Of a stretch of 64,000 nucleotides of DNA, positions 1 through 64,000 are shown one piece after another. The position numbers and the translations under genes were made by a program. The number at the start of each line of letters is the position of its first letter. Positions within the stretch are counted from its first letter, which is position 1. The stretch covers positions 96,001 through 160,000 of the forward strand of contig JBMFRC010000007.1 in NCBI GenBank assembly GCA_049968235.1, given 5' to 3'. Origin of the DNA: Candidatus Hydrogenedens sp. Lineage in GTDB: Bacteria; Hydrogenedentota; Hydrogenedentia; Hydrogenedentales; Hydrogenedentaceae. The notes below the pieces were generated by a model. That model ran no database searches. It saw nothing but the letters and a program-made list of their open reading frames with translations, and was not told the DNA's origin.

Positions 1-261
1 ACTACAATGGCATTGGGTTCAAATGTCTCAGGAAGATAGGGGTTGTGTTGTGGATTTTCTGGAAGATGAACTTCTGCTCGTCTGAGACGAGACGAATCCT
101 TTGAGAACGCTTCATCATAGCGATTTTCCCAGTTTTTTATACGAGTTTCCGACCTTTTGCTTTTTTCTAATTTTTTCTTTTTCACAATCCTGTAAATTCA
201 AATAAGGTTATTTTATATAAATTGAAAAGATTATACATGTTCTATGAATTGTTTTAAAGTT

Positions 262-774
262 TTATTTCACTTTTGATTTATTTGTCTTCCGTGTAGTTAT
301 CCTCTGCTTTGGGGAAGTATAAAGATAGGCACATACAGATTTCATTTTACAGTTAACAAAAGGCAGAAGGTCTTCGTCCGGTAGTGGTTTTTGAATTATT
401 TTGTCTAATGTCCATTTTCTAAGTGTAGCAGTAAGTGCCAAACGGACTTCATACATGGCTTTATGAAAAGCACATACATGTTCCATATCATCTATGTCTT
501 TGCAGTAATCCCCTAAAATTTTCCCTTCACATGCTTCTACAATTTCAAGGAGTGTAATTTGCTCCGGAGGAAGATTTAAAGAAAAACCTCCAGAAGGTCC
601 TCTGTGCGCATTAAGAATTCGTGATTTGGTAAGAAGTGTCATAATTTTGGAAAGGTAAGAAGTAGAAATATGAATGTGTTTTGTAAGTTCAAGATGTGAA
701 ATAGTTTTTTTTTCTTTATGAAGAGCTATAAATGTTAGTGCCTGTATAGCAGTGATTGTTGTATTGCTGAACAT
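262..774 (-). CDS. Rrf2-family transcriptional regulator (NsrR/IscR-like) with three C-terminal Cys. The ORF extends to 825, but M18 at 774 has an AGGA RBS and a typical Rrf2 N-terminus.
   Basis: Winged-helix segment '...TISHLELTKHIHISTSYLSKIMTLLTKSRILNAHRGPSGGFSL' is typical of Rrf2. A Cys triad follows (C..x8..C..x9..C). It lies immediately downstream of hcp on the same strand. Confidence 0.75.
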   Translation of the reverse strand: MFSNTTITAIQALTFIALHKEKKTISHLELTKHIHISTSYLSKIMTLLTKSRILNAHRGPSGGFSLNLPPEQITLLEIVEACEGKILGDYCKDIDDMEHVCAFHKAMYEVRLALTATLRKWTLDKIIQKPLPDEDLLPFVNCKMKSVCAYLYTSPKQRITTRKTNKSKVK

Positions 775-846
775 AAAAAGAATCCTACTATCTTGTAATG
801 TACTTGGGGAACAGATATAGGACAATCTGTTCCCCTTTATTTGTAA

Positions 847-2157
847 TTATGACACAACTTGTAGAATTTGTTTCACTTCTTCAGAGGCATTTGTGCCGAT
901 AGGTTTTAAGTCATATTTCTCCTGTAAAATTTTTAGCACATTAGGAGTAATAAACGCTGGTAAAGCAGGACCTAACCGGATGCCTTTTACACCTAACGAT
1001 AATAAAGTTAATAACACAGCAACGGCTTTTTGTTCAAACCAACTGACAACAAGGGTTAAGGGTAAATCGTTCACTCCACAATTAAAGACCTTTGCCAGAG
1101 CAAGGGCGGTCTGAATAGCACCGTAAGAATCATTACATTGCCCCATATCTAATAAACGAGGAATTCCCTCCACATCCCCGTATTCATAATTACGGATACG
1201 GTATTTACCGCAACCTAATGTGAGAATAAGCGACTCTTTAGGGGTATTCTGTGCAAAATCAGCAAAGTAGTTACGACCGGGTTCAGCACCATCACAACCA
1301 CCAATAAGGAATATATGCTTAATTTTTCCTGCCTTGATTAACTCTATAAGTTTATCCGCAATGGAAAGGATATAGGTCCAATGAAAGCCAATAGTACTTT
1401 CTTTTATTTCGGTAGGTTGTAATGGACCTATTTCAAGTGCTTTTTTAATAACAGGTGAGAAATCACCATCGTTAAGACGAGGTGCACCCGGTACACCTGT
1501 GCAATGAAGTGTAAATAAACGATCAAGATAAGTATTATGACTTGCCGGGATAAGAACGCAGTTTGTAGTAACAACTATAGGACCACCAAATCTTTCAAAT
1601 TCCTTCCGCTGAAGTTGCCATGCACCGCCATAATGACCAGCAAAATGCGAATATTCCCGTAATTTCGGATACATATGAGCAGGTAACATTTCTCCATGCG
1701 TATAGACTTTAATCCCTGTGCCCTTTGTTTGTTCCAGTAATTGTTTCAAATCTAAAAGGTCATGTCCGGTAATGAGAATGCCGGGACCTTCTTGAATTCC
1801 TTCCTTGACCCTTACTGGGGATGGATTCCCGAAAGTTTCTACATGTGCAATGTTTAGTAACTCCATCGTTTTTAAGTTCATCTTGCCACATTCAAGAACT
1901 AATTCCAGAAGGTGCGTCATGTCAAAGTTCACATTGGTCATGGTCGCAAATAAGGCACGCTCAATAAATTCTTCAATTTCCGGGTCCGTTTTCCCTAAAC
2001 GGCGGGCATGATGTTTGTATGCAGACATTCCTTTCAATCCATAGAGTAGTGTCTTCTGTAAAGACTCCATATCTGCATCTTTACCACAGACACCTTTCTG
2101 TGTACAACCGGTACCATTAAAGGTTTGTTCACATTGGTCGCAAAACATATTTGCCAT
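847..2157 (-). CDS. hcp: hybrid cluster protein / hydroxylamine reductase (short, class-III-like, 436 aa)
   Basis: N-terminal 'MFCDQCEQT...GxCGKD' Cys cluster and overall Hcp/prismane-like sequence. TAA stop. Confidence 0.85.
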   Translation of the reverse strand: MANMFCDQCEQTFNGTGCTQKGVCGKDADMESLQKTLLYGLKGMSAYKHHARRLGKTDPEIEEFIERALFATMTNVNFDMTHLLELVLECGKMNLKTMELLNIAHVETFGNPSPVRVKEGIQEGPGILITGHDLLDLKQLLEQTKGTGIKVYTHGEMLPAHMYPKLREYSHFAGHYGGAWQLQRKEFERFGGPIVVTTNCVLIPASHNTYLDRLFTLHCTGVPGAPRLNDGDFSPVIKKALEIGPLQPTEIKESTIGFHWTYILSIADKLIELIKAGKIKHIFLIGGCDGAEPGRNYFADFAQNTPKESLILTLGCGKYRIRNYEYGDVEGIPRLLDMGQCNDSYGAIQTALALAKVFNCGVNDLPLTLVVSWFEQKAVAVLLTLLSLGVKGIRLGPALPAFITPNVLKILQEKYDLKPIGTNASEEVKQILQVVS

Positions 2158-2196
2158 AAATTTTTCTCCTACATTTAAGGTTAATATTTTGGAAAA

Positions 2197-2240
2197 TATA
2201 TATTATAGATATATTATATCTAATATATATATATATATGT
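2197..2240. promoter_or_regulatory. AT-only near-palindrome plus (AT)8 tract 40-80 nt upstream of the hcp start; candidate operator/promoter element
   Basis: TATTATAGATAT / ATATCTAATATA imperfect inverted repeat followed by atatatatatatatat. Located in the hcp 5' region. Confidence 0.3.
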
Positions 2241-2837
2241 CAAATCAAATAGTTTGTCGATTGTGATTAGATACAAATGGTAGTAAACAAATATAAAGAG
2301 TAATGAAAGACCCTATCTGAAATTTTTCTTCCTGTAAGAATACATCTGCTACATCTCAGACATATTGTTATTGGAGTAACTAATTTTCGCCCATTCATCA
2401 TAGCAGTAGCGGACTTGTTTCCTTGTAGATATTTTTCAAACAAACACTACTTTCTTGAATAATTGTTTTCCGGAAAATACAGAATTTCTCTTGCAAGGAT
2501 ATATAACATGCAGATTTGTTTGTGTCTAACTCAATAGATATTCTATGTGTTTTATTCAAAATATCTTAATATACTGTCCTTTCATGTTTTTCCAAAAAAT
2601 TCTTTAGAAATGAATTGCTTTCTCATTTGTATCGTCTTTTAAAGCAGTTAATACAAATCACTCGAGAAAGGATACGACAATGAAAATGAAACACATGACA
2701 ACAATCACTAAGGGACAAAATCATCCCAAAACGGCATCTTCCGCGGAAGCACTATTTTTCTATTTATATTTCACTGTAATTTCTGTTATGTTATCTGCTG
2801 CATTTGCCGAAAAAGGTAACTAATATCTATAACGGTT

Positions 2838-3821
2838 CTATTTACCTTTAACTGCCTCTATAACTGTATCCATTTGTTCCCCATGAATCTTAAAATGAAC
2901 ATTTTTGAACCCTGCCTGATTTAAATCCTCTTTAATCTCCTCAAAGGTATATGTGCCTCCTCCTTGCGTCCCTACTAACATATTAATTGCAAATAATGCC
3001 CCAGTCTTCGGATGTGTCCTATCTTCGGACATTACATAATCTCGTATCCACAAAACACCTCCTGTTTCCAGAGCAGACATGCATTTCTTATATAGATTTA
3101 CATTTTGTTTCCGGCTGTTCTGATGTATTATTGCCGATAACCACAAAAAATCATATCCACACGGTAATTCATCCTTATAAAAATCTCCGGCATAAAAATC
3201 TATCCTGTCTTTATAGGGAGAATTTTTCAATCGTTCTCTGGCTATATCTATAACTGGGGGTAAGTCAAATATTGTTGCCTGTAATTGAGGATTCATCTCG
3301 ATAAAGGCTTCAGAATAAGTTCCTGACGCTCCTCCTACATCTAACATTTTTTTATAAGGGATAGTCCCTAATTTTTTTAACAACGGTCTGGATGCTCTCT
3401 GGGCAAGCACATGCATACCTAAAATAAACGCCTTCAACTGGTCTGAACTCATCTGTTCAACAGGTTTTATTGTAATTGTTTTTCCTCTTACTATATCTGT
3501 AAGTTGAGACCAGCGATGCCATAAATTTGCATAATGTTCTAACATAGGCAACATACATTCGGGACCTTTTTTACTTAAAAAAGGAACTACTTCTATAGAA
3601 GTTTTATATTTTCCCTCTTTCTTTTCCAGCAATTTCATAGCAGACATCGCATCCAGTAAATACTGTGTTGCCCTTTCTTCGGAATGTAATTCTTTACATA
3701 TTTCCTGCAAATCCATCTCTTTCTCTGACAGCAATGTAAAAATATTCAGTTCAACACCTGTAAGTAAAACCCGTGCTTCACGAAACTTAATAGCAATTTC
3801 TACCAATTTAGGGAAGTCCAT
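2838..3821 (-). CDS. class I SAM-dependent O-methyltransferase (family 2, with N-terminal dimerisation domain)
   Basis: 'LDVGGASGTYS' SAM motif I, 'DFYAGDFY' and 'FLWLSAIIHQNS' are typical of the COMT-like OMT family. TAG stop. Confidence 0.75.
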   Translation of the reverse strand: MDFPKLVEIAIKFREARVLLTGVELNIFTLLSEKEMDLQEICKELHSEERATQYLLDAMSAMKLLEKKEGKYKTSIEVVPFLSKKGPECMLPMLEHYANLWHRWSQLTDIVRGKTITIKPVEQMSSDQLKAFILGMHVLAQRASRPLLKKLGTIPYKKMLDVGGASGTYSEAFIEMNPQLQATIFDLPPVIDIARERLKNSPYKDRIDFYAGDFYKDELPCGYDFLWLSAIIHQNSRKQNVNLYKKCMSALETGGVLWIRDYVMSEDRTHPKTGALFAINMLVGTQGGGTYTFEEIKEDLNQAGFKNVHFKIHGEQMDTVIEAVKGK

Positions 3822-3838
3822 ATATTTACCTTTCTCAT

Positions 3839-4672
3839 TTATCTATTAAAAAAGGAACATAACAGAAAGTTTACCATATCTGCCTTCTGATAGTTTACTG
3901 CATGTGTCCCACCTTTTATGGCATGTAAAGTAAGCCATGGAATCCATTCTGTTATTTGCTTACTTAAATAAAACGGCACAACATTATCTTCCTCTCCCCA
4001 TATCAGATACCCTTCTCGTTTCTGTCTTCCTAATTGAATATACACCTCTTCCATATCGCATATAGGACCATACTTTAATGTTGACAATATGGCTTCTCTA
4101 TATCCCGGGATTTTCATCTGTTCTTCATAAATCTTTTGCATATAAATTTTATCTTCAATAGAGTCTCCAATCGTTTCCTGAACACCCTTAATTAAAGCCT
4201 TTTTACCAAAAACTTCATAAAGGATTTCTCCAATTCCAGATATACCCATTAACTTCATTCCCCATGTGCGTTTTAATAAACCTGCAGGTGCAATTAATAC
4301 AACTCTATCTACCATTTCAGGATAACGCACTGTGAAATAACTTACAATAGCACCTCCCATACTTAACCCTACAAGGTTTACAGGTAAAGGAAGTGATAAA
4401 CTATTTATTAGTTCATATAACTGAGTAATAAACAAATCTGAATCATAACGAACCAGAGGACGAGCAGAATAACCTCTACCATAAAGGTCATATCGAATAA
4501 CACAACAATAATTAGACAACTCATAGACATTTTTATCCCAGATACACATTGGTGAAGACAGACCATGTACAAATACTACAACAGTTCGTGAAACATCCCC
4601 CAACTTTTCAAAACACGTTTTCCCTTTGCTAAGTTCTATATATTGATATTCTTTATCCCTCATAAAATTCAT
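3839..4672 (-). CDS. alpha/beta-fold hydrolase
   Basis: 'VVFVHGLSS' oxyanion region and 'LVGLSMGG' nucleophile elbow (GxSxG). Confidence 0.7.
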   Translation of the reverse strand: MNFMRDKEYQYIELSKGKTCFEKLGDVSRTVVVFVHGLSSPMCIWDKNVYELSNYCCVIRYDLYGRGYSARPLVRYDSDLFITQLYELINSLSLPLPVNLVGLSMGGAIVSYFTVRYPEMVDRVVLIAPAGLLKRTWGMKLMGISGIGEILYEVFGKKALIKGVQETIGDSIEDKIYMQKIYEEQMKIPGYREAILSTLKYGPICDMEEVYIQLGRQKREGYLIWGEEDNVVPFYLSKQITEWIPWLTLHAIKGGTHAVNYQKADMVNFLLCSFFNR

Positions 4673-4682
4673 CTATCATATC

Positions 4683-5273
4683 CTATAAAAAAGACTTTAG
4701 TGGATGAAAAACATTATCTTCTGTAATAATCCAATCAACGGGAACATCCCAGTTCCTGCGAGGACATAACATTACTATCTGGAAACTATAACAAAAACCC
4801 ACAGAAACGCATTGTCTATTATTACCTAAAAATCGGTCATAAAATCCTTTCCCATATCCAATCCGATAACCACGACGGTCAAAAACAATCCCCGGGACAA
4901 TGCACACTGTATTCTCTTTTATATTATCCGTAGATGGTTCCCAATCATCCGGAGGTTCTAATATACCCCGAGAACTAATCTCTAATTTTTTTATTTTCTC
5001 TTCATTAATTAGATACCATGCCAGATTATGACCTTTTACACGGGGTATCCACACCTTTTTCCCTCTTTCAAGCAGTGAACAAATAACAGATTTTGTTTCC
5101 ACTTCTCCCCGTTCATCAGACATATATACAAAAAAATTTTCTTTTGAATCCCACCAATCTAATGAAAAAAACAACTTTTTTATTCTTTCACTTTTCTCTT
5201 TTACTTCGTCAGGTAAAAGTAACCTCCTACAAAATAATACCTTCTTCCGTAACTCTTCTTTAGATATATTCAT
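4683..5273 (-). CDS. 5-formyltetrahydrofolate cyclo-ligase (MTHFS)
   Basis: 'VPGIVFDRRGYRIGYGKGFYDRFL' C-terminal MTHFS signature and 'WIPRV' motif. Confidence 0.8.
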   Translation of the reverse strand: MNISKEELRKKVLFCRRLLLPDEVKEKSERIKKLFFSLDWWDSKENFFVYMSDERGEVETKSVICSLLERGKKVWIPRVKGHNLAWYLINEEKIKKLEISSRGILEPPDDWEPSTDNIKENTVCIVPGIVFDRRGYRIGYGKGFYDRFLGNNRQCVSVGFCYSFQIVMLCPRRNWDVPVDWIITEDNVFHPLKSFL

Positions 5274-5301
5274 TTCTTTCTATCTAATACTTGCTGATAA
5301 A

Positions 5302-5712
5302 TTAATAAAAAACCACATGGAAGAGAGCATCATTCGATGCTTTTATCTTGAACTGAACAGGAACTTCTTTATCTTGCGGTGCCAAAATTTGACCGATTAA
5401 AGAAGAAATCACATAAAACCGTATTTCTATTTGTTCTGGATAACTTTCTGCTATCGATACGGTTTTTCCGAGATAAAAACATAACTGATTTGGAAATACA
5501 AATTTCCCTGAAAAGTTCCATTCTTCCATATCAACACTCTCTTTTGTAATTGTCCCTGTAAAGCCCAGAGGACCCTCAACTCTATAACCAAATTCTGTGG
5601 ACAATAATGTCAATTCTCCTTCTCCAAAAGGCTTACAGATACATCCCGAAAATCCAATAATTAAAAATAAAGCAATAATAATCGGCATTGTTTTTTTCAT
5701 CAGATTCTTCAT
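5302..5712 (-). CDS. small lipoprotein (lipobox IIGFSGC)
   Basis: N-terminal signal peptide ending in an L-x-G-x-x-G-C lipobox. Confidence 0.55.
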   Translation of the reverse strand: MKNLMKKTMPIIIALFLIIGFSGCICKPFGEGELTLLSTEFGYRVEGPLGFTGTITKESVDMEEWNFSGKFVFPNQLCFYLGKTVSIAESYPEQIEIRFYVISSLIGQILAPQDKEVPVQFKIKASNDALFHVVFY

Positions 5713-5858
5713 TATCTTTTTCTCCTCAAATAAAATTATAAATTACTTTTGAATATTACAAATTCTAATGAAACCCAGATGTCTTTCAATCTGTCTCTAT
5801 ATATGGTAATAAACATACTACGCGCGTGGCAAAAAACAAAACCAGAAAGGATATGCGT

Positions 5859-6842
5859 ATGTTAAAAAAGAAAGGATTTACTTTAATTGAGTTGTTGGTT
5901 GTAATTGCTATTATTGGTATACTTGCAGCCATCTTGCTACCTGCCCTTGCCCGTGCACGCGAAGCGGCTCGCCGTTCCAGTTGTCAAAACAATCTGAAAC
6001 AATGGGGACTTGTCCTTAAAATGTATTCCAACGAAGCAAGAGGAGAACGATTTCCTCCTGTTCAATTTGGTGCCTATCCACAAATTAACGGAAATATCGA
6101 AGTTCGTGCCGACCTTTGTCCCAGTACCTTCTTAATCTATCCTGAATATCTCAACGACCCTATGATAGCCTTTTGTCCATCGGACTCCGACTATCGTCAA
6201 ACAATTACTCGTGCCAAATATCCTGACCGTGATGATTGGTGTATAAATGTATATGCCAGTGATACAGTATCCTGTGCCTCTGCTATGGATTCAAGTTATA
6301 TTTACTTAGGATTGGTCATGGACCGTATAGGCGATGAATGGCCTATGGTAGATATTACCCCTATGGTAAATGTTTTGAATTCACTTGGAGCAGGTCCTGT
6401 ATCCGGTTCAGGGAATGCCCCCGCACAGTTAGTTTACGGATTAATGGCATTGGCAAAACCGGAACTCATTACTGCTGTTAATACAAAAGATAATGCAGGT
6501 ATTATGCGCGTCGTTGATGCAGACATAACAAGTTCTATACTTGATGGCTATGGTAATGGAGGAACCAATACCGTTTACCGGTTGCGTGAAGGGATTGAAA
6601 GATTTCTCATCACAGATATTAATAATCCCGCATCCAGTTCAAAAGCACAGAGTAGTCTACCTATCATGTTCGATAAAGTATCAACTGATGCTTCAAACTT
6701 TAACCATATTCCAGGAGGGTCGAATGTCCTTTATCTTGATGGACATGTCGAATTTCTCCGTTACCAACCGACGGGCGGAACTGCTCCTGTAACACAAGCA
6801 GTAGCAGTTGTCATCGGAGTTCTTGTTTCCGCATTGACATAA
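5859..6842 (+). CDS. prepilin-type N-terminal cleavage/methylation domain protein with C-terminal H-X9-DG motif (DUF1559 family)
   Basis: '[48 protein letters not shown]' and later '[17 protein letters not shown]'. An AAAGGA RBS lies 7 nt before the ATG at 5859; the ORF is open from GTG 5826. Confidence 0.8.
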
Positions 6843-6876
6843 AATACTACATCTCTCAATTGATGTATTTTGCATA

Positions 6877-6918
6877 AATAGGCAGAAAACTTAATATAGT
6901 GTTTCTGCCTATTTTTAT
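6877..6918 (+). terminator. rho-independent terminator after the DUF1559 gene
   Basis: Stem AATAGGCAGAAAC / GTTTCTGCCTATT followed by a T-rich run. Confidence 0.55.
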
Positions 6919-7007
6919 TTATGTAAAAGAAACCTTTTTCTCTTTTTTAAGTATAATAAAAGAAAAAATTTTTTAAATAATTTTCACTAACAATTCAGGA
7001 TTTTACT

Positions 7008-8003
7008 ATGAACCCAAAACCGATTATTGCTATAACAATGGGAGATATTAATGGTATTGGTCCCGAAATAATTGGCAAAGTTTTAATAAATAAAGAAATC
7101 TTAAAAATCTGTACCCCCATAATACTCGGAAACATACAGGCATATCAGTACTATTGCAGTAAATTAAAAAACTATTTGGAACCCATCAAAATTGATACCC
7201 CCGAAGAAGCCCTGCATCTGAAAAACAAAGTCGGCATCATTGAACTGGAATATCAAAATTTAAAAATAAGACCAGGAATCATTGACCCAAAAAATAGCAT
7301 CTCTGCAACCGCATGGATTCACCAGGCAGTTAAATGGTGTATTGAAAAAAGATGTGATGCCATTGTAACCTGTCCCATAACGAAAGAAGGGTTAGCCCGA
7401 GCAAAAATCCCCTATGATGGACATACTACTATGTTAGCAGACTGGACAAAAACAAAAAATTATCGGATGTCTCTATTCGCAGGAAATATGCGAGTTGTTC
7501 ATCATACCGCTCACAAATCACTACTAAATGCTATTCAGAGTCTTAACAAAAAAGACTTGATAAAAACTATTGAAATTGGATACAACGCATTAAAAACAAT
7601 TTGCACGCACACATTTCATATAGGTGTTGCGGGACTGAACCCCCATGCAGGGGAACAGGGACTTTTCGGAAATGAAGAATTAGATATTATTTCACCAGCC
7701 ATCAATACATGCAAGAAGAAAGGAATTCCCTGTTCAGGACCTTATCCCCCGGATACCATTTTCCGAAGAATGTTCCGGGGGGAATTTGATATGATTATTG
7801 CTATGTATCACGACCAGGGACACATCCCTATGAAACTCATAGCCATGGACAAAGGCGTCAATGTTACATTAGGATTACCCATCATAAGAACATCCGTTGA
7901 CCATGGGACTGCATTTGATATTGCAGGTAAAGGGATTGCTTGCGAACAAAGTCTATATCACGCCATAAAACTCGCTATCCAATTCACAAAAAAGAAAGAT
8001 TGA
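7008..8003 (+). CDS. pdxA: 4-hydroxythreonine-4-phosphate dehydrogenase
   Basis: 'IAITMGDINGIGPEI', 'GHTTMLADWT' and 'VDHGTAFDIAGKGIA' PdxA motifs. Confidence 0.85.
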   Translation: MNPKPIIAITMGDINGIGPEIIGKVLINKEILKICTPIILGNIQAYQYYCSKLKNYLEPIKIDTPEEALHLKNKVGIIELEYQNLKIRPGIIDPKNSISATAWIHQAVKWCIEKRCDAIVTCPITKEGLARAKIPYDGHTTMLADWTKTKNYRMSLFAGNMRVVHHTAHKSLLNAIQSLNKKDLIKTIEIGYNALKTICTHTFHIGVAGLNPHAGEQGLFGNEELDIISPAINTCKKKGIPCSGPYPPDTIFRRMFRGEFDMIIAMYHDQGHIPMKLIAMDKGVNVTLGLPIIRTSVDHGTAFDIAGKGIACEQSLYHAIKLAIQFTKKKD

Positions 8004-8008
8004 TTTAC

Positions 8009-9283
8009 ATGATACCTTACTTCAACAAATCATTATACATGCTCTTTCCTCTATTGTTTTTATTAACTACTTTTGCATATTCCCAGACCTTTTCTCTTTA
8101 TCCTCAATTCTTACAAGTAGGTCCTAATCCTTATTCAATTGCTATTGCCGACATTAATGGAGACGAAATAGTGGACATTGTTACTGCAGACCGTGGTGAA
8201 ATGCGAAATCCTCGTGAAGAAAAACCTGCAAACGATGAATTATCTATCCTGCTATCTCAAGGAATTTTAAATTACATAAAATTACATCCTTCTTTAAAAA
8301 CCGATTTTGCTCCCTACGCCATCGCTATCGCCAATATGGACTCTCTCAAATGGCCGGATATTGTTGTTGCAAATTTCCTCGCTAAAAAAAATCAAGATAT
8401 CCAGATATTCCATAACTTAAAGGAAGAAAACATTTTTACGGTTACCTCTATAAAAATCCCGGACGATAGTTTAAAATATGCACGATTTCTTGATGGAGAC
8501 GAGCAACCTCTTTTTACAACTCCAGGTTTAACATCTCTGGTAATTACCGATATAAATAAGGACGGATTAAATGATGTAATCACAACAGGTTGGAGTAGCG
8601 ATATCGTAGCAGTCTTGCTCGGAGATTCAAAAGAATCCTTAATCCTGCATCAAATTCTCCCTACTCCGGGAGGACCTCGGTCAATTGCAACAAATGACTT
8701 TGATAATGACAAATTAACCGATATTGTTGTAACAATGTATAATTCTGGCGAACTTTTATTCTTGAAAGGGAATGAAGAATACAATTTTTATGAACACTCA
8801 CGAATCCTCACACGAGGTGCTCAACCCAATCGTATATTCCTTGCTGATTTCAATGCTGATGGGAAAACAGACATTGTAATTACTCACAGAAAAGTTAACC
8901 AACCCCTCGAAATCTTATACGGTGACACCGTTCCTTTCTCTTTCCGTTTATCGGATACTTTCTATTTTAATACTTCAGACCCTGAGGTAAACACGGAAAT
9001 GATGGACATTACTGTATCTGACTTCAACAATGACCGACTTCCTGATATTGCAATTGCTGACAGAAAAGGACAACAACTTATTGTTATGATAAACAAAGGT
9101 GCAAACCCCAAAAAAGACACCACCCAACCTACCTCATTTACACCAGAAAAATATCCAATAAAATCAGGAAAACCAGTAGCCATTAACTCTGCGGACCTAA
9201 ATCAAGATGGTTTTGTAGATATAATTATCAGCACACAGGATACCAATGAAGTCTTATTTTTCTTGAACAATAAGAAAAAATAA
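8009..9283 (+). CDS. secreted FG-GAP repeat (integrin-alpha-like beta-propeller) protein
   Basis: At least six repeats of D-x-N-x-D-G-x-x-D (IADINGDEIVDIV, ITDINKDGLNDVI, TNDFDNDKLTDIV, LADFNADGKTDIV, VSDFNNDRLPDIA, SADLNQDGFVDII) plus a signal peptide. The start was moved to the ATG just after the pdxA stop; the track ORF begins at 7940 inside pdxA. Confidence 0.7.
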   Translation: MIPYFNKSLYMLFPLLFLLTTFAYSQTFSLYPQFLQVGPNPYSIAIADINGDEIVDIVTADRGEMRNPREEKPANDELSILLSQGILNYIKLHPSLKTDFAPYAIAIANMDSLKWPDIVVANFLAKKNQDIQIFHNLKEENIFTVTSIKIPDDSLKYARFLDGDEQPLFTTPGLTSLVITDINKDGLNDVITTGWSSDIVAVLLGDSKESLILHQILPTPGGPRSIATNDFDNDKLTDIVVTMYNSGELLFLKGNEEYNFYEHSRILTRGAQPNRIFLADFNADGKTDIVITHRKVNQPLEILYGDTVPFSFRLSDTFYFNTSDPEVNTEMMDITVSDFNNDRLPDIAIADRKGQQLIVMINKGANPKKDTTQPTSFTPEKYPIKSGKPVAINSADLNQDGFVDIIISTQDTNEVLFFLNNKKK

Positions 9284-9306
9284 TTTTTGCTTTAATGCAT
9301 TAAATT

Positions 9307-11544
9307 TTACTGGCTAATATTCTCTTTCCAGTATTTCTTATTACGCCATTCCCTTATCCTTCCCCACCAATACATTTTTTTCTTTTCATCCCATGGCTTA
9401 TTTCCAAACCGTATTAAATTATACTCCTCTAAAAAAGTCTGAATTTCATTATACAATAAAGGAATTCTGCCCGGTAGTTCTCGCTCTATCTCCTCAACAG
9501 TTAAATTCTGAATCTTCCAGTTATTTCTCGCAAACAAAATTTCCAGTTTTTTAAATAATTGTTTTGCTTCATACTGGTCCTTAGTTAGAGAAATTTTTCT
9601 TGTTTTAACTTGATAAATACGAAATACCCTCCACAATATCTGCCATATCAATCCTAAAAGATAAAGAATACTAAGAAATATTAAAAGGATTACTATAGTC
9701 CCCACCGAAGGAACCGTTATCTTTCCACCCGGATTAATGTAATCATCCAGACTTTTTATAAAACCAAACTTTTCAAGTCCAAAACTAGGCAATTGAAATC
9801 CACGGTCAAATCCTACAACCTGTTGATACCAGAACATTCGTGTACGTAACATCCAACGCGTTAATTGCATTATAATCTGGTTCCTCATAAAATAATTAGA
9901 ATCAGGTAATGGGGATGGGTCAAAAGGGACCCAGCCATAGTTAAGAAATAAGACCTCCACCCATAGATGAGCCATCCCCTCTCGTACAAGATAAGAACGG
10001 CTTTGTGTGTCCCATTCTCCTCCTACATATCCTGAAACTACACGAGCAGGTATCCCCAAACTTCGTACAGCAAGAGCCATTGCACTGGCAAACAGTTCAC
10101 AATGTCCACGACGAATCTGCAAAAAAAAGGCATTCATCGGATGGTCTCCTGGCAATGGAGGTATATCCAACGTATATTGAAATTCCGGACCTGATAGCCA
10201 ATCTTCTATCGCAAGAACTTTATCATACACAGTTGCTTTCCCTTCCACAACCCTCTGGATTCGTGCTTGCACCTCCGGTGATAAATCATGTTGCGTTAAT
10301 AAATCATAATCCCGCTGAGACATAATTTCTTTATAATTATCCGGAGCCGTCCTCAATTTTGTTCCATCCCACTGAATAAGATCTGAAACCACACGATAAA
10401 CCAATCTCCGTGCATTATTAGAAGAAAACGATACTGTATAATCCTTTGTAGAATCCCAATTTAATGAAACCTGACTTCCTGATTCCCTCACACGAAATTC
10501 CCTCACACGGTCTAACACAGGAATACCATCTTCTGGAATATTGTCAAGATATATCTCCTGCACAACCTGAGTAGAAGGCATCTCCCTTTCTCTATCTAAG
10601 ATAACCGTATTTCTTCCTCCATTTTTTTGCACTTGAATGGCTCGTAATAATCCCATAAAAGAAATAGAACCACTTGTAGGTTCATACGAATCCTCCAGAG
10701 GCCATCTACGCCATTGTATTCCAAGATAAGTAGGTAAACTTGTAATGCGCCAATATAATTGATTCTGTGGTATCGGTGGATTTATACCTGCTGAAGGAAT
10801 GAAAACACTCATTACTGGTATATAAGAGATAGCAATAGTCTGCCCTCCCCTCAATGAGACACTGGTTGCAATCCCTGTTCTCGAAATGGCTCCTAAATCA
10901 CGACCAAAAATCCCTGCTTCCATACGAGGCATAAATAAAAATCCGGAAATGATAAAAGCCCAACCTATAACAATATTCAATAAAACAAAAACGACCAGAT
11001 AAAACCGATACGCAGGAAATATCCGCTTCAAATGAACCCATGGAACAGAAATACTCCTTCCCTGTTTATCTTTTCCATAAACCACTGTAACAACTGGCAA
11101 TAAAATAAAAACACAACATACAAACAAAATAAACGAAATACCTACAATAAATTCAGGAGCCTGAACCCCTGCTCCCAATAGTAGGAAAAAACTCATCAAA
11201 ATAATATACAGATACTCTTTCATTCCCTTAGGTCGCACTACCAATGTTAACTGTATCATGCCCGTCAGTAAAAGCACCGTATCCAATATCCCCAATACCA
11301 TTATTAACACCGGTAAAGCAATGCTCACTACCCACAATGGAATTTGAACCCAAAACGGATATCCGGGATACTTCTCTACAATTTTTTCAACAAAAAAACT
11401 TAATATCAACGGCACTATCGGAATAAATAGCACTACCATCCCATAGGACCGAACTGCTGTTAACGCCAGGTATGCAGACATTACTGCAATCAATACTGAT
11501 AGTTTTAATATCAAATTATGTCTATCTTCCTGCAGAAATAACAT
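9307..11544 (-). CDS. transglutaminase-like (TgpA-type) multi-pass membrane protein
   Basis: N-terminal polytopic region. Transglutaminase core 'RRGHCELFASAMALAVRSLGIPARVVSGY...GMAHLWVEV' shows Cys/His/Asp spacing. Confidence 0.75.
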   Translation of the reverse strand: MLFLQEDRHNLILKLSVLIAVMSAYLALTAVRSYGMVVLFIPIVPLILSFFVEKIVEKYPGYPFWVQIPLWVVSIALPVLIMVLGILDTVLLLTGMIQLTLVVRPKGMKEYLYIILMSFFLLLGAGVQAPEFIVGISFILFVCCVFILLPVVTVVYGKDKQGRSISVPWVHLKRIFPAYRFYLVVFVLLNIVIGWAFIISGFLFMPRMEAGIFGRDLGAISRTGIATSVSLRGGQTIAISYIPVMSVFIPSAGINPPIPQNQLYWRITSLPTYLGIQWRRWPLEDSYEPTSGSISFMGLLRAIQVQKNGGRNTVILDREREMPSTQVVQEIYLDNIPEDGIPVLDRVREFRVRESGSQVSLNWDSTKDYTVSFSSNNARRLVYRVVSDLIQWDGTKLRTAPDNYKEIMSQRDYDLLTQHDLSPEVQARIQRVVEGKATVYDKVLAIEDWLSGPEFQYTLDIPPLPGDHPMNAFFLQIRRGHCELFASAMALAVRSLGIPARVVSGYVGGEWDTQSRSYLVREGMAHLWVEVLFLNYGWVPFDPSPLPDSNYFMRNQIIMQLTRWMLRTRMFWYQQVVGFDRGFQLPSFGLEKFGFIKSLDDYINPGGKITVPSVGTIVILLIFLSILYLLGLIWQILWRVFRIYQVKTRKISLTKDQYEAKQLFKKLEILFARNNWKIQNLTVEEIERELPGRIPLLYNEIQTFLEEYNLIRFGNKPWDEKKKMYWWGRIREWRNKKYWKENISQ

Positions 11545-12619
11545 CAGGATTTACCACCCTCATACCAGTTGATAGTATTTGTCCCCATAATTCGGGATTA
11601 ATAGACAAAAGTAACAATCTTGAACTCCTACCTTCCTGGACAAAACGATTCCATAGTTTCTCATTTATTTCTTCATTGTCAACAGGTTGCAGTAAGGCAA
11701 GTCTCTTCAGTATCAAATTTAATTGTCCTACCCCATGTCCGGGAGGTATCTTATCCTCATCTGTCCATATACCCACTCGAAATTGTTTCATAAGAAGAGA
11801 GAACGCCAGAGAAGCGACAAAATCCATCATTTCTTCAAAAATCTCCTCATTATTTTCTCCATTAGGTCTTCTTAAATCCAGGTAAATCAAATATTGATTG
11901 GGTAAACTCAATGCCCATTCTCGAACTAACCACACACCCAAACGAGCACTTATTTTCCATGCGATATATCGTAAATCATCCCCCGGTTGGTATTCTCGAA
12001 TAGAGTAATAATCCCCCGATTCGGAAATAAGTGTCCGTGTCGGGACGCGACTCCCTCCAGCAAAATTCCCCAATGATTGCACCTTAAGAAATTGTGTTTT
12101 AGGCACTACCAACACATCCGCCTCTACTTGATACCATGCCTCTCTTTCTATAATTCCCAATGGAAATTCTGACCGTATCACTACCTCTCTTACTCGAACA
12201 CGACCCCGCTTCGGAAATTTCTGTTCTAATGAAAACTCAATATATTGATTTACAGGTAAAACAGGTATCTTTTTCCAGAATATTCTCGTCCTTATCCCAT
12301 GTGTATCCTCAATTACACCTTCTACAGAAACACCGAACAAAGGTGTACACTTTTTCTTATTCTCTAAGCGTATCCATATATTAGCCTCACTCCCTCTTGT
12401 AACCTGTTCCGGCACTAATATTTCAAGATGAGGTGGTTTAAAATTCCATTTCGAAAATACTTCCGCACATACCGCAACAGAGAAACAGATAGAGAAAGCC
12501 AGATATAAAATATTATTACCACTATTCCATGCAGAAAGTAATAAAAGAATGGTAAAAAATACTTCCCCCCACCAATAAGTTCGTATCGTCTTCGTTCGTG
12601 TAGGTAATCCTGAAATCAT
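11522..12619 (-). CDS. DUF58 domain protein (MoxR-associated, vWA-like)
   Basis: DUF58 signature 'YSIREYQPGDDLRYIAWKISARLG'. Lies between the MoxR ATPase and TgpA-like genes. Confidence 0.75.
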   Translation of the reverse strand: MISGLPTRTKTIRTYWWGEVFFTILLLLSAWNSGNNILYLAFSICFSVAVCAEVFSKWNFKPPHLEILVPEQVTRGSEANIWIRLENKKKCTPLFGVSVEGVIEDTHGIRTRIFWKKIPVLPVNQYIEFSLEQKFPKRGRVRVREVVIRSEFPLGIIEREAWYQVEADVLVVPKTQFLKVQSLGNFAGGSRVPTRTLISESGDYYSIREYQPGDDLRYIAWKISARLGVWLVREWALSLPNQYLIYLDLRRPNGENNEEIFEEMMDFVASLAFSLLMKQFRVGIWTDEDKIPPGHGVGQLNLILKRLALLQPVDNEEINEKLWNRFVQEGRSSRLLLLSINPELWGQILSTGMRVVNPDVISAGR

Positions 12620-12621
12620 AA

Positions 12622-13569
12622 TCAGCGTGGAATAGGAACTCTTTGGAGAATATCCTGAATAATTTTTTTCCGTTCTTCGGCTATATGTATGAGATTAAAA
12701 GACCTCGATTTTGAAATCAGCCGATGAGACAATACAGGTTCTGCCACCTCTCGAACATCCTGCGGAGTTGCAAAATCTCTCCCATTAATGAGTGCCCATG
12801 CCTGAGTTGCTACATACAAACTCTGGGTCCCTCTGGGGCTTATTCCCAACTCCACCTGCTCATGGTTCCGTGTCTGTTCAATAATCTGCAAAATATAATC
12901 CATTATTGACTCATCAACAAATATTTTCTTCGTCTGCTCCTGTAATTCTGTAACTTCTTCCGAGGTTATTACAGGCGGTAATTCACTTATCTCTTTCACC
13001 ACCTCTCTTTTTTTCATTATAACAAGTTCTTCCTCTGCCGGAGGATAACCTATTTCCAACCGAATTAAAAATCTATCTAACTGTGATTCCGGCAAACTAT
13101 ATGTGCCTTCATACTCAATAGGATTTTGTGTTGCTATCACAATGAAAGGTTGGGGTAAAGGATAGGTATTGCCGTCAACAGACACCTGATTTTCACTCAT
13201 GGCTTCTAACAAAGCACTTTGCGTTTTGGGTGGAGTTCGATTGATTTCATCCGCAAGCACTATATTGGCAAAAATAGGTCCTCTACGAAACTCAAAATCC
13301 GTTGTCCGTGGATTTAATATAGATACCCCCAAAATATCTGATGGCAACATATCGCTGGTAAATTGAATACGATGAAAAACACAATTCATGGAACGGGCTA
13401 ATACTTGTGCCAGTGTTGTTTTACCCATTCCCGGAACATCCTCGATAAGAATATGTCCCCGCGAAAGTATCCCCGTTACACAAAGTTTGATAGCATGTGT
13501 TTTACCTAAAAAAACACGTTCTACATTCTGAATTAACTTATCAATTTTATTCTTATAAATTTCAATCAT
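12622..13569 (-). CDS. MoxR-family AAA+ ATPase
   Basis: Walker A 'GMGKTT' and 'LLEAMSENQVSVDG' are MoxR hallmarks. Confidence 0.85.
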   Translation of the reverse strand: MIEIYKNKIDKLIQNVERVFLGKTHAIKLCVTGILSRGHILIEDVPGMGKTTLAQVLARSMNCVFHRIQFTSDMLPSDILGVSILNPRTTDFEFRRGPIFANIVLADEINRTPPKTQSALLEAMSENQVSVDGNTYPLPQPFIVIATQNPIEYEGTYSLPESQLDRFLIRLEIGYPPAEEELVIMKKREVVKEISELPPVITSEEVTELQEQTKKIFVDESIMDYILQIIEQTRNHEQVELGISPRGTQSLYVATQAWALINGRDFATPQDVREVAEPVLSHRLISKSRSFNLIHIAEERKKIIQDILQRVPIPR

Positions 13570-13625
13570 ATTAGCAAAACAATCTCTCTATATGTTTAAT
13601 TCCTATATATAAAAACTTTACTTTA

Positions 13626-14642
13626 TCAAAGCCATTCGGCAAACCAATCTTCAATAACAGGTAACAAGGAACTTTTGAAGTTTTTTGTCTTTCTTTGAAC
13701 AACCTGCAATGCCTCTGGCATTCCCAATAAATCATATATTCGCTCTGCAGATTTAATATATGGAATACTGGTTTTCCCTTTAGGAGTAATCTCCCCTTCT
13801 CCGGAAGGATTTATAATCATTACCGCACTTGTAGCACAAAGAGCAAGTATGTGTTCAATATCAAAAGTCTCTTTTCCCTCTTCTATCTCTTTACGAAGTT
13901 CTGGGATTAAATTATTTTTACATTGGAAAAGCCAGTTATTCTTATTCCTTTTATCCTTCCATGAGGACAAAGGACCTATTGCCACACATGCCTGAATAGA
14001 TGGCTCTATTGCCGTTAAAAGTATTGCTTGTAGAGCACCGAAACCTTTACCCAGGACACCAATACTTGTAATATCAGTTGTAAACCATGTTCCAAAAACA
14101 CGAAACCCCGCAAGATAATCCATTATTAGTTTCCCTTGATATACCACTTTAGAGAACTTTGAATCCTGTGATTTTGCTCCCCCTTTAATTTGTTTCGGTT
14201 CCGTTCGTTCCCCAAAGTATAAGCAATCCGGAACCATAGTAATATAGCCAGAATATGCAAGTTCTCGGGCAATTGCATAATTAGGGTCCCCTTCGATACC
14301 TGCAAACTCATCCTTCCCTTGAGGAATATAATCATGGCAACAGAGAACAGCGGGTTTAGATTCCTTCTTATTCCGTTCCGGGGCAAAAACCCATGCGGTA
14401 ATCCGTTCATCCTCATGAACAGAATACTCTATCTTATACCTCCGAATGTCATCTTCTCCTATCTCATCGATAATCTTTGTGTGTGGGACAAAAATACTGG
14501 AACGGTCTTCTTCTATTTCATCGTAAAGAGGGTCACTCAATATCAATATCTCTTCACCAAGATAATGCAAAAACCGCTTCTTTAACTCTTCTCTCTGTTC
14601 TCGCCATACCTCTGCTGATTTTATTTTCGATAAATCTATCAT
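13626..14642 (-). CDS. alpha/beta-hydrolase-like protein with degenerate nucleophile elbow (GKGFG)
   Basis: Topology resembles the dienelactone-hydrolase / AXE1 type, but Ser/Cys is replaced by Gly at the expected elbow. Confidence 0.4.
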   Translation of the reverse strand: MIDLSKIKSAEVWREQREELKKRFLHYLGEEILILSDPLYDEIEEDRSSIFVPHTKIIDEIGEDDIRRYKIEYSVHEDERITAWVFAPERNKKESKPAVLCCHDYIPQGKDEFAGIEGDPNYAIARELAYSGYITMVPDCLYFGERTEPKQIKGGAKSQDSKFSKVVYQGKLIMDYLAGFRVFGTWFTTDITSIGVLGKGFGALQAILLTAIEPSIQACVAIGPLSSWKDKRNKNNWLFQCKNNLIPELRKEIEEGKETFDIEHILALCATSAVMIINPSGEGEITPKGKTSIPYIKSAERIYDLLGMPEALQVVQRKTKNFKSSLLPVIEDWFAEWL

Positions 14643-14767
14643 AATTTCTTGCCTTCTAATTTAAAATAACATATTCTTTTATAATTCCTGATTATTATTT
14701 AATGGGAAGAATTATAATCATAACATTACTTACAAATAGGGTTGCAATTTTCCATTTTTTTCTTACA

Positions 14768-15616
14768 TTATTTTTCTTTCTTCAAACGATATAAATATAC
14801 ACAATCTCGAGCTGTAACAAGAAATTCATCTCCATTTTTCCCTCCAAAAGCACAATTAGCAGGATGTTTTGGAACCTTAATAATATCTATCCTCTCCCCT
14901 TTACTATTAAACACAATTACTCCTTCCGATGATGTAACCCAAAGATTATCCTGCTTATCTATTTTTATCCCATCCGGAGACGCCACATCGCAAAATTTCA
15001 TACCCTCTATTGGATATTCTTTTCCTTCATATAAAAACTTAAAAACGGCATCCTGTCCTGTATCAGCAACGAATAAAACTTTCTCATCTCTTGACAATGC
15101 TATTCCGTTAGGTCTCTTTAAGTTTTTATTAATAAGTCTAATATCTCCTTTGGGAGTAATTTCATAAATTCCACAAAAATCAAGTTCTGCATTCGGTCCA
15201 TCCAAACCACCCGGCAAACCATAAGGAGGGTCCGTAAAAAATATAGTACCATCTGAACGAACTACCAAATCATTAGGACTATTAAAACGCTTTCCCTGAT
15301 ACTTTTCTATAACAACATCAATAGTCCTATCATTACGCAACCTTGAAATTCTTCGATTTCCATGTTCTGCCAAAAGAATATTTCCTTCCTTATCCAGTCC
15401 CAGACCATTTGAGTTCCCACTGGGAGTTAAACAAACCTCATGATTAGCTAATTTGTAAACCGTATTTGCAGGTATATCGCTAAATATCCAACCCAATTCT
15501 TCCACCCACAAAGGCCCTTCTGTAAATTTAAAGCCACAAACTTCTATTACCGGTTGTTCCTGGGCTAATAATGTTGTAAAAAAAGACAATTGATAAAGCA
15601 AAATAAAAAAACTCAT
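14768..15616 (-). CDS. secreted SMP-30/gluconolactonase/LRE-like beta-propeller protein
   Basis: 'FTEGPLWV', 'PNGIALSRDEKVLFVADTGQD' and 'RPNG' SGL-family motifs. The start was set at MSFFILLYQLSFFTTLLAQ (signal peptide); the ORF is open to 15784. Confidence 0.7.
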   Translation of the reverse strand: MSFFILLYQLSFFTTLLAQEQPVIEVCGFKFTEGPLWVEELGWIFSDIPANTVYKLANHEVCLTPSGNSNGLGLDKEGNILLAEHGNRRISRLRNDRTIDVVIEKYQGKRFNSPNDLVVRSDGTIFFTDPPYGLPGGLDGPNAELDFCGIYEITPKGDIRLINKNLKRPNGIALSRDEKVLFVADTGQDAVFKFLYEGKEYPIEGMKFCDVASPDGIKIDKQDNLWVTSSEGVIVFNSKGERIDIIKVPKHPANCAFGGKNGDEFLVTARDCVYLYRLKKEK

Positions 15617-15718
15617 TTCGCATCTCCTAATATATTCATTTTTTATCCTCCTGTTAATTAGCATATCATAATAAAATTTATGATGAAAGTTTATAAAACA
15701 TGTTGGGAGATGTTTTTC

Positions 15719-16609
15719 ATGCAACAAAAAATCCCCTGGTTTTTTTCCATGCACGGTGGACACAGTAAAGAATTTTGCGACCATGCAGAAAGCGGTATTG
15801 AAGATATAGTTATTCGTGCTATTGAATTAAATATGCCTGTTTACGGCTTTTCGGAGCACGCCCCGCGAAAATATGAAAAATACCTCTACCCTGAAGAAAT
15901 AGAATTAAAAAAAACACCCCGGGACCTTATTCATAATTTCTATGCCTACTGTAAAACTCTTGATAAACTTCAAGAAAAATATGCTTCAAAAATTACACTA
16001 TTAAAAGGTTTGGAAATTGAAGTAGTACCCCCGGGTGAATATATTTCCTTTAACCAACAATTAATAAAAGAAGGGAATATCGAATATGTAGTTGGCTCAG
16101 TCCATTGGGTTAATGAACAAATGACAGATTTTTCTTCTCAGACCTTTTATAAAGCGGTTGAGACGCATCACGGCTTAGAAAACTTAATGATTGCTTATTA
16201 TCAGACTTTAAAAAATATGGTCATTTCTATAAAACCAGATATTGTAGCCCATTTTGATTTAATTACCTGCTTTTTAAAACCTGAAGAACTGCCCAACTAC
16301 TCTTCTAAATTAATCAACACTATAGAAGAAACCCTAGAAGAAGTGAAAAAGAACGACTGTATTCTTGAACTCAATACCAGCGGTCTAAGAAAACCTATAC
16401 AACGCATATTCCCCGATACTTTTATTATCCAGAAATCTGCCAAATTGGGAATCCCCTTCACTTTTGCAGATGATTCCCATAATACCCAACAGGTCGGATA
16501 CAAATTAGAAAAAGCAAGAGAATTATTATTAAATCAAGGTATCACATACATCACCCGACTTAATAAATATCAACAAAAAATAATTCGCGAACAAATTACA
16601 CTCATTTAA
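15719..16609 (+). CDS. PHP-domain phosphoesterase (HisJ-family histidinol-phosphatase-like)
   Basis: 'HGGHSKEFCDHA' and 'YGFSEHAPR' PHP motifs. A GGGAG RBS lies 9 nt before the ATG at 15719. Confidence 0.6.
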   Translation: MQQKIPWFFSMHGGHSKEFCDHAESGIEDIVIRAIELNMPVYGFSEHAPRKYEKYLYPEEIELKKTPRDLIHNFYAYCKTLDKLQEKYASKITLLKGLEIEVVPPGEYISFNQQLIKEGNIEYVVGSVHWVNEQMTDFSSQTFYKAVETHHGLENLMIAYYQTLKNMVISIKPDIVAHFDLITCFLKPEELPNYSSKLINTIEETLEEVKKNDCILELNTSGLRKPIQRIFPDTFIIQKSAKLGIPFTFADDSHNTQQVGYKLEKARELLLNQGITYITRLNKYQQKIIREQITLI

Positions 16610-16757
16610 TTCTTCGCAACATATTACCTGATAAATTCTTTATATAAAATTAGATACATTAATAACACTTTTCTTCAACAAACTTCGTGTAAACATTTCC
16701 ACTACTCTTAACTATTGAATCGCAAGTAATTCATATTGATTCTTTATACTACTAAAA

Positions 16758-17906
16758 CTATTTCTTTATTTTTGACCTGCAAAATTCTCTGAAATCATCC
16801 TTACCACACTTCAACATAAGAATATCCGTTTGTTTCAACATACCGATTATCCATGGGTAATCCCTCGTAATGGGACTGCTGTAATAACATATATAAATAT
16901 TTTCTCCACGCATAGCAACCCCACCATATGCCGTATCACCTGCACTGGGAAAATCTGTCAACCATTTTAATCCTTCGAGTTCTACATACCACAAAGATGT
17001 TCTTTTCCTATTTAAAATACTCCCCATATACCAGAGAGGACCTGTATTATTGTAATCCCTCCTTCCTATCGCAAAAACTTTTCCATCAAAAGCGAATAAA
17101 CAGGGACCATCCAATCGTGTTTTTTTATCCCGTATCTTACTCCACTCTTTATAAGGAGGTTTCGCTGTTGCCACTAAAGTGCTCCCCTCAGGATGACCCA
17201 GCCATGAATCCGAGTATTCCAGTCTTGCAGTGCAAATAATTGTATTATCCGGTAAAAATTCAAAATCCGTCTCATCATTTCTGTCCCCTTCATGAATTAT
17301 AGATACCAACTCCCAGTTAATCCCATCTCTTGAACGAAACAATGCAGATTTGCCATGTTCATTCCAATATCCTGTAACATACCAATTGATAAAATCCCTC
17401 GTTTTGGGTCTCCATAAAAGCCAACCTTCCGCATCACCTTTCAATGGTTCAAAGGGTGTCCAGTTTCTCCCATCCATGGACCTCGCATATAAAGTACGAT
17501 ATGGCTCTGCAAAAAAATTCCTATTAACAAGCACATATAAAAACAACTGTCCATTAATTTCTGCAAATTTCGGGTCACGTATATCTTCTCCCGGCGAATT
17601 AAACTCCCTTATTTTTTCCCATTTAACCCCATCATCAGATTTCCACAACCATAATTTACAATGAGTACTCCCTAAATGAAACGGAGAATTGGCGTGAATT
17701 AAATAAAACACCCCTCGCCAACAGATCATATCCGAATTGGAATTATGCAATCCATTAGAATACATAACATCGAGACTATATCGAAATGATTGGTCTACCT
17801 CTACTTTATTTGTCCGATAAATTGACCAAATAACAATTGAAAAAAGAATACCTACTACTAATAAAACTACAATAAAAAATATTTGAATATATCTTTTACC
17901 TGTCAT
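16758..17906 (-). CDS. membrane-anchored BNR/sialidase-like beta-propeller protein
   Basis: N-terminal TM anchor plus repeated S-x-D-x-G-x-x-W motifs (SDDGVKWEKI, SMDGRNWTPF, SRDGINWELV). Confidence 0.55.
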   Translation of the reverse strand: MTGKRYIQIFFIVVLLVVGILFSIVIWSIYRTNKVEVDQSFRYSLDVMYSNGLHNSNSDMICWRGVFYLIHANSPFHLGSTHCKLWLWKSDDGVKWEKIREFNSPGEDIRDPKFAEINGQLFLYVLVNRNFFAEPYRTLYARSMDGRNWTPFEPLKGDAEGWLLWRPKTRDFINWYVTGYWNEHGKSALFRSRDGINWELVSIIHEGDRNDETDFEFLPDNTIICTARLEYSDSWLGHPEGSTLVATAKPPYKEWSKIRDKKTRLDGPCLFAFDGKVFAIGRRDYNNTGPLWYMGSILNRKRTSLWYVELEGLKWLTDFPSAGDTAYGGVAMRGENIYICYYSSPITRDYPWIIGMLKQTDILMLKCGKDDFREFCRSKIKK

Positions 17907-18023
17907 TATTATATCCCTGTACTTATTTATTTTATAATTTCAATTGACTTTATTGATTATATTTATGATAATAATATAATACTATATTCGCAATAAATTT
18001 TTAATAATATAGGAGAAAGTAAA

Positions 18024-19364
18024 ATGAATAATCCCCCGAAAGAAAAAGGACGTAGAGAATTTCTGAAAACCACAGCCACTATCGGCTCCGCAGTTTACTT
18101 AGGAAGTCAGGTAAAAGCAACTGCTCAAACAACCTCTGAGACCTTAAAAAAAGAAACTTTAGCAATTAATGGAGGTTCTCCCGCAGTAACATCCCATCCC
18201 TCAGATGCAACAAAATGGCCCATCTACGGCGATGAGGAAATTCAATTGGTCTCAGAATTAATCAAAAATCCCAGTTATGCACCCATTACTGAGTTTGAAG
18301 AAGCATGGAAAAAGCACTTCGATTGTCCTTTTGTTAAAGCCCACTGCAACGGAACCAGTGCATTGACCTCTATACTATTCGCTCTTGACTTACCTCCCGG
18401 CAGTGAAATACTTGTTCCCGACTATAGCACATGGTTCCCGGTAGTTCCCATGCGTTTTCTTAAATATGTTCCCGTATTTGTTGATGTTAATCCCAAAACC
18501 ATGAACATAGATGTTGAAGATTGTAAAAAACGACTTTCTCCAAAAACGCGTGCTATCCTCCCTGTTCATTGGTATGGCGTCCCCTGTGATATGGATTTAA
18601 TTAATGATTTTGCGAAAGAACACGGACTGGAAGTTGTTGAAGATGCCAGTCATGCACACGGTGCGAAGTTAAAGGATATTTATATTGGCAAATGGGGACG
18701 AATGGCAGGCTTTAGTCTTCAAACGACGAAACCCTTGCCTGCTATTGAAGGTGGAATAGCAATGTATAGAGACATTCGTGACTATGAGCGTTCCGTAACC
18801 TTTGGAAACTATGACCTACCTAAAACATTTCCAGAAGATAGCCCTTACCGAAAATATCAAGGCACAGCCTTTGGCAGTAAATTAAGGATACATCCCATTG
18901 CCGCTATCCTTGCAAATGTTCAGTTAAAAACATTGACAGAAAGAAATATAAAAGGTGTCTCTCAAATGAAAAAACTGAATAACGCCATCACACAACTTCC
19001 AGGGCTTTCCGCTCAATATGTCCGTCCTGACGCAGAAAGAGTTTACTATTCCAGAAACTTAATGTTTATAGACGAAAAAAAAGCAGGAGCATCCCGTTCC
19101 GCAATTGTTAAAGCGTTAAAGGCGGAAGGTGTAGATGTAGTTGAATATCAGTGGACATTACTTCATACCTATCCTATCTTTAGTGAAAATAAATGGTGGG
19201 ACTACATGCCCGTTCTTCCGAAAGAAGGTACTCCAAAGGGATGTGAAGAAGCCAATCGTACCGCCATATCTTTGCCGTACTTTACCACCGAACAACCTGA
19301 ACTTGTAGAACAATACATTCACGCTTTCCAGAAAGTCTGGTCAAATATAGACAAACTCAGTTAA
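18024..19364 (+). CDS. DegT/DnrJ/EryC1-family PLP-dependent aminotransferase carrying a twin-arginine (Tat) signal peptide
   Basis: 'GRREFLKTTATIGSAVYLGSQVKATAQ' Tat signal. The DegT-like body ends in 'SLQTTKPLPAIEGG' (PLP-Lys region). Confidence 0.7.
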   Translation: MNNPPKEKGRREFLKTTATIGSAVYLGSQVKATAQTTSETLKKETLAINGGSPAVTSHPSDATKWPIYGDEEIQLVSELIKNPSYAPITEFEEAWKKHFDCPFVKAHCNGTSALTSILFALDLPPGSEILVPDYSTWFPVVPMRFLKYVPVFVDVNPKTMNIDVEDCKKRLSPKTRAILPVHWYGVPCDMDLINDFAKEHGLEVVEDASHAHGAKLKDIYIGKWGRMAGFSLQTTKPLPAIEGGIAMYRDIRDYERSVTFGNYDLPKTFPEDSPYRKYQGTAFGSKLRIHPIAAILANVQLKTLTERNIKGVSQMKKLNNAITQLPGLSAQYVRPDAERVYYSRNLMFIDEKKAGASRSAIVKALKAEGVDVVEYQWTLLHTYPIFSENKWWDYMPVLPKEGTPKGCEEANRTAISLPYFTTEQPELVEQYIHAFQKVWSNIDKLS

Positions 19365-19439
19365 AACATAGCAGAAACATTTTCACTTAAAAACAGTCTA
19401 ATCAAATAAAACAAATACACCGACAGAAGGAGCGTATTT

Positions 19440-21020
19440 ATGGCTACATCTCTATCAACGCCACCCATAGTAGAAGTTAAAAATCCAAAAACGGGTGAAC
19501 TGCTATATTCCTTTCAGGAAATTACCGAATTTGATGTCGAAAAAATGTATGACACAGCAAAAAAAGCATTTGCAGTTATTCGTTCCATGTCGGTTCGAGA
19601 TCGACTTAATGAACTGGATAAAATTAAACAATACATCATCAAACATAGAGAAGAAATCGCCGAATTTATAACCCGTGAAACGGGCAAATGTATAACAGAT
19701 GCACTACTTCTCGAAGTTTTTCCTTCTGTAGACCAGATTGACTATTATCAGAAATACGCAGAGAGAATCCTTCGTGACCAAAAAGTCCCAACTCCTCTGT
19801 TACTCATAGGTAAGAAATCAAAAGTTGTTTATGACCCCTTAGGTATTATTCTTATAATTTCCCCATGGAATTATCCCTTTCATCTTTCATTTGTTCCCTT
19901 CGTTTGTGCTTTCACGGCAGGAAATGCGGTAATAATAAAACCTTCGCGTATCACTCCTCTAAAAGGACTTTATGAAAGAATTATTGAAGAATCAGGCTTT
20001 ATGAAAGGAGCCTTACAAATCGCCTACGCAAGTCGTAAAACCGCCAATCTGCTCATTGAAAAGAAACCCGATAAAATCCATTTCACAGGTAGTGTCGATG
20101 TCGGTAAAATCATTATGAAACAATCCGCAGAACACCTTATTCCCGTTGAATTAGAATTAGGCGGAAAAGACCCTATGATTGTATTTGAAGATGTAAACTT
20201 AGAAAGAACAGTAACCGGCGCCATCTGGGGAAGTTTTACCAACTGTGGACAAACTTGCACTTCTGTCGAACGCATATTTGTTCAGGAAAAAATATTTGAA
20301 CCCTTTGTGAACTTAATGGTCGAAAAAGTGAAAAAGTTAAGAACTCTTGCAAATACTCCAAATCCATCTGACGAAAAGGAATTGGATGTCGGATGTATGA
20401 CCGCTAACTTCCAGATTGAAGAAATTGAATCCCAACTCGAAGAAGCAAAACAAAAAGGAGCAAAAATCCTTTGTGGAGGAGAAAGACAAAAGGGAAGTCA
20501 CGCTTTCCCACCTACCATCATTACAAATGTAGGTAGAGATTATCGCATACAATACCATGAATCCTTTGGACCGGTTGTTACAATTACCCCATTCAAAACA
20601 GAAGAAGAAGTCATTCAAATGGCAAACGACTCTCCCTATGGTCTTTCCGCAAGTGTCTGGTCTGCAGATAAAAAACGCGCAGAGCGCGTTGCACGACAAA
20701 TTGTAACCGGAAATGTCTCTATCAACAATGTCCTTGCTACTCAAGCAAATTCTGCATTGCCTTTCGGCGGTATTAAAGAAAGTGGCTTCGGAAGGTACCG
20801 GGGTGCACAGGGATTACATGCTTTCTCTAACATCAAAAGTATTTTAATAGACCATCAATGGAACCGTATGGAAGCCTATTGGCATCCCTATTCCCGCAAA
20901 AAATTTGAACTGTTCTCTCAGGTCTTTGAAAGTGTATTCAAACGCGGAATACTACCTTTTCTTAAAACTGCATGGATTGGATTAAAATTAGAATTACTAG
21001 CACGAAAAGAGCGACTCTGA
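19440..21020 (+). CDS. aldehyde dehydrogenase family protein
   Basis: 'ELGGKDP', 'GQTCTSVERIFV' (catalytic Cys) and 'FGGIKESGFGR' ALDH motifs. Confidence 0.85.
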   Translation: MATSLSTPPIVEVKNPKTGELLYSFQEITEFDVEKMYDTAKKAFAVIRSMSVRDRLNELDKIKQYIIKHREEIAEFITRETGKCITDALLLEVFPSVDQIDYYQKYAERILRDQKVPTPLLLIGKKSKVVYDPLGIILIISPWNYPFHLSFVPFVCAFTAGNAVIIKPSRITPLKGLYERIIEESGFMKGALQIAYASRKTANLLIEKKPDKIHFTGSVDVGKIIMKQSAEHLIPVELELGGKDPMIVFEDVNLERTVTGAIWGSFTNCGQTCTSVERIFVQEKIFEPFVNLMVEKVKKLRTLANTPNPSDEKELDVGCMTANFQIEEIESQLEEAKQKGAKILCGGERQKGSHAFPPTIITNVGRDYRIQYHESFGPVVTITPFKTEEEVIQMANDSPYGLSASVWSADKKRAERVARQIVTGNVSINNVLATQANSALPFGGIKESGFGRYRGAQGLHAFSNIKSILIDHQWNRMEAYWHPYSRKKFELFSQVFESVFKRGILPFLKTAWIGLKLELLARKERL

Positions 21021-21038
21021 TAACTTTGAGATAATAAT

Positions 21039-21380
21039 ATGATTGAAATGACTAAAAAGGAAGAATTTGATAGTTTATTAAAAAATTCAAACGATATAAT
21101 TTTAATCATCTTCAAACATAGTAACCGTTGTCCTATCTCATGGAATGCCAAAAAAGAAATCGATACTTTTCTTGAAAAATATACAGAATACAATAACAAT
21201 ACCTATCTCATTAATGTCATTGATTCACGTCCTCTATCAAATTATATCGCTGAAACACTTCATGTAGAACATCAATCACCACAAATTATTATCCTGAAAA
21301 ATGGCGCCGTTGTGAAGCATATCTCTCATTTAACCATAACTGAAAAAAATCTAGAAAATATCCTCCAACCCTTAAAATAA
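21039..21380 (+). CDS. YtxJ/DUF2847-like monothiol thioredoxin-fold protein
   Basis: 'FKHSNRCPISW' matches the T/R-C-P-I-S motif of YtxJ. About 110 aa. Confidence 0.55.
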   Translation: MIEMTKKEEFDSLLKNSNDIILIIFKHSNRCPISWNAKKEIDTFLEKYTEYNNNTYLINVIDSRPLSNYIAETLHVEHQSPQIIILKNGAVVKHISHLTITEKNLENILQPLK

Positions 21381-21456
21381 TCAAAAAATTTTTTGATTAT
21401 TTATTTCCATTTACTTATTATATATAGTATTATATACACAATATAAATACTATATA

Positions 21457-23268
21457 ATGTATTTTTCATTTATTAAAAATTTATGTTTGGAGGAAAGAAA
21501 AGTGCGAATTGGAAATCGTTCAAGACTCTTCTGGACACAAGGAAAGTCTATCTTTAATAAAAAAAATTCCCCTGATTCTTTAGATGATTCCGTAAAAAAT
21601 GAAGAGAAAGAGGCTCTGTTATCAAAAACAGATGTAGATAACAAAGAAGAAATAATCGAAACAACAAACCACGATGTAGATGCAATTGAATTTGGAAAAA
21701 AAATTTCTCCGTTATTAACAAACCTTAGAAAAGTTATTGAAGAAGGAAAATTATTTCCGAACTCTCGTGAATGGGTTGATTCTGCATTACCTATATTAGG
21801 TAATTGTATCGAAGTCGCCTCTCAAAATAGACGAAAAGATTTAGAGCAATTATTTGTAGATATTGCGAGAATTATTTATTCCTCGGATAGGGTTGGAAAA
21901 TCCCATCTTTCTATCGAACCATCTCTTGAATTATATTCCCTTTTATGCTGTGTTGTTGCTGACTATATGCGAGGAAAAACCAACAAACTTACCTTTGAAC
22001 AATGGACAAAGTCCTATCAGAAAGTTGCAACCGATTTTGTTAATTCAGGCATCCGTCTAGTAACTGATAATGAGGAACCTATAACAATCTCTGTATCAGA
22101 AACAGAAAATACCTATTCTTCTTTAGAAGATATATCTGCTCCCACATCTGTGGACCATACCCCATCTCAAGACATCCTTCCCTCAGTGGAAGAAATTCCT
22201 CCTCCCTTACCTGAAGTCGAAAACATAGAAATATCTCATACAGATAATCTAACAGAAGAAAAAAAATACGTCAAAAATACCACAGAAAGAACAGACAATA
22301 ATGACCCAATATTACAGGATAGTTCATCTTCATACACAGTTAAAACCTTATATTCAGAAACAATAGAAGAAACTCCTCCAGATACAAATCCATCACCAGA
22401 AACAAATGAAATTATAATTGAAAATAATGTCTCAATTACTAATATGGAAGAAGAAAATCCACAGGAACCTGAACCCATTATATCTACAACAGAACAACCC
22501 CCTGATATTGACATTTCAACTTTCCTCCAGCAAATCAGCCAATTACCTCAAAACGAAGTGAAGGAAATTTTATTAGATACATTAAAAGCTATTGTCAATG
22601 GAACACCAGAAACCGCAAAAACAAAAGCCATCGAACTTGCCCGAGAAATGGCAAAATTAGAAGTTGAAAAAGTAAAAACTGAGTATCGAGGGACAGAATA
22701 TCAGATAGAAAGTTTAAGTTCAGAGATACACCAGGTTGAAGAACAACTTAATATTTGTCAGAATGAAATCAAAACAATAGAAGAAGAATTAAAAGAACAA
22801 CAATCTATCATTCAAAAAACAGAGAAAGAAAAAAACACTTTAGAAAGGCATATTGAAAATACTCAAAACAAAATTGCAGATATCGAAAAAAGAATTTTAG
22901 AACTTCAACAACAAAAAGAAACAGAACTTACAAATCTAAACCAATACAATGAGCAACTTTCCACTACCGAAAAAAATATTGAATATCTCAATCAGTCCAT
23001 ATCCTCTCTCAAAGAATCTATTAGCGATTTTGAAAATCAAGCTATGACTCTACTCAAAAGAATGGATTCGCTTGAACTAACCAAATCTCAGAAAGAAACA
23101 CAGTTGGAACAACTCCAAAAACAGATAAAAGAAAGAGAATCTACAGTCCGCCGATTAGAAGAAACTTTATGGTTTCTCCAATCAGCAGAAAACAAATCCA
23201 TAAAGAATAACCCATCAAATCATCTAAATACACAAAACACCATAGACCTCTTTGACGGGAAGGTATAA
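21457..23268 (+). CDS. coiled-coil protein with an acidic S/T/P/E-rich linker and a ~230-aa C-terminal coiled coil
   Basis: C-terminal heptad-rich segment 'EYQIESLSSEIHQVEEQLNICQNEIKTIEEELKEQQ...'. The middle is low-complexity. The stop overlaps the upstream region of the next gene. Confidence 0.6.
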   Translation: MYFSFIKNLCLEERKVRIGNRSRLFWTQGKSIFNKKNSPDSLDDSVKNEEKEALLSKTDVDNKEEIIETTNHDVDAIEFGKKISPLLTNLRKVIEEGKLFPNSREWVDSALPILGNCIEVASQNRRKDLEQLFVDIARIIYSSDRVGKSHLSIEPSLELYSLLCCVVADYMRGKTNKLTFEQWTKSYQKVATDFVNSGIRLVTDNEEPITISVSETENTYSSLEDISAPTSVDHTPSQDILPSVEEIPPPLPEVENIEISHTDNLTEEKKYVKNTTERTDNNDPILQDSSSSYTVKTLYSETIEETPPDTNPSPETNEIIIENNVSITNMEEENPQEPEPIISTTEQPPDIDISTFLQQISQLPQNEVKEILLDTLKAIVNGTPETAKTKAIELAREMAKLEVEKVKTEYRGTEYQIESLSSEIHQVEEQLNICQNEIKTIEEELKEQQSIIQKTEKEKNTLERHIENTQNKIADIEKRILELQQQKETELTNLNQYNEQLSTTEKNIEYLNQSISSLKESISDFENQAMTLLKRMDSLELTKSQKETQLEQLQKQIKERESTVRRLEETLWFLQSAENKSIKNNPSNHLNTQNTIDLFDGKV

Positions 23269-23272
23269 AGCC

Positions 23273-24625
23273 TTGTTTAACAAAAGAATACAAATCATCG
23301 CCATAGATTTTGGTTCAAATAATATACGCGTTCTCATCGGAGAACAAACAAAAGATGGCAACATCTCCATTATTGGACATGGAACAGCCCCTTCCTCAGG
23401 CGCTATATCCAGGGGGCTAATACAAGAAATGGACTCCGCACGTCATGCCCTTCACGAAGCATTATCTATGGCTCAACAAAAAACTTACTCCATTTCGCCC
23501 AAATTAATTGCTATCGGCATTAATACGCCCCGTGCTGAAACATACACAAAAGAAGGCACTCTGGACCTGAAAAATGAAGAAATTTCTTTTGAACACCTCC
23601 AAAAGGTATTTACCATTGCTCAACAACAAGTTCCCAAATCTGATAAAGACCTATTAAACTCTCTTTACTCCTTCGAATGGTATATTGACAATTTTTTAGT
23701 GAAATATCCCTTAGGAATGAAAGCAGAACAACTTAAAATTCGTGTCCACTTTACCATTATCCCCAAAGTCATCATTGAGAACTTAAAATCTTGCGCAGAC
23801 AGTGAATTACATCCTTCCTATTCCGTCATGGAATATTTCGTATATAATCCCATTGCAACTGCTATAGGTTCATTAACTCCCGAAGAAATGGAGTTAGGAA
23901 CTTTACTGATAGATATCGGAAAAACTACAACAAACCTCACCCTGTTTTCAGGACATAAACTCATATATGCATCTACTTTCGATTTCGGAACCATATTCAT
24001 ATCGAGAGATGTTTCTTCTGTATTTAAAATAGACTTCGAGGAAGCACACAAACTCATCTGCGATTACGGGATTTCCGAAGAACTGATTAACAAATATATA
24101 AAATCAAATCTACCTATTGGGAACATTCCCCTCTCCCCTTCTTTAATCTCAAATGAACTAAGGGGAAAACCCATCTCCCTTCAAACTGTTTTAGATGGTT
24201 TTAATAAAAATGTATCCAAAATCGAACTGGAAGGCGTTATTTTCGCCCGTGTTCAAGAAATGATTACAACCTTAAAAAAAGAAATTGAAAAAAAAGATTT
24301 GACACAATCTTTACTTCGGGGTATTGTTCTCGCAGGGGGTGGTGCTAATTTGCAAAATATGAATATCCTCATAGAAAAAATATTTAACACACCTGTGCGA
24401 ATAGCAAAACCTCAATATGCCATCCCTAATATACCTCAATCTATTAATAACCCGGAATTTGCCACTGTTGTAGGAATACTTCGCGATGGGTTTTCTTATT
24501 ACCACGCAAACAAAAAAAGACAGGTATTCCAGAATAAAAAAATCATTAGTCAACTATGGATTACTTTAATTTCACCCTTCAAAAAACAAAAAGGGGCTAA
24601 AACGACTTCTACAAAATCGAATTAG
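23273..24625 (+). CDS. FtsA-like actin-family ATPase (TTG start)
   Basis: 'IIAIDFGSNNIRVLIGE...IIGHGTAPSSGAISRGLI' matches the FtsA phosphate-1 region, and 'LAGGGANLQNMNILIEKIFNTPVRIAKP' the adenosine motif. A GGGAAGG RBS lies 9 nt before TTG 23273. The C-terminal amphipathic segment resembles the FtsA membrane-targeting helix. Confidence 0.65.
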   Translation: MFNKRIQIIAIDFGSNNIRVLIGEQTKDGNISIIGHGTAPSSGAISRGLIQEMDSARHALHEALSMAQQKTYSISPKLIAIGINTPRAETYTKEGTLDLKNEEISFEHLQKVFTIAQQQVPKSDKDLLNSLYSFEWYIDNFLVKYPLGMKAEQLKIRVHFTIIPKVIIENLKSCADSELHPSYSVMEYFVYNPIATAIGSLTPEEMELGTLLIDIGKTTTNLTLFSGHKLIYASTFDFGTIFISRDVSSVFKIDFEEAHKLICDYGISEELINKYIKSNLPIGNIPLSPSLISNELRGKPISLQTVLDGFNKNVSKIELEGVIFARVQEMITTLKKEIEKKDLTQSLLRGIVLAGGGANLQNMNILIEKIFNTPVRIAKPQYAIPNIPQSINNPEFATVVGILRDGFSYYHANKKRQVFQNKKIISQLWITLISPFKKQKGAKTTSTKSN

Positions 24626-24777
24626 CCCTACGGGGAACAGAAGAAAAAGGAATTTAAAAATAAGACTTACATTCTCTTTTTTAAGTTTCATCCATTGGAT
24701 AAAAAACTTAATAAAGATTTAAAATAACTACAATTTTTTATTTATCTTTTTCGCTGTAAATATCACAGGAGCAAAAA

Positions 24778-26220
24778 ATGACAAAAAAAACTATTGAACC
24801 TCGTTTACTCAAAGGTTTTCAAGACCACCTACCACCAAAAAGTAAAATTCGACAGGAGATAAAAGAAAAAATTATTTCCGTCTATGAAAAATATGGTTTT
24901 GCATTCATCGAAACACCCGCAATTGAATTGAAAGAAATCTTACTCGGTCCCGGAGGAGAAAATATCAATAAAGAAATTTTCTTCTTAGAAACACCCGAAG
25001 GGGAACAATCCTGTCTTCGATTTGACCATACAGTTCCCTTTGCCCGCGTCATTGCCCAATATCCTGAAAAAATAAAAATCCCTTTCCGTAGATACACCAT
25101 TGGGTCTGTATGGCGTGCCGATAAACCCGGTGTGGGGAGATACCGTGAATTCGTCCAGATGGATATTGATATTGCCGGAACACCTAACACCGCTGCTGAT
25201 GCAGAAATCATTGCCATCATGGTAGAAGTTATGAAAATCCTCGGATTTAATAATTTTCAATCACAAATCAACAATAGAAAATTAATTGACGCTCTATTAA
25301 TACAAAATGGTATTAAAGATATAGATACACAAAAACACATCCTGCGAGTTATTGATAAACTGCAAAAAATAGGTATCGATAATATTCGTAAAGAACTCGG
25401 AGAAGGTCGTATAGATGATTCCGGTGACCCTATCAAAGGCGTCGGATTACCGAATAGTATTATTGAAAAAATTATTAGTTTCATAACTATAACCGGCAAA
25501 ACACGCAAAGAAACTATTCAGAATATCAAACAATACTTATCAGACCAAACAGAATCTCAACAGGCAATCTTTACTATGGAAGAACTTGACCAATATCTAT
25601 CCGCTCTTGATATATCTGATACGGAAGCATCCTTTTCCACTTCACTTACCCGAGGACTGGACTACTATTCCGGACCTGTTTTTGAAATGATACTCAAAAA
25701 TGCTCCTCATATCGGCTCGGTTATGGGCGGTGGAAGGTATGACGGACTCATTTCACGATTTACAGACAAAACTATCCCCTGCACAGGAATGTCAATCGGT
25801 ATAGATAGACTTATAAATGCTATGGAAGAATTAAAACTAATAGATACACAAAAACCAATATATGATGTCATTATTACTCGAGTAGGAAAAGTTCCTATAA
25901 CGGAAGCACTTTCTATAGCAAAAGAATTGCGCAATCACGATTTAAAGGTCAGCGTCTATCTCGGGAAAAAAACAAAAGAAACTTTAGGCGAACAATTATC
26001 ACATGCAGACCACTACAACATACCCATTGCTGTTATATTGGGTGAAGATGAACTCAAAAAAGGGGAAATCTGTGTAAAAGATTTATACTATGGAGAAAAA
26101 GCTCGTAAGGATATAAAAGATAGAAATCAATACCGTGAAGCAGGAACAGTAAGTCAGGTTACTATCTCACGGGAAAAATTGGTAGAAACAATCTTTTCAT
26201 TTCTCAATAAAAATTATTGA
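24778..26220 (+). CDS. hisS: histidine--tRNA ligase (class II)
   Basis: Motif 2 'RYTIGSVWRADKPGVGRYREFVQMDIDIAG', motif 3 'GGGRYDGL...GMSIGIDRL', and a C-terminal anticodon-binding domain. Confidence 0.75.
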   Translation: MTKKTIEPRLLKGFQDHLPPKSKIRQEIKEKIISVYEKYGFAFIETPAIELKEILLGPGGENINKEIFFLETPEGEQSCLRFDHTVPFARVIAQYPEKIKIPFRRYTIGSVWRADKPGVGRYREFVQMDIDIAGTPNTAADAEIIAIMVEVMKILGFNNFQSQINNRKLIDALLIQNGIKDIDTQKHILRVIDKLQKIGIDNIRKELGEGRIDDSGDPIKGVGLPNSIIEKIISFITITGKTRKETIQNIKQYLSDQTESQQAIFTMEELDQYLSALDISDTEASFSTSLTRGLDYYSGPVFEMILKNAPHIGSVMGGGRYDGLISRFTDKTIPCTGMSIGIDRLINAMEELKLIDTQKPIYDVIITRVGKVPITEALSIAKELRNHDLKVSVYLGKKTKETLGEQLSHADHYNIPIAVILGEDELKKGEICVKDLYYGEKARKDIKDRNQYREAGTVSQVTISREKLVETIFSFLNKNY

Positions 26221-26687
26221 GGGTCACCAATTACAGGGTCATTATTTGATGGTAATTGACTCTCATTGTAGCGAATAATTCCTGTATGGTCTATACGGAA
26301 ATACCTATTCCCCGAATAACCTATTGTCTGAGGTGAAGCATAACATATAAACTGGACATTTGTTACTTGTGGCATAGAATATACATACCCCTGACGGATA
26401 CAGCCTTCACCCCATGATTCATCCAAATACCGCGTCGTCAGATTGGGAGATGAATTTACAAGGCTGTTAAAATCACCATAAGTATTATTTGCAGAATGAT
26501 ATGACACCTGTGCAGTACAAATAGCCCTTAAATTCCAGATAGTAGATGCCTCATTAGAATGAATTCGTGAACGTATTAATGTCGGAATAGTTATCGCAGA
26601 TATTATTGCGATTACTGCTACTACTACCATCATCTCTATAAGTGTAAACCCTTTTTGCCTTGTTCTCCACTGACGCCATTTATTCAT
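26214..26687 (-). CDS. type IV pilin / pseudopilin (prepilin N-terminal methylation domain)
   Basis: 'QKGFTLIEMMVVVAVIAIISAI'. An AAAGGA RBS is present. Confidence 0.75.
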   Translation of the reverse strand: MNKWRQWRTRQKGFTLIEMMVVVAVIAIISAITIPTLIRSRIHSNEASTIWNLRAICTAQVSYHSANNTYGDFNSLVNSSPNLTTRYLDESWGEGCIRQGYVYSMPQVTNVQFICYASPQTIGYSGNRYFRIDHTGIIRYNESQLPSNNDPVIGDPQ

Positions 26688-26715
26688 CGTTCACATCCTT
26701 TGTTATTTTAGAATG

Positions 26716-26761
26716 TAAAACAAAAAGGCATGATGGCGGTCACCGGGTTCCGCCATCATGC
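26716..26761 (-). terminator. intrinsic terminator/attenuator between the two pilin genes
   Basis: 12-bp GC-rich inverted repeat GCATGATGGCGG..CCGCCATCATGC, followed on the minus strand by CUUUUUGUUUU. Confidence 0.6.
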
Positions 26762-26812
26762 ACTCAGCACCAACACAACCCACTGATTAGCGGGTTAATG
26801 GCTAAACTACGA

Positions 26813-27244
26813 TTATTGTTCTCCGATGGGCGGGTCACCAGCGCCAGCCTGTCCACCTGTATTGAAGCGGATTACACCACTGGCATCTGTGTAGAAATAA
26901 CGATTACCACTTACACCAACTTCACTCGGGTCTGCATTGCAGGTAAAGTTATTTGGTCCCGGAGAAGCCAGAGTAAATGTATAACCTTGCTTAATACCAG
27001 CCCAGTTTCCTTCTAAGAATGGAGGGGTTGCCCCTGTTAGGTCTGCAAAATCACCCGTATAAGAACCATTTGCAGAGTTATAGGCAACTTCAGCACCAAC
27101 AATGGCTTTTAAGTTGCTGATTGCAGCAGATTCATTGGACTGCAATCTGGAACGAAGCAGGTTGGGAATCGCAATTGCTGCGATAATAGCGATGATTGCT
27201 ACCACAATCATCAATTCAATGAGTGTGAAACCTTTATTTTTCAT
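26813..27244 (-). CDS. type IV major pilin (PilA-like)
   Basis: '[30 protein letters not shown]'. Strong AAGGAG RBS, 143 aa. Confidence 0.8.
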   Translation of the reverse strand: MKNKGFTLIELMIVVAIIAIIAAIAIPNLLRSRLQSNESAAISNLKAIVGAEVAYNSANGSYTGDFADLTGATPPFLEGNWAGIKQGYTFTLASPGPNNFTCNADPSEVGVSGNRYFYTDASGVIRFNTGGQAGAGDPPIGEQ

Positions 27245-27519
27245 ACTACATCTCCTTGTTAGGTTTTTAGTTTAGTTAAACTCCTACCTTGACACCCGGT
27301 TATCAAGGCACTTTATTAAATTGTTGTTGATTTATTTATAACAAATATCATGCCAATATAATTAAAAAAGAAAAATCACAACAAAATATTCATAAGTATC
27401 TATACATCAAATATATATTAAGAATATAACAGTTGTTATCATTTTTCTTATGAGAAGATATAAATAAATTAGTGACAAAAATTGTCATTTGAAGACAAAA
27501 TTGGTCTATTTTTATTATC

Positions 27520-29013
27520 TTATTTCCCTCGCCAAAAAGAAGGAAAAAACAAAACCAGTATTGAATATATCTCTAATCGCCCCATCAGCATCAACATACA
27601 TAACACCCCTTTACCTAAAATTGGAATCGTAGAAAAATCTTCGACACCCCCAACATATTCTAACCCTGGACCACAACCATTTAATGCTGCAGCAACAGAA
27701 GATATTGAAGTTACTATCGGTAACCCAATCCAACATAAAATAAGACTACCTATAATAAAAACCGTTACATACAAAGCAAAATAACTCAATACAGATTTTT
27801 GAACGACATCATCTATTGCCTGCTCTCCCAAATGAATCGCCCTTATTACTCGTGGTTGAAAAATAAATTGTATCCTATTTATTAAAAACTTAAATAAAAT
27901 AACTACACGAATTATTTTTAATCCTCCGGATGTTGACCCGGCGGAACCACCCATTATCATTAATATCACGAGAGACCATCTTGCGAAATGAGGCCATAAG
28001 TCATAATCTTCCGTAACAAAACCCGTATCTGTCATTAGGGAAGTAACTGTAAAAGCCACACTCCTAAGGGCTTTTCCAAAAGAGTACTGCACAAATTCAC
28101 TTTTGTCCAAAGAGAAAGTCCCATGATACCCCATTACACAAATAGTTAAAAATACAATAGAGAAAAACCAGATAGATATATAAGCCCGCCATTCTATATT
28201 TTGGAAGAAAGCCCGAACATTCCTCTGATAAAGAAGAAAGAACAATCCAAAGTTTGTTCCTGCACAAAGCATAAAAACGATAGTGATTATTTCTATGGGT
28301 AAACTACGGTAGGCACCAATACTCATCTGCCGTGTCGAAAATCCTCCACTGGCTAATGTTGCAAAGGCATGACATATTGCATCAAAAAAACTCATTCCAA
28401 ATAGCATTAAAAGAATACATTGAATAGCTGTTAATGATATATATACCATCAACAACTGTTTCAAAGTCTCCTTTACCCGGGGTCTAATAAATTTCACATC
28501 AGGCGCAAACGATTCTGATTTCAGAAGCAAACGACCTCCTGCACCTAAGTAAGGAAGCACCGCAATAAACATAACCACAATTCCCATACCACCTAAAAAA
28601 TGCGTAAATGCTCGCCAAAAAAGCAATGTTTTCGGAAAGGCCTCTATATCTCTCACTACTGTCGAACCTGTTGTCGTAAATCCGGATACAGACTCAAAAA
28701 TAGCATCCATTAAAGAAAGATGCCCAGACAAATAAAATGGGAAAGAGCCAAAAAAAGTAATCAATACCCATCCCAATCCCACAAGGGCTAATGATTCTTT
28801 AATTAAAAAACTATCCTCCTCCACTTTACTCCTTTGAAAAGTAGATACAATTCCTAACACACCGGTTAATATTACATACATAAAAGATTCTAAAATAGAA
28901 GGAATGATACTTGTTTCATGATAGGCTATAGCAGGCACCAACAATAATAAAAATATAAGGGCATACCCAATTAAAAGCCTTCCCAAATAATTAATCAATT
29001 GAAAATAATTCAT
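27520..29013 (-). CDS. trkH: TrkH/KtrB-family K+ transporter
   Basis: Multi-pass membrane protein with repeated 'GFTTTG'-type selectivity-filter-like loops. Confidence 0.8.
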   Translation of the reverse strand: MNYFQLINYLGRLLIGYALIFLLLLVPAIAYHETSIIPSILESFMYVILTGVLGIVSTFQRSKVEEDSFLIKESLALVGLGWVLITFFGSFPFYLSGHLSLMDAIFESVSGFTTTGSTVVRDIEAFPKTLLFWRAFTHFLGGMGIVVMFIAVLPYLGAGGRLLLKSESFAPDVKFIRPRVKETLKQLLMVYISLTAIQCILLMLFGMSFFDAICHAFATLASGGFSTRQMSIGAYRSLPIEIITIVFMLCAGTNFGLFFLLYQRNVRAFFQNIEWRAYISIWFFSIVFLTICVMGYHGTFSLDKSEFVQYSFGKALRSVAFTVTSLMTDTGFVTEDYDLWPHFARWSLVILMIMGGSAGSTSGGLKIIRVVILFKFLINRIQFIFQPRVIRAIHLGEQAIDDVVQKSVLSYFALYVTVFIIGSLILCWIGLPIVTSISSVAAALNGCGPGLEYVGGVEDFSTIPILGKGVLCMLMLMGRLEIYSILVLFFPSFWRGK

Positions 29014-29067
29014 TGTGAATTACCATTTTTACACAATTTTTCAATTCCCTATTAAACAAGGTATTTA

Positions 29068-30399
29068 TTATTTAAATAATTTACTTACATCATTAAATTT
29101 GTCAGCTTTCGTTACAATGACGACCCGGTCACCTTCTTCCATGGCATCTTCGCCTTTTGGAATTATTGCTTGTTCTTCACGAATTATCCCTGCTACAACA
29201 AAACTAATTTCAAATCGTATATCTTTAAGTGCACGATTAAGAAACTTAAAAGACTTTTTAATCTCATATTCCGCTATTTCAATGCCTCGAATGTTCAACA
29301 GATGTTTTACTGTATTTTGATATACGATTCGTAATACCTTATTAACAAAACTATAATACGGAATTACCGAATAATCAATTCCAAAACGGTCTACTAATTC
29401 ACCAAACTGTTTATTATATATAACACTTACTACATAAGGAATACCTATATCCTTTGCTAAGGAAGCTGCAACAACATTACGCTCATCATCATGGGTTGGT
29501 GCAATAAACACATCAAAATCTTTAACCGCCATTAATTGAGAACGATTGCTTAATGGGTCATCATTTACAATATCTACTTTATATTTTGAAAGTATTTGCG
29601 ATAATTCCTCTGCCCTCTCTTTGTCCTTTTCAAATAATTTAATCACAGAAACTTTATCTTTTAATGCCCGAATAATCTGAACACTTATAGGTGTCCCACC
29701 TAAAATAATAACTCTTTTCTTCTTATCCCAATCCCCTGTAAATATTTTTACCGCACGAGCCATACCGTCGCGTCTTCCAAAAATTCCTAAAATATCTCCG
29801 CACTTTATCCGCGTTTCACCCGTAGGCACATCCACCTGCTTCCCTGATTTTATATAGCCAATAACTACCTTTTCTTTAATTACATCCATCACCTCTTTCA
29901 AGGTCTTTCCATTCTCCTTAAATTGGTTCCAGACCCTTAATTCATAAAATTGGATACGGTCATTTCCATATTCTTCAGAAACCAACAAGCCTGGCGACTC
30001 AGAAAAACTCGCAATATCCGTTGCAGTCAACTGCTCCGGTGATAAAAAATAATCAATTCCCAGAATACTCTCATATAAAAAGGCATTATTAATATAAACC
30101 ATATCTGAAACCAGAGCAGATACACTCTCTGCCCCTAAATTCTTTGCACAACTACTCGCAATTATATTTGCTCTATCATCCCCCAAAGTTGCAATGAAAA
30201 GGTCACATCCACCACTCATTACCTCCTGTAATAGTGAAGGGTCCTGGGCATCGCCCAGCCGAATACCAACATCTACCTTTCCTGTTAAATCGTCAAGTAC
30301 CGATTTATCGTAATCCAATACTGTTACATCATTATCTTTGTAAAGCATCTCCGCTAACAGCGAACCTGCTCTACCTGCACCTGCAATCACAATTTTCAT
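29068..30399 (-). CDS. trkA: Trk system NAD-binding protein TrkA (two RCK domains)
   Basis: 'MKIVIAGAGRAGSLLAEML' Rossmann motif, and a second RCK domain 'VIILGGTPISVQIIRAL'. Confidence 0.85.
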   Translation of the reverse strand: MKIVIAGAGRAGSLLAEMLYKDNDVTVLDYDKSVLDDLTGKVDVGIRLGDAQDPSLLQEVMSGGCDLFIATLGDDRANIIASSCAKNLGAESVSALVSDMVYINNAFLYESILGIDYFLSPEQLTATDIASFSESPGLLVSEEYGNDRIQFYELRVWNQFKENGKTLKEVMDVIKEKVVIGYIKSGKQVDVPTGETRIKCGDILGIFGRRDGMARAVKIFTGDWDKKKRVIILGGTPISVQIIRALKDKVSVIKLFEKDKERAEELSQILSKYKVDIVNDDPLSNRSQLMAVKDFDVFIAPTHDDERNVVAASLAKDIGIPYVVSVIYNKQFGELVDRFGIDYSVIPYYSFVNKVLRIVYQNTVKHLLNIRGIEIAEYEIKKSFKFLNRALKDIRFEISFVVAGIIREEQAIIPKGEDAMEEGDRVVIVTKADKFNDVSKLFK

Positions 30400-30540
30400 A
30401 CCTTTTATTCCAATATATAAATATTCCTTTTCAATATTCCCTTACGCCTTACCTCTATCGCTCATTACTTATTTTACCTACTTATTATTGGAAGTGATAT
30501 TATATCACAATGCAAACCATGAAATAAAAAAGGAAAGAAC

Positions 30541-32469
30541 ATGAAAAACATATTATCACAAAAAAGCAAACAAACTTTCTTGCTTCTGCTTATCTCCATT
30601 GTATTACTATCCATCTCAGGATTCCCGCAAGAAGAGCATAAAACGGTTCTGGGATTAAATGTGGATTTCAACAAAATTCTTATAAACACCTCTCACGATA
30701 GACTCATCAAAGAAAGGTTTTCAATAGATAAAGGATTATTGGCTCAAACAGAAGAGGGGAAGGCAGCTCTCCAATGGGCAAAGGAACTCCTTCAGGAGCA
30801 AACAACAATTCCGCCAACACCCTATACCCTCTACAGAGAGTATAAAAGAACAGGAGACCGAAAAAAATATGAACAACCTTATTTCCTGAAACGGTCTATG
30901 CTTTCCGCAACTACTTTACTTATTTATTTTGAAAACGATGATTCTTTACTTCCCCTTCTTAACGACCTCATCTGGAATATTTGCGAGGAAACTTCCTGGG
31001 TCCTTCCTGCTCATGAACGACAAGAAAAATATACCTATGTTGACCTGTTTTCCGCCGAAACCGCAACTCAATTAGCCCACACATTCCTCTTCTTAGAAGA
31101 TAAACTTCCTGATGAAATCAAAAAAAGAATTCGCTATGAAGTTAAAAGGAGAGTTATGCAACCTTACCTTTTTTATTCTGAAAATAAATACGGCTGGGTT
31201 AGTGGACGGAATAACTGGACAGGTGTTTGTGCCGGGTCCATCGGTGAATGCTTTATCATACTGGAAGAAAACGAACAAATTCTCCGTAAAGCCATTACTC
31301 TCGTTACAAACCAATTAGCACGGTTCTTGAAAAATGGTTTTGCGGAAGATGGTGGTTGTCTGGAAGGCATCTCTTACTGGAACTATGGACTTACGCATTA
31401 TGTCAGTTTTGGCGAACTACTTTATGAAGCAACCGATGGGAATGTGAATATCATGCAGAACCCGCGTCTTTACCAGATTGCCTTCTACCCTTATGTCGTT
31501 TACTTAGGAAATGGACAATTTGCCAGTTTCTCCGATGCCCCATCGCAATTTTATCCTCACGCTTTCATCACACATCGGTTAGCAGATCGTTTCTCCGCTT
31601 ATGACCGACTTTCTTCTACATCTCATCCTTTCATTTACCATAAATTGGGAAAACGACTAAATGTAGATTACCTGCATGCACTCGCTAATCCTTCACCAAT
31701 ACACTGGCATTTTGGAGATATTATCCGCAATATCCTCTGGTCCTACCCTTATTCTCAACAGGCTAAACAAGAAATCCCCATTAAAAGCACTTGTTTGCCT
31801 AAATCCGGTATTGCAAGATTTGTCTCAAAAGATAATCATGGAAATACACATATTGTTATTTGTAAAGCGGGTAGTAATAATGAACCCCACAATCATAACG
31901 ATGTTGGAAGTTTTGTATATGCTGTCAATAATACTATATTTCTAACAGACCCCGGTGCTGGTCTTTATTCCCGCGAATATTTCAGTGCTAAACGATATGA
32001 AAACATCTTTACGAATTCATACGGGCATAGTCTCCCCGTTATCGGAGGAAAACTACAAAGTACCGGAGAACAATACAAAGGAGAACTTATCTATGAAGAA
32101 CCTAACAAAGCCATTATAAACTTCCATGAGGCATACAACATTCCAACTTTGAAAAAAGCACAACGAACCCTTTTACTTAACGAAAATGGACTAAAAATTA
32201 CCGATATCTTTGAATTTTCAAATCAAGGAGAAGAAGTAGAAGAAGCACTCGTAACATGGCTTCCTGTATCTATACAAGGTAATTGTGCCATCATTGAAAG
32301 CAAAGAAGGCAAAATTACAATCACTCCTTCTTGTGGGTCTTTTGAAGTGGAATCCCTTAAAAAACAGTGCGAAGAAAACAGCCGTTCTGGCGAACTCTCT
32401 CGCATAAGATTAAAACTCCCTACACAAACCAAAACACAGATTACATTTAACATAACCTTTTTAAAATAA
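30541..32469 (+). CDS. secreted heparinase II/III-family polysaccharide lyase-like protein
   Basis: Signal peptide, N-terminal alpha/alpha toroid-like region and the C-terminal 'HNHNDVGSFVYAVNNTIFLTDPGAGLYS' heparinase II/III motif. Confidence 0.65.
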   Translation: MKNILSQKSKQTFLLLLISIVLLSISGFPQEEHKTVLGLNVDFNKILINTSHDRLIKERFSIDKGLLAQTEEGKAALQWAKELLQEQTTIPPTPYTLYREYKRTGDRKKYEQPYFLKRSMLSATTLLIYFENDDSLLPLLNDLIWNICEETSWVLPAHERQEKYTYVDLFSAETATQLAHTFLFLEDKLPDEIKKRIRYEVKRRVMQPYLFYSENKYGWVSGRNNWTGVCAGSIGECFIILEENEQILRKAITLVTNQLARFLKNGFAEDGGCLEGISYWNYGLTHYVSFGELLYEATDGNVNIMQNPRLYQIAFYPYVVYLGNGQFASFSDAPSQFYPHAFITHRLADRFSAYDRLSSTSHPFIYHKLGKRLNVDYLHALANPSPIHWHFGDIIRNILWSYPYSQQAKQEIPIKSTCLPKSGIARFVSKDNHGNTHIVICKAGSNNEPHNHNDVGSFVYAVNNTIFLTDPGAGLYSREYFSAKRYENIFTNSYGHSLPVIGGKLQSTGEQYKGELIYEEPNKAIINFHEAYNIPTLKKAQRTLLLNENGLKITDIFEFSNQGEEVEEALVTWLPVSIQGNCAIIESKEGKITITPSCGSFEVESLKKQCEENSRSGELSRIRLKLPTQTKTQITFNITFLK

Positions 32470-32631
32470 CAGTTCGTCCCCTCTGACTTGTCTGATTTGT
32501 CGGACCTGTTTGACTCGTTTATTTCCACCTAATTCTCACAATTAAATCTCTATTTTTACATTTATTTCATTTCACTTGACTTTATTAACCATAACGTTTA
32601 TAATAAAACTACAAATTACAAGGAGTGACCT

Positions 32632-33321
32632 GTGATTAAGCGAAAAATCATTTCTATAGACTCCGAAAAATGTAACGGTTGTGGTTTGTGTGTTAACGCC
32701 TGTGCGGAAGGTGCTATAAAACTCATTAATGGCAAAGCACAATTAGTTTCCGATGTTTACTGCGATGGTTTAGGAGCATGTCTGCCTCATTGCCCCACAT
32801 TAGCACTCTCCATTGTAGAACGAGAAGCGGAACCTTTTGATGAAGAATTAGTTAAATTACAGCAAAGCATTAACGAACCTAAAACACCCATACATACATG
32901 CCCGAGCATACAATTCAAACCTGACCCTGCCCGAAAAGGAACCCTTTCCTACTGGCCTATCCAGATTCGACTCGTTCCCCCTATGGCTCACTACCTTCAA
33001 AACGCTAAACTCCTGGTAGTGGCGGATTGTGTTCCCATCGCATATCAAAATTTCCACAGCGATTTTTTGCAAGACCATGTTGTCCTTGTCGGCTGTCCCA
33101 AATTCGACCCGAAAGAACAATATGTTCAAAAATTCGCCGAAATTTTCACAAACAATGATATAAAAAACGTTACCATCCCCGTTATGGAAGTTCCATGCTG
33201 TCAGGCACTACCCAATATCGTACTTGCAGGCTTGCAATATTCAGGGAAGAATATCCCTGTTGAAAAAATTATAATCTCAATTCAAGGAGAAATATTGGGT
33301 AAACAATTCATTAATGGGTAG
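32632..33321 (+). CDS. 4Fe-4S dicluster ferredoxin-domain protein with a Cys-containing C-terminal domain (GTG start)
   Basis: 'CNGCGLCVNAC' plus 'CDGLGACLPHCP' motifs. AGGAG RBS. Confidence 0.65.
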   Translation: MIKRKIISIDSEKCNGCGLCVNACAEGAIKLINGKAQLVSDVYCDGLGACLPHCPTLALSIVEREAEPFDEELVKLQQSINEPKTPIHTCPSIQFKPDPARKGTLSYWPIQIRLVPPMAHYLQNAKLLVVADCVPIAYQNFHSDFLQDHVVLVGCPKFDPKEQYVQKFAEIFTNNDIKNVTIPVMEVPCCQALPNIVLAGLQYSGKNIPVEKIIISIQGEILGKQFING

Positions 33322-33327
33322 AAATTA

Positions 33328-33803
33328 ATGCAACAAAAATCATCTAAAATATCCTCAGGTTTTTCTCATTTAATACCTATCTGCGTATGCTTCGGAATTC
33401 TCATCGGAGTAGGTTCTTTCACTTTTATTACGCCCGCGGTTATTCATACCTTACCGATGACCCCAACGCCTGTGCTAATTGCCATGTAATGAAAGATTTT
33501 CTCGACTCCTGGCAAAAATCAAGCCATCACACTGTTGCAGTCTGTAATGACTGCCATACAGGACATACCTTGTTCTCCAAATACTATGTCAAAGGCTTAA
33601 ACGGCTATCACCATTCCACCGCATTCACTCTGGGCAATTTCCACGAACCTATTCGCATTAAAGAATTCAACCGAAAAGTAACAGAGGGAAACTGCCGATT
33701 TTGCCACCAAGACATTGTGCAAAATATTGATTCCAATATTGCTCATCGCAAACCATTACAATGCTTAAATTGTCATTTTAATGTAGGTCATTTTAATTAT
33801 TAA
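33328..33803 (+). pseudogene. nrfH: nrfH (NapC/NirT-family tetrahaem cytochrome c) interrupted by a single-base frameshift in a T4 run near 33423
   Basis: The TM anchor reads in frame 1 (MQQKSS...FGILIGVGSFTF). The haem domain reads in frame 0 from 33387 with four CXXCH motifs (CANCH, CNDCH, CRFCH, CLNCH). One extra T restores '..GSFTFYYARGYSYLTDDPNACANCH'. Confidence 0.75.
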
Positions 33804-33820
33804 AGGAAAAGAAAAAGAGC

Positions 33821-35239
33821 ATGACAAAAAAAATCAGAGGCAATGAAGGTATATCCTCAATCACCGCAGTTATCCTTGTGCTGGGAGTTGCTTTCGCCAC
33901 ATTTGCGGTAACTGCATTGCTTATTAATATCTTTGAGAAACAACAAGAGGCAAAAAATCCTTTTTTCCGTGTTGTTGACATTAATGACGACACGGAAGAC
34001 CCGGAAATCTGGGGAAAGAATTTTCCTATCCAGTATGACCTGTATAAAAGAACTGTAGATATGGTCCGCACAAAATACGGTGGCAGTGAAGCATTACCTC
34101 ATACGCCTACCGAAAATGACCCGCGTTTCGTTGTTAGCCAATCCAAAATTGAACTCGACCCCCGACTAAAACGAATGTGGGCGGGTTATGCCTTTGCCAT
34201 TGATTTTCGTGAAGAGCGAGGACATGCCTATATGCTCGATGACCAGACCTTCACAGGCAGACAACAGAAGCCACAATTCGGTGTGTGTGCACATTGCCAC
34301 GCATCAGTATATGTCCCCTATAAAAAATTGGGTAATGGCGACCTTATAAAAGGTTTTGAAAAGATGAATCCCATGCCCTATATGGAAGCGAGAAAACTCT
34401 TACAACATCCTGTTGCATGTATCGATTGTCATGACCCAAAAACCATGCAACTACGAGTAACCCGTCCCGGTTTCCTTGAAGGAATTAAAACCTACAAAGA
34501 AGCTCAGGGAATAAAGGACTACAATCCCAACACTATGGCAAGCAGACAAGAAATGCGGACCTATGTCTGTGCCCAATGCCATGTTGAATATTATTTCAAA
34601 GGCGATGAAAAACGACTTACCTACCCATGGCATAAAGGTCTGGAAGCAGATAATATCCTCGCCTACTACGATGAAATCAACTTCAAAGATTGGGTTCATG
34701 CAGAAACAAATGCACCTATGCTCAAAGCACAACATCCTGAATTTGAATTATGGAGTCAGGGCATTCATGCTCGTTCCGGTGTCGCCTGTGCAGATTGCCA
34801 CATGCCATATACTCGCGTAGGAGCTTTAAAAGTAAGTGACCATCATGTCCGTAGTCCATTATTGAATATTAACCGTGCCTGCCAGACCTGTCACCATTTC
34901 TCCGAAGAAGAACTCAAAGCACGCGTAGAACGTATTCAAGACAAAACAGCTGAAATGAAAGATATGGCAATGGATTCTCTTATAGCACTCATTGACGATA
35001 TTAAACGAATCCTGGATACAGGCATCTCCAATGAAAAAGTTGAAGAAGCCCGCTTATGCCAGCGTCGTGCGTCATTCCTGATAGACTTTGTTGAGGCGGA
35101 AAACTCCACAGGCTTCCACGCCGACCAGGAATCCGCCCGTATCCTATTCAAAGCCATGGACCATCTTCGCAAAGGACAGGTCGCACTCAAAGACGCCATT
35201 ACCCTCTACCAGGCATACGGCAACACAACAACAAACTAA
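33821..35239 (+). CDS. nrfA: cytochrome c nitrite reductase, pentahaem catalytic subunit
   Basis: Five CXXCH motifs (CAHCH, CIDCH, CAQCHVEYYF, CADCH, CQTCH), an N-terminal anchor/signal, and the conserved 'CAQCHVEYYF'. Confidence 0.85.
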   Translation: MTKKIRGNEGISSITAVILVLGVAFATFAVTALLINIFEKQQEAKNPFFRVVDINDDTEDPEIWGKNFPIQYDLYKRTVDMVRTKYGGSEALPHTPTENDPRFVVSQSKIELDPRLKRMWAGYAFAIDFREERGHAYMLDDQTFTGRQQKPQFGVCAHCHASVYVPYKKLGNGDLIKGFEKMNPMPYMEARKLLQHPVACIDCHDPKTMQLRVTRPGFLEGIKTYKEAQGIKDYNPNTMASRQEMRTYVCAQCHVEYYFKGDEKRLTYPWHKGLEADNILAYYDEINFKDWVHAETNAPMLKAQHPEFELWSQGIHARSGVACADCHMPYTRVGALKVSDHHVRSPLLNINRACQTCHHFSEEELKARVERIQDKTAEMKDMAMDSLIALIDDIKRILDTGISNEKVEEARLCQRRASFLIDFVEAENSTGFHADQESARILFKAMDHLRKGQVALKDAITLYQAYGNTTTN

Positions 35240-35298
35240 TCTATCTCCATCATATCTAATTTTTCTATTAAAATATTTGAACATATTAATCATCTTAA

Positions 35299-36156
35299 CT
35301 ATCTCTTTTTTTTGCAGTCGAAGTAGTGGTTGTTTTTGGGACCGAACCAGCCGACATTCCATGCACGATTAATAGCACCGTAGGCATTTTCTTCCGTTGC
35401 CCATTCCCAGCGTTCTGAGGTGATATGTCCATCACACCATAAGACATTTGCCCTGCCCCAATGTCGAAAATGTAATGTTGGCGACATATATACACCTTCC
35501 TGCCCTCGTGGATAATTTGCTGAAACCATCAATGGCGGTTCCACAAAACTATATTCGACAATATATCCATTCTGAGGCATTCCACTATCTGCAAACATAA
35601 TCGTCTCTGAGGGATTTTCAATCATCCGCTCATGCATTCCTGATTTACATGCTTTTACCGGGTCATGTTCGATACTCAACATGGAACCGACATACGCCAT
35701 GTTATATCCATAGCCGCCCGAACCCGATTCAAATGCGTTGGGAACCTCGCCTAAACTCCGATATTCAAAAAATTCCGAGCATTCTTTAATCCTTCCCTCC
35801 GGCACATATTCAAATAACGGTCCTTTGCGAAAATCGAACGGCGTATCTGGATTTGGGGTATCTCGTCTTCCATGCCATCTACATCTACCTCCGAAATGGT
35901 CAGGTTCCGAACCCGGCAACAAAAAATCATACATATCCGAGGCGGCTGGAACATAATACCCATTATTCTCTGACGCATACATTGTATTAGCAAGGTACAA
36001 TTGTCTCAAATTATTCACACATGAGACACTCCTTGCCTGTGCCCGTGCCCTTGATAATGCAGGTAGAAGTATAATTGCCAGAATGCTAATGATGGCAATA
36101 ACAACCAGCAGTTCAATTAGAGTAAATCCCATATTTCTCTGCAAATTAAAAAACAT
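35299..36156 (-). CDS. prepilin-type N-terminal domain protein with H-X9-DG motif (DUF1559 family), second gene of the riboswitch-controlled operon
   Basis: '[44 protein letters not shown]' and '[16 protein letters not shown]'. Overlaps the upstream gene by 11 nt. Confidence 0.8.
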
Positions 36157-38260
36157 TCTGACCTCTTTTTACTTTCTCTTTCTTATCTGTGAGGAGAAGC
36201 AGTCCTATGACGACACATATTAGAGCCAAAAAAGCACTGCCTGCCATAGGAAGTGTTTTTACCTCAAACTCAAAATTCCGGCATATTAATTCATGAGAAC
36301 GATATTCATCATCATAAATACATACCTCTACATAAGCAGTCCCACCTACAGATATAGGTTTTACAACAAAATATATCCTCCCTTCAGAAATTGTAATTTG
36401 ATGCCCCGGAACAGCACGCAATACATCCGATGTAACTATTGTTCCACCTGCAATATCTACTGTAACCACACCCGTCTGTAATGGATTTCCGTAAATATCC
36501 TGAAATTCATCCGAAATAAAACTGAAATACTGCCCACCTTCTCCCATATTCCATAAATTAGCAATATACGCTGGCGGTCCCGGTAAAATATCAATAAATA
36601 TCTCTCCGTGTATCGTATTATCTATACTCTGAACCCAAAGTTTTCCCTTTCCTGCTACAGTTCCAGCCTCCACATTTATCTCCAATTTTCCATCCTTCAC
36701 CGCAACCTGAAGACCGTCAATAATTACATCCTCATCCATATTCAAAATATCCAGCAAAAAAGTATTAATCGTAAACAGTTTCCCATCTGAAACTGGATTA
36801 TTTTCCACATCCCTTATCTCATCACCCGTAACCCTTACAACATCTCCATATCCTACCACCTTTGTCTGCGATGGGTTCGCTGTTAAATGAATATGTCCCT
36901 GTCCCGGATTAATATCTCCTTCCCCTGCTAATGAAAATATCGCAAATACGCCCGGATACCGTGTTTGAAAAATTATCTTATTATTCACAAGGTCACGGTC
37001 AATAACATTTACATCTGAATTTACCCATTCTGTCCCATTCCAGCGATAAACATTTATCTCCGCTTCATCCATCCCATGAATTTGCTCTGCATTGTATCGG
37101 ACTCTCATCTTTGCCCATGCAATTTGAGCATTCTGAAAATCATTTACAGAGGAGGATAATTGAATGAACAAACCGCCCTTTACCAATCCATTTACTCCTA
37201 CTGTTGACGGATCTGGAACGGATTGCAAATCCACACTACAATTATAAGGTCTTTCACCCGTTCTAATCCCGGATGAAACTAATGTTATACAAATGTAATC
37301 TTCTGGATTACATGCAGTCCCCAACTCCATACCCGCTGGACTACCTCCCCAAATACCAGGTATTTCCAGAGGCAGAACGGTGCTTTCCGGTCGGTTCGGG
37401 TCTGTTCCGGAAACTTGTGTTTCATACTCATCAAGAACTCCATCCCCATCTGTATCTATATCTGGTGCCACATCGGCAAATGCCATAACTTCCGTTGTAT
37501 AAAAACCATACACAGGGTCAAGAATATTGGGTATTGTTGAAATTCGTATAAAATCGAATTCATCAAGATTTGCCGGGGTTCCCGATTCATCAACAGCCCA
37601 TGCAATATCAAACGCATCACCGCCCCCGCTACCTATATCAATACCTACAGTCTTTGGATTATCCGGTCGCAAATAATTATCCTTATACGGTGGCATGGTC
37701 GGATTGGTATCCGCATAACCCCACACTACTTCCTGGTTCGTTGTCGTAATTACATTTCCTGCAAATGGTGGTGTATTGTTTGTCAATCCCTGAGGGAAAA
37801 CAATCCTATTTAAGTTTCTACTACCAGGAATAACATACCACACATCATCCGCCAACCCATTTTTATTCACATCCTTTGATATTTCAATTAGTCCGGGTTC
37901 TATAAACTTCCTGTGCATATCCCCTCCAATCCAAAAGGCATTGGAATAAATAATACAATCCAGCCCCATCGGATTATGGGGGTCATCCTTTACAGGAGTA
38001 TTAAACTTCACAATAATAAAACTTTCTTGAGGTGCTCCCGGTGTGCCGATTGAATAAATACCACTCATTGACGGTAAACTTACACCAAACCCTAATGGTG
38101 CTCCCAAAACATCGTGCGGATTGGTAAAGCCAACATTTTGATTTATCCCAAAATAGGACACAACCTCATCTGCCCATGGGTCATCATCCGCATAAGAATA
38201 TACGGAGATAATGCAACATAGGAGAATAATCAATAAATATCTTTTTTTTCTGTCAAACAT
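36146..38260 (-). CDS. 704-aa secreted cell-surface protein with a C-terminal sorting-signal-like anchor
   Basis: Signal peptide '[16 protein letters not shown]', a DTDGDGVLD Ca-binding-like motif, and a C-terminal 'LPMAG' + hydrophobic stretch + 'KKEKVKR' tail. An A8 tract sits in codons 4-6. Confidence 0.65.
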
Positions 38261-38439
38261 CGCATCTATAGCCTTTCAAAATTTTGTTCAGGCTACAGAC
38301 GGAGGATTAAACACTGGAAGGGAAGTTGTTCAGCCCATATTTGATGGACTGTCAGACATCAGCCTTCCCGCGAGACCTCAGTCTGTTCGCTCAAATCGGA
38401 CAGCAACTGGTAGGTCTTCGGACTTGCAGGCACAAACCT

Positions 38440-38570
38440 ACTTGGCTCGGCTTCCCAGAAATGCATCCAGTGCCATTACGAGCTGTTCGTTCCTGCTCAC
38501 CGCTGCGGGGCAGTTCCGGCTTTGCACCGGATTCCCTCTTAGCACCCTTTACACTACTTTGGGTGACCAG
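38440..38570 (-). ncRNA. cobalamin (B12) riboswitch, in the 5' leader of the 36146..38260 operon
   Basis: Minus strand reads 'AAGGGUGCUAAGAGGGAAUCCGGUGCAAAGCCGGAACUGCCCCGCAGCGGUGAGCAGG...GUAAUGGCACUGGAUGCAUUUCUGGGAAGCCGAGCC', matching the conserved GGGAA..GGUG..AA..CC, CCCCGC and GCCACUGG..GGGAAGSC core of the cobalamin aptamer. Locally GC-rich with no credible ORF. Confidence 0.8.
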
Positions 38571-38707
38571 TCACAGAGCGATTCAATTTTGTTTGTATTC
38601 ACTTATAGAGTAATAACACAAAAAGATAAAAAATTTCAAATATTTCAGAACCAATATACCTCTATATGGTATATTAATATTATAGATGTCAAAAGGAAAA
38701 AACGAAT

Positions 38708-38959
38708 ATGATATTTGATTTTAGTAAGTGTCAATCATCTAAAGAAAATATTCAAAACGCTATAGGACTATGGATTCTTAATATTCAAGGAAAAGATGTT
38801 TGTTTCTGGGGAAATTTTGAAGAAGCTTCAAAAACTGCAGAACTTTATTTAAAAACAAAGAACATAGAAAATACTACTGTTTATCTAATAGATTGTGTTG
38901 ATTATAGCCAGATGTTCCATGAGGATCATTCTATAAATTCCTATTCCCAATCTATTTAA
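38708..38959 (+). CDS. hypothetical small protein (ORFan, AT-rich)
   Basis: ORF only; no recognisable motif. Confidence 0.25.
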   Translation: MIFDFSKCQSSKENIQNAIGLWILNIQGKDVCFWGNFEEASKTAELYLKTKNIENTTVYLIDCVDYSQMFHEDHSINSYSQSI

Positions 38960-39135
38960 TGCTTTAATCTATTTATTTTTCTATTAATGATAATAAAAAT
39001 TAATTATATTATTTTTCTTATTTATAAATAAAATTCTTTATTTTATCCCGAAAATTTGGCAAAATCTGGAATAATATGTTATAATTTCAATGATAATGAT
39101 TGTTTTCATTAAATTATAATAAAAGGATTTATTAT

Positions 39136-39579
39136 ATGTTATCATTCGTAGATGTTCGATGTCCTCATTGCGGAGCACAGGGAAAAATTGTCCTTCCTCC
39201 TCTGGGAACAGTTTTAATTGGACCCTGTCCACAATGCAAAGGTATGGTCGCTTTGTTCAATGGGACAACACTCCCGTTAGACAGCAAAATAATATTAGAC
39301 GGTACTCTTGAAGAGAAGAAAAAACATATAGTTGATGTATTTAATGCTTTTATCGAAGAGAAAGTGGTAGAATTTTTTAATCCTAAAAAAGAAGGACTAT
39401 CTCCTCAACCGGATGATGCTAATGATTCATACAAATCAGAACATAGAATTGAAGAATACAGTCACAAAAAAATGAAAAAAAATAAACCTATCTCACGCGA
39501 CGAAGTTATGAAATTTAAAGAATCAGAAATAGACCTCCTCGATAATCCTGAAATATTTCGTAAATATTTCAGCAACTAA
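39136..39579 (+). CDS. zinc-ribbon (CPHC...CPQC) hypothetical protein
   Basis: 'VRCPHCGAQGKIVLPPLGTVLIGPCPQCKG'. An AAAGGA RBS lies 8 nt upstream of the ATG at 39136. Confidence 0.5.
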   Translation: MLSFVDVRCPHCGAQGKIVLPPLGTVLIGPCPQCKGMVALFNGTTLPLDSKIILDGTLEEKKKHIVDVFNAFIEEKVVEFFNPKKEGLSPQPDDANDSYKSEHRIEEYSHKKMKKNKPISRDEVMKFKESEIDLLDNPEIFRKYFSN

Positions 39580-39762
39580 TAATCATAAACGGTAAAGATG
39601 AATAATCGAGTTGTAGTTAGTAACACAATTATAGTTGTAAGTTCCAATAAAAAATATAAAATAATTTACAGGATATGAAGCGAATTTATACAGGGTAGTT
39701 GGGCATAATAATTTATATTTTTCTTCTGCACCGTTTTTATTTAATTTATTTAATATTGTATT

Positions 39763-40902
39763 TTATTGTGGTAGTTTTTTGCTGTGTTCACAAGATACGC
39801 GATACAGTTCCCATGCAATCGCCCCATTTACCACTCCACTTGATGCTAATGCTGGCACATCATAGCCCGGTATGGGAACACACGCATCTCCAAATGGCCA
39901 CATAGGGTCAATCCATACCGTATCTTTGTCTGTCGGGAAGTCCCGGTCCATATATGGTGCTACATACACTGATTTCGCACCTGCGTTTTTTGCTCGTTCA
40001 AGCATATTCCGTGGGGGATGTTGATAACCAATGTGAATTACCACATCCCCTCTGGAATAGACATCCTTCGGTTCAGGGATATAACTAAATCCAGCATTCC
40101 ATACCTCAGACCGGAACAAACTGCCAATAGATGTCTTACTAACCTCGTCCGGGAAGATATGTCCCATACTATACATTGTAAGAGTTCGACCCGATTTCTT
40201 TGCCTCCGCTACCCATAAACCTACCGTGTCGAAATCTGCTCGATGTTGCTGTTCACAACGCCGTAACATTGCAGAAACACGCATAGCATAATCCTTCGCC
40301 AGAACCCCCGGCAGAATTGGTGAAACTGCATGTGTATCGTGCCAGAATATATGATTGCCTTGATATTTCTGTTGTCGCAGTATACCCCCATAAAGTCCAA
40401 TGCTCTCAAAAAGCACAGGCATTTTCCCCAATCGTGTGCACGCAGATACTAATTCTCCTGTGAACATCCATGCATAAATTGCCATCGTCAGTGTTGGAGA
40501 AAGACCATAGTCATGCATCAACAGTGTAGTTACTCCCGGGATTGTCTGCGTAATACCAAAAACCACCCAGCATGCCCCCGGTGTTGTTGCTTCTTCGGGC
40601 AGTGGATGTTCTGTATCTACAAAAAATAGCACGGCGTCACTATCCGTATTAATCTTCTCCGGAAGTGTAGTAGTAAGCATCAACCCACCGGCTCGTCCTG
40701 TCACCTCACTTACCAATGCGGGATTTCCACCTGCATAGAGTTTGCCCCCTGCAGTTATTCTCTTTGCCACTATTTCCCCCGCCTGCACCATAGCAGGAAT
40801 GTCTTCCTGTGCATGGACTAAGGCATCTGCTGTCCGAAGTAAATATGAATCAGGCATTATACCCATCGTCATAATCGCCGTTATGAATACAAGCATATTC
40901 AC
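39763..40902 (-). CDS. hypothetical secreted protein (GC-richer than its neighbours)
   Basis: N-terminal hydrophobic signal; no recognised family. The composition is atypical for this window. Confidence 0.45.
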   Translation of the reverse strand: MNMLVFITAIMTMGIMPDSYLLRTADALVHAQEDIPAMVQAGEIVAKRITAGGKLYAGGNPALVSEVTGRAGGLMLTTTLPEKINTDSDAVLFFVDTEHPLPEEATTPGACWVVFGITQTIPGVTTLLMHDYGLSPTLTMAIYAWMFTGELVSACTRLGKMPVLFESIGLYGGILRQQKYQGNHIFWHDTHAVSPILPGVLAKDYAMRVSAMLRRCEQQHRADFDTVGLWVAEAKKSGRTLTMYSMGHIFPDEVSKTSIGSLFRSEVWNAGFSYIPEPKDVYSRGDVVIHIGYQHPPRNMLERAKNAGAKSVYVAPYMDRDFPTDKDTVWIDPMWPFGDACVPIPGYDVPALASSGVVNGAIAWELYRVSCEHSKKLPQ

Positions 40903-41248
40903 ACCTCCATGTCCCGTTCTTACTACCTGTATATTTTTAACAACCTATATTTAGTCATTGCACCAAATTCAGTATATTATAAAAATTTCATACTCCACAA
41001 TATCCATCAATATTCACATAAATTTATTTATAAAATCGGATACTAAAAGACTTTTTCATACCTACTCAATCTTTATATATATTAAGTTAATAAATGTGAA
41101 TGAGATGCGAAAGAATGTTTAGTAACCTTAAAAATGTTTGTAAATATTTAGATAACCAATTCACGCAAATTAATCGTTATATATTTAAGAAAATCAAATA
41201 CTTGATTTTAATAAAGGTATTATCATATAATCACCTTCTAAAATATGA

Positions 41249-41325
41249 CGCGGGGTGGAGCAGTCTGGCAGCTCGTTGGGCTCATAACCCAAAGGTCGCT
41301 GGTTCGAATCCAGCCCCCGCTACCA
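41249..41325 (+). tRNA. initiator tRNA-fMet (anticodon CAU)
   Basis: 'CGCGGGGUGGAGCAG...GGGCUCAUAACCC...GGUUCGAAUCC..CCCCGCUACCA' is near-identical to bacterial initiator tRNA. It has a C1:U72 mismatch, three G-C pairs in the anticodon stem, and an encoded CCA. Confidence 0.9.
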
Positions 41326-41338
41326 AATTTGAAACAAA

Positions 41339-41378
41339 AACGGTATACAATAATGTGTACCGTTTTTCTTTTTTTTTA
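41339..41378 (+). terminator. rho-independent terminator after tRNA-fMet
   Basis: 10-bp stem AACGGTATAC / GTGTACCGTT followed by T5CT9. Confidence 0.6.
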
Positions 41379-41485
41379 TTTATTTCTGCTATATTTTATC
41401 TTCAATAACATTGAAAACAAATAAAAAATAAATGATAATATTAATGAAGATAACTATTTCTCCATCGGATTAAAAGAAATTTCTA

Positions 41486-43189
41486 ATGATTTACTTTTTT
41501 ATTTCATATTCAATATTATTCCTTAGTTTTACAATCTCATCTCCGCCAACTTTTCAGGATTTGATGGCTCCTGATTTATTCCCAGAACCACAGTGTGGAA
41601 TGCTTGTAGAAAAAGCAGAAATTGTTGATGGGAATTTATCCGTCTTGACAACAGGTACGGAATTTTCACTTAATAAAACAGGTAATGGCACTTTTAAACA
41701 ACGAATTGGACATTACCGTCCTGTTCTCATAATGAATATTGAACCATGCATTGCAGAAGTCTCTCCACAGATAATTACAAATTCCCCCGGACGCGTTATT
41801 ATTTCTCATAATAATTTCAATCTTCGCATCAATGGTGATTCTCTATTCATGTTTCAAGCATTAAAACTTTTAACAATAACAGTATCCCGAAAATTTGATG
41901 CTGGTTTTCATGCATCATATAAAGCAAATCATGTGTTATTTGATGAATATGGAGGATTCGGCTTGTTTTATTCGGAACAGGAAGTGGAAGATGAATTCAA
42001 TCCTTATGAAGAGATAACCGCAAAATATACCATTCCTCCTAATGCTGTTTTATGGATAGGTATCTGTCCACCAAAACCATATAATTGGGAGCGTTCTATT
42101 AAAGATAATGTCGTCTGGCACTGGTCAAATCAATTAGGTTACCCTTCCAATACTGATTTAATATCTTGGGCAAAAGAAGGAAATATCATCCTGCTTCAAT
42201 CAGAAGTAATGTTATGGAAAGACTGGAACCTTGCTTTCATCCCAAGATTGGGTGAATCAGAATTCTCACGCGTTCGTGAAACCTGCCATCAACACGGATT
42301 AAAATTTATTGTCTATACAAGCCCCTTCTATTTCTTAAAAGGCACACCTTTTGAATCCCAATCCATGAATTCATTCGAAAATTTTAAAGGTTGGCCCCCC
42401 GGTGATGCCACAGGCAGAAACATAGACTTATTTTTATCAGAGATTACTCGAGTTATGCAGGAATACAAACCTGATGGTTTTTATTTTGATGGGCAATACA
42501 CAGATAACCCTGCACCATTATATATGCTTGCCAGAAAAAGTCGCGAACTATTAGGAGAAAATGCCATTTTAGAATGGCACTCAACATGGGCTCTTGGCAA
42601 CGGACAATGTTTCTTCCCTCAAGCCGATGCTTATGTTGATTTTATACTGCGAGGGGAAGGGCAAAATATGCTATATAAAGATTTCAATTATCTTCGCTAT
42701 TTTGTTTCATGTTATAACACCAGCAACAGTATTGGTGTTTTATGCACAAATGGACCTGATAAACCTGATGCAGATACTATTGACCGTCTACTTCAAGCAA
42801 ATTGCCGTCTTCATACTATTGTAGGCTGGCTACAAAATAAAGATATGATGAATTTATTGAAAACACATTATCGCTATAAACTTACCCCTGACCTGCGTAA
42901 AGAAATCGAACAACTGGCGGATAAAAGACAGAAAGAAATTCCAAACATCGCTAAAAAAAGAGCCGAAGAAATGAACATTCTACTTCATGAGCCTTCATGG
43001 AAAGAATCGATTTTTACAGAGGAATTCAACAGCATACCCAATTGTAAATCATCAATTTCCCCACTTAATGAGAATCCATTTTTAGTTCAAAATGGAATTA
43101 TGTCCATCTCGGCTCTACCTCACACTTACGCATATTTCACCTGTCCATTAGATAAAATTATTCAGGGATTTATCGTCCGATTTAAATAG
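41486..43189 (+). CDS. secreted hypothetical protein (possible TIM-barrel glycoside-hydrolase-like), ending at an in-frame TAG
   Basis: Signal peptide. 'KPDGFYFDGQY'-type motif. Continues in frame after the TAG into 43205..43570. Confidence 0.5.
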   Translation: MIYFFISYSILFLSFTISSPPTFQDLMAPDLFPEPQCGMLVEKAEIVDGNLSVLTTGTEFSLNKTGNGTFKQRIGHYRPVLIMNIEPCIAEVSPQIITNSPGRVIISHNNFNLRINGDSLFMFQALKLLTITVSRKFDAGFHASYKANHVLFDEYGGFGLFYSEQEVEDEFNPYEEITAKYTIPPNAVLWIGICPPKPYNWERSIKDNVVWHWSNQLGYPSNTDLISWAKEGNIILLQSEVMLWKDWNLAFIPRLGESEFSRVRETCHQHGLKFIVYTSPFYFLKGTPFESQSMNSFENFKGWPPGDATGRNIDLFLSEITRVMQEYKPDGFYFDGQYTDNPAPLYMLARKSRELLGENAILEWHSTWALGNGQCFFPQADAYVDFILRGEGQNMLYKDFNYLRYFVSCYNTSNSIGVLCTNGPDKPDADTIDRLLQANCRLHTIVGWLQNKDMMNLLKTHYRYKLTPDLRKEIEQLADKRQKEIPNIAKKRAEEMNILLHEPSWKESIFTEEFNSIPNCKSSISPLNENPFLVQNGIMSISALPHTYAYFTCPLDKIIQGFIVRFK

Positions 43190-43204
43190 GGGACAGATAC
43201 GGGA

Positions 43205-43570
43205 ATGTCATGGGGTCCTGCTGTTCAAATTCGCTGGGGAAATGGAGCAAAATTAAGACTTGGCATTCGTAGCGATGGGCTAATTCAACTTGACATCGGT
43301 GGTGAACAAAAGTTATTTAAAGGTTTTATTCCTGATGAATGGGTTCAATTACGAATCCGCTGGACCGAACATACGGGACTTATCGAAATGTTAAAATCAG
43401 ACAATCAATGGCAAAAAATTACCCATTTCACTCATGCCTGTCCCATTCACAATCCTGCTGAAAGCATATCCTTCGGCAAAGTTCCCTACAACGGAGAACC
43501 TATTGACTACTCTAATAATGAAAATCTTCCCATCGGCACTAATGAATGGGATAAGATTATTGTGTACTAA
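43205..43570 (+). CDS. C-terminal continuation (beta-sandwich-like) of the preceding gene, separated only by an in-frame TAG
   Basis: Same reading frame as 41486..43189 (15 nt apart, no other stop). Protein-like composition. Confidence 0.4.
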   Translation: MSWGPAVQIRWGNGAKLRLGIRSDGLIQLDIGGEQKLFKGFIPDEWVQLRIRWTEHTGLIEMLKSDNQWQKITHFTHACPIHNPAESISFGKVPYNGEPIDYSNNENLPIGTNEWDKIIVY

Positions 43571-43628
43571 AGGTCTGACATGTCAGACTCATTTATAATA
43601 GTATTAACCCATTTAGGAGGAGATTCTC

Positions 43629-45059
43629 ATGTCCAAGAATATAAATCGCCGAGACTTCATTGGGATAACAGGCTCCACTCTAAGCTTAAGCATGGTTAGT
43701 AATACAACTTCCAGAGATACATTAAACACTCCCAGTCTATCCCAAAAACTAATTTCCAGCATTCAAGAATTGATTGAAAAGACACCTTTTGTTGATACCC
43801 ATGAACACCTTCCCCCTGAAACTGGTCGTGTTGCCAATAAAAGTAATAAAGACAAGACACCTGCTCCCGATATAGGCATGCTTTTTAGCCACTATGCAGA
43901 TTCAGACCTTCAAGTATCCGGTTTATCTAATGATGACTACAAAAAACTTATCTCATGGGATTTATCCCCCAAAGATAAATGGAAATTGATTGCCCCCTAC
44001 TATACACGCTGTCGGAACACAGGCTATTTACTATGTGTTCGGGAAAGTGTAAGAGCACTTTATGGCGAAGATGATATTCGAGAAGATAACTGCGAAAAAA
44101 TAAGTAAACAATTAAATGAACAAATACAACCTGGCTTTTACCGTCAAATATTACGCGAAGTAGCAAATATTGACTATGCCCAAATCAATTGCCTTCAGAG
44201 TGGAACTTTTCGTGAAAGTGAATCTGCTTCAGACTTGCTTTGTTTTGATATATCAACTGTTGGCATTGCCAGTTCTATTTCCAAAATCGGGAGCCTTAAT
44301 AAATTCGCAGACAAACCAATCAAAACACTAAATCAAGCCCATAAAACTATAGAGCATATATTTGAACGATTTGGACCTAAAGCAATAGCAGTAAAAGACC
44401 AATCTGCCTATGGTAGACCACTTCTATATGAAAATGTAAAAGACAAAGATATACAAACTATTTTCAAACAATTTGTTCAGAAACCATCTTTCTTAAAACC
44501 CGAAGAACTCAAAGCCATACAAGATAATCTATTTCGCAAATGCTTACGCTGTGCAACAGAATATAAACTCCCTATCAAACTACATACAGGCTATTTTGCA
44601 GGATACAATGGTATGGATTTATCCCGTGTTCGTAATAATCTTTGCGACCTTGTTCCATTAATCAAGGATTTTCCAGATACCACCTTCGTTATCATGCACA
44701 TATCTTATCCCTATCAAAATGAATTGATTGCCCTCTGCAAACATTACCGCAATGTATATGCGGATATGTGCTGGTCCTGGATAATAGACCCGGCTTCTGC
44801 AACTCGATTCCTGAAAGAATTCTTAACTACCGCACCTGCCCACAAAATATTTACATTCGGAGGTGATTACATTCCCGTAGAACTCGTTCCAGGTCATGCT
44901 CGAATTGCTCGCAAAGGTATTGCATTAGCTATAGCCCAACTTTTGCATGAAGGGTGGCTCTCTGAATCTGATGCCCCTACCTTAATTCAGAGAATCATGA
45001 ACCAAAATGCCCACGAAACCTTTGATCTCCCTCGTGTTTTAAAAGCATATAAAGTATAG
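43629..45059 (+). CDS. Tat-exported amidohydrolase-family (metal-dependent TIM-barrel hydrolase) protein
   Basis: 'NRRDFIGITGS' twin-arginine signal. 'FVDTHEHLPP' HxH metal motif. TAG stop. Confidence 0.65.
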   Translation: MSKNINRRDFIGITGSTLSLSMVSNTTSRDTLNTPSLSQKLISSIQELIEKTPFVDTHEHLPPETGRVANKSNKDKTPAPDIGMLFSHYADSDLQVSGLSNDDYKKLISWDLSPKDKWKLIAPYYTRCRNTGYLLCVRESVRALYGEDDIREDNCEKISKQLNEQIQPGFYRQILREVANIDYAQINCLQSGTFRESESASDLLCFDISTVGIASSISKIGSLNKFADKPIKTLNQAHKTIEHIFERFGPKAIAVKDQSAYGRPLLYENVKDKDIQTIFKQFVQKPSFLKPEELKAIQDNLFRKCLRCATEYKLPIKLHTGYFAGYNGMDLSRVRNNLCDLVPLIKDFPDTTFVIMHISYPYQNELIALCKHYRNVYADMCWSWIIDPASATRFLKEFLTTAPAHKIFTFGGDYIPVELVPGHARIARKGIALAIAQLLHEGWLSESDAPTLIQRIMNQNAHETFDLPRVLKAYKV

Positions 45060-45185
45060 TCAAATTATAATTTCATTAATCTCGCTACTACACTTTTCTC
45101 TTCCCTATTTTTTGATAATATATAAAAACTAATAATATTCAATTGTAATATATTTAAACCAATAAAAACTTTTTGGCACTGGAAT

Positions 45186-46860
45186 ATGAACCCATTTAGT
45201 CGTCGAGAGTTTTTAAGGTTAAGCAGTTTTTGTGCTATTGAAACTTCTTCCATCGCTTCCATCATAAAAAATTCAAAAGAAGAAAAATCTACTCTCATAT
45301 CGGATAATCTAAAAATTCCTCATGATAAGAATCTTCCTGCAAGTTATTTATTGGACTTTCATACTTCCATTCTTTAGTAGGGAAAAAATTTATTAGGTGT
45401 TTTGTCACCCCGACCACAATTATTTATCTCTTTGGGTGCTTTCAGTAAATCTAATTATGATGCAGAATTCCACTTTTGGTGGCCTGCACATAATTTAGGA
45501 CGATGGCTTGACGCCATGTTACGGCTTGAATCTGCAACGGGATTTAAAATTCCTCATAAACTTGAATCTGCTTGTATAAACAACTTACATCGTTTTTTGA
45601 TAATCCTGACCACATTTGTGTCAATTCGTACCCCAATGATTATTTTGGACTCCATTTACTTCGGGAAGATATGCCTGCCCTTCATGCATTAGTAAAGTAT
45701 CGAAATGACCGCTGGGCAAAGGATAAAGGTAAAAAAATGATAGAAAACTCAAACCGCGCCTGGCAGGATAATGGAACATGGAACCTTGATGTATGCGTTA
45801 ATGCAAAACGAAGTAATCATTTAGGTCGACACTCAGACCCCACAGACTCCTGTGGTCGAATGATTGAAGCACTTATATATTTTTATGAAGTGACCGGTGA
45901 ACTATGTGTCATTGACCTGGCGGAACGATTTGCCAAATACAACTTAGAAAATTCTACCAATCCTGATGGCACCATTAATTACGCCAGCAAACCAGACCAC
46001 ACTCATTCATATCTGAACACATTGAAAGGTCTATTCTTATATGGGAAAATAACCGGACAGAAAAAATACATAGACAGGGTTTCATCGGTTTATTATACAA
46101 CGGTGAAAGGACTTATTTCGGAATCGGGATATAATGCTCATGACCTCGGCACAGATGGGTTTGCAGAAGTAACCTCTGCGGGTGATTCCGCTCAACTGGC
46201 ACTATGGCTTGCATTGATGGGTGATGGTAAACTTCTTGATGACGTAGAACGACTTCTGCGCGTCCGACTTTTCGAATCTCAAATTATCGAAACACCTCCA
46301 TTAGTACCGGTTAAAAATGATAATGCATATATACATCGTGATTTAGAACAGCGTATCATCGGCGACTACGAAGGTTGTCATGAACATCCCCATAGTGGGA
46401 AACAAGCGGTTACCGATGTAACATCTGCTGTTCTCCACTCCGTCATCGACTTATACCAGCACACAGTTCAACAGAATGGAGATACCTTAAAAATATACTT
46501 TCATATCCCTTGCAGGACAAAATATGCAGATATAGAATCCAAACGCGGAAAAGAAGCAACATTAATAATCACTACTAAGAAACATTACGTCTTCTCATCC
46601 ACGTGCCTAATTGGACACCTAGAGAGAATATCAGATTTAAATCAGTTGGTAAATCTATTTCCGCTTCCATATCCGGTAATTTTGCATTCATCTCACAAGA
46701 ACGACCTGAAGGTCCCGTAGAGATAAATTATCAATTACCTGAGCGAATTACAAAAGATAATTTGCGAGGAATAGAGTTCACCTATAAGTGGCGCAGAGAT
46801 GACATCATGGGCATACCTCCCAACACAGACTTCTATCCATTCTATCCAACTCTGGAATAA
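45186..46860 (+). pseudogene. Tat-signal six-hairpin glycosidase-like (GH127/DUF1680-like) gene disrupted by a TAG-TAG double stop and two 1-nt frameshifts
   Basis: 'SRREFLRLSS' Tat signal (45186..45377). Then TAG TAG. The ORF continues in the same frame to 45692, shifts at the T6 run 45593-45598 into frame 2 (45572..46720), and shifts again around 46580-46700 into frame 1 (to 46860). Confidence 0.6.
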
Positions 46861-46967
46861 TCATTACTATAATATACTCTCTATGCAATAATTCCCTAAT
46901 TCAAAAATTAATTTGACTTATCAATCCTTCACTCTGATATTTTTAATATAAGTTAAAGGGTATAAAA

Positions 46968-47519
46968 ATGGAACAAAACGAAGTCAATACAGCTTTTGAA
47001 ATTCTATTGGAAGAAATTGAAGAAGTGTTCAATTTCTTAAATGAAGATGCTGAAACTGCCTTTAAATCTAAAGATTATGAAAAAGCCAAACAACTCATTG
47101 AAAACGGGGAAAAATTAAAACAATTCCGAGAAAAAATTAAAGCATTACAAACAGAGTGGCAAAACCTTTTTGGCAAAAGAGTATATTCAAGCAGTAGAAA
47201 AAGAAAATCTAAAGGTAGATTGAAAAAAGGACTTCGCACTCCTGAGTCTGAATTTAGAATTCCTATATTAGAAGCAATTGATAGTCTCGGAGGAAAAGGA
47301 AAAACAAGCCAGGTCATACAGTTAGTTTATTCAAAAATCAAACACAAATTGAATGAACATGATTTAGAACCTTTAACTTCAAATCCTAATCAAAAAAGAT
47401 GGGAAAACACCGCCCAATGGACAAGAAATACCCTCGTTAATGAAGGATTACTTTCTGCTAATTCTCCACAGGGTATCTGGGAAATAACTGAAAAAGGACG
47501 AAAATTCCTTCGTTCTTAA
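46968..47519 (+). CDS. stand-alone Mrr_N-like winged-helix domain protein with N-terminal helical/coiled segment
   Basis: 'IPILEAIDSLGGKGKTSQVIQLV...WENTAQWTRNTLVNEGLLSANSPQGIWEITEKGRKFL' matches the Mrr restriction-enzyme N-terminal domain. No nuclease domain is present. Confidence 0.6.
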   Translation: MEQNEVNTAFEILLEEIEEVFNFLNEDAETAFKSKDYEKAKQLIENGEKLKQFREKIKALQTEWQNLFGKRVYSSSRKRKSKGRLKKGLRTPESEFRIPILEAIDSLGGKGKTSQVIQLVYSKIKHKLNEHDLEPLTSNPNQKRWENTAQWTRNTLVNEGLLSANSPQGIWEITEKGRKFLRS

Positions 47520-47573
47520 AATTAATCCACTCAAAATAGATTTGTATTAAAAATCTTTGATAGGAGCTACAAG

Positions 47574-49973
47574 ATGAAACATTCTATTTCTCTCTTAAAC
47601 ATCTTTCTACTTTTTGCTGTTCTTCATCTACCGTCTTTTGCGGAGAACATCGCTTTAGGTGCAAAGTACACATTAGACCCCGTTCCCAATTACACACATT
47701 GTAAAGATAAAGACGATACCATTCAACTCACCGACGGCAAGTATGTAGAAGGATATTTCTGGACACAACAAGGCACTGTCGGCTGGTCAAATGAAGGGCT
47801 TGTCATCATCACTATTGACCTCGGTAAAGATATGCCCATTGGAGGACTATCATTTAGCACCGCAGGAGGAACTGCAGGTGTTGACTTCCCTAAATCTATT
47901 ATGATTTTTACCGCAGGTGAAGACGGAATATTCCACAAAATCGGCAACCTAATAGAACTAAACGACCAAAAACTTAAACCACCTAAAGCAGGATATGCTA
48001 CCTATATTTATAAAACTGAGAAAATAAAAACACATGGACGAAAAGTAGGGCTGGTTATCGTTTCTGACCGTTTCACTTTCTGTGATGAAATTGAAGTTTA
48101 TAAGGGAAGCGATAGTTTCTTAACCATCCCATTCCCCAAAGAAGGAACTGATGATTTGCACAAATACACACAAATGATTACCACTTATAACTGCGTAAAA
48201 CAACGGATAACAAACGACATAGAATCCCTCCGCAAAATTACCGAAAATATTTCCTCAAGAAATAAACAGCGACACTATCGCAAACAGTTAGATAAGATAA
48301 TGCAAGAAGTTAAAAGCCTACCCATGGAATACAATCCTGAATTTAAGACAATCTTCCCCATAAATTCAACCCATGAAAAAGTCTTCAATACTTTAGGAAA
48401 ACTCTGGAAGGATACAGGCATCAACCAAATTATCGTTGAATCCATAAATCCATATCAATATCTCGAATTACTTCCTGCAAATCCTATCTTCACGGACAAA
48501 GAATCTAATCAACTCCATCTTGAGATGATGCAAAACGAAGTCCGTTCCGTTGCATTCAACATTGCCTCACCCCGAAATATGGCTGTAAAAATTGTCATCT
48601 CAGGAATACCCGATGAAATGAGAAAAAAACATATCGAAGTTCGCAAAGTATTATGGACAGATACAAAAAAATTAGAACCTGTTGCTTCCGCTTTACTGCC
48701 TCTTACAGATGAGAACGGAATATATAAACTTCATATCACCGGAGGGTTAATTCAGCAAATCTGGCTAACCGTCCACTCAAAAGACCTCTCTCCCAGTACT
48801 TACACTATGACAGTCAAAGTAAACGAAACATCGTTACCTTTCTCCTTAAGAATATATCCCATTCGTTTCCCCGACCGACCCACCTTACATATGGGAGGCT
48901 GGGACTATACAAATGTCCTGAAACATTATGAAGTTACAGAAGCGAACCGAACTATTTTAGTAAATATGCTAAGGGAATACTTTGTAGATTCCCCATGGGC
49001 TACTTCTGTCGCTATGCCATTTGGTTCTTATGATGATTCTGGGACCATGACCACCCCTCCGGATACAAGCAACTTTGATGCATGGCGACAACTCTGGCAC
49101 GACGCCCGTCAATATTGTGTATTTGTATCTGTATCTAATAAATTAAAAAATTGGGACATCGCAACTCCATCATTCAATAAAGCAGTTTCTGAATGGGCAA
49201 AATTCTGGGGCGATTATATGCGAAAAGCAGGATTAGACCCATCACAGTTAGTTATTCTTCTTGTGGACGAACCCCATGAACATTCTGCGGATACCATTAT
49301 CAAAGCATGGGCGGAAGTAATTCATGCTTCCGGCGCCGGTATTACTATCTGGGAAGACCCCATTTACAAAGATATGAGCCAGGCATTACCCGAAATGATT
49401 GCCGAATGTGATGTCCTTTGCCCAAACCGACAACTTTTCTATTCCTGTGGTGAAAAATACCGCATGTTTTTCATTAACCAACGGGAACAGGGTAAAAAAC
49501 TTGAATTCTATTCATGTAGCGGACCTATGCGACTATTAGACCCCTTGACCTATTGCCGATTACAGGCATGGGATTGCTGGCGGTACGGAGCAAGAGCCAC
49601 ATACTTCTGGGCATTCGCTGATTCTGCGGGTGCCTCTTCCTGGAATGACTATCTTTGCACACGAAATACATATACCCCGCTATTTATTGATGAAACATCT
49701 GTTACTGCTGGCAAACATTTAGAAGCCATGCGAGAAGGTATCGAAGACTACGAATACCTACTCATGCTCGATAAAGCCATAAAAGAAGGGAAAGGTTCTG
49801 AAAATACACGAAAACAGGCAGAAACACTACTCCATGAACTCCCTGATAAACTTCTATCCATCATACCCGAGAATGGACGCCTCTTCTGGCGCGAATCCAG
49901 AAACCTTGAAATTATTAACCCCATATGCCAGCAAATTCTCCAAACCTTAAACCAATTAAAAAATCAACAATAA
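47574..49973 (+). CDS. large secreted protein with an N-terminal F5/8-type-C (discoidin)-like domain; probable glycan-active enzyme
   Basis: Signal peptide. The N-terminal ~150 aa has a discoidin-like pattern. No catalytic motif was confidently recognised. Confidence 0.45.
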   Translation: MKHSISLLNIFLLFAVLHLPSFAENIALGAKYTLDPVPNYTHCKDKDDTIQLTDGKYVEGYFWTQQGTVGWSNEGLVIITIDLGKDMPIGGLSFSTAGGTAGVDFPKSIMIFTAGEDGIFHKIGNLIELNDQKLKPPKAGYATYIYKTEKIKTHGRKVGLVIVSDRFTFCDEIEVYKGSDSFLTIPFPKEGTDDLHKYTQMITTYNCVKQRITNDIESLRKITENISSRNKQRHYRKQLDKIMQEVKSLPMEYNPEFKTIFPINSTHEKVFNTLGKLWKDTGINQIIVESINPYQYLELLPANPIFTDKESNQLHLEMMQNEVRSVAFNIASPRNMAVKIVISGIPDEMRKKHIEVRKVLWTDTKKLEPVASALLPLTDENGIYKLHITGGLIQQIWLTVHSKDLSPSTYTMTVKVNETSLPFSLRIYPIRFPDRPTLHMGGWDYTNVLKHYEVTEANRTILVNMLREYFVDSPWATSVAMPFGSYDDSGTMTTPPDTSNFDAWRQLWHDARQYCVFVSVSNKLKNWDIATPSFNKAVSEWAKFWGDYMRKAGLDPSQLVILLVDEPHEHSADTIIKAWAEVIHASGAGITIWEDPIYKDMSQALPEMIAECDVLCPNRQLFYSCGEKYRMFFINQREQGKKLEFYSCSGPMRLLDPLTYCRLQAWDCWRYGARATYFWAFADSAGASSWNDYLCTRNTYTPLFIDETSVTAGKHLEAMREGIEDYEYLLMLDKAIKEGKGSENTRKQAETLLHELPDKLLSIIPENGRLFWRESRNLEIINPICQQILQTLNQLKNQQ

Positions 49974-50090
49974 TTTTCCATATATTTTACCTGTTTTATC
50001 TGCCAATCCAGTCCTCTTCTCACTATAACTTAAAAAATCATAATAATTTAATGTATAATTTCTCTTTCCCTCATTTCAGGATTTTCATCA

Positions 50091-51494
50091 ATGGAAGATA
50101 CTACAACGAAAAGAACCGTCCTTTTTATTTCTGTTTTGAGTTCATTTCTCACGCCATTCATGGGTTCAGCAGTAAACATAGCACTACCCTCTATCGGCAA
50201 AGAACTTTCTATCAGTGAGGTTATGTTAAATTGGATTACTACATCCTATATCCTTACATCTGCAATATGCCTAGTGTCTTTTGGAGTTATAGCGGATTCA
50301 TACGGCAGAAAAAAGGTTTTCCTCTATGGAATTATCCTATTTACCCTTTCCTCTCTTCTTTGTTCCATTTCTTCATCCATTCTCACTTTGCTCCTGTATA
50401 GAATTTTACAGGGTATTAGTGGAGCCATGATAATGTCCACAGGTATGTCAATTTTAATCTCCGTATTTCCTCCCGGTGAACGTGGCAAAGTTATAGGTAT
50501 AAGCACTTCCGCAGTTTATCTGGGTCTATCCCTTAGTCCATTTCTCGGGGGTATCCTAACACAATATACCGGTTGGCAAAGTGTTTTCCTCACCATCGTC
50601 CCTATTGGAATAATAACCACTACTCTCATTATGTGGAAACTAAAAGGTGAATGGAAACAACCCAGAAATGGTAAAATAGATGTATTCGGTTTTCTTACAT
50701 ATCCCCTATCTTTAATTTCCTTAATGTATGGGATATCCATCCTACCTCAACCTTTAGCATGGTGGCTCATCACAGCAGGCTTTTTATGTCTATGCATATT
50801 CATACTATGGGAGAAACAACATAAAAATCCACTCATTGATATAAATATTTTTCAAAACAATACCGTTTTTACTTTTTCCAATATCTCCGGATTAATTAAT
50901 TATAGTGCTACTTTCGGAGTAACCTTTTTACTTGCTTTATATTTACAATACATAAAAGGAATCTCTCCCAAAAATTCGGGAATAATTTTACTGGCACAAA
51001 CTCTAATGATGACCCTATTTTCTCCATTTGCAGGACGAATTTCTGATAAGATTGAACCACAACTTGTGGCATCATCAGGTATGTTTTTAAATTCAATAGC
51101 ACTGTTTATGCTTATTTTTCTCAACGAAAATACTCCTGTATCTTTTGTCCTTGTCTATTTAGCAATATTAGGCATTGGCTTTACTCTTTTTTCATCTCCT
51201 AACACCAATGCAGTGATGAGTTCCATTCCTAAAAGTCTTTATGGTACCGCTTCAGGAATTTTAGGGACCATGCGTCTCACAGGACAAATAACCAGTATGG
51301 GCATCATCATGTTAATCACAACTCTTTATATTGGCAATATACAAATAACTCCCGAACATTACCCTGCTTTTCTAACAAGTATGAAAATTTCCTTCATTGT
51401 CTTTGCTTCTTTGTGTTTCATAGGCAACTTTATCTCTATCGCCCACGGAAAACTGTATAATAACAAAGCAGACATGGTCCCTCGCGTTAAATGA
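50091..51494 (+). CDS. MFS transporter (DHA2/EmrB-like, 14-TMS type)
   Basis: MFS motif 'GVIADSYGRKKVF' between TM2 and TM3. Multiple TM helices. Confidence 0.8.
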   Translation: MEDTTTKRTVLFISVLSSFLTPFMGSAVNIALPSIGKELSISEVMLNWITTSYILTSAICLVSFGVIADSYGRKKVFLYGIILFTLSSLLCSISSSILTLLLYRILQGISGAMIMSTGMSILISVFPPGERGKVIGISTSAVYLGLSLSPFLGGILTQYTGWQSVFLTIVPIGIITTTLIMWKLKGEWKQPRNGKIDVFGFLTYPLSLISLMYGISILPQPLAWWLITAGFLCLCIFILWEKQHKNPLIDINIFQNNTVFTFSNISGLINYSATFGVTFLLALYLQYIKGISPKNSGIILLAQTLMMTLFSPFAGRISDKIEPQLVASSGMFLNSIALFMLIFLNENTPVSFVLVYLAILGIGFTLFSSPNTNAVMSSIPKSLYGTASGILGTMRLTGQITSMGIIMLITTLYIGNIQITPEHYPAFLTSMKISFIVFASLCFIGNFISIAHGKLYNNKADMVPRVK

Positions 51495-51526
51495 ATTCTT
51501 ATACAAACCTCTGTTTATATCTTCGC

Positions 51527-53941
51527 TTATTTTTCGATTTCTCGCATTTGCTTTATGATTCCTTTCGGAAGTGGCAACACATTATCCCTCCCTTTGACTT
51601 CAGAAGTTGTACGTAATTTAATAACCATAGGTTGAGATGTATAAATTATCTTACCGAAAATTAATTCTCGGTCAGGGTCGTAATAAAAATTCACGGACTT
51701 ATCATTAGTAGTAACTTCAACCACAGTTTTTGCTCCTTTCCCAAAAATAACCCAATCCTCCAAACCCAATGGAGCATCTAATTTCACCGTTAATGTGTTC
51801 AATTCATTATTCCATACCTCGCATAATCGTTTTCCTCCCCAGAGATGATATGGCAATTCTTCTAACACAGCCCTTAAATAGAATACCTTCATTTGATACG
51901 GTTCTAACGGAACCTCGATAAAAATTTCAGGTACCTGCTGTTTTGTAACCTTAACCGCATCACATTGTTGAATATCATAAGAAATATACTTTTTATCTCC
52001 TACTACATAATCCGTTAAATTTGTTACTCCACATTTTTGCTTATCATCTGTTCTATTAGCAACAACGACAAGATAATCATCCCAAACCCTGTTATGATAT
52101 AGTACCGCATAAGTTCCAGATACAGATGTTTTCAATTCCGACCATGCTTCTGTCTCATACATGCCAAAATAATACTGCATTAGGTTATACATTCTAATAT
52201 ACTTGACCTCATTCGGAAATACTCCCTCTGCGTATGGAAATTTTTCAGGCAAAAGTCGCCAATCGGTAGAACAATATTGTCCCCCTCCCGTGAGCAGGTC
52301 AAAGGTATATGCGGATTCCACCGGACACCGTTCCCTTTCATCATCACCTGCATATAGACAACCCTGTCCATACATATTTGCAAACGACCCAAAAGTTGTT
52401 CGAAATTCTTCTACAGTTGAAAAATCATAACCCTCACCAAAAAGATGAACATCAAAAGGTGCAATAATCGGTAAAACAAAAGCCTTACTACAATGCTCAA
52501 TTAATACCACATGTGGAATTTTTTCTTTTAATGTCTCTCTCCGACGCCAATTAACATCATGTAGCTCAATTAAACAATCATATACCTCCTGCGGATGATT
52601 ATGTTCCTTCCACCGTTTGCAGTTTGAATAGGCTAAATTATCATCGATATACATCCCATCCACAGGGTATCGTTCCATCATTCGACGATTACATTGCATT
52701 CGATAATCTGCTAATCCATTGGGAGAAGCAAGACAGGTCGCAACAAGGTCACAAAACGGGTCCATCGTTGCCGTATACCGACCCCCATAATTAAAACCTT
52801 CCCATTCCACCCATTTACCCTCATTCATTCGCTTCACCACCTCCGACGCATGGGCATATTGCAGGTCCGCATTAGCAGTCCAGATAAATAGCATACCCGC
52901 GTCATGCACAGTTTTAATAACCCGGTCCAGTTCTTCCGCAGGTGGACGAGGTTCTCCGGGCGGGCCCAAACGATGCATTTGAAATAATGTATAACCCAAT
53001 CGAGCAACCCTCCATATTTCCTCATCCGTTGGATAGGGATACTTTTCATCTCCAATCCAGATAAACATACGTAAATCATGCCGACGCGGATGAGGTAAAC
53101 GATTCGGTGCTACTGCCAGACCTATACAAAAAGTAAACGGTTTACTTGCTTTAAGAACATAAGGTTCTCCTTTCTCTCCAACATGAACAATATGCTGATG
53201 TATATTTACAAAACTGTCATTGCCTTGAATAGAATCTACACGCACGGCTCCTGTGTCCAGTTCCTGTGGTGAACGATAATAATCTCCCATATCTGTAAAC
53301 ATAGCTAACGCAGATTTATTACTATATACCTCCAGACACGAAGTCGGGGTATATACCCGTGCCGTCTCCCCTATCTTTGGTATTTCTCCTTGATAACAAT
53401 CAAAACCATAAGTATCTCTACGCTTGTGTAAGTAATGTGAGAACTGACCGCGTGCACTTAACTCCTGCCGTATCCCTTGGATTAACAATCTATCCGTTTC
53501 TGGCGTCAATGTAACTTGCGAGACAAATACACCATCATTATAAAAAGTACTCCTTATAATACAGGAAATATCCAAACCCCATTTACCCTCCGTTTGAAGC
53601 ACAATCTGATTCTTTCCTTTAACCTCAACTATTGTCTTTCCTCTCATATTCTTAACAAGGTTTTCATCATCTATCAAAATATTCAATGGCTCTGTCATTT
53701 TCACCACAATAATCCCTTCACGCACTACCTCAATATCCGTTATAGCACCCGTATCCTTGTTTACGGTATAACGGAAAGTTGGTCCATGAACAGTAATATT
53801 ACTCTCCGTTTCCTCACAAACCAAATCCTCCGATGGTAATGGCTCCCTTAACACTTCCTTAATCGTCTTACTCATAGTCTCTGTAAAACCGTAAAAAGAC
53901 ATAAAAAATAGAACAAATAAAATAATCCTTTTCATACACAC
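51527..53941 (-). CDS. large secreted hypothetical protein (804 aa)
   Basis: Signal peptide; no recognised family. Confidence 0.45.
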   Translation of the reverse strand: MCMKRIILFVLFFMSFYGFTETMSKTIKEVLREPLPSEDLVCEETESNITVHGPTFRYTVNKDTGAITDIEVVREGIIVVKMTEPLNILIDDENLVKNMRGKTIVEVKGKNQIVLQTEGKWGLDISCIIRSTFYNDGVFVSQVTLTPETDRLLIQGIRQELSARGQFSHYLHKRRDTYGFDCYQGEIPKIGETARVYTPTSCLEVYSNKSALAMFTDMGDYYRSPQELDTGAVRVDSIQGNDSFVNIHQHIVHVGEKGEPYVLKASKPFTFCIGLAVAPNRLPHPRRHDLRMFIWIGDEKYPYPTDEEIWRVARLGYTLFQMHRLGPPGEPRPPAEELDRVIKTVHDAGMLFIWTANADLQYAHASEVVKRMNEGKWVEWEGFNYGGRYTATMDPFCDLVATCLASPNGLADYRMQCNRRMMERYPVDGMYIDDNLAYSNCKRWKEHNHPQEVYDCLIELHDVNWRRRETLKEKIPHVVLIEHCSKAFVLPIIAPFDVHLFGEGYDFSTVEEFRTTFGSFANMYGQGCLYAGDDERERCPVESAYTFDLLTGGGQYCSTDWRLLPEKFPYAEGVFPNEVKYIRMYNLMQYYFGMYETEAWSELKTSVSGTYAVLYHNRVWDDYLVVVANRTDDKQKCGVTNLTDYVVGDKKYISYDIQQCDAVKVTKQQVPEIFIEVPLEPYQMKVFYLRAVLEELPYHLWGGKRLCEVWNNELNTLTVKLDAPLGLEDWVIFGKGAKTVVEVTTNDKSVNFYYDPDRELIFGKIIYTSQPMVIKLRTTSEVKGRDNVLPLPKGIIKQMREIEK

Positions 53942-54078
53942 TTCCTCTTCCTTATATAGATTTTAAACATTTCACTAATCATACAAAGAAATTTACACAA
54001 AAAAAAACAATTTTCAGGACTTCTTTCCTGATAACTTGAAACTATACAAAGGTATTTTTATATAATATTTAACACGGT

Positions 54079-54154
54079 TGCCGGATCGCCTAATTGGTAG
54101 GGCACCTGACTCTGGATCAGGCTTGTCTAGGTTCGAGTCCTAGTCCGGCAGCCA
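54079..54154 (+). tRNA. tRNA-Gln (anticodon CUG)
   Basis: Cloverleaf with U1:A72, acceptor UGCCGGA/UCCGGCA, anticodon loop CUCUGGA, T-loop GGUUCGAGUCC and CCA. Confidence 0.85.
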
Positions 54155-54254
54155 TTTTTTTACCCAAAATTAGTCAAAACTTCGTAGAAACTTCTCACAA
54201 AAGTTTGTCTAAAGTAAAAAGGTTTTGCTAAAATATTTTTTTCTGCAATGAAGT

Positions 54255-54330
54255 GGCCCCTTCATCTAGCGGTTCAGGATGCAGGATTCTCAGTCCTGTC
54301 ACACGGGTTCGAATCCCGTAGGGGCTGCCA
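54255..54330 (+). tRNA. tRNA-Glu (anticodon CUC)
   Basis: 'GGCCCCUUCAUCUAGCGGUUCAGGA...' resembles tRNA-Glu. Anticodon stem CAGGA/UCCUG with loop UUCUCAG, T-arm ACGGGUUCGAAUCCCGU, and CCA. Confidence 0.85.
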
Positions 54331-54362
54331 ATTATTTAAATGTTCCAAAAAGTTTATTTCTA

Positions 54363-54683
54363 ATGCACATTCGTTTACTACTATTTAAGGGCTGTCCTTC
54401 CGGACGGAAAGCGGAAGAGGTATTAAAACAGGTATTAACCGAAGAAAATATCTCTGCTCCCATTGAAATTATCGATGTTCCGGACATAGATACCGCCATT
54501 CGTGAACATTTTTTAGGTTCCCCAACTATACAAATAAACGGATTGGATATTGAACCTTCACGACAAAATGACCCACCTTGCCACGGTTGCCGATTATATC
54601 GTACTCCAGAAGGGACCAGCGGCATTCCACCAAAAGAACTTATTCGTTCTGCTCTTCACCGTGCTTTACAAAACGAAATATAG
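54363..54683 (+). CDS. small thioredoxin-fold protein (CPSG active-site region)
   Basis: 'LLLFKGCPSGRKAEEVL...GSPTIQINGLDIEP' resembles small redox-active thioredoxin-family proteins. The start was moved to the ATG downstream of tRNA-Glu. Confidence 0.4.
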   Translation: MHIRLLLFKGCPSGRKAEEVLKQVLTEENISAPIEIIDVPDIDTAIREHFLGSPTIQINGLDIEPSRQNDPPCHGCRLYRTPEGTSGIPPKELIRSALHRALQNEI

Positions 54684-55045
54684 TTCTTGAGAAACTGGAT
54701 TCCGTCACTGCTTATTTTAAAACCTCTTAGTTTAAGGATATAGCAACAGTTTGTATATAGTACTTATATCCTATCAACAAAGATGGTAACTATAATCCAC
54801 CCTCCTTTCCCTCTTCAAGACATATCTACCTACTATAATTCCGGGTTGTGTTTGTAATATCACTACTTTACACTTTCCTCGGTTATTTTCACACTACCTT
54901 ATATAATATAATTTGCTATGCAACATCAGAGACAAAATCTTAATCCATTTCTCTTTTTTAGATTGTATTTGATAGATGATACATACATTGCCAATAATGC
55001 TAACACATTAATACATAACCATATAGTCTTCTGTAAGGTTTTTTT

Positions 55046-55978
55046 ATGTTTGTATTTAAAATATTTTCTCGTTTAATGGTTTTCTGGGTAATTCTTGCAG
55101 GAATAATAGGTTATTTTTATCCACCCGCACTGACTATTTTTAATCCATACAAAGATTGGTTTTTCATGATTACAATGGCAGGAATTGGGGTCGTGTTAAA
55201 AATTGAAGATTTCATTCCCGTAGTAAAACGTCCTCACTGGGTATTGTTAGGAACAATTGCCCAATTTGTAATTATGCCGTTGTTGGGATTTTTAATTGCC
55301 AGGGGGCTACAATTACCCGCCAACTTAGCAATTGGTGTGATATTGGTCGGTTCTACACCCGGAGCAATGGCTTCTAATGTAATTTCCTACATGGCAGGGG
55401 CAGATGTTGCATATTCAGTCGCATTAACCAGTACAAGCACTTTATTATCCCCTATCCTCACACCCCTATGCACCTATATTTTTGGGAGTGTTTATATTTC
55501 AGTACCATTCTGGGGAATGTTCATGAGCGTTATAAAAATGGTCATCATTCCACTCATGGTCGGTTTTGCCATTCGTTATCTACTAAAAGAACGGATTAAC
55601 CGAATTATTGATATATTCCCCGCACTATCATCCCTTTGTATTGCCTTTATTTGCGGATTAGTCGTAGCACTCAATGCAGATAAATTTAGTCAGGTGTCTT
55701 CACTAATTTTTTCTGCAGTAGTCCTCCACAATTTTTTAGGTTTAATTTTAGGATATGGTGCCGGGGTATTATACCGTTTCGATGAAAAACGCAGACGAAC
55801 ACTATCCATTGAAGTAGGTATGCAAAATGCAGGATTAGGCGCGGTATTAGCCTTAAACCACTTTTCCTCAGAGAGTGCCCTTCCCAATGCACTATTCGCA
55901 ACATGGTGCATCATAACAGCATCCATATTAGCCGAACTATGGCAATGGAAAAACAGAAAAAAAATACACCTGAACTAA
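55046..55978 (+). CDS. bile acid:sodium symporter (BASS/SBF)-family transporter
   Basis: About 9-10 TM helices. 'GVILVGSTPGAMASNVISYMAGADVAYSVALTSTSTLLSPILTP' crossover motif. Confidence 0.75.
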   Translation: MFVFKIFSRLMVFWVILAGIIGYFYPPALTIFNPYKDWFFMITMAGIGVVLKIEDFIPVVKRPHWVLLGTIAQFVIMPLLGFLIARGLQLPANLAIGVILVGSTPGAMASNVISYMAGADVAYSVALTSTSTLLSPILTPLCTYIFGSVYISVPFWGMFMSVIKMVIIPLMVGFAIRYLLKERINRIIDIFPALSSLCIAFICGLVVALNADKFSQVSSLIFSAVVLHNFLGLILGYGAGVLYRFDEKRRRTLSIEVGMQNAGLGAVLALNHFSSESALPNALFATWCIITASILAELWQWKNRKKIHLN

Positions 55979-56215
55979 ATCTTCACATAATTACTGTCCC
56001 ACCACTGCCCCCCCACTTGTATGGAACGAAGGTAAGTTATTAATTATTGAAGTTTGGCGTCTTTTACCATCATTTAATAATCATAGCAAAAATTATAGTA
56101 ATATAAAGTAATCTGTCACTCCTTATAAAAGTATCCGGAATGGAAGTTAAAATTTTTACTTACTTTTCTCTATGCTACAATAGGAACGGTTAAAAACTTT
56201 TAAGGAGAATTAGGT

Positions 56216-58444
56216 ATGCGAAAAATTTTCTTATTAACGCTTCTTTTTGTTTGTAGTTCTCTTTTCTGTCAGGCACAGCCTGCAAATTATCCCGACTGCT
56301 ATGATGAGGTATGGGATACGCCAGGTCAGAATTCATCTGATTCAATGCCTATTGGTAATGGAGACATAGGAGCAAATGTTTGGACTGAGGAGAATGGCGA
56401 TATTGTCGCACTCATCAGTAAAACTGACGCATGGGATGATAACGGTCAGTTGTTAAAATTGGCTCGTGTCCGTTTCAAGATAACCCCATCCCTTACGGGG
56501 ACAAATGCAAATTTCTCTCAACGATTACATCTACAACATGGCACGATTAAAATACAGGGGAATGCTGGAAAAACAATGGCAATATTTCGTGTAGATGCAA
56601 ATATGCCCGTGGCGGTTTTGAATGTGGAAAGTAAAGAAAATGTGGATTTACAGGTAATATTAGAAGTCTGGCGGACAACACCCCGCAATTATACTGAGGA
56701 TGAAGTCAATCAGAGCAGTTTAATCCAGAAAATTGAAGAAGGTGTGGTGTATCCGGATGTTGTGTTGGATAATCCACCTTTTTCAGGGCTATTGGTATAT
56801 CATCAAAATAATCATTCTATCTGGGGTTACTCAATGGATTTGCAGGGCTTCGCTGAGTATAAAAATAAATTTACTGACCCCCTATTAAACCGAATCTTTG
56901 GTTGTGCGATTTGGTCAAATGATTTAAAAAAGGCAGATACCTTTACCTTAGAAGGTAAAGGTAAGAAAAATTACACGGTATATATTTTAGGGAAGACCTT
57001 GCATCCCTCAACCCCTGATGAGTGGTTGAATACCGTAGTAAAAGAGCGGGAAAAGGTGCTAAATGTCGTAGAGGATAAAGCATTTGAGCAGCATAAAAAC
57101 TGGTGGCGAAACTTCTGGCAGAGAAGTTGGATTGTCGCAAGTGGTGATAAGGATGCGGAGTGGATTAGCAAAGTATATGCCTTACAACGCTGGGTAACTG
57201 CATGCGGAAGTAGAGGTGCATATCCGGTTAAATTTAATGGTTCCATCTTTACTGTGGAATGGCGAGAAGGTAATGAACTTAAGTCGGACCCGGACTATCG
57301 TCGTTGGGGAGGTGGCTACTGGTGGCAAAATACAAGATTGCCTTACTGGCCTTTGTTATCTTCCGGTGATTTTGATTTAATGAAGCCTGTATTCGATTTG
57401 TATATGAGTATAATGGAAATCAGTAAACTGCGTAGCAAAGTCTATTGGGGGTGTGAAGGTATTTATATGCCAGAAACTATATATCCCTGGGGGCTATTAC
57501 GCAATCGCGATTATGGATTTGACCGAACCGGTTTGAAAGTAGGCGAAATTACCAATCCATATATCCGCTGGATTTGGGCAAGTGGACTGGAATTAACTTT
57601 GATGATGTTGGACTACTATGATTTCACAAAGGATGACGTATTTCTAAAAGAAACCTTGCTACCCTATGCCCGTGAGATTATCCGATTTTTTGAAACCCGT
57701 TTTCCTAAAAATGAAACCGGAATGCTCATTATACATCCGGCGCAAGCAGTAGAAACTTATCAGGAAGGTGTAACCGATGATACGCCCACTGTTTCTGGCT
57801 TGCATGCAGTTCTACCACGATTAATGGCACTGAACACTACCGAAATTACAAATGAAGAAAAATCCCGTTGGGAACAATTATTAAAGTCTGTAGTGCCTGT
57901 ACCGATTAAAGATGGTCGAATTCAGCCAGCACGCATATTTAACTCCAAACGCGGGAATGTAGAAAACCCCGAATTATATGCCGTGTTCCCATACCGCATC
58001 TTTGCCACCGGCAAACCCAACATAGACATAGCGATTGAAAGTTTCCAGAAAAGGTATGCAAAAGACTATCACGGCTGGCAACAGGATGCAATTCAGGCAA
58101 GTTTCTTAGGACTAACAGATGAAACAAAAAAAATGTTAATTACAAATGCCTATCGTAAACACGAAGGTTCGCGTTTCCCCGCATTTTGGGGACCGAACTA
58201 CGATTGGATACCCGACCAATGCCACGGTGGAAACATTATGAGCACATTACAATTCATGCTATTGCAATGGGACAAAGATAACATTTATCTATTCCCCGCA
58301 TGGGATAAAAACTGGAATGTAGACTTTAAACTCTATGCCCCCTATAACACCTCTATTCGTTGTATCTTACAGAAGGGGCAAATCCAAATTATAGATGTAA
58401 CTCCACAGGAAAGAAAAAATAATATAACAATGTATCTGCAATAA
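56216..58444 (+). CDS. secreted hypothetical protein, possible glycoside hydrolase (six-hairpin-like)
   Basis: Signal peptide. 'PIGNGDIGANVW' N-terminal pattern is reminiscent of GH95-type enzymes. Weak. Confidence 0.4.
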   Translation: MRKIFLLTLLFVCSSLFCQAQPANYPDCYDEVWDTPGQNSSDSMPIGNGDIGANVWTEENGDIVALISKTDAWDDNGQLLKLARVRFKITPSLTGTNANFSQRLHLQHGTIKIQGNAGKTMAIFRVDANMPVAVLNVESKENVDLQVILEVWRTTPRNYTEDEVNQSSLIQKIEEGVVYPDVVLDNPPFSGLLVYHQNNHSIWGYSMDLQGFAEYKNKFTDPLLNRIFGCAIWSNDLKKADTFTLEGKGKKNYTVYILGKTLHPSTPDEWLNTVVKEREKVLNVVEDKAFEQHKNWWRNFWQRSWIVASGDKDAEWISKVYALQRWVTACGSRGAYPVKFNGSIFTVEWREGNELKSDPDYRRWGGGYWWQNTRLPYWPLLSSGDFDLMKPVFDLYMSIMEISKLRSKVYWGCEGIYMPETIYPWGLLRNRDYGFDRTGLKVGEITNPYIRWIWASGLELTLMMLDYYDFTKDDVFLKETLLPYAREIIRFFETRFPKNETGMLIIHPAQAVETYQEGVTDDTPTVSGLHAVLPRLMALNTTEITNEEKSRWEQLLKSVVPVPIKDGRIQPARIFNSKRGNVENPELYAVFPYRIFATGKPNIDIAIESFQKRYAKDYHGWQQDAIQASFLGLTDETKKMLITNAYRKHEGSRFPAFWGPNYDWIPDQCHGGNIMSTLQFMLLQWDKDNIYLFPAWDKNWNVDFKLYAPYNTSIRCILQKGQIQIIDVTPQERKNNITMYLQ

Positions 58445-58506
58445 AGAAACCTTTTGCCTTTGTGTTAGTCAAAAGAAAAAAATAACGAACACAAGGACAA
58501 AATGAT

Positions 58507-59517
58507 ATGAATTTCAAAATCATTTTGTGGGGATTATTATCTATTTTCCCCATAATACTTTTTGCCGATGAAAATACTCTCCCTAAAATGAATCAAATAC
58601 AGGTTATTGGAACACACAACAGTTATCATAAACGCCCTCAATATCTTTACTGGGCAAAAGAATATGCGAAACAAACAGAAGACTGGGATTATGAACATCT
58701 ACCTTTAGATATGCAATTAGAAAATGGTGTCCGTAGTTTTGAGTTAGATATTCACAATACACCTGAAGGTTGGAAAGTAATGCATGTGCCTAAGTTCGAC
58801 GATACAAGTACATGCCCAAATTTACAGGAATGTCTGAGAGTTATCCGTGAATGGTCAGACAAAAACCAAAAACATGTGCCTATTAGTGTCTTACTTGAAT
58901 GGAAGTCGGAAGGACCTGTTATTGATAAACGCATAACAGTTCCCAAAAAACAAGACGTTGAACGAATTGAAGAGGACATACTTGCGGTATGGGACAAAAC
59001 TAGAATCATCACTCCGGATACTATTCGTGGCGATTTCAAAACACTGGAAGAAGCAATATTAAAAAAAGGTTGGCTTACTCTGGAACAATCCAGAGGAAAA
59101 ATCATGTTTATCCTCCATAACAGAAGAAAATTAAGGGATTTCTATCTGGAAGGGCATCCTAATTTAGAGGGTCGATTAATGTTTGTCAATTCATATCCCG
59201 GTGAACCTTACTCTGCAACCATAATAATTGATAACCCTTTTCATGAAGAAATACCCGTATGGGTTCAAAAAGGATACTTTATTCGTGTTTTCGGTGCTAA
59301 CCCCAAATCGCAGTCTCCCGACAAAATTAGATTAAAAGACGATAAAGCATTTTCATGTGGTGCTCAGGTTATCTCAACAAACAATCCGCCCGGCGAACCT
59401 TACCCCCAAACAGGTTACTTTTTAGTATTCCCCGATGGTTCCACAATTCGCTGGAATCCTATTAATGGTCCCTCAAATATTGATATATCCCCTGAATCAA
59501 AAACCTCCCAAAAATGA
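58507..59517 (+). CDS. secreted PI-PLC X-domain-like phosphodiesterase
   Basis: 'QVIGTHNSYH' catalytic-His motif of phosphatidylinositol-specific phospholipase C X domain. Signal peptide. Confidence 0.6.
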   Translation: MNFKIILWGLLSIFPIILFADENTLPKMNQIQVIGTHNSYHKRPQYLYWAKEYAKQTEDWDYEHLPLDMQLENGVRSFELDIHNTPEGWKVMHVPKFDDTSTCPNLQECLRVIREWSDKNQKHVPISVLLEWKSEGPVIDKRITVPKKQDVERIEEDILAVWDKTRIITPDTIRGDFKTLEEAILKKGWLTLEQSRGKIMFILHNRRKLRDFYLEGHPNLEGRLMFVNSYPGEPYSATIIIDNPFHEEIPVWVQKGYFIRVFGANPKSQSPDKIRLKDDKAFSCGAQVISTNNPPGEPYPQTGYFLVFPDGSTIRWNPINGPSNIDISPESKTSQK

Positions 59518-59780
59518 ATTTCAGAACAACTGATTTAAGTCAATTCTATTCGAAACCTCCAAATAAAGGGAGTTAAAGTATTTTTAAGACAGGTTATACA
59601 TAAGATTATGAGATAAAATCAGATTAATATTTGAAATGAAGGAAGAAAACAATAAGAGGTTTATTTCTTTTCATTTTTTTCTTCACTGCCGTTCTTATTT
59701 CATTTATTATAAGGTCTCATTTAATAAAAAAATGTCTTATGTGTTTAAAAAATTATTTTTTGAAAAAAATTAAAAAAGAC

Positions 59781-59814
59781 TTGACAAATACTTTTTTTTT
59801 TTTTTTGTATAATA
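59781..59814 (+). promoter_or_regulatory. consensus sigma70-like promoter (TTGACA ... TATAAT) with a T16 homopolymer in the spacer
   Basis: TTGACA at 59781-59786. T16 at 59792-59807. TATAAT at 59809-59814. The spacer is 22 nt as sequenced. A GAGGAGG RBS and the ATG at 59895 follow. Confidence 0.55.
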
Positions 59815-59894
59815 AATTTAATGATAATTAAGTAGTAAGAAGTAGTATAAGTGACAATTGAATAATTAAACATCCAAAAGAGGAGGCCAAGGGC

Positions 59895-61436
59895 ATGAAA
59901 AAGGTTATATGCTTTACAGTAGTAGTAATCACTTTGTGTTTGGCGGTTTCCGTTCCGGTTTATAGCGTGGATATTACTTTTCTGAATAAGGTTCGTTCCG
60001 AGGAAAAGCAGGCATACGCGGAGATAAGCAATGGACAGGTAAAAAATGGATTGTGTCGGCTGGCTCGTTTGTTTAGGGATGCACCTCTGGATGATATAAG
60101 TTGTATAGAGCCGTTATTAGGTCCTTTTCAGTTATTTTGTTATGAGTTATCAACTCATAATGAGTTAATAATGCAGAGTTTGGTAGATAGAAACGTTGTT
60201 GTTAATTCTGGACGGGAAGAGCCTGTATTACAACCGAATATGTATCCATCGGACCGATTATTAATGGCGGGAGCGTATGCATTAAGTGAACCGATGGACA
60301 CATTTTCCCACGCACATTTATACCACTATATTCCGCAGTTAATAGGAGATAAAGAGATCTTGCTGAAAGCAGTAGGAGTAGGATTGGGGCTGGTAATCTT
60401 TCCAGAAGGTGGAGAGGCACTGGGGATACCAGGGGATTATTATCGGTCATTAAGTATTCCTTATATGCGTAAACAAATGAGTGTGGAGATACAGCGGTTA
60501 TTTGTGGAGGTTTATGTGCTTATGCGTATAGATGAGTTAAGTGGTGCTATAAAAGAGATGGGGAGTTATGGAAATGAATTGAGTAAGCGGGATGACAAGA
60601 CCTTGTTGTTGGATAAATTAGAAGAATGGGGAATAACAAGGGAAGAGGTAGTAAGTATATCACCGGGATTGAATTGTATTTCATTAGGTCTGCCAAGTCT
60701 GGATGTAAAAGATATAAATTGGGATAGTTTTTTATTGTGGGCGGATATGCTGAGGAAAACGAGTGATTCGCGGGTGGGGTATATGCTATTGTTTATTTTA
60801 CGTTATTCTCCATACTTTGGAGAAGAGGTGGAGAATAAGGTTAGAGGGGTATTGGAGGATATATGTAAGGAGGTTGGTTCGACAGGTAGAGTGGAGGGGA
60901 TATATGCTCGTTGTATATTAAATGACTGGGATGCAAGGTCACATCGCGTAAAAGACTTATATATGCGGACAAAAGAATTACTTCAGACAGGGGTATTACC
61001 AGGGGTATATAGTTTCCGGAGTTTGTATAAAGAGCGAGAACGAGCGATAAATCTGGCATATAATTATTTTGTTAAATATTGTTGGTATGAATACGGAGTG
61101 GAGATAGGTGATGCAATGAGAAGTAGAGACTGGATGAGTAAAGAGTTATTTAAAAGGGAACCTTTGTATATGAGTATGCGTCGGATAAGGGATGCAACGA
61201 ATGTATTGAAGTATAAGAAGAACATGGAAGAATTACTTAATTATTACAAGGATATAGCGGAGCATACACCTAATCCAGAATTAAAAGAAGAGATGTTGTC
61301 CCTTATCAACTCTCCACTTAAGGAAATAGTTCCGCGATTAAAAAATAGTTCGTCTCCACCCGTAGGGGATATATTATTAGATTGGGCGAGAGAAAGAACA
61401 GTGGGGATGTCGGAGAAAAGAGAAAAAGGAAGATAA
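59895..61436 (+). CDS. secreted hypothetical protein (ORFan, distinct G-ending codon usage)
   Basis: Signal peptide 'VVVITLCLAVSVPVYS'. Strong GAGGAGG RBS. Confidence 0.5.
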   Translation: MKKVICFTVVVITLCLAVSVPVYSVDITFLNKVRSEEKQAYAEISNGQVKNGLCRLARLFRDAPLDDISCIEPLLGPFQLFCYELSTHNELIMQSLVDRNVVVNSGREEPVLQPNMYPSDRLLMAGAYALSEPMDTFSHAHLYHYIPQLIGDKEILLKAVGVGLGLVIFPEGGEALGIPGDYYRSLSIPYMRKQMSVEIQRLFVEVYVLMRIDELSGAIKEMGSYGNELSKRDDKTLLLDKLEEWGITREEVVSISPGLNCISLGLPSLDVKDINWDSFLLWADMLRKTSDSRVGYMLLFILRYSPYFGEEVENKVRGVLEDICKEVGSTGRVEGIYARCILNDWDARSHRVKDLYMRTKELLQTGVLPGVYSFRSLYKERERAINLAYNYFVKYCWYEYGVEIGDAMRSRDWMSKELFKREPLYMSMRRIRDATNVLKYKKNMEELLNYYKDIAEHTPNPELKEEMLSLINSPLKEIVPRLKNSSSPPVGDILLDWARERTVGMSEKREKGR

Positions 61437-61544
61437 ATATGACTCTGTATAATAAATTGAGGAGGAATAAAATATGAATAAGGAGACAAAGAGACAAAAA
61501 AACAAAGAAAATGTAAAGTATGGGTCAAAATATTAATAGTAACA

Positions 61545-63404
61545 ATGGGAATAGGAATAATAATCGGTATGAGTGGATGTCCTTCAGAAGTGTGTAAGTG
61601 CGGAAATAATGAGCGAACAATAACAACCGAGGTAATTCCACCCGGAGCAGGTAGCATCTCACTGGAACCGGAGAAAGAATCTTATACTCGGGGCGAGAAT
61701 GTATTAGTTACATTTACTCCGGAAACTAATTACAAGATGTATATATGGATTGATACAAGCAGTTTATTTCATCTTTGTCCATCAAATACAATACTTATGA
61801 GGGTAACAGATAATATTCAACTGACGGCGTTACCGTGGTGGACAAAGAGGAAAGTGCATGTGTTTTGGGATACGTCTTTAGTGGATGTAGAAGTTCCAGA
61901 AGATGCAGTAGTACAGAGTCCGGGTTCTTTCGAAGTAGAACGGGAGGTGGATAGCCTGGCAACCTTTTCGGGACAGATAAAAGAAAATTTACCACCTTTA
62001 CCACCTGGTCAAGTTCGGAAGATGCTATGGGATTTGGTATCAATACCAACACATGTAGGACAGAGATGGGGTGAAACGAGTTGTTCGATAGTAGTAGAGG
62101 GTCCGTCCTCACCGACAGCGGAGCCAATATACCTGTATGCAACAGCCCAAGCATGGGATGAGAGCAGTCCTGTATATAGTATGAATATCTTTCCTGCTTC
62201 AATAGTAAATGGGGAAAATTTTGAAGGAAGACTATACTGTAACGGTTGCGGATGTGAGTGGTGTACTTGTTTGTCAGCGTTCCCATATGAGTGGACGAAT
62301 AGTGGGGTTTGTAGGAAGTTTATGTTTTCAATGCGTCCGTCTCCGTATGAAGCATTTGTGTTCTGGCTGGGAATGCAGGGCTATAATCTATCGCAAAATG
62401 CGGAATATACATTTGAGAGTCCAGGTGGAGGTAGTATGAACTTTTATGGACTTTATGCCCCTCGAATACATCTGTCGCCGTCTGTCGAGGGTCAGGGTGT
62501 GATTCACATAGAGTCAGGAGGGTATACAGAGCGATGGGGATATAACCCAATGCCATTTTGTATTGGAGGAGAATGTTCAGGATGGGTACAGGAGGATATA
62601 TCTAATTGTGTCAATATCTTAGGCAATAAAGTGGTATTAAAAGCAGAACCGTGTAACACTTCATGGATATTTGACCATTGGGAATATTTGGACGCGGGTG
62701 AAGGTGAGGGAAATTCTGGTAGTTGGGTAGAAATACCGGATGTTGGAGATAGACTGAATACCTATATGAACTGGTGGGGTTATCTGGATGAAACTCCGGG
62801 GCATCTCCATGTCCCCTGGGGAGAAACCAATTTCCAGGTCAAAGCCGTTTTTAGAAGATATGGTGTGTTTACGGTACAACCAAATGACCCTCAAATTTGG
62901 TGGCATACAATTATATACAATTTTTTTGAGGAAAAGGGTTATAATTCAATAATGGTTTTTAGTTTTAATAATTTTTTTGCTATTAGTAATTTTAAAGCTA
63001 GTTTACATAATTTGCCTAAATACGATGTTTTTCTATATAGTGGGCACCATGCTGGTGGTTGTTTGGGGGATGTATCATGGCAAGATATTCTGATTAATAA
63101 TCACGGGCATGGTTATTTGCTTGTATATCTTTTAGCATGTAATACGGCAAATATAATAATTTATAATGGTCAAGAGATTGATTTAGGGGAAAGATGGAAA
63201 GGTGCTTTTAATGCTTCATGTTTTATAGGATTTGAACAAATACTCTCCGAACTAGCGGCACAATCTTTCGACACAATGTTTTACCATTTCTTAAGATATT
63301 ATTTTCCACATTCACCTCGAATGGCTGCTGAATTAGCATCATGGACGACAACAGTAGATGTGCGTATTTTAGGAGATGTCTATTTGCCGTTTTGTGAAGG
63401 TTGA
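61545..63404 (+). CDS. hypothetical Cys-rich lipoprotein (lipobox IIGMSGC)
   Basis: Lipobox; many Cys (CPSEVCKCGNNE, CNGCGCEWCTC); no recognised family. Confidence 0.5.
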   Translation: MGIGIIIGMSGCPSEVCKCGNNERTITTEVIPPGAGSISLEPEKESYTRGENVLVTFTPETNYKMYIWIDTSSLFHLCPSNTILMRVTDNIQLTALPWWTKRKVHVFWDTSLVDVEVPEDAVVQSPGSFEVEREVDSLATFSGQIKENLPPLPPGQVRKMLWDLVSIPTHVGQRWGETSCSIVVEGPSSPTAEPIYLYATAQAWDESSPVYSMNIFPASIVNGENFEGRLYCNGCGCEWCTCLSAFPYEWTNSGVCRKFMFSMRPSPYEAFVFWLGMQGYNLSQNAEYTFESPGGGSMNFYGLYAPRIHLSPSVEGQGVIHIESGGYTERWGYNPMPFCIGGECSGWVQEDISNCVNILGNKVVLKAEPCNTSWIFDHWEYLDAGEGEGNSGSWVEIPDVGDRLNTYMNWWGYLDETPGHLHVPWGETNFQVKAVFRRYGVFTVQPNDPQIWWHTIIYNFFEEKGYNSIMVFSFNNFFAISNFKASLHNLPKYDVFLYSGHHAGGCLGDVSWQDILINNHGHGYLLVYLLACNTANIIIYNGQEIDLGERWKGAFNASCFIGFEQILSELAAQSFDTMFYHFLRYYFPHSPRMAAELASWTTTVDVRILGDVYLPFCEG

Positions 63405-63445
63405 TTTATAATGAAGATAAAGCAATCGATACAGGATTGAAAGTT

Positions 63446-64000
63446 ATGTTGAGATTGGGTGTTATCAGTTTATTTTTAATGGGCTTGGGTTGTGTCAATG
63501 AAACTTATAAGTATAACTCTCCGTATGTGATATGGGAATGGAGATTGGGTCCGCTAAAAGAATTTAAGGAAGGAATCTTTCAAAAGGAGATTGTTGAATT
63601 TGCAAATCTTTTTATAAAAGAGTTTTCGTTTGAAAAAGAGGATATATCGCCATTTTTATATAGTAAATACTTTGCAGATGGGGATATATATATAACTTTA
63701 ATATATGTCAGGGATGAGCAAAAAAGAAAACAATGGCAATCTTTACTGGTTGAATATAGAAAAATAGATATACCTATGTATACGGATTACATAGTTACAA
63801 TTTCTTTGTTAACCAATCGAGTGGTTCAATTTTATAACGGGGGGGTTCTTACTTCATATAGTGGAAACTTGCATTTTTCGAACTCATACATGGACCGTAG
63901 ATTGAAGATGGACAACGAAAATAATGAGGGTACAATGTGTGTTGAGAAGATATCGGAATATATAGGTATCCCTGAAGAAAAAAGAACAAGTGTAGAAATA
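63446..64000 (+). CDS. hypothetical lipoprotein (lipobox LMGLGC), 3'-truncated by the window end
   Basis: ATG at 63446. Open to the end of the window. Not in the ORF track because no stop is reached. Confidence 0.45.
   Translation, partial: MLRLGVISLFLMGLGCVNETYKYNSPYVIWEWRLGPLKEFKEGIFQKEIVEFANLFIKEFSFEKEDISPFLYSKYFADGDIYITLIYVRDEQKRKQWQSLLVEYRKIDIPMYTDYIVTISLLTNRVVQFYNGGVLTSYSGNLHFSNSYMDRRLKMDNENNEGTMCVEKISEYIGIPEEKRTSVEI

What the first reader, a model, noticed from the sequence alone, without database searches (positions are those of the whole stretch)
21457..24625. Orphan FtsA-like actin ATPase translationally coupled to a 600-aa coiled-coil protein
The FtsA-like gene starts at TTG 23273 with its RBS inside the end of the coiled-coil gene; the stop and start are 4 nt apart.

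It is not in a dcw context (no ftsZ/ftsQ/mur). Its partner has a globular N-terminal domain, an acidic S/T/P/E linker and a long C-terminal coiled coil.

This pairing suggests a dedicated actin-like filament plus coiled-coil adaptor module rather than canonical divisome FtsA. Possible roles are a cytoskeletal/positioning system or a PilM-like assembly scaffold.
Basis: partly seen in the sequence, partly recalled or inferred. Interest (0 to 1): 0.55.

Follow-up and report, generated by a model that had tools for sequence, protein, structure and literature searches.

The report
FtsA with a conserved coiled-coil partner
In an uncultured bacterial phylum (Hydrogenedentota), the cell-division protein FtsA sits next to an undescribed coiled-coil protein instead of its usual neighbour FtsZ, which points to a new, untested FtsA partner.

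Summary
A coiled-coil gene ends at 23268. A 450-aa FtsA gene starts at TTG 23273, 4 nt later, with its ribosome-binding site inside the upstream gene. The coiled-coil gene more likely starts at GTG 21502 (588 aa) than at ATG 21457. No ftsZ or dcw gene lies in the 64 kb window.

The organism is Candidatus Hydrogenedens. The actin-like protein is FtsA by sequence, not PilM, MreB, MamK or ParM. It passes NCBIfam's FtsA equivalog cut-off, has the SHS2/1C domain, keeps the E. coli R300/E303 equivalents of the FtsZ-tail site, and has a basic-hydrophobic C-terminal tail.

The pairing is conserved across the phylum. In 39 of 40 Hydrogenedentota loci with enough upstream DNA, a homologue of the coiled-coil protein lies directly upstream of ftsA. 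All other neighbours differ, and none of about 60 loci has ftsZ nearby.

The partner has no Pfam, NCBIfam or PDB sequence match. Its parts are a basic N-terminal motif, an EE(R/K)xALL motif, a CheA-P1/HPt-like bundle without a phospho-histidine, an acidic disordered linker, a coiled coil of about 200 aa, and a C-terminal (D/E)x(L/M)LF tail.

My reading is that it is a lineage-specific FtsA-binding scaffold, most likely in cell division. I could not establish whether these genomes encode FtsZ or a second FtsA.

The parts
21489..21493 (+). GGAGG ribosome-binding site of the coiled-coil gene
   Evidence: It lies 8 nt before GTG 21502.
21502..23268 (+). Coiled-coil partner gene (588 aa; the alternative in-frame ATG 21457 would give 603 aa)
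   Evidence: ORF. Orthologue N-termini start here. NCBI holds the 588-aa form as a hypothetical protein. Homologues lie directly upstream of ftsA in 39 of 40 loci.
21502..21564 (+). Conserved basic N-terminal motif MRIGNRSRLFWTQGKSIFNKK (family consensus MRFGrR, then basic residues)
   Evidence: Family alignment of 38 proteins and the listing. Net charge is +6. Its function is inferred, not shown.
21592..21624 (+). Second short motif VKNEEKEALLS (family consensus PVasEERxALL)
   Evidence: Conserved in 71-84% of family members.
21652..22044 (+). HD1: five-helix bundle (aa 51-181), CheA-P1/HPt-like fold without a conserved phospho-histidine
22045..22512 (+). Acidic S/T/P/E-rich disordered linker (aa 182-337). 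It replaces the linker-HD2-linker region of other family members.
   Evidence: Composition. pLDDT is below 50. HD2 is absent in genus Hydrogenedens.
22513..23205 (+). Conserved pre-coil helix (ILLDTLKAIVNGTPETAKTKAIELA; G367 and K373 invariant) followed by a coiled coil of about 200 aa (aa 338-568)
   Evidence: AF2 gives a continuous helix 369-521 plus 528-568 with pLDDT up to 93. Only sub-threshold coiled-coil family hits were found (SMC, Rad50, crescentin rod).
23239..23253 (+). C-terminal tail motif TIDLF. In most of the family it is an acidic tail ending in (D/E)x(L/M)LF-COOH.
   Evidence: 39 of 51 distinct C-termini end in LF-COOH, and 7 more carry the motif within 8 residues of the end.
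23257..23263 (+). GGGAAGG ribosome-binding site of ftsA, inside the end of the coiled-coil gene
   Evidence: It lies 9 nt before TTG 23273, and the upstream stop codon is at 23266-23268.
23273..24625 (+). ftsA (450 aa, TTG start)
   Evidence: 100% identical to P0001, 'cell division protein FtsA [Candidatus Hydrogenedens sp.]'. TIGR01174 scores 223.9 bits against a cut-off of 175.85. Pfam FtsA and SHS2_FTSA match. PDB FtsA matches.
23537..23752 (+). SHS2 / subdomain 1C insert of FtsA (aa 89-160)
   Evidence: PF02491 scores 29.8 bits against a cut-off of 25.4.
24248..24259 (+). R326..E329 in subdomain 2B, equivalent to E. coli FtsA R300/E303 in the FtsZ C-terminal-peptide site
   Evidence: Invariant in all 29 Hydrogenedentota FtsA sequences aligned with E. 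coli FtsA. PMC10769210 places the FtsZ-tail site at E. coli residues 234-245 and 294-304.
24536..24586 (+). Basic-hydrophobic C-terminal segment KKIISQLWITLISPFKK of FtsA (candidate membrane-targeting sequence)
   Evidence: Conserved in the genus. Other Hydrogenedentota FtsA end in ...RKYFF, like E. coli ...WLRKEF. The hydrophobic moment is only 0.44 against 0.78 for the E. coli sequence, so this is suggestive only.

Best explanation
The downstream gene is the FtsA orthologue of the phylum Hydrogenedentota. In this phylum ftsA has left the ftsQ-ftsA-ftsZ arrangement. It is instead tied to one upstream gene, which in this genus is translationally coupled to it.

That upstream gene encodes a cytoplasmic, probably dimeric, coiled-coil scaffold of an undescribed family. 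I propose that the two proteins are made together and bind each other, as follows.

1. FtsA sits on the membrane through its C-terminal tail.
2. The partner docks on FtsA through one or both of its conserved terminal peptides.
   - The acidic tail ending in (D/E)x(L/M)LF has the same layout as the FtsZ C-terminal peptide: a disordered linker, then a short acidic-hydrophobic peptide. It may use the conserved R/E pocket of subdomain 2B.
   - The basic N-terminal MRFGRR motif could use the 1A/1C cleft, as the FtsN and PilN peptides do.
3. The coiled coil makes the partner bivalent, so it can bridge or organise FtsA filaments.
4. The HPt-like bundle(s) on the long disordered linker recruit a further, unknown partner.

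The most likely cellular role is cell division.

**Shown:** gene structure, FtsA identity, conservation of the pair, domain and motif architecture.

**Inferred:** physical binding, which peptide binds where, dimerisation, and the division role.
For: **FtsA identity**
- FtsA equivalog and domains.
- PDB FtsA matches.
- Invariant R/E of the 2B FtsZ-tail site.
- MTS-like tail.

**Orthology across the phylum**
- The next-closest proteins in 1.84 billion representatives (31-35% identity, E 1e-71 to 1e-44) are FtsA of other Hydrogenedentota.
- They carry the same upstream partner.

**Linkage**
- 39 of 40 loci have the partner directly upstream on the same strand.
- It is the only conserved neighbour.
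- The junction is 4 nt in this genus, with the RBS inside the upstream gene.

**Partner architecture**
-.
- C-terminal LF-COOH in 39 of 51 distinct tails.
- HPt-like folds.

**Weak support for a division role**
- In 6-7 loci an AmiC-type amidase gene precedes the pair.
Against: - No direct evidence of binding. A complex could not be modelled with the tools allowed.
- The tail resembles the FtsZ peptide in layout only. It lacks the D-I-P-x-F proline.
- In this genus the motif is followed by four more residues. Five of 51 tails lack it altogether.
- One large genome contig (L016, 4.08 Mb) has ftsA without the partner upstream.
- Whether these genomes have FtsZ or a second FtsA is unknown, so the division role rests on orthology alone.
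Confidence: 0.55

Rival explanations
1. The FtsA-like protein is a paralogous actin-like filament working with its coiled-coil adaptor in a non-divisome task, such as positioning or shape. The real divisome FtsA-FtsZ pair is encoded elsewhere.
For: - It is never next to ftsZ or dcw genes in about 60 loci.
- It is only 24-30% identical to FtsA of other phyla.
- There is an insertion in subdomain 2B relative to E. coli.
- It has a dedicated conserved partner.
Against: - It passes the FtsA equivalog cut-off.
- It keeps the FtsZ-tail pocket residues and an MTS-like tail.
- 24-30% identity is within the range I recall for FtsA orthologues between phyla; I did not measure this here.
- No protein named as a second Hydrogenedentota FtsA appeared among the named hits. 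This is weak evidence, because both searches were limited to word-sharing candidates.
Confidence: 0.15
2. The adjacency reflects co-regulation only. The coiled-coil protein has its own function, for example chromosome organisation, a polar scaffold, or pseudo-phosphorelay signalling through its HPt-like domains. It does not bind FtsA.
For: - The partner has no recognisable FtsA- or FtsZ-binding domain.
- HPt-like domains usually belong to signalling proteins.
- L016 shows that ftsA can exist without the partner gene upstream.
Against: - Adjacency is kept in 39 of 40 loci over FtsA divergence down to about 33% identity, while all other neighbours turn over.
- The genes are translationally coupled in this genus.
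- Linkage this persistent usually marks physical or pathway partners. That is general knowledge, not something tested here.
Confidence: 0.2
3. A PilM-like assembly-platform protein of a type IV pilus or type II secretion-like machine, with the coiled-coil protein as its cytoplasmic partner.
For: - There is a weak PilM_2 Pfam hit over 74 residues.
- Two prepilin-type N_methyl genes lie 1.6 kb downstream on the other strand.
Against: - pilM TIGR01175 scores 39.3 bits against a cut-off of 133, while FtsA scores 223.9.
- PDB PilM reaches only E 2e-4, against FtsA at 5e-31.
- There is no pilN, pilO, pilP or pilQ.
- The N_methyl genes are neighbours only within the genus.
- The partner has no TM segment, unlike PilN.
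Confidence: 0.03
4. FtsZ-independent division. Hydrogenedentota lack FtsZ, and the coiled-coil protein takes over as the polymeric or scaffolding partner that FtsA tethers to the membrane.
For: - No ftsZ is found in any locus.
- The partner copies the FtsZ C-terminal layout of disordered linker plus terminal peptide.
- The FtsA 2B pocket is conserved.
Against: - Absence of ftsZ from 15-20 kb around ftsA says nothing about the rest of a 4 Mb genome.
- FtsZ is nearly universal in peptidoglycan-walled bacteria. These genomes have peptidoglycan synthesis and rodA/mreBCD genes (PMC11406978).
- Conservation of the 2B pocket is just as well explained by a normal FtsZ elsewhere in the genome.
Confidence: 0.07

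Closest known systems
FtsA with FtsZ (E. coli, T. maritima; PDB 4A2A) and FtsA with the FtsN cytoplasmic peptide (PDB 7Q6F family)
   Same: - The actin-like protein is an FtsA by HMM, domain make-up and PDB matches.
- In both cases the partner carries a long disordered linker ending in a short conserved peptide.
- The R/E pair of the 2B pocket that contacts the FtsZ tail in E. coli is invariant here.
   Different: - The partner is neither a tubulin-like GTPase nor a bitopic SPOR protein. It is a soluble coiled-coil protein with HPt-like bundles.
- The gene order is partner-ftsA, outside any dcw cluster, rather than ftsQ-ftsA-ftsZ.
- The tail motif is (D/E)x(L/M)LF, not D-I-P-x-F-L.
PilM-PilN (type IV pilus inner-membrane platform)
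   Same: An FtsA-fold protein with a 1C-type domain is encoded next to a partner that carries a short conserved N-terminal peptide. In PilN this peptide is the INLLP motif, which binds the PilM cleft; that detail is from memory.
   Different: - PilM HMM scores are far below cut-off.
- The partner gene is upstream rather than downstream.
- The partner has no TM helix.
- There are no pilOPQ genes.
Coiled-coil division regulators (EzrA, ZapB, DivIVA/GpsB)
   Same: Long alpha-helical, coiled-coil cytoplasmic proteins that organise early divisome polymers.
   Different: - There is no EzrA, DivIVA or ZapB Pfam hit.
- There is no N-terminal TM anchor as in EzrA.
- Those proteins have no HPt-like bundles or terminal LLF tail.
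- None of them is known, from memory, to be encoded as a fixed pair with ftsA.
CheA P1 / HPt histidine-phosphotransfer domain
   Same: - The HD2 profile matches T. maritima CheA P1 by sequence (E 9e-5).
   Different: - The phospho-accepting histidine position is not conserved.
- No histidine is conserved in helix 2 of HD1.
- There is no kinase or receiver domain in the protein.
- These are most likely pseudo-HPt interaction modules.

Membership tests
FtsA (NCBIfam TIGR01174; Pfam PF14450 + PF02491) | Whole-protein HMM score above the curated equivalog cut-off | tested here: met
   TIGR01174 scores 223.9 bits against 175.85. PF14450 scores 89.4 against 31.8.
FtsA (NCBIfam TIGR01174; Pfam PF14450 + PF02491) | SHS2 / subdomain 1C inserted in 1A, in place of the actin/MreB 1B | tested here: met
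   PF02491 matches aa 89-160 at 29.8 bits against 25.4. The Hydrogenedentota FtsA clade (profile A5) aligns over its full length with E. coli and Vibrio FtsA structures; the profile that includes the window protein (A2) matches the same chains.
FtsA (NCBIfam TIGR01174; Pfam PF14450 + PF02491) | FtsZ C-terminal-peptide site in subdomain 2B (E. coli R300/E303 region) | tested here: met
   R326 and E329 align with E. coli R300 and E303 and are invariant in 29 Hydrogenedentota FtsA sequences. The site location comes from PMC10769210. This shows residue conservation only, not binding.
FtsA (NCBIfam TIGR01174; Pfam PF14450 + PF02491) | C-terminal amphipathic membrane-targeting helix | tested here: inconclusive
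   There is a conserved basic-hydrophobic tail. Its hydrophobic moment is 0.44, against 0.78 for E. coli. Other members of the phylum end in ...RKYFF, like E. coli ...LRKEF.
FtsA (NCBIfam TIGR01174; Pfam PF14450 + PF02491) | Usual genomic context ftsQ-ftsA-ftsZ at the end of the dcw cluster | tested here: not met
   No dcw or ftsZ gene is in the window or in about 60 related loci. The outgroup control L074 does show ftsA-ftsZ. Context is typical of FtsA but does not define the protein family.
FtsA (NCBIfam TIGR01174; Pfam PF14450 + PF02491) | Single copy per genome, and acts at the division site | not testable with these tools
   Whole genomes could not be searched.
PilM (TIGR01175) | HMM score above cut-off, and adjacency to pilN/O/P/Q | tested here: not met
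   39.3 bits against a cut-off of 133. No pilNOPQ in the window.
MreB / MamK / ParM actin-like filaments | HMM score above family cut-off | tested here: not met
   mreB TIGR00904 scores 40.6 against 365.75. MamK NF040964 scores 17.2 against 400. There was no ParM hit.
EzrA (for the coiled-coil partner) | N-terminal TM anchor plus EzrA spectrin-like repeats | tested here: not met
   The maximum Kyte-Doolittle 19-mer score is 1.22, so no TM segment. No EzrA Pfam or NCBIfam hit.
SMC / Rad50 / crescentin (for the coiled-coil partner) | ATPase heads (SMC, Rad50), or a rod-domain HMM score above cut-off (crescentin) | tested here: not met
   Only coiled-coil-region hits far below cut-off: SMC 39.8 against 567, Rod_CreS 16.6 against 100. 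There is no NTPase domain.
HPt / CheA P1 domain (for HD1 and HD2) | Four- or five-helix bundle fold | tested here: met
HPt / CheA P1 domain (for HD1 and HD2) | Conserved solvent-exposed phospho-accepting histidine on helix 2 | tested here: not met
   The histidine of T. maritima CheA (LHTLKG) aligns with a non-conserved Ala-type column in HD2. HD1 helix 2 has no conserved histidine.

The most novel reading that the evidence does not exclude
Hydrogenedentota have rewired the FtsA hub. In this reading, a phylum-specific coiled-coil/pseudo-HPt scaffold carries an FtsZ-tail-like C-terminal peptide, acidic linker plus (D/E)xLLF-COOH. That peptide occupies the conserved 2B pocket of FtsA, so the scaffold either competes with FtsZ or, in the extreme case, replaces it as the membrane-tethered partner. 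This would be a new class of FtsA ligand and a new way of organising, or doing without, the Z-ring anchor.
Probability: 0.2. Interest if true: 0.75.

Novelty: new variant of a known kind. Interest (0 to 1): 0.55.

Why it matters
FtsA is the main membrane anchor and signalling hub of the bacterial divisome. Almost everything known about its partners comes from a few model species, where ftsA sits beside ftsZ.

Here a whole, uncultured phylum has broken that gene link. It has fixed a different one, to a protein family with no annotation. That family's layout of a disordered linker plus a conserved terminal peptide mirrors how FtsZ and FtsN engage FtsA.

If the two proteins bind, this gives a new FtsA ligand. 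It would be a natural experiment on how the FtsA 2B pocket or 1A/1C cleft can be re-used. It would also be an entry point to cell division in a lineage that cannot yet be grown.

The prediction is directly testable with recombinant proteins or complex modelling. If they do not bind, the result is still a well-defined new protein family with pseudo-HPt domains.

Tried and rejected
- **Genome-contig scan with the genus FtsA profile.** The patterns were too specific.
- **Big-database search with the genus N-terminal-domain profile.** It returned only one partial orthologue. The distribution of the partner outside FtsA-anchored loci is therefore unknown.
- **Is FtsZ or a second FtsA present in these genomes?**
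  - tblastn of E. coli FtsZ against all 76 held sequences (the window and all fetched loci) found it only in the outgroup L074.
  - Papers on Hydrogenedentota, and their supplements, do not mention ftsZ or ftsA.
  - The dcw-evolution paper was not held.
  - Look-ups of window-edge proteins, meant to extend the view along the 162 kb contig, found nothing on record.
- **Full-length single-sequence AF2 model of the partner.** The N-terminal domain had low confidence and was not used for fold search. A second run on aa 1-200 with one homologue gave a usable domain model.
- **afdb50 fold search.** Not available.
- **HD1 against HD2 by hhalign.** Probability 0.8%, so an internal duplication is not shown by sequence.
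- **Promoter and terminator scan of 20900-24900.** Counts equalled those of shuffled sequence, so it was uninformative.
- **PilM, MreB, MamK, ParM, EzrA, SMC/Rad50 and crescentin assignments.** All rejected on HMM scores.
- **Beta-clamp-binding motif (QLxLF) for the tail.** Considered from memory. Most tails, such as EELLF and DSMLF, do not fit its Q-L positions. It was not pursued.


Full report
**1. What is in the sequence**

The region holds two same-strand ORFs, 21457..23268 and 23252..24625.
- The upstream gene stops at TAA 23266-23268.
- TTG 23273 follows 4 nt later.
- GGGAAGG at 23257-23263, inside the upstream gene, is placed to serve as its ribosome-binding site.

The 450-aa product from TTG 23273 is identical to a public protein annotated 'cell division protein FtsA [Candidatus Hydrogenedens sp.]' (P0001). 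Its N-terminus aligns with nine orthologues.

For the upstream gene I prefer GTG 21502 over ATG 21457.
- It has a GGAGG 8 nt upstream.
- Orthologues begin there with a conserved M-R-[IF]-G motif.
- The 588-aa form is the one on record at NCBI as a hypothetical protein, on a 162 kb contig. The 603-aa form is not on record.

**2. Context**

The neighbours are degT-type aminotransferase, aldehyde dehydrogenase and brxC upstream, and hisS downstream. Then come two prepilin-like genes and trkHA on the other strand.

Pfam scans of all ORFs of 150 aa or more in the 64 kb found no ftsZ, ftsQ, ftsW or mur gene. tblastn with E. coli FtsZ found nothing. 'Not in a dcw context' is confirmed for the window.

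**3. The actin-like protein is an FtsA**

- It scores 223.9 bits on NCBIfam's FtsA equivalog (cut-off 175.85). By contrast pilM scores 39, mreB 41 and MamK 17, all far below their cut-offs.
- Pfam finds FtsA and the SHS2/1C insert above threshold.
- A family profile hits only FtsA structures strongly (E 5e-31 to 1e-20). MreB reaches 4e-6 and PilM 2e-4.
- Aligned with E. coli FtsA, the equivalents of R300 and E303 are invariant in all 29 Hydrogenedentota sequences examined. These lie in the 294-304 segment of subdomain 2B, where the FtsZ C-terminal tail binds (PMC10769210; the specific residues are from my memory of Pichoff & Lutkenhaus 2007 and Szwedziak et al. 2012).
- The C-terminus is a conserved basic-hydrophobic segment. 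In other members of the phylum it ends ...RKYFF, much like E. coli's ...LRKEF membrane-targeting helix. Its amphipathicity in this genus is modest.

**4. Relatives**

An exhaustive HMMER search of 1.84 billion representatives shows three tiers:
- a tight genus-level group (59-83% identity);
- a distinct tier at 31-35% identity (E 1e-71 to 1e-44);
- generic FtsA at 24-30%.

Searching with the middle tier retrieved hundreds of proteins that sources name FtsA of 'Candidatus Hydrogenedentes/Hydrogenedentota bacterium'. So this is the phylum's FtsA lineage, fast-evolving in the AT-rich genus Hydrogenedens.

**5. The pairing is conserved across the phylum**

Within the genus the pair is always present, but so is the whole neighbourhood, which proves little. 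The informative comparison is with distant members.

- In L017 and L018 all flanking genes differ, yet a large unannotated gene sits directly upstream of ftsA.
- Its product is collinear with the window protein. The N-terminal helical domain matches at E 1e-8 and 5e-10, followed by the coiled coil.
- A metagenome scan with the Hydrogenedentota FtsA profile gave 57 more loci.
- Of 40 loci with at least 2.5 kb of upstream sequence, 39 have a member of this family directly upstream on the same strand. Every shorter locus with any upstream sequence shows its 3' part.
- All-against-all clustering of ORFs shows that no other real gene family recurs in more than 14 loci. The larger clusters are antisense shadow ORFs. 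FtsA and the partner are the only window genes whose families recur beside ftsA widely outside the genus, in 58 and 50 loci; the degT-type gene recurs in only 2.
- The one exception is L016, on a 4.08 Mb contig.
- No Hydrogenedentota locus has ftsZ within the 6-10 kb held on each side. The outgroup locus L074 (FtsA 29% identical) shows ftsZ immediately downstream, which validates the test.

**6. The partner protein**

It has no TM segment. It has no Pfam, NCBIfam or PDB sequence match beyond sub-threshold coiled-coil noise. A 38-sequence alignment and the listings give the family plan:

1. An N-terminal basic motif MRFGrR (here MRIGNRSRLFW).
2. About 30 residues later, PVasEERxALL (here VKNEEKEALL).
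3. HD1, a five-helix bundle with invariant W91 and W168.
4. An acidic, proline-rich disordered linker.
5. HD2, a second bundle present in 30 of the 33 distinct full-length members outside the genus Hydrogenedens.
6. A conserved pre-coil helix (invariant G367 and K373) and about 200 residues of coiled coil. AF2 gives a continuous helix 369-568 with pLDDT up to 93.
7. An acidic tail ending exactly in (D/E)x(L/M)LF-COOH in 39 of 51 distinct C-termini. Here it is TIDLF plus four residues.

On the bundles:
- The HD2 profile matches the CheA P1 (HPt) domain by sequence (E 9e-5), but the phospho-histidine column is not conserved.
- HD1 and HD2 are not detectably related by sequence.
- I read both as pseudo-HPt interaction modules.

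**7. Interpretation**

*Shown:*
- a bona fide FtsA-family protein;
- a novel, conserved, co-oriented upstream partner, translationally coupled in this genus;
- separation from ftsZ and dcw genes throughout the sampled phylum.

*Inferred:* the two proteins bind each other and act together, most probably in division, because the FtsA is orthologous to division FtsA and keeps its FtsZ-tail pocket.

The partner's layout suggests how. The disordered linker plus short acidic-hydrophobic terminal peptide is the same design by which FtsZ engages FtsA's 2B pocket. The basic N-terminal peptide recalls how FtsN and PilN engage the 1A/1C cleft of FtsA and PilM (from memory of Nierhaus et al. 2022 and Karuppiah & Derrick 2011). 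A dimeric coiled coil would make the protein bivalent and able to bridge FtsA filaments. The HPt-like bundles would recruit something else.

The binding mode therefore remains a hypothesis.

**8. What remains open**

The key unknown is whether these genomes encode FtsZ and a second FtsA.
- If FtsZ is absent, the finding becomes much more interesting.
- The default expectation is one FtsA with FtsZ elsewhere, which makes this a lineage-specific divisome accessory factor.

**9. Verdict**

The dedicated module is real. 'Not canonical FtsA' is unsupported. PilM-like is rejected.
- Novelty: a new variant of a known kind, namely an FtsA hub with an undescribed, phylum-wide partner family.
- Interest: moderate, 0.55. 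It is a clean, testable lead in an uncultured phylum, but no mechanism has been shown.

Noticed in passing
window 26214-26687 (-), 26813-27244 (-), 5826-6842 (+), 35299-36156 (-): Four genes with a prepilin-type N-terminal methylation motif, one of them with DUF1559. Two lie just beyond hisS, near the ftsA pair. They are neighbours of ftsA only within the genus.
   Followed up: partly
window 32632-35239 (+): A nitrite-ammonification-type locus. It has a 4Fe-4S ferredoxin-like gene (32632-33321), an NrfH-like gene inferred from the syntenic L004 annotation, and cytochrome c552 NrfA (33821-35239).
   Followed up: no
window 9307-13569 (-): A cluster of TgpA-type transglutaminase (745 aa), a DUF58 protein and a MoxR-type AAA ATPase. 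It is syntenic in the genus relatives.
   Followed up: no
window 36146-38260 (-), 41486-43189 (+), 47574-49973 (+), 51527-53941 (-), 59895-61436 (+), 61545-63404 (+): Six large ORFs (513-804 aa) with no Pfam match at E of 1e-5 or better.
   Followed up: no
window about 54000-60000: GC skew turns from persistently negative to positive (+0.12 to +0.37), and the cumulative skew reaches its minimum near 56 kb. This could reflect a replication landmark or only a change in gene strand.
   Followed up: no
L046, L049, L050, L061, L065, L067 (just upstream of the partner gene); L018 1414-3186: In 6-7 distant Hydrogenedentota loci, an AmiC-type N-acetylmuramoyl-L-alanine amidase (Amidase_3, about 600 aa) precedes the partner-ftsA pair on the same strand. 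This is a weak hint of a septal peptidoglycan link.
   Followed up: partly
L016 9929-11290 (4.08 Mb contig ctg34068l, ERZ21831019): This is the only locus where ftsA lacks the partner gene upstream. A divergent HTH regulator precedes it, and two multihaem cytochrome genes follow. Whether the partner is encoded elsewhere in that genome is unknown.
   Followed up: partly
L017 aa 335-449 of the 822-aa partner, and equivalents in 30 loci: A second helical domain (HD2) of the partner family matches CheA P1/HPt by sequence (E 9e-5) but lacks the phospho-histidine. It is missing from all genus Hydrogenedens members and from L044, L051 and L071.
   Followed up: yes
window 847-2157 (-), 262-825 (-): A hybrid-cluster (prismane) protein gene lies next to an Rrf2-family regulator.
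   Followed up: no

What the first reader, a model, noticed from the sequence alone, without database searches (positions are those of the whole stretch)
32632..35239. ferredoxin-nrfH-nrfA cluster with nrfH split by a single-T deletion; NrfA uses CXXCH at all five haems
The nrfH membrane anchor and haem domain are in different frames. Adding one T to the T4 run at 33423-33426 reconstitutes a textbook NrfH N-terminus (TM helix then 'YYARGYSYLTDDPNACANCH').

This is either a real inactivating lesion of nitrite ammonification or a homopolymer sequencing error.

Also, the preceding ferredoxin-domain gene ends at a TAG that is in frame with the nrfH ATG 6 nt later.

NrfA has CAHCH at haem 1 rather than the enterobacterial CXXCK.
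Basis: seen in the sequence. Interest (0 to 1): 0.5.

Follow-up and report, generated by a model that had tools for sequence, protein, structure and literature searches.

The report
Frameshifted nrfH in frdX-nrfHA operon
An uncultured Candidatus Hydrogenedens bacterium has a nitrite-to-ammonium reductase operon whose membrane electron-donor gene (nrfH) is broken by loss of one T; the break is probably real and recent, and the other features flagged are already known or incidental.

Summary
nrfH is split between two frames at T4 (33423-33426). Adding one T gives a 158-aa protein that passes the NCBIfam NrfH equivalog cut-off. The sister species has T5 at this site and an intact gene.

The lesion is probably real. 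Two other public MAG contigs of the same species carry the same T4; they differ from the window by 1-3 SNPs and no indels. No other of about 50 long ORFs in the window is visibly split, despite 1524 homopolymer runs. Reads were not available, so a systematic or shared-data artefact is not excluded.

The lesion looks recent. dN/dS against the sister species is 0.03 for nrfH and nrfA. Haem motifs and catalytic residues are intact.

I found no support for programmed frameshifting: T4 is not a canonical tandem slippery site, there is no downstream structure, and the shift is not conserved.

The in-frame TAG is incidental. CXXCH at haem 1 is a known NrfA clade feature, present in all 120 nearest relatives.

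The "ferredoxin" belongs to the FrdX family, which normally sits next to hcp. Its operon with nrfHA, seen only in the Hydrogenedentes loci examined, is a small new detail.

Overall this is an ordinary, low-interest finding.

The parts
32530..32544 (+). Imperfect palindrome TAATTCTCACAATTA upstream of the operon; possible regulator site, function unknown
   Evidence: 7-1-7 palindrome with one mismatch. The core TAATnnTCAC is conserved in the frdX upstream regions of four Hydrogenedentes loci. No match to the HcpR/FNR consensus sequences quoted in PMC1274295.
32576..32604 (+). Sigma-70-like promoter TTGACT-17-TATAAT (11 of 12 matches) upstream of frdX
   Evidence: TTGA and the spacing are also conserved in the sister species. 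This is a consensus match only; promoter-like sites in the region are not more numerous than in shuffles.
32632..33321 (+). frdX-family gene: N-terminal 2x[4Fe-4S] ferredoxin domain plus C-terminal AF_0155 domain (PF27217) with five further invariant Cys; cytoplasmic; first gene of the operon; ends in TAG
   Evidence: (invariant C90, C133, C155, C189, C190). Homologues sit next to hcp and a Crp/Fnr regulator.
33328..33426 (+). nrfH 5' part in frame 1: start codon, N-terminal tail and transmembrane anchor. As sequenced, this frame runs on to a stop at 33487-33489.
   Evidence: 23 of 33 residues are identical to the sister NrfH N-terminus.
33423..33426 (+). Frameshift site: T4 where orthologues have T5 (ACT TTT TAY)
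   Evidence: alignment with L004, L005, L007, L009. The same T4 is present in L001/L002 and L003.
33427..33803 (+). nrfH 3' part in frame 3: tetrahaem domain (CANCHVM, CNDCH, CRFCH, CLNCH). Gene callers report it as a 138-aa ORF from the ATG at 33387, which lacks any signal or anchor.
33821..35239 (+). nrfA: pentahaem cytochrome c nitrite reductase of the CXXCH clade, Ca-type (LKAQH); intact
   Evidence: (PF02335, 437 bits).

Best explanation
The region is a three-gene operon, frdX-nrfH-nrfA, of an uncultured Candidatus Hydrogenedens species.

In relatives, NrfH is a tetrahaem quinol dehydrogenase held in the membrane by one N-terminal helix. It passes electrons from menaquinol to the periplasmic pentahaem NrfA, which reduces nitrite to ammonium.

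In this species one T has been lost from a T5 run at the codon boundary just after the membrane helix (F33/Y34). Translation from the nrfH start now yields a 53-residue membrane peptide. The haem domain can only be made from an internal ATG without a signal or anchor. Without one it cannot reach the periplasm, where haem is attached. I infer that quinol-linked nitrite ammonification through NrfH is lost.

The lesion is most likely a genuine, evolutionarily very recent mutation that is fixed in the sampled population. nrfA and frdX are still intact and show no decay.

Shown: the split, the T5 ancestral state, its presence in three assemblies, and strong purifying selection on nrfH and nrfA along almost all of the divergence.

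Inferred: loss of function, and that the T4 is biological rather than a shared technical error.
For: - Reconstitution: adding one T gives a protein above the NrfH equivalog cut-off, and orthologues have T5.
- Replication: the truncated 138-aa product has three NCBI accessions on three contigs, all Ca. Hydrogenedens MAGs.
- Independent haplotype: the contigs from GCA_049969095.1 and GCA_049971155.1 are 99.95-99.97% identical to the window. They have 3 and 1 SNPs (30106, 30128, 31587), zero indels over 6617 and 3777 nt, and the same T4. At least two haplotypes therefore share the lesion.
- Assembly quality: the shared 6.6-kb stretch holds 141 homopolymer runs of 4 nt or more with no other indel. 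The whole window holds 1524 such runs, more than 200 of them 6 nt or longer, yet none of the other roughly 50 long ORFs is split and Pfam matches are full length.
- Recency: dN/dS against the sister species is 0.034 for nrfH and 0.030 for nrfA, the lowest in the neighbourhood. Window-specific amino-acid changes number 1 in NrfH and 5 in NrfA, all conservative.
- The anchor matters: NrfH carries the hydrophobic N-terminal membrane anchor and is the quinol-to-NrfA link (PMC12285233). NrfH is required to anchor NrfA in the membrane (Simon et al. 2001, as cited in PMC8840924).
Against: - No reads were available, so T4 is not verified at read level.
- The three MAGs have neighbouring accessions and probably come from one study, one platform and possibly overlapping samples. 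A context-specific systematic error or a shared pipeline artefact would replicate.
- The complete lack of decay in nrfH and nrfA is also exactly what an artefact predicts.
- T5 to T4 is the typical direction of homopolymer under-calling.
- Loss of function is inferred from family knowledge, not measured. A second NapC/NirT-type quinol dehydrogenase elsewhere in the genome could replace NrfH.
Confidence: 0.7

Rival explanations
1. Technical artefact. The genome really has T5 and an intact nrfH. A homopolymer under-call, or an assembly or polishing error, produced T4. It recurs in the three MAGs because they share platform, pipeline or reads.
For: - T5 to T4 in a homopolymer is the classic error direction.
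- nrfH and nrfA show no other sign of decay.
- The three assemblies have adjacent accession series and are the only places where this species was found.
- A pattern scan of JGI metagenomes found no independent copy of either allele.
Against: - Three assemblies with different SNP consensus agree on T4 and show no indel differences at 141 other homopolymer runs.
- The 64-kb window has more than 200 runs of 6 nt or longer, which would be hit first by homopolymer error, yet no other gene is broken.
- Contig sizes of 3.8 and 6.6 kb suggest short-read assemblies, where 4/5-mer indel errors in a consensus are very rare. This last point is an inference.
Confidence: 0.22
2. Functional recoding or leaky expression. 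Ribosomes reading ACU-UUU slip back one base on the U4 run (tRNA-Phe re-pairs UUU to UUU). They continue as UAU-UAC and make full-length NrfH at some level, so the pathway is attenuated rather than lost.
For: - From direct reading of the sequence, a -1 P-site slip on C-ACU-UUU-A restores exactly the ancestral protein sequence.
- A GGAG lies 13 nt upstream of the run (33406-33409).
- nrfA is retained under apparent constraint.
Against: - There is no canonical X XXY YYZ heptamer.
- There is no downstream structure: z = +0.26 for 74 nt, and 116 of 200 shuffles fold at least as well.
- The shift is not conserved. All relatives examined encode NrfH in one frame.
- T4 is far too short for transcriptional slippage (general knowledge).
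- The GGAG simply encodes conserved Gly codons.
Confidence: 0.04
3. TAG read-through or recoding fuses the ferredoxin-like protein to NrfH, as hinted by the in-frame TAG 6 nt before the nrfH ATG.
For: The TAG at 33319-33321 is in frame with the ATG at 33328. The sister species has the same spacing.
Against: - In L017 the frdX stop and nrfH start overlap by 1 nt. In L018 they are 1 nt apart. Both junctions are out of frame.
- TAG ends 11 of 50 long ORFs in the window.
- Fusing a cytoplasmic Fe-S protein to a signal anchor makes no topological sense (inference).
- A fusion would not repair the frameshift.
Confidence: 0.01

Closest known systems
NrfHA menaquinol:nitrite oxidoreductase of Wolinella succinogenes and Desulfovibrio vulgaris (PDB 2J7A/2VR0; TIGR03153 NrfH, PF02335 NrfA)
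   Same: - Adjacent nrfH-nrfA gene order.
- NrfH has an N-terminal TM helix, four CXXCH motifs and the CXXCHXM haem-1 motif (CANCHVM).
- NrfA has five haem sites, the RGH, VEYYF and KAQH catalytic/Ca motifs, and an alignment to solved NrfA over about 350-440 residues.
   Different: - nrfH is interrupted by a 1-nt deletion.
- NrfA haem 1 is CAHCH, not CXXCK.
- No nrfI/nrfJ-type lyase gene lies next to the operon.
- An frdX-family gene precedes nrfH.
CXXCH clade of NrfA (Campylobacter jejuni, Anaeromyxobacter dehalogenans; Welsh et al. 2014 clades; Saghai et al. 2023, PMC10716430)
   Same: - All five motifs are CXXCH.
- It pairs with NrfH.
- It has the Ca-type K-x-Q-H motif.
- All 120 nearest database relatives share the CXXCH first motif.
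- The clade is described as monophyletic, taxonomically diverse and dominant in soils.
   Different: Nothing essential. This is a member from Hydrogenedentota. No phylogenetic placement against named clade members was done here.
FrdX, the ferredoxin-like protein of HcpR regulons (hcp-frdX operons of Desulfovibrio, Clostridia and C. difficile; PMC1274295, PMC12915319)
   Same: - Same family architecture (Fer4 dicluster plus AF_0155).
- A homologue 57% identical lies directly after hcp, with a divergent Crp/Fnr regulator (L019).
- 40 of 80 GTDB loci with homologues have hcp within 3.5 kb, and 31 have a Crp/Fnr regulator.
   Different: - Here and in the other Hydrogenedentes loci the gene heads an operon with nrfHA instead of hcp. 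None of the 80 non-Hydrogenedentes loci has nrfA or nrfH nearby.
- No HcpR-type site was recognised upstream.
- Direct sequence comparison with the experimentally studied FrdX proteins was not possible with the tools.
Homopolymer frameshift pseudogenes and contingency loci
   Same: A single-base loss in a mononucleotide run abolishes the reading frame.
   Different: The run is only 4/5 nt, far shorter than classical phase-variable tracts. Only one allele was seen in this species.

Membership tests
NrfH (cytochrome c nitrite reductase small subunit, TIGR03153) | Score above the curated equivalog cut-off | tested here: met
   154.8 bits against a cut-off of 134.2, but only for the reconstituted (+1 T) sequence; profile positions 2-138 of 138.
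NrfH (cytochrome c nitrite reductase small subunit, TIGR03153) | N-terminal transmembrane anchor contiguous with the tetrahaem domain in one reading frame | tested here: not met
   The anchor is in frame 1 (33328-33426) and the haem domain in frame 3 (33427-33803). As sequenced, this is a pseudogene of the family.
NrfH (cytochrome c nitrite reductase small subunit, TIGR03153) | Four CXXCH motifs, with haem 1 in a CXXCHXM motif (Met ligand; PMC8840924) | tested here: met
   CANCHVM, CNDCH, CRFCH and CLNCH. Aligns to D. vulgaris NrfH 2J7A_C over residues 23-156.
NrfH (cytochrome c nitrite reductase small subunit, TIGR03153) | Encoded immediately upstream of nrfA | tested here: met
   17-nt gap to nrfA. 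Same order in all relatives examined.
NrfA (cytochrome c552, PF02335) | Pfam gathering score, five haem-binding motifs, and catalytic Arg/Tyr/His with Ca-site K-x-Q-H | tested here: met
   437.3 bits against 24.1. Five CXXCH motifs. RGH, CAQCHVEYYF and LKAQHPE align to W. succinogenes NrfA.
NrfA, enterobacterial-type equivalogs (NF008339, TIGR03152) | Score above the equivalog cut-off, and CXXCK at haem 1 | tested here: not met
   287.6 bits against 595, and 219.9 against 692.5. Haem 1 is CAHCH. It is an NrfA but not of the CXXCK/NrfB-type subfamily.
CXXCH clade of NrfA | CXXCH as the first haem motif, shared with nearest relatives | tested here: met
   120 of 120 nearest cluster representatives have H at that position. 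The motif aligns in place of CLTCK of 8BCX. Tree placement with named members was not done.
FrdX family (Fer4 + AF_0155, hcp-linked) | Domain architecture: 2x[4Fe-4S] ferredoxin plus the PF27217 domain with conserved Cys | tested here: met
FrdX family (Fer4 + AF_0155, hcp-linked) | Genomic linkage to hcp and control by HcpR | tested here: not met
   Met in homologues. In this locus the neighbours are nrfHA, hcp lies 30 kb away next to an Rrf2 regulator, and no HcpR-like site was found.
Programmed -1 ribosomal frameshift | Slippery heptamer, downstream stimulatory structure, and conservation of the two-frame arrangement in relatives | tested here: not met
   Only a U4 run is present. Folding z = +0.26. 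All relatives examined are single-frame.
Phase-variable (contingency) homopolymer locus | Long tract, with both ON and OFF alleles in populations | tested here: inconclusive
   The tract is 4/5 nt. Only T4 was seen in this species (3 assemblies), and only intact, single-frame NrfH was recorded for the sister species (23 contigs encode the intact protein; T5 read directly in the aligned loci and one JGI contig). Read-level allele frequencies are not available.

The most novel reading that the evidence does not exclude
The break is real, yet nrfA (and frdX) are kept functional because NrfA no longer depends on NrfH in this lineage. One route would be a different quinol dehydrogenase, so that the frdX-nrfA module acts as a nitrite/NO detoxification unit alongside Hcp. 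Another would be a low level of -1 slippage on the U4 run that still supplies enough NrfH. Either would make this a natural experiment on NrfH-independent or frameshift-attenuated nitrite ammonification, in the poorly studied CXXCH clade.
Probability: 0.07. Interest if true: 0.5.

Novelty: new member of a known kind. Interest (0 to 1): 0.22.

Why it matters
- **Annotation.** Genome-based calls of DNRA potential in Candidatus Hydrogenedens MAGs would count this organism as a nitrite ammonifier because nrfA is intact. PGAP also names the 138-aa fragment as a normal NrfH. If the lesion is real, that inference is wrong for this population.
- **Operon organisation.** FrdX, an uncharacterised Fe-S protein needed for NO tolerance in C. 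difficile, is operonic with nrfHA throughout the Hydrogenedentes loci examined. This ties NrfHA there to the nitrosative-stress gene set.
- **Mechanism.** Neither point changes how these enzymes are thought to work.

Tried and rejected
- **More copies of this species.** Exact-protein look-ups of NrfA, the 138-aa fragment and FrdX found only the two other MAG contigs. A JGI metagenome pattern scan that allowed either T4 or T5 found nothing.
- **T4 alleles in the sister species.** A second metagenome scan returned one contig, and it was T5. This is too little to judge whether the site is a hotspot.
- **Extending the comparison between assemblies.** Two further look-ups (HisRS-like 24778-26220 and ORF 41486-43189) found no record, probably because my start codons differ from the called genes.
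- **Programmed frameshifting.** No stimulatory RNA structure was found.
- **A second broken gene.** hcp at 847-2157 looked short, with Pfam coverage starting at profile position 159. Its N-terminus MFCDQCEQT...CGK is intact, so it appears to be a naturally short Hcp.
- **A shared regulatory motif.** The frdX and hcp upstream regions share no k-mer of 9 nt or longer. No HcpR/FNR-type palindrome lies upstream of frdX.
- **Kern et al. 2008 on NrfH TM-segment variants.** The paper is not held in the library.
Full report
**1. What is in the sequence**

The + strand between 32632 and 35239 carries three closely spaced genes.

- **Gene 1 (32632..33321, 229 aa)** has an N-terminal ferredoxin-type 4Fe-4S dicluster domain (PF00037 and related families). 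The public collection also records the C-terminal family PF27217 (AF_0155) for it. It ends in TAG at 33319-33321.
- **nrfH** starts at ATG 33328, 6 nt later and in frame. This frame encodes MQQKSSKISSGFSHLIPICVCFGILIGVGSFTF, a typical NrfH tail plus membrane helix. It then runs into unrelated sequence and stops at 33487-33489.
- **The tetrahaem domain** lies in the other frame, open from 33348 to 33800. It reads ...FYYARGYSYLTDDPNACANCHVM..., with CANCH, CNDCH, CRFCH and CLNCH.
- **The two frames meet at the run TTTT, 33423-33426.** One added T gives a 158-aa protein that scores 154.8 bits on the NCBIfam NrfH equivalog TIGR03153 (cut-off 134.2). The match runs through the junction. The protein also aligns to D. 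vulgaris NrfH (2J7A chain C) over residues 23-156.
- **nrfA (33821..35239, 472 aa)** scores 437 bits on PF02335 and has five CXXCH motifs and no CXXCK.

**2. Ancestral state and relatives**

- The nearest intact NrfH proteins are 158 aa, 85-90% identical and named Candidatus Hydrogenedens sp..
- The sister species was recovered on 23 contigs from ENA, JGI and Logan assemblies. It has the same gene order: trkH, trkA, heparinase II/III-like, gene 1, nrfH, nrfA.
- At the homologous position the sister reads CAC TTTTT AC, which is T5 (ACT TTT TAC).
- More distant Hydrogenedentes contigs (L017, L018; gene 1 is 53-63% identical) keep the same six-gene synteny with intact nrfH.

**3. Real lesion or error?**

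Reads are not available, so I used indirect tests.

*(a) Replication.*
- The 138-aa fragment exists under three NCBI protein accessions on three contigs.
- Two were retrievable: a 6617-bp contig of GCA_049969095.1 and a 3777-bp contig of GCA_049971155.1. Both have T4.
- They are not copies of the window. They differ at 3 and 1 SNP positions (30106, 30128, 31587) and share the alternative allele at 31587. They show no indel over 6617 and 3777 nt. That stretch contains 141 homopolymer runs of 4 nt or more.
- At least two haplotypes therefore carry the lesion.

*(b) Assembly quality.*
- The window holds 1524 runs of 4 nt or more, over 200 of them 6 nt or longer.
- The other roughly 50 long ORFs show no split. 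Those with Pfam matches are covered end to end, for example PdxA 2-286 of 286, Aldedh 9-461 of 461, TrkH 18-491 of 502 and MFS_1 3-344 of 347.
- A platform with a homopolymer problem would break longer runs first.

*(c) Caveats.*
- The three MAGs probably stem from one study, judging from their adjacent accessions.
- The species was found nowhere else.
- A context-specific systematic error therefore cannot be excluded.

I put about 0.7 on a real lesion and about 0.2 on an artefact.

**4. Age and consequences**

Age of the lesion:
- Against the sister species, dN/dS is 0.034 for repaired nrfH and 0.030 for nrfA. It is 0.040 for gene 1 and 0.05-0.085 for the flanking genes, at dS of 0.6-1.4.
- With L017 and L018 as outgroups, the window lineage has 1 private amino-acid change in NrfH against 5 in the sister. 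NrfA has 5 conservative private changes against 2.
- The flanking genes show more change on the window branch: TrkA 15 against 6, and the heparinase-like gene 29 against 10.
- No relaxation is detectable. If real, the frameshift is very recent.

Functional inference:
- NrfH carries the membrane anchor and links the quinol pool to NrfA (PMC12285233). It is needed to hold NrfA at the membrane (Simon et al. 2001, cited in PMC8840924).
- A haem domain started at the internal ATG has no export signal (MLRNSHRSRFFHF...). It could not be matured in the periplasm. This step is an inference.
- No other multihaem ORF exists in the window. The rest of the genome is unknown.

**5. Recoding alternatives**

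- A -1 slip of tRNA-Phe on ACU-UUU would restore the exact protein.
- However, there is no tandem slippery heptamer. The 74 nt downstream fold no better than shuffles (z = +0.26). All relatives examined are single-frame. Programmed frameshifting is therefore not supported.
- The in-frame TAG is incidental. In L017 the two genes overlap by 1 nt, and in L018 they are separated by 1 nt. Both junctions are out of frame. TAG terminates 11 of 50 long ORFs here.

**6. NrfA haem 1**

- CAHCH aligns where solved NrfA structures have CXXCK, for example GVCLTCKT in 8BCX.
- The catalytic and Ca-site motifs RGH, CAQCHVEYYF and LKAQHPE are present.
- All 120 nearest cluster representatives have CXXCH first, and 119 have L-K-x-Q-H-P. 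They are 63-94% identical, and the named ones are Hydrogenedentota or Thermoanaerobaculia MAGs.
- The literature already describes this. Three of 18 NrfA clades, including C. jejuni, have the motif (PMC8840924). A monophyletic, taxonomically diverse CXXCH clade accounts for about 90% of soil nrfA placements (PMC10716430). All such enzymes pair with NrfH (PMC12285233).
- The feature is correct but not novel.

**7. The 'ferredoxin'**

- The family is very large, with more than 8000 hits, annotated as 4Fe-4S binding or ATP-binding protein.
- Besides the eight ferredoxin cysteines, it has five invariant Cys: C90, C133, C155, C189 and C190.
- Genomic context identifies it. A homologue 57% identical sits directly after hcp with a divergent Crp/Fnr regulator.
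- Of 80 GTDB loci with homologues, 40 have hcp within 3.5 kb, 31 have a Crp/Fnr regulator, and none has nrfA or nrfH. Others sit beside DUF1858/DUF438-hemerythrin genes.
- This matches FrdX of HcpR regulons (PMC1274295), which is needed for NO tolerance in C. difficile (PMC12915319).
- The frdX-nrfH-nrfA operon therefore appears to be an arrangement particular to Hydrogenedentes. It is preceded by a sigma-70-like TTGACT-17-TATAAT at 32576-32604 and a conserved TAATnnTCAC element at 32530-32544.
- It plausibly ties NrfHA to the nitrite/NO stress response. This is an inference; no regulator site was identified.

**8. Verdict**

- The most likely reading is a recent, genuine 1-nt deletion that inactivates nrfH in one Ca. 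Hydrogenedens population. A shared technical artefact is the main rival.
- The CXXCH NrfA is a known clade, and the in-frame TAG is incidental.
- The frdX linkage is a minor new contextual detail.
- Interest is low.

Noticed in passing
window 262-2240 (- strand): A short (436 aa) hybrid-cluster protein gene, hcp, at 847..2157 has an intact N-terminal Cys motif. It lies next to an Rrf2-family regulator at 262..825. Upstream of hcp are a perfect palindrome TAGATATAATATATCTA (2206-2222) and a (TA)7 run (2224-2237), which may be the regulator's operator. So hcp and frdX are unlinked in this genome.
   Followed up: partly
window 32632-33321 (FrdX residues 57 and 107): The window lineage has 9 private amino-acid changes in FrdX against 1 in the sister species. 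They include H107Y, at a His conserved in at least 90% of 65 homologues, and G57L. This might hint at relaxed constraint on frdX accompanying the nrfH lesion. The numbers are small, and flanking genes also evolve faster on this branch.
   Followed up: partly
L004-L009, about 6914-8779, versus window 35240-35298: The sister species carries a roughly 1.8-kb insertion between nrfA and the N_methyl/DUF1559 gene. It holds an N6/N4 DNA methyltransferase plus a 223-aa ORF with no Pfam hit. The window has only 59 bp at this position.
   Followed up: no
window 32530-32544 and the upstream regions of L004, L017 and L018: The element TAATnnTCAC is conserved about 35 nt upstream of the -35 box of the frdX-nrfHA promoter in four Hydrogenedentes lineages. 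In the window it forms the imperfect palindrome TAATTCTCACAATTA. It does not match the HcpR or FNR consensus.
   Followed up: partly
protein P0130 (Logan contig of 8892 bp, another Hydrogenedens lineage): A 104-aa NrfH call begins at the Met just after haem motif 1. This may be a second N-terminally disrupted nrfH or a start-codon miscall.
   Followed up: no
L011-L014 (Alphaproteobacteria and Nitrospirota MAGs): In these phyla the FrdX homologue is followed by a DUF1858-DUF438-hemerythrin-PAS_10 protein. In the Nitrospirota locus it is preceded by a Crp/Fnr regulator. This is another NO/iron-centre-repair-type neighbourhood for the family.
   Followed up: no
window 2158-2837, 45060-45571, 38712-39099, 59518-59894: These are unusually long stretches (380-680 bp) without an ORF of 100 aa or more, in an otherwise gene-dense window. 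They were not examined for small genes or RNAs.
   Followed up: no
window 5826-6842, 26214-27244, 35299-36156: There are several prepilin-type N-terminal methylation motif proteins, some with DUF1559. This is consistent with the Hydrogenedentes/PVC-like origin of the window.
   Followed up: no

Follow-up and report, generated by a model that had tools for sequence, protein, structure and literature searches.

BtuG is a surface lipoprotein with a seven-bladed beta-propeller (PF16819/DUF5074) that caps BtuB. The accessory B12 binders of Bacteroides thetaiotaomicron, namely BtuH1, BtuH2 and the H-domain of BtuG1, are encoded in riboswitch-controlled cobamide uptake loci (PMC8941943, PMC10404256). 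BtuH of this species is a lipoprotein, BtuH2 binds B12 with a KD of 6.4 pM through the globular domain whose homologue is considered below, and in gut Bacteroidetes more than 80% of btuH genes are co-encoded with btuB (PMC8941943). According to a September 2026 review, BtuH homologues occur only in Bacteroidota and three Firmicutes. Accessory extracytoplasmic B12 binders with a beta-jellyroll fold, BtuJ (DUF4465), are found in several phyla and are linked to B12 transport loci (PMC13398666).

In the window, i.e., the whole 64,000-nt stretch of Candidatus Hydrogenedens sp. DNA that was analysed, a cobalamin riboswitch followed by two overlapping genes was found on the minus strand (Table 1). 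As in BtuH, the protein encoded by gene 1 combines a homologous globular domain with Ig-like domains under the control of a cobalamin riboswitch. However, this domain is N-terminal in the 704-aa protein and C-terminal in BtuH, and a Sec signal peptide and a C-terminal membrane helix are present instead of the lipoprotein anchor. In addition, the operon lacks btuB, btuG and btuFCD, and the binder is obligately paired or fused with the pilin-like protein encoded by gene 2. The homologues originate from Hydrogenedentota and Phycisphaerae, beyond the taxa named in the review. With BtuG the 704-aa protein shares the functional class alone, that of extracytoplasmic high-affinity corrinoid binders under a B12 riboswitch (binding is predicted here), and it contains no beta-propeller. 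It is also separate from the BtuJ family and has no Pfam match to DUF4465.

Table 1. Positions of the riboswitch, the two genes and their parts in the window.
Feature	Position	Strand	Basis
Possible sigma-70-type promoter (TTGACA, 18 nt, CATATT)	38705–38734	−	10/12 consensus matches; weak
Cobalamin riboswitch aptamer (RF00174), full length	38392–38586	−	Rfam covariance model
Expression platform	38261–38391	−	Folds and comparison with relatives
Gene 1, 704-aa secreted, C-terminally anchored protein with BtuH-type domain	36146–38260	−	ORF, homologues, model
Sec signal peptide, residues 1–24, cleavage predicted at SYA↓DDD	38189–38260	−	Prediction and family conservation
BtuH-type (putative B12-binding) globular domain, residues 25–268	37457–38188	−	Profile against PDB, Foldseek
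Bacterial thrombospondin type-3 (calcium-binding) repeat, residues 269–291	37388–37456	−	PF18884, 24.9 bits
Stalk of Ig-like beta-sandwich domains, residues 292–666	36263–37387	−	Model and Foldseek
C-terminal transmembrane helix, residues 672–694	36179–36247	−	Prediction, model, family layout
Gene 2, type-IV-pilin-like protein, 285 aa (DUF1559/H-X9-DG)	35299–36156	−	ORF and family models
Prepilin peptidase site G10↓F11-T-L-I-E15 and start of the hydrophobic alpha-1 helix	36094–36129	−	Sequence, models, orthologues
H-X9-DG motif (H232..D242-G243)	35428–35463	−	Sequence

The cobalamin riboswitch and its leader

The first-pass annotation of this DNA had placed a cobalamin riboswitch on the minus strand, and a covariance-model search bore this out. 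The match to the Rfam model RF00174 on the minus strand of the window (113.3 bits, E 1.3e-27) was far over the gathering score of 31.5 and spanned model positions 1–189 of 189. The aptamer reaches 11 nt past 38575, the end coordinate given for the locus at first pass. Its 3' end lies 131 nt upstream of the AUG of the 704-aa gene (at 38260), on the same strand; the previously reported spacing of about 180 nt is correct if counted from the aptamer core, but not from this end.

The expression platform contains three hairpins in succession, of which the first, CAGACUGAGGUCUCGCGGGAAGGCUGAUGUCUG, is conserved and the last, at 38263–38301, is a 12-bp sequestor. The 3' arm of the sequestor pairs with the Shine-Dalgarno sequence GAAAGG (38272–38277) and stops 3 nt short of the AUG. 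This hairpin was found in both the minimum-free-energy and the centroid folds (z −3.3 and −4.2) and is kept in five close relatives; as only close relatives were compared, the expression platform has thin covariation support. No intrinsic terminator was found on the minus strand of the leader. The common strand and the conserved hairpin burying the Shine-Dalgarno sequence indicate that the leader serves the 704-aa gene, as had been proposed, and not an opposite transcript. We infer that it works as a ligand-dependent OFF switch: at high intracellular cobalamin the aptamer would be bound, the hairpin would hold the Shine-Dalgarno sequence paired and translation would be blocked.

A promoter candidate precedes the aptamer by approximately 120 nt, in a 121-nt gap that also borders a divergent gene (38708–38959, plus strand). 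This candidate is weak, since equally good matches are no commoner here than in shuffled sequence.

The BtuH-type domain of the 704-aa protein

A comparison of the family profile with the PDB revealed matches to residues 424–659 of chain 8BLW_B (the BtuG1 H-domain; E 1.1e-18) and residues 266–491 of chain 7BIZ_A (BtuH2 with cyanocobalamin; E 4.8e-16), and BtuH-type chains were the sole matches at E <0.001. At the domain level, Foldseek ranked 8BLW_B first (1.9e-9) and 7BIZ third (3e-7). Judging from these comparisons, residues ~25–268 are a divergent homologue of the B12-binding domain of Bacteroides BtuH. Such matches agree with the earlier designation of the 704-aa protein as a candidate corrinoid binder, but that proposal had called the binder novel and had taken BtuG as the nearest analogy. 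The closest relative is BtuH, which makes the binding domain a divergent representative of a known class and not a new binder. A propeller of the BtuG type was rejected for the 704-aa protein: the match to 8BLW_B covers the H-domain alone and not the propeller, no match to PF16819 was found, and the model consists of the globular domain and Ig-like domains.

The homologues of the 704-aa protein number more than 300 and are almost all labelled Hydrogenedentota; one of them, from a Candidatus Hydrogenedens sp. MAG (P0001), is 100% identical. The domain itself is common to 866 clusters in the sequence library. Uncultured phyla are thereby added to the range of the BtuH class of B12-capture domains by the present homologues. 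Neither Pfam nor NCBIfam has a model covering this domain of the 704-aa protein, so annotation pipelines label such proteins hypothetical or "thrombospondin repeat".

The domain contains the invariant residue N107, the loop D130-x-N-x-N-G-L-x-D-D-x-W-Y142 and the triplet WGY180–182. To compare ligand contacts, the set Gln333, Asn399, His476, Tyr510, Trp511 and Trp577 of BtuH2 was used. The phosphate-contacting Asn399 aligns with the invariant N107, and the DxNGNGLxDDxWY loop is common to BtuH2 and the 704-aa protein. The position of Trp577 is occupied by Tyr in the window protein and by Phe in most relatives. His476 is within an insertion specific to BtuH2, Gln333 falls outside the aligned region, and the equivalents of Tyr510 and Trp511 were placed differently by HMMER and MAFFT. 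In total, one of the six contacts is clearly kept and one more is conservatively replaced, so the majority of the contact residues differ from those of BtuH. The AlphaFold 2 model of the protein has an overall pLDDT of 82.8, and the loops presumed to form the pocket (residues 108–115 and 167–180) are its low-confidence parts. The homology of the domain nevertheless suggests that the 704-aa protein may bind B12.

The remaining regions agree with the earlier description of a secreted protein with a C-terminal anchor. Cleavage of the Sec signal peptide was predicted at ..SYA↓DDDPWAD; members of the family share an AxA-type signal peptide with the conserved (E/D)DPWAD directly behind it, and there is neither a lipobox nor a conserved Cys. 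The calcium-binding repeat scored slightly below the PF18884 cut-off of 25, and its residues D269, D273, D277, E280 and T286-D-P are invariant. The stalk is all-beta in the model, mostly with pLDDT >85, and its Foldseek matches are invasin, intimin, alpha-2-macroglobulin and FN3 domains. The membrane helix lies between an LP-x motif and the basic tail KKEKVKR, and this layout (LP motif, membrane helix, Arg/Lys-rich tail) is common to the family and to 23 of 23 fusions with the pilin. With this helix as its sole anchor, the protein would be expected in the inner membrane of a diderm cell, and therefore its exposure on the surface is putative.

The pilin-like protein and the conservation of the gene pair

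The overlap of 11 nt between the two ORFs and the classification of gene 2 as a DUF1559 prepilin gene with an H-X9-DG motif, both noted at first pass, were upheld. The 285-aa protein matched N_methyl (29.3 bits, cut-off 21.2), TIGR02532 (25 bits, cut-off 16.3) and, in its N-terminal part only, DUF1559/PF07596 (25.5 bits, cut-off 23.3). The score for the H-X9-DG model TIGR04294 was 17.2, under the cut-off of 19, although the motif is literally present. The class III signal sequence comprises a short basic leader, G(−1), F(+1), E(+5) and the hydrophobic alpha-1 helix, and the protein shows a pilin fold, in which the alpha-1 helix is packed on an antiparallel sheet. In 35 pilin orthologues, F11, T12 and E15, as well as H229, R231, H232, W240, D242, G243 and H244, are invariant.

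The signal G↓FTLIE and the long alpha-1 helix followed by a beta-sheet are shared with type IV pilins and type II secretion pseudopilins. However, the globular part is approximately twice the usual size, and no solved structural homologue of it was found. Gene 2 is also located outside a pilus gene cluster, its expression is under a vitamin riboswitch, and its partner has a membrane helix of its own and in many cases is joined to the pilin, ahead of the pilin leader. The large non-pilin partner resembles the tip-adhesin arrangement of minor pilins with ligand-binding modules (ComP, PilV and the PilY1–minor pilin complexes). Note that two small major-pilin-like proteins are encoded elsewhere in the window (26214–27244, minus strand).

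The prepilin motif, the DUF1559 N-terminal region and H-X9-DG are common to DUF1559 (PF07596)/H-X9-DG (TIGR04294) proteins of Planctomycetota, Verrucomicrobiota and their relatives. Compared with DUF1559 at large, the pilin belongs to a single, sharply delimited subfamily of orthologues, which has invariant motifs of its own, namely RWHGxR, GGYGYN, EYSFxEP, HFRH and VGWFGP. A DUF1559 paralogue in the window is similar to it in the N-terminal helix and the H-X9-DG region only (36 bits) and does not contain RWHG, GGYGYN, EYSFxEP or GWFGP. DUF1559 is scarcely mentioned in the literature searched. The expectation that this locus would provide a functional context for DUF1559 holds for one orthologous subfamily, but not for the family as a whole. 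This part of a very large, function-less family gains a specific, testable context: a B12 riboswitch governs its members together with a homologue of B12 binders, to which they are translationally coupled or fused, and they are conserved in two phyla.

In 70 of 80 related loci, an nhmmer search located the aptamer upstream of the gene and in the same orientation; the contigs of the other 10 end before the expected position. Thus, the riboswitch–gene pair, whose recurrence had been suggested as a check, is present in all 70 loci with sufficient upstream DNA; the Rfam threshold was exceeded in 28 of 29 related loci scanned. A pilin orthologue is next after the binder gene in 66 of 69 evaluable loci, and three loci (L022, L063 and L070) contain the binder without the pilin. 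In-frame binder–pilin fusions (n = 23) all include the ectodomain, the membrane helix, an Arg/Lys linker and G↓FTLIELL. Identity across relatives is 58–93% for the pilin versus 37–78% for the binder. Each of the three pilin clusters used as a starting point led to the riboswitch and a gene for an approximately 700-aa protein.

More distant loci were also compared. In Phycisphaerae, a pilin orthologue (35% identity over its full length) likewise follows a BtuH-domain gene, and in locus L086 an orthologue (39% identity, E 5e-52) follows the gene for a 243-aa protein that consists of a signal peptide and the domain alone. The Bacteroidota-type locus L087 has the canonical Bacteroidota layout: a riboswitch, the domain gene, then genes for a Plug-domain TonB receptor and a PF16819 (BtuG-family) protein. 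Three distant architectures of the domain, that of L087 among them, are also under riboswitch control. The partner of the BtuH-type gene was either BtuB with the BtuG-family gene (L087) or the pilin (Hydrogenedentota, Phycisphaerae and L086), and never both in the loci examined. No Plug/TonB-receptor domain was found in the operon or the scanned flanks, either in the window or in the related Hydrogenedentota and Phycisphaerae loci, and btuB, btuFCD or pilus-assembly genes were not adjacent in any locus checked. As stated at first pass, no btuB, btuFCD, cobalamin-biosynthesis gene or B12-independent isozyme was present among 40 ORFs of the window that were searched with Pfam. Several loci have glycoside hydrolases as neighbours, outside the operon and varying between loci.

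Possible roles of the binder and the pilin

The locus probably encodes a B12-repressed corrinoid-capture module of the cell envelope, in which a type-IV-pilin-like protein is the dedicated partner of the binder. Under B12 shortage, both proteins would be produced, and the overlap of the genes (translational coupling) would set their ratio at 1:1. The gene 1 product would be exported by Sec; its mature N-terminus would be the BtuH-type domain, carried by the calcium-binding repeat and the Ig-like stalk, and the C-terminal membrane helix with its basic cytoplasmic tail would tether it. The gene 2 product would be cut at G↓F by prepilin peptidase and act with the binder as its obligate partner. 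The most likely task of the pilin would be to connect the binder, or the cargo of the binder, with a type IV filament or a type II secretion-like machine; such coupling would display the binding domain and bring B12 inward. Both the physical contact of the two proteins and the direction of transport are putative.

Several other schemes can be considered. It is possible, although unlikely, that the pilin-like protein itself crosses the outer membrane in place of the TonB-dependent BtuB. In that case, B12 would be carried by the binder or by the aromatic- and His-rich globular domain of the pilin, and a short type IV filament or pseudopilus would retract through a secretin to bring the vitamin into the periplasm, on the model of competence pseudopili, which take up DNA. 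Such import is consistent with the alternative partners (BtuB with the BtuG-family gene or the pilin) across lineages, with the invariant Trp, His and Tyr motifs specific to the pilin subfamily and with the small major-pilin-like proteins of the window. In addition, G(−1), F1 and E5 are retained even in the fusions, which argues that the pilin is processed and assembled. However, none of the loci checked has a linked secretin, ATPase or platform gene, the literature searched gave no precedent for vitamin uptake by a pilus, and the C-terminal membrane anchor of the binder fits poorly with filament travel. Together with the signal peptide and the basic tail, this anchor gives a type I inner-membrane topology, which points to another, doubtful arrangement: neither protein would leave the inner membrane, the domains of both would face the periplasm, and there the stalked BtuH-type domain would collect B12 that has crossed the outer membrane otherwise and hand it to an ABC importer, the pilin-like protein being an unpolymerised membrane-anchored co-receptor. 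Unassembled pilins are bitopic inner-membrane proteins, which fits this relay, and a helical-hairpin fusion would set both domains adjacent in the periplasm. The relay leaves the strict conservation of the pilin processing and assembly residues unaccounted for, however, and every other architecture of the domain carries surface or extracellular targeting, namely a lipoprotein anchor (B. thetaiotaomicron), a T9SS tail (L087) or a dockerin/EF-hand tail (Phycisphaerae). The protein of L086 lacks any anchor.

In another scheme, the pilin would be a pseudopilin specialised for a type II secretion-like system, and it would recognise the binder and push it to the surface; that the domain is targeted to the surface in other phyla would suit this role as well. 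The LP-x motif, membrane helix and basic tail would then be a cleavable C-terminal sorting signal comparable to GlyGly-CTERM/PEP-CTERM. The conserved LP-x immediately before the helix, the basic cluster after it and the 1:1 coupling of cargo and pilin, also in fused form, agree with this scheme, but it is quite improbable: no NCBIfam C-terminal sorting domain was matched at E ≤1 except for a weak PGF_pre_PGF hit (0.034), there are no linked genes for a sortase-like protein or for type II secretion, and the "sorting signal" sits internally in the fusions. Finally, the domain might not bind B12, and the riboswitch might make another function of the envelope, for example adhesion or glycan binding, dependent on B12 status. 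The contacts of BtuH2 that are not kept, the glycoside hydrolases near several loci and the modest structural resemblance of the BtuH2 domain to a region of an alginate lyase (PMC8941943) are in line with this. It is nevertheless highly improbable, since the riboswitch is linked to the domain in every evaluable locus and every sampled architecture, including the operon with BtuB and the BtuG-family gene, and the glycoside hydrolases differ from locus to locus outside the operon.

For the capture module with its pilin partner, the alternation between BtuB with the BtuG-family gene and the pilin raises a possible TonB-independent route of vitamin uptake or display. If true, this would bear on the uptake of scarce cofactors in Planctomycetota-like and candidate-phylum cells. 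As a speculative extension, Hydrogenedentota and some Planctomycetota might gain B12 by a type-IV-filament route, in which a DUF1559 pilin displays or retrieves a BtuH-type binder and replaces the BtuB and BtuG of L087; the DUF1559 expansions of PVC bacteria could then be nutrient-specific "fishing" pilins. The fusions, in which the ectodomain, the membrane helix and a basic loop precede the prepilin site, represent an unusual natural "long-leader" prepilin that could be used to study the specificity of prepilin peptidase.

Cobalamin riboswitch and the two-gene operon

The Rfam scan of the whole window revealed a single riboswitch, a cobalamin aptamer (RF00174) matching all 189 model positions with a score of 113.3 bits (gathering score 31.5; E-value 1.3e-27). 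Downstream of the aptamer, after 131 nt on the same strand, lies the ORF of the 704-aa protein, hereafter the binder, and the ORF of a 285-aa DUF1559 protein, hereafter the pilin, overlaps it by 11 nt. The riboswitch, both genes and their overlap were therefore present as reported in the first-pass annotation, the aptamer reaching 11 nt beyond the end originally assigned to it. Since the next downstream genes encode convergent nrfH/nrfA-like cytochromes (33387–35239, +), the operon consists of two genes. A fused protein arising from the overlap by programmed +1 frameshifting on its TTTTTT run was considered and rejected, as the related loci L003 and L004 do not conserve the run.

An intrinsic terminator was searched for between the aptamer and the AUG codon, and none was found. 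Translational control is therefore preferred to transcription attenuation. The final 40 nt of the leader form a 12-bp hairpin, whose 3' arm pairs the Shine–Dalgarno sequence GAAAGG and stops 3 nt short of the start codon. Whether the platform was folded by itself or within the entire leader, the MFE and centroid structures contained this hairpin, and the five closest relatives all retain it. We infer translational OFF control of the operon by the riboswitch, with putative ligand-dependent switching.

The 121-nt gap upstream of the aptamer (38587–38707) must hold the promoters of both the operon and two small divergent ORFs. The 83-aa and 159-aa products of the latter had no Pfam match. These ORFs were considered real genes because their position is conserved among relatives, namely in L001–L004 and L035 (65–86% identity), with weaker conservation in L005 (65% and 39%).

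Features of the window, of the 704-aa protein and of two related loci (L008, L010)
Feature	Position	Strand	Remarks
Hybrid-cluster (prismane) protein	847–2157	-	
Second DUF1559 prepilin-like gene	5826–6842	+	338 aa; N_methyl and PF07596; beside pdxA
Small prepilin-type proteins (143 and 157 aa)	26214–26687 and 26813–27244	-	GFTLIE motifs
Heparinase II/III-like protein	30541–32469	+	
4Fe-4S protein and nrfHA-like cluster	32632–35239	+	convergent with operon
NapC/NirT-type tetrahaem cytochrome	33387–33803	+	
Cytochrome c552, NrfA-like	33821–35239	+	PF02335, E 8.5e-131
Pilin ORF	35299–36156	-	285 aa
Binder ORF	36146–38260	-	704 aa
Signal peptide of binder	residues 1–24		
BtuH-type domain of binder	residues 25–268		
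TSP3 repeat of binder	residues 269–291		
Ig-like stalk of binder	residues 292–666		
Membrane helix and basic tail of binder	helix, residues 672–694		
Leader hairpin	38263–38301	-	
Cobalamin aptamer	38392–38586	-	RF00174
Small ORFs (83 and 159 aa)	38708–38959 and 39100–39579	+	divergent from operon
tRNA-Met(CAT)	41249–41325	+	
tRNA-Gln(CTG)	54079–54154	+	
tRNA-Glu(CTC)	54255–54330	+	
DUF5703/GH95-like glycoside hydrolase	56216–58444	+	
Ig-rich protein between riboswitch and binder	L010:2522–5893		1123 aa; Big_12 and Ig domains
Ig-rich protein, same position	L008:7–1971		654 aa; cut by contig start

BtuH-type domain of the 704-aa protein

The thrombospondin type-3 repeat was the only Pfam feature of the binder. 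In NCBIfam, a weak partial match to the 'LIC_13355 family lipoprotein' of Leptospira was found at residues 28–131 (about 37868–38179, -), with an E-value of 4.3e-7, far below the cut-off. More than 300 relatives were recovered by homology search, almost all of them bearing the label Candidatus Hydrogenedentes or Hydrogenedentota; one, from a Candidatus Hydrogenedens sp. MAG, is 100% identical. A family profile (A1) built from 38 members was run against all PDB sequences and gave exactly two matches at E < 0.001, both at profile positions of about 53–266: residues 424–659 of chain 8BLW_B (E 1.1e-18) and 266–491 of chain 7BIZ_A (E 4.8e-16). The latter is BtuH2 of Bacteroides thetaiotaomicron, crystallised with cyanocobalamin, which it binds through the C-terminal globular domain (KD 6.4 pM; PMC8941943). 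Chain B of 8BLW is BtuG1, which carries a BtuH-type domain as a C-terminal extension of ~250 residues (PMC10404256). The AlphaFold model of the binder (pLDDT 82.8, pTM 0.75) retrieved the same structures with Foldseek, 8BLW_B being first (1.9e-9) and 7BIZ third (3e-7), while the other matches were Ig/FN3-type stalk domains. The BtuH domain has no model in Pfam or NCBIfam, which accounts for the uninformative annotation of the binder. The LIC_13355 match suggests a BtuH-type domain in this lipoprotein family as well; the LIC_13355 model was not matched by the BtuH2 fragment.

The first-pass annotation compared the binder with BtuG, but a BtuG-like propeller in the binder was rejected: there was no match to the BtuG-family propeller model (PF16819), the predicted structure does not contain a propeller, and the match to BtuG1 falls on its H-domain. 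Membership in DUF4465/BtuJ was also rejected; no Pfam match was found and the literature treats DUF4465/BtuJ as a separate family. As for anchoring, the signal peptides of the binder family end in AxA followed directly by (E/D)DPWAD, and a lipobox cysteine is absent, so the binder is not a lipoprotein, unlike BtuH. For a recognised PEP-CTERM-like C-terminal sorting domain, which is kept as a minor rival only, there was no NCBIfam match at E ≤ 1 except a weak one to PGF_pre_PGF (0.034).

The ligand contacts of BtuH2 were compared using the 7BIZ chain numbering (offset from the residue numbers by −100, as verified at four sites). Asn399, a phosphate contact, aligns with N107 of the binder, which is invariant in the binder family and in all 11 sequences of the cross-phylum domain alignment. 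Trp577 is replaced by Tyr in the window protein and by Phe in most relatives, His476 lies within a 29-residue insertion specific to BtuH2, the HMMER and MAFFT placements of Tyr510 and Trp511 disagree, and Gln333 is outside the aligned region. The loop DxNGNGLxDDxWY is common to BtuH2 and the binder family. In addition, two low-confidence loops of the model (108–115 and 167–180) flank the conserved N107 and WGY180–182. Thus, the homology of the N-terminal domain to the BtuH domain is firm, whereas the identity of the pocket is not. B12 binding by this domain is expected from homology and context.

Conservation of the riboswitch and of the pilin partner

When one genome was scanned for each GTDB species, 80 loci were obtained: 73 of the Hydrogenedentota-type family and seven of Phycisphaerae, the latter sharing the N-terminal domain only. 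At the Rfam gathering threshold, a first set of 11 loci all had a cobalamin aptamer upstream of the gene and on its strand, as did 11 of the 12 loci scanned next. A nhmmer profile built from these matches detected it in 70 of the 80; in all ten negative loci, the contig stops before the expected aptamer position. The ORF upstream of the binder in L008 is homologous to the L010 gene located between riboswitch and binder. MAG CAZMVU01 carries two operon copies (L008 and L009), and in one Hydrogenedentota MAG (L071) tandem cobalamin aptamers precede the operon (4092–4261 and 4373–4573; 96 and 94 bits). Two further RNA elements, located in the flanks of related loci, are unrelated to the operon, namely a ZMP/ZTP riboswitch (L021:2290–2380, -; 54.5 bits) and a group II intron D1–D4 fragment (L081:8521–8611, -; 39.5 bits).

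An exhaustive phmmer search found the BtuH-type domain in 866 clusters at E ≤ 1e-3, and all three distant architectures sampled from it were riboswitch-controlled. L086 encodes a 243-aa protein consisting solely of a signal peptide and the domain, and L088 a 633-aa protein. In L087, which has the canonical Bacteroidota layout, the gene for an 808-aa protein ending in a T9SS tail precedes genes for a Plug-domain TonB receptor and a PF16819 (BtuG-family) protein. The Phycisphaerae binders (L074–L080) are short, about 310–370 aa (e.g., L080:5824–6900). The L080 protein, the only one of them scanned for this, ends in a dockerin/EF-hand-type module, and NCBI gives a similar 319-aa protein of Planctomycetota (P0270) the name 'GC-type dockerin domain-anchored protein'. 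Here the BtuH-type domain is anchored by other means.

The pilin passed PF07963 (N_methyl), PF07596 (DUF1559) and TIGR02532 and contains the motifs G10↓FTLIE15 and H232-X9-D242-G243. In 66 of the 69 loci with long enough contigs, the gene immediately after that of the binder is a pilin orthologue (exceptions: L022, L063 and L070). Separate genes overlap mostly by 4–17 nt. In 23 loci both are one ORF, always encoding the ectodomain, LP-x, a membrane helix, an Arg/Lys-rich linker of 10–30 residues and G↓FTLIELL. Assembly or gene-calling artefacts were rejected as an explanation, as the 23 contigs come from different assemblies, are all in frame and have one common layout. The topology implied by this layout is self-consistent: the first helix would cross from outside to inside, the basic loop would be cytoplasmic and double as the prepilin leader, and cleavage at G↓F would yield the two proteins of the two-gene form.

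The pilin subfamily (more than 120 clusters) shows 58–93% identity, compared with only 37–78% for the binder, and has the invariant motifs RWHGxR, GGYGYN, EYSFxEP, HFRH..WCDGH and VGWFGP. These are absent from the other DUF1559 protein of the window, whose likeness to the operon pilin is confined to the N-terminal helix and the H-X9-DG region; the genome thus carries several DUF1559 paralogues of different specificity. Pilin orthologues were also found behind BtuH-domain genes in the Phycisphaerae loci L074, L077, L079 and L080 (full length, 35% identity, E 1e-40 to 1e-45) and after the 243-aa protein of L086 (39% identity, E 5e-52). In the reverse search, all three pilin clusters, picked for long contigs, were located behind a riboswitch and a Pfam-less gene for a protein of ~700 aa. 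The globular domain of the pilin matched no solved structure at Foldseek E < 1, and its sequence matches cover the alpha-1 helix only.

Putative function and genomic context

In the best-supported reading, the operon would be a B12-repressed corrinoid-capture module, producing a stalked BtuH-type binder and a dedicated type-IV-pilin-like partner at a fixed ratio. The BtuH-type domain has one of two sets of partners, depending on the lineage: BtuB with a BtuG-family gene, or this pilin. The latter retains its processing and assembly residues even in fusions and also accompanies the anchorless 243-aa form of the domain. On these grounds, a physical partnership is favoured: the pilin would link the binder, or the cargo of the binder, with a type IV filament or a type II secretion-like machine. 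Within such a partnership the pilin may act in import (display and retrieval), in export of the binder or as a static periplasmic co-receptor. The 143-aa and 157-aa prepilin-type proteins are the size of major pilins or pseudopilins and suggest that the genome has a type IV filament or type II secretion-like system; the window ORFs that were scanned included no identifiable assembly genes.

In the window and in the examined flanks of related loci alike, the operon has no TonB-dependent receptor, BtuF/CD, cobalamin biosynthesis or pilus-assembly gene beside it, and the downstream genes (glycoside hydrolases, kinases, ppk) vary by locus. In about 30 related loci (L022–L033, L049, L053–L065 and L070–L076; e.g., L027:4732–5883), a further conserved secreted protein of 340–430 aa is encoded between riboswitch and binder. 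It is sometimes duplicated, or lengthened to ~625 aa with a CFI-box-CTERM domain (L053:4082–5959). Its beta-propeller similarity is marginal (YncE, E 0.005; hydrazine synthase beta, 2e-5) and PF16819 was not matched; it may be a BtuG-like analogue. As its gene is absent from the window, it is not part of this locus.

The cobalamin riboswitch and the BtuH-type class of binding domains are already known, and a September 2026 review lists BtuH homologues in Bacteroidota and three Firmicutes. In the literature searched, DUF1559 received passing mentions in only four papers, and no description was found of a cobalamin riboswitch linked with prepilins or DUF1559, or of the B12 biology of Hydrogenedentota. 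New relative to this literature are the phyla holding the domain, the anchoring of the binder and the obligate, often fused pilin partner. The operon is of fairly high interest because one DUF1559 subfamily gains a concrete, testable function.

Elsewhere in the window (G+C 37.4%), the genes at 32632–35239 look like a nitrite-ammonifying nrfHA module, and the prismane, heparinase-like and GH95-like genes fit an anaerobic, glycan-degrading lifestyle. The tRNA-Met gene and the neighbouring genes for 379-aa and 567-aa proteins are syntenic with those of Candidatus Hydrogenedens terephthalaticus (L001).

What the first reader, a model, noticed from the sequence alone, without database searches (positions are those of the whole stretch)
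59781..59895. Perfect -35 and -10 hexamers separated by a T16 homopolymer: candidate phase-variable promoter
TTGACA and TATAAT are both exact consensus, but they are 22 nt apart because of a 16-T run. A tract of about 11 T would give the optimal 17-nt spacing.

Homopolymer-length-dependent promoter spacing is a classic phase-variation mechanism (for example Bordetella fim and Neisseria promoters).

The downstream gene is a secreted ORFan at the head of a compositionally distinct block. Homopolymer undercalling is suspected elsewhere in this assembly, so the true tract length is uncertain.
Basis: seen in the sequence. Interest (0 to 1): 0.6.

Follow-up and report, generated by a model that had tools for sequence, protein, structure and literature searches.

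The report
Conserved promoter with over-long T-tract spacer
A strong, evolutionarily conserved promoter in an uncultured Hydrogenedens bacterium has a run of T's between its two recognition boxes; in nine related lineages with the gene present the run gives a workable 16-19 bp spacing, but in this genome it has grown to 15 T's (21 bp), which probably turns down an operon of exported envelope proteins. Whether this is a reversible switch could not be tested.

Summary
TTGACA lies at 59781-59786, followed by AATAC, T15 (59792-59806, not T16), G, and TATAAT at 59808-59813. The spacer is 21 nt, not 22. T15 is the only homopolymer longer than 9 in 64 kb.

The organism is Candidatus Hydrogenedens sp. 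The same architecture (A-rich UP-like block, TTGACA, AAtAC, T-run, G, TAnAAT) precedes every family member whose upstream DNA I could read. That is 11 lineages, with protein identity down to about 20%, so the promoter is genuine.

In the nine relatives that still carry the gene, the T-run is 7-12 and the spacer 16-19 (mean 17.0, sd 1.0). T-run length and non-T spacer length are negatively correlated (r = -0.78). The window is the only outlier.

The best reading is a slippage-prone spacer carrying an expanded, probably low or OFF allele in front of intact genes for exported proteins.

Reversible phase variation is not shown. In five lineages, 2-5 assemblies each carry identical tract lengths, and no reads were available.

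The gene is not an ORFan, and no homopolymer-linked frameshifts were found. If the switch is real, this is a new member of a known kind (porA, hif, vlp-type spacer variation).

The parts
59752..59780 (+). A/T-rich UP-element-like block (ATTATTTTTTGAAAAAAATTAAAAAAGAC) directly upstream of the -35 hexamer
   Evidence: The proximal A6-A8 tract and a distal A/T block are present in most or all lineages aligned. The resemblance to the E. coli UP consensus is recalled from memory, not tested.
59781..59786 (+). -35 hexamer TTGACA (exact consensus)
   Evidence: Invariant in all 10 lineages aligned, and also present in the eleventh lineage, L134.
59787..59791 (+). Non-T part of the spacer, AATAC
   Evidence: Conserved as AAtAC-like in relatives. 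Its length (5-9 nt counting the nt after the run) varies inversely with the T-run.
59792..59806 (+). T15 homopolymer, the slippage-prone spacer tract
   Evidence: It is the only homopolymer longer than 9 in the window. The homologous runs are T7-T12 in relatives.
59808..59813 (+). -10 hexamer TATAAT (exact consensus), preceded by a G at 59807 that is conserved in 8 of the 10 aligned lineages
   Evidence: Relatives have TATAAT, TACAAT, TATGAT, CATAAT, TAAGAT or TGAAAT at the same place.
59820..59894 (+). Predicted 5' UTR (start inferred about 7 nt after the -10). It carries the conserved motifs AGTAGTAT (59841-59848) and ACAATTGAA (59854-59862) and the Shine-Dalgarno GAGGAGG (59880-59886).
   Evidence: The motifs are conserved in 8 lineages and no conserved RNA fold was found. 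The transcription start is inferred, not measured.
59895..61436 (+). Gene 1: 513-aa protein with a signal-peptide-like N-terminus and an all-alpha solenoid fold, from a small lineage-restricted family
61545..63404 (+). Gene 2: 619-aa putative lipoprotein with an InlB B-repeat domain; conserved partner of gene 1
   Evidence: Pfam Flg_new_2. NCBI names it 'InlB B-repeat-containing protein'. It follows gene 1 in L122, L123, L127, L129, L136 and L138.
63446..64000 (+). Gene 3 (runs off the window): putative lipoprotein (MLRLGVISLFLMGLGC...); not conserved with the third gene of relatives

Best explanation
This is the genuine housekeeping-sigma (sigma-70-type) promoter of a conserved Hydrogenedentota operon that encodes exported envelope proteins. 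The operon holds an alpha-solenoid protein with a signal peptide, an InlB-B-repeat lipoprotein and a further lipoprotein.

The promoter is built as an UP-like A-tract block, TTGACA, a spacer made mostly of a T homopolymer, and TATAAT. The length of the T-run sets the distance and rotational phase between the -35 and -10 boxes. Selection keeps that distance at 16-19 bp in nine related lineages that still carry the gene. The run itself drifts by slipped-strand mispairing and is compensated by the non-T part of the spacer.

In this genome the run has expanded to T15, giving 21 bp. That is +4 bp, about 137 degrees and 1.4 nm out of register. RNA polymerase then cannot contact both boxes (or the UP block) optimally, so the operon is predicted to be strongly turned down or OFF in the majority of this population. 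The genes themselves remain intact. A tract this long should slip frequently, so contraction towards T11-T13 would restore expression. That would make it a contingency-type (phase or rheostat) promoter.

Shown: the anatomy, conservation, spacing constraint, outlier status and intact genes. Inferred: the transcriptional effect, the origin by slippage and reversibility. The confidence given (0.55) is for the whole statement up to 'expanded, down-regulating slippage allele'; that the promoter is genuine I put at about 0.9, and that it is an evolved reversible switch at about 0.3-0.35.
For: - Exact hexamers and T15.
- Other promoter-like sites in the same window are TTGACT-17-TATAAT and TTGACT-17-GATAAT, placed just upstream of genes. 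This supports use of the canonical -35/-10 consensus in this organism. Its genes also carry Shine-Dalgarno sequences.
- The whole promoter block is the best-conserved part of the intergenic region in 10 lineages whose proteins are only about 20-58% identical, while the flanks diverge and the upstream genes differ.
- In the nine relatives that still carry the gene, the T-run is 7-12 and the spacer 16-19 (mean 17.0, sd 1.0). T-run and non-T spacer length are anticorrelated (r = -0.78, p = 0.013). The variance of the spacer (1.0) is far below the sum of the variances of its parts (4.5). The window lies 4 sd out.
- In every related locus (8-13 kb each) this tract is the only homopolymer of 10 or more nt.
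- In the one lineage where gene 1 is a pseudogene (L134), the run has collapsed to T7 and the spacing is lost. This fits selection holding the tract length only while the operon is in use.
- Genes 1 and 2 in the window are full length relative to orthologues. This argues against long-term silencing.
- T15 is reproduced in a separately deposited contig, and there are no homopolymer frameshifts elsewhere in the window.
- Precedents for -35/-10 spacing switches by repeat tracts: porA poly-G, hifA/B (TA)n and M. hyorhinis (PMC3899988). T-tract rheostat at sabA: PMC4081817.
Against: - No tract-length variation was found among independent assemblies within any lineage: T12 in 5 assemblies (L123-126, L131), T10 in 3 (L132, L133, L135), T10 in 2 (L129, L130), T12 in 2 (L138, L139) and T15 in 2 (window, L001). 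These are consensus sequences found by exact-protein look-up, and some may come from the same reactor, so this is weak evidence against switching. It is still the only direct test available, and it was negative.
- +4 from the optimum is several slippage steps away, which is unusual for a simple ON/OFF switch.
- An exact -10 plus an UP-like block could still give appreciable -35-independent transcription, so 'OFF' may be an overstatement.
- There are no reads, no transcription start and no expression data.
- The spacing statistics use 9 phylogenetically related lineages. The -10 assignment is ambiguous in L127 and L129.
Confidence: 0.55

Rival explanations
1. Stable structural spacer, not a switch. 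The T-run is a conserved strength-tuning element of the promoter (T-rich region upstream of the -10, intrinsic DNA rigidity or curvature, A-tract/T-tract symmetry around the -35). Its length is faithfully inherited in each lineage. T15 is then a fixed lineage-specific mutation that lowers expression permanently or is tolerated because the exact -10 plus UP block suffice. Population-level switching plays no adaptive role.
For: - Tract length is identical in all 2-5 assemblies of each of five lineages.
- The run is interrupted or short in some functional lineages (TTCT7 in L128; ATATATA+T8 in L137), so a long pure run is not obligatory.
- The A-rich block and the T-run form an imperfect inverted repeat around the -35 (I1/I2).
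- T-rich stretches ending in G just upstream of the -10 are a normal promoter feature in Campylobacter and Helicobacter (my recollection, not tested here).
Against: - T-richness alone would tolerate substitutions. Yet across the 10 aligned lineages the runs are almost pure, as expected if slippage homogenises them or purity is selected.
- Lengths do differ between lineages and are compensated by the non-T part, so the tract does change on evolutionary time scales.
- A permanent down-mutation of a promoter that is otherwise held at consensus in every relative, in front of intact genes, needs special pleading.
Confidence: 0.3
2. Assembly or sequencing artefact. The true tract is about T11-T13 and the promoter is ordinary and constitutively ON. 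T15 would be a consensus-calling error at a long homopolymer.
For: - Homopolymers of 15 are error-prone on all platforms (general knowledge).
- The two records that show T15 are 100% identical over 3078 nt and may derive from the same sample or reads.
- No third record of this strain was found.
Against: - Two separately deposited assemblies agree exactly.
- There are no homopolymer-linked frameshifts in 64 kb.
- Typical long-read errors shorten homopolymers rather than lengthen them (general knowledge).
- An error of +3 or +4 is large.
Confidence: 0.1
3. Chance juxtaposition. The hexamers and the T-run are not a promoter, and transcription of the gene starts elsewhere.
For: An exact hexamer pair at some spacer of 14-24 nt is expected about 0.3 times per window by chance (own arithmetic on the counts). 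The consensus scanner does not list the site because its spacer is outside 16-18 nt.
Against: The block is conserved base for base in 10 lineages, with a spacing constraint, and always lies about 60-110 nt upstream of the same gene whatever the upstream neighbour.
Confidence: 0.02

Closest known systems
Neisseria meningitidis porA promoter (poly-G tract in the -35/-10 spacer)
   Same: A homopolymer lies inside the spacer, and its length sets the -35/-10 distance and hence the transcript level of a surface protein (PMC3899988).
   Different: Here the tract is poly-T rather than poly-G, in an uncultured environmental phylum. The tract is conserved across a whole protein family rather than within one species. 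No length heterogeneity or expression data exist here.
Mycoplasma hyorhinis vlp promoters (poly-A tract between -35 and -10)
   Same: An A/T homopolymer makes up most of the spacer of promoters that drive lipoprotein genes. This class is cited among spacing-type promoter repeats in PMC3899988. The detail that a tract of 17 A is the ON state is my recollection.
   Different: vlp genes form a multigene family switching independently within one genome. Here there is a single-copy operon, and no demonstrated switching.
Haemophilus influenzae hifA/hifB (TA)n spacer repeat
   Same: The repeat number changes the -10/-35 spacing and gives ON, low or OFF states (PMC3899988).
   Different: That is a dinucleotide repeat in a bidirectional promoter. 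The window has a (TA)7-containing 19-nt spacer at another promoter-like site (about 2243-2210, minus strand, upstream of hcp), which I did not follow up.
Helicobacter pylori sabA T-tract 'rheostat'
   Same: A poly-T tract next to the core promoter changes the axial alignment of UP-like elements and the core promoter and gives graded, multiphasic output (PMC4081817). The promoter here also has an UP-like block whose phase would shift along with the -35.
   Different: The title of section 12 of that paper places such tracts adjacent to the -35 element. My recollection is that the sabA tract is upstream of the -35, not between the -35 and -10. That mechanism was shown experimentally, and here nothing has been.
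Canonical strong sigma-70 promoter with UP element (e.g. rrnB P1 type)
   Same: Consensus -35 and -10 plus an A/T-rich upstream block. Relatives have 16-19 nt spacers.
   Different: The spacer is 21 nt in this genome, and it is a near-pure homopolymer.

Membership tests
Repeat-tract (SSR) phase-variable promoter, spacer-length type (porA / hif / vlp class) | A simple-sequence repeat lies between the -35 and -10 elements | tested here: met
   T15 at 59792-59806, between TTGACA (59781-86) and TATAAT (59808-13).
Repeat-tract (SSR) phase-variable promoter, spacer-length type (porA / hif / vlp class) | The flanking hexamers are the functional promoter of the downstream gene | tested here: met
   This rests on comparative evidence only. 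The block is conserved in 10 lineages upstream of the same gene, the spacer is held at 16-19 nt, and T-run and non-T parts compensate each other. No transcription start has been mapped.
Repeat-tract (SSR) phase-variable promoter, spacer-length type (porA / hif / vlp class) | The tract is long enough to be hypermutable by slippage (roughly 8 or more for homopolymers) | tested here: met
   T15 here and T10-T12 in most relatives. The threshold is from general knowledge.
Repeat-tract (SSR) phase-variable promoter, spacer-length type (porA / hif / vlp class) | Tract length is polymorphic between strains or relatives | tested here: met
   Lengths of 7, 7, 8, 10, 10, 10, 11, 11, 12, 12 and 15 in 11 lineages. 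These are different species or genera, not strains.
Repeat-tract (SSR) phase-variable promoter, spacer-length type (porA / hif / vlp class) | High-frequency, reversible length variation within a clonal population | tested here: inconclusive
   The only proxy available was independent consensus assemblies of the same lineage. They show no variation in five lineages. No read-level data are available with these tools.
Repeat-tract (SSR) phase-variable promoter, spacer-length type (porA / hif / vlp class) | Expression changes with tract length | not testable with these tools
   Needs reporter fusions or RNA-seq.
Canonical sigma-70 promoter | -35 and -10 hexamers close to consensus | tested here: met
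   12 of 12 matches.
Canonical sigma-70 promoter | Spacer of 17 +/- 1 nt (at most 15-19) | tested here: not met
   21 nt in the window and in L001. It is met in the nine relatives that still carry the gene (16-19). The scanner that requires 16-18 nt does not report the site.
H. pylori sabA-type T-tract rheostat | The tract lies adjacent to (upstream of) the -35, between UP-like elements and the core promoter | tested here: not met
   The tract lies inside the -35/-10 spacer. The UP-like block directly abuts the -35.

The most novel reading that the evidence does not exclude
The T-tract is an ancient contingency element, kept pure for its mutability across much of the Hydrogenedentota. It stochastically toggles or grades a conserved operon of envelope proteins in free-living bioreactor and sediment bacteria, for example to escape phage or predators, or to switch attachment state. 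This genome would have been caught in an OFF phase. It would be SSR-based phase variation conserved at family-to-phylum depth in an uncultivated, non-host-associated lineage.
Probability: 0.3. Interest if true: 0.6.

Novelty: new member of a known kind. Interest (0 to 1): 0.4.

Why it matters
Spacer-length phase variation is textbook for host-adapted pathogens. It is scarcely documented in environmental candidate phyla, where nothing is known about promoters or gene regulation.

The comparative data give two things. First, a well-supported promoter architecture for Hydrogenedentota: UP-like block, TTGACA, T-run, TATAAT. Second, a natural allelic series (T7 to T15) with a clear spacing constraint, which can be tested directly by reporter assays or read-level analysis.

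If switching is real, it points to the unknown alpha-solenoid/B-repeat lipoprotein operon as a surface structure under fluctuating selection. If switching is not real, this is simply a strong promoter carrying a down-mutation.

Tried and rejected
- A genome-contig scan with the 14-mer GACTTGACAAATAC was too unspecific.
- A viral-contig scan for TTGACAAATAC+T10 gave 0 hits.
- An exact-protein look-up of the 513-aa product found nothing on record. Only the neighbouring PI-PLC gene led to a second record of this strain.
- Pfam, NCBIfam and PDB sequence searches of genes 1-3 and the orthologous operon genes gave nothing beyond Flg_new_2, apart from a Peptidase_M15_3 C-terminus in L138.
- A 5'-UTR RNA structure was rejected: RNAalifold predicts no pairs.
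- A replication origin as the cause of the skew change was rejected: there is no DnaA-box enrichment.
- Intrinsic terminator reading of the T-run: no terminator-like site was reported at the tract, and no G+C-rich hairpin is visible just before it in the sequence.
- Extended -10 rescue of the 21-nt allele was rejected. TG directly abuts TATAAT (TGTATAAT), one position off the TGnTATAAT register.
- An alternative -35 at 16-18 nt from the -10 (ACAAAT, CAAATA, AAATAC) matches TTGACA at 2 of 6 positions or fewer.
- Homopolymer miscalling elsewhere in the window was not supported.
- The last contig look-up (P0016) gave only 50 nt of upstream DNA.

Full report
**1. What is in the sequence**

Reading 59400-60500 and counting by script gives this layout:
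- TTGACA at 59781-59786
- AATAC at 59787-59791
- a run of 15 T at 59792-59806
- G at 59807
- TATAAT at 59808-59813

The spacer is 21 nt. The arithmetic that T11 would give 17 nt is right.

T15 is exceptional. Every other homopolymer in the 64 kb is 9 nt or shorter, and T-run counts fall about 2.5-3-fold per added base. An i.i.d. model expects about 0.001 such runs per strand.

The exact hexamer pair alone would not be convincing. My arithmetic on the counts gives about 0.3 such pairs at spacers 14-24 per window. The consensus scanner ignores the site because the spacer is outside 16-18 nt.

**2. Organism and promoter usage**

The downstream protein's only named relative is a 'hypothetical protein, partial [Candidatus Hydrogenedens sp.]'. 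Its contig, from MAG GCA_049969095.1, is 100% identical to window 58079-61156 and also carries T15.

Genes in the window have Shine-Dalgarno sequences. Other genes are preceded by TTGACT-17-TATAAT or TTGACT-17-GATAAT sites. A canonical -35/-10 reading is therefore appropriate for this organism.

**3. Comparative test of the promoter**

The 513-aa product (59895-61436) has no Pfam or NCBIfam match. It does have relatives:
- five by word-seeded search, at 37-58% identity
- 35 cluster representatives by a full HMMER profile search of 1.84 billion proteins

I fetched the encoding contigs and ran a metagenome scan with the family alignment. Every locus with readable upstream DNA carries the same architecture: A-rich block, (c)TTGACA, AAtAC-like, T-run, G, TAnAAT.

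| Lineage | Spacer content | Spacer (nt) | -10 |
|---|---|---|---|
| window / L001 | AATAC + T15 + G | 21 | TATAAT |
| L122 | AATAC + T11 + G | 17 | TACAAT |
| L123-126, L131 | AATAC + T12 + G | 18 | TATAAT |
| L127 | AATAC + T11 + GTG | 19 | CATAAT |
| L128 | AACACTTC + T7 + G | 16 | TATGAT |
| L129/130 | AAGCAC + T10 + G | 17 | TGAAAT |
| L132/133/135 | AATAC + T10 + G | 16 | TATAAT |
| L136 | ACTTA + T10 + AG | 17 | TATAAT |
| L137 | AATATATA + T8 + G | 17 | TAAGAT |
| L138/139 | AATGC + T12 (last T is part of the -10) | 16 | TACAAT |
| L134 (pseudogene) | AAAGC + T7 (last T is part of the -10) | 11 | TATAAT |

The upstream neighbour differs between loci: PI-PLC, chorismate synthase, a hydrolase, SurA-like and others. 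The block therefore travels with this gene.

In the multiple alignment, the promoter core is the best-conserved stretch of the intergenic region. This holds although some of the proteins are only about 20% identical.

**4. Spacing constraint**

Among the nine relatives that still carry the gene:
- the T-run averages 10.0 (sd 1.6)
- the spacer averages 17.0 (sd 1.0)
- T-run and non-T spacer length are anticorrelated (Pearson r = -0.78, p = 0.013)
- the spacer variance (1.0) is far below the sum of the variances of its parts (4.5)

This is the signature of selection on -35/-10 distance with a length-labile T-run. It is also strong indirect evidence that both hexamers are used.

The window, at 21 nt, is 4 sd away. 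It is the only lineage still carrying the gene that falls outside 16-19 nt.

Two caveats apply. The n of 9 is small and the lineages are related. The -10 call is ambiguous in L127 and L129.

In L134 gene 1 is a pseudogene, with a stop at codon 53 and a deletion fusing it to gene 2. There the run has shrunk to T7 and the spacing is lost. This fits a tract length that is held by selection only while the operon is in use.

**5. What the promoter drives**

Gene 2 (61545-63404) starts with a lipobox-like GMSGC, has an InlB B-repeat domain, and follows gene 1 in all loci examined. Its N-terminal 440 residues or so are conserved even in distant loci. Its C-terminal domain can differ, for example Peptidase_M15_3 in L138.

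Gene 3 (from 63446) is a lipoprotein that is not conserved with the third gene of relatives.

The operon thus encodes exported envelope proteins of unknown function. Genes 1 and 2 are intact and full length in the window.

**6. Mechanism proposed**

A 21-bp spacer puts the -35 box 4 bp too far from the -10 box, about 137 degrees and 1.4 nm out of register. No alternative -35 lies at 16-18 nt: CAAATA and its neighbours match at 2 of 6 positions or fewer. The TG before TATAAT is one position off the extended -10 register.

From established knowledge of sigma-70 promoters, such an allele should be much weaker than the 16-18 bp alleles of relatives. Residual transcription dependent on the -10 and the UP block is still possible.

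A T15 run is expected to slip often, so the state could be reversible. This matches known spacing-type switches (porA poly-G, hif (TA)n and M. hyorhinis; PMC3899988). It is also close to the T-tract rheostat at H. pylori sabA (PMC4081817).

**7. What is not shown**

Reversible, high-frequency variation is the defining feature of phase variation, and it could not be tested on reads. The only proxy available was independent assemblies of the same lineage, and it was negative:

| Tract | Number of assemblies | Loci |
|---|---|---|
| T12 | 5 | L123-126, L131 |
| T10 | 3 | L132, L133, L135 |
| T10 | 2 | L129, L130 |
| T12 | 2 | L138, L139 |
| T15 | 2 | window, L001 |

These are consensus sequences, and some probably come from the same reactors. 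They do not exclude minority variants, but they do argue against very unstable consensus lengths.

A stable structural spacer with a fixed down-mutation therefore remains a serious rival (0.3). An assembly error is a minor rival (0.1). Two deposited assemblies agree, and I found no homopolymer-associated frameshifts in the window. The three candidate sites are boundaries between separate genes with their own Pfam families (PdxA next to an FG-GAP protein; MoxR next to DUF58) or, in one case, a gene with no Pfam hit.

**8.

- 'ORFan' is wrong. This is a small family of 35 representatives.
- 'Compositionally distinct block' is only partly right. GC content is ordinary. Plus-strand GC skew changes from about -0.2/-0.3 (1-55 kb) to +0.25/+0.55 from 59.9 kb onward.
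- In this genome, genes on the minus strand have coding-strand skew of about +0.27 and plus-strand genes about -0.1. The change therefore looks like a strand-bias polarity switch, or a segment of different orientation history.
- Orthologous operons show +0.25 (L123), +0.18 (L128) and 0.00 (L138), so the skew is not a family trait. No DnaA-box cluster is present. The cause is unresolved.

**9. Verdict**

The finding is a real, conserved promoter with a homopolymeric spacer. This genome carries a clearly aberrant, probably down-regulating length.

That fits the known class of spacing-type contingency promoters, and it would be a new member of that class in an uncultured phylum. The switch itself is unproven. 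Interest is moderate (0.4).

Noticed in passing
window 2243-2210, minus strand (upstream of 847-2157): A second repeat sits inside a promoter-like spacer: TTGACA-(TA)7TTAGA-TATAAT, with a 19-nt spacer. It lies upstream of a hybrid-cluster protein gene (Pfam Prismane), which is followed by an Rrf2-family regulator gene (262-825). It could be a hif-like (TA)n spacer or an Rrf2 operator.
   Followed up: partly
window 55000-60000: Plus-strand GC skew switches from about -0.2/-0.3 (1-55 kb), through about 0, to +0.25/+0.55 (59.9-64 kb), with unchanged GC content. No DnaA-box cluster is present. The cause could be a replication-related polarity switch, an inversion or an insertion boundary. It is unresolved.
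   Followed up: partly
L134 4864-5300 (OGCI01000270.1): This is a decayed copy of the locus. Gene 1 has a stop at codon 53 and a deletion that fuses it to the start of gene 2. The promoter T-run is only T7, so TATAAT lies 11 nt from TTGACA.
   Followed up: yes
L129 338-1882 and L130: Gene 1 is split into 309-aa and 185-aa ORFs in two independent runs. The -10 is degenerate (TGAAAT, lacking the conserved A at position 2). This may be a second lineage in decay, or a shared frameshift.
   Followed up: no
window 59841-59848 and 59854-59862: The 5'-UTR motifs AGTAGTAT and ACAATTGAA (which contains the palindrome CAATTG) are conserved in 8 lineages, with no conserved RNA secondary structure. They may be an operator or another protein-binding site.
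   Followed up: partly
window 59749-59819: The A-rich UP-like block and the T-run form an imperfect inverted repeat centred on the -35 hexamer (35-nt arms, 71% complementary). The A-tract / -35 / T-tract symmetry recurs in relatives.
   Followed up: no
window 61545-63404; L138 4602-6596: In gene 2 the N-terminal 440 residues or so (lipoprotein plus B-repeat region) are conserved across distant loci, while the C-terminal domain differs (Peptidase_M15_3 in L138). The third gene of the operon is not conserved between lineages. The modular layout resembles that of exchangeable effector domains. This was not tested.
   Followed up: partly
window 38392-38586, minus strand: A cobalamin riboswitch (RF00174, 113 bits) and three tRNA genes (41249-41322, 54079-54151, 54255-54327) were found by the Rfam scan.
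   Followed up: no
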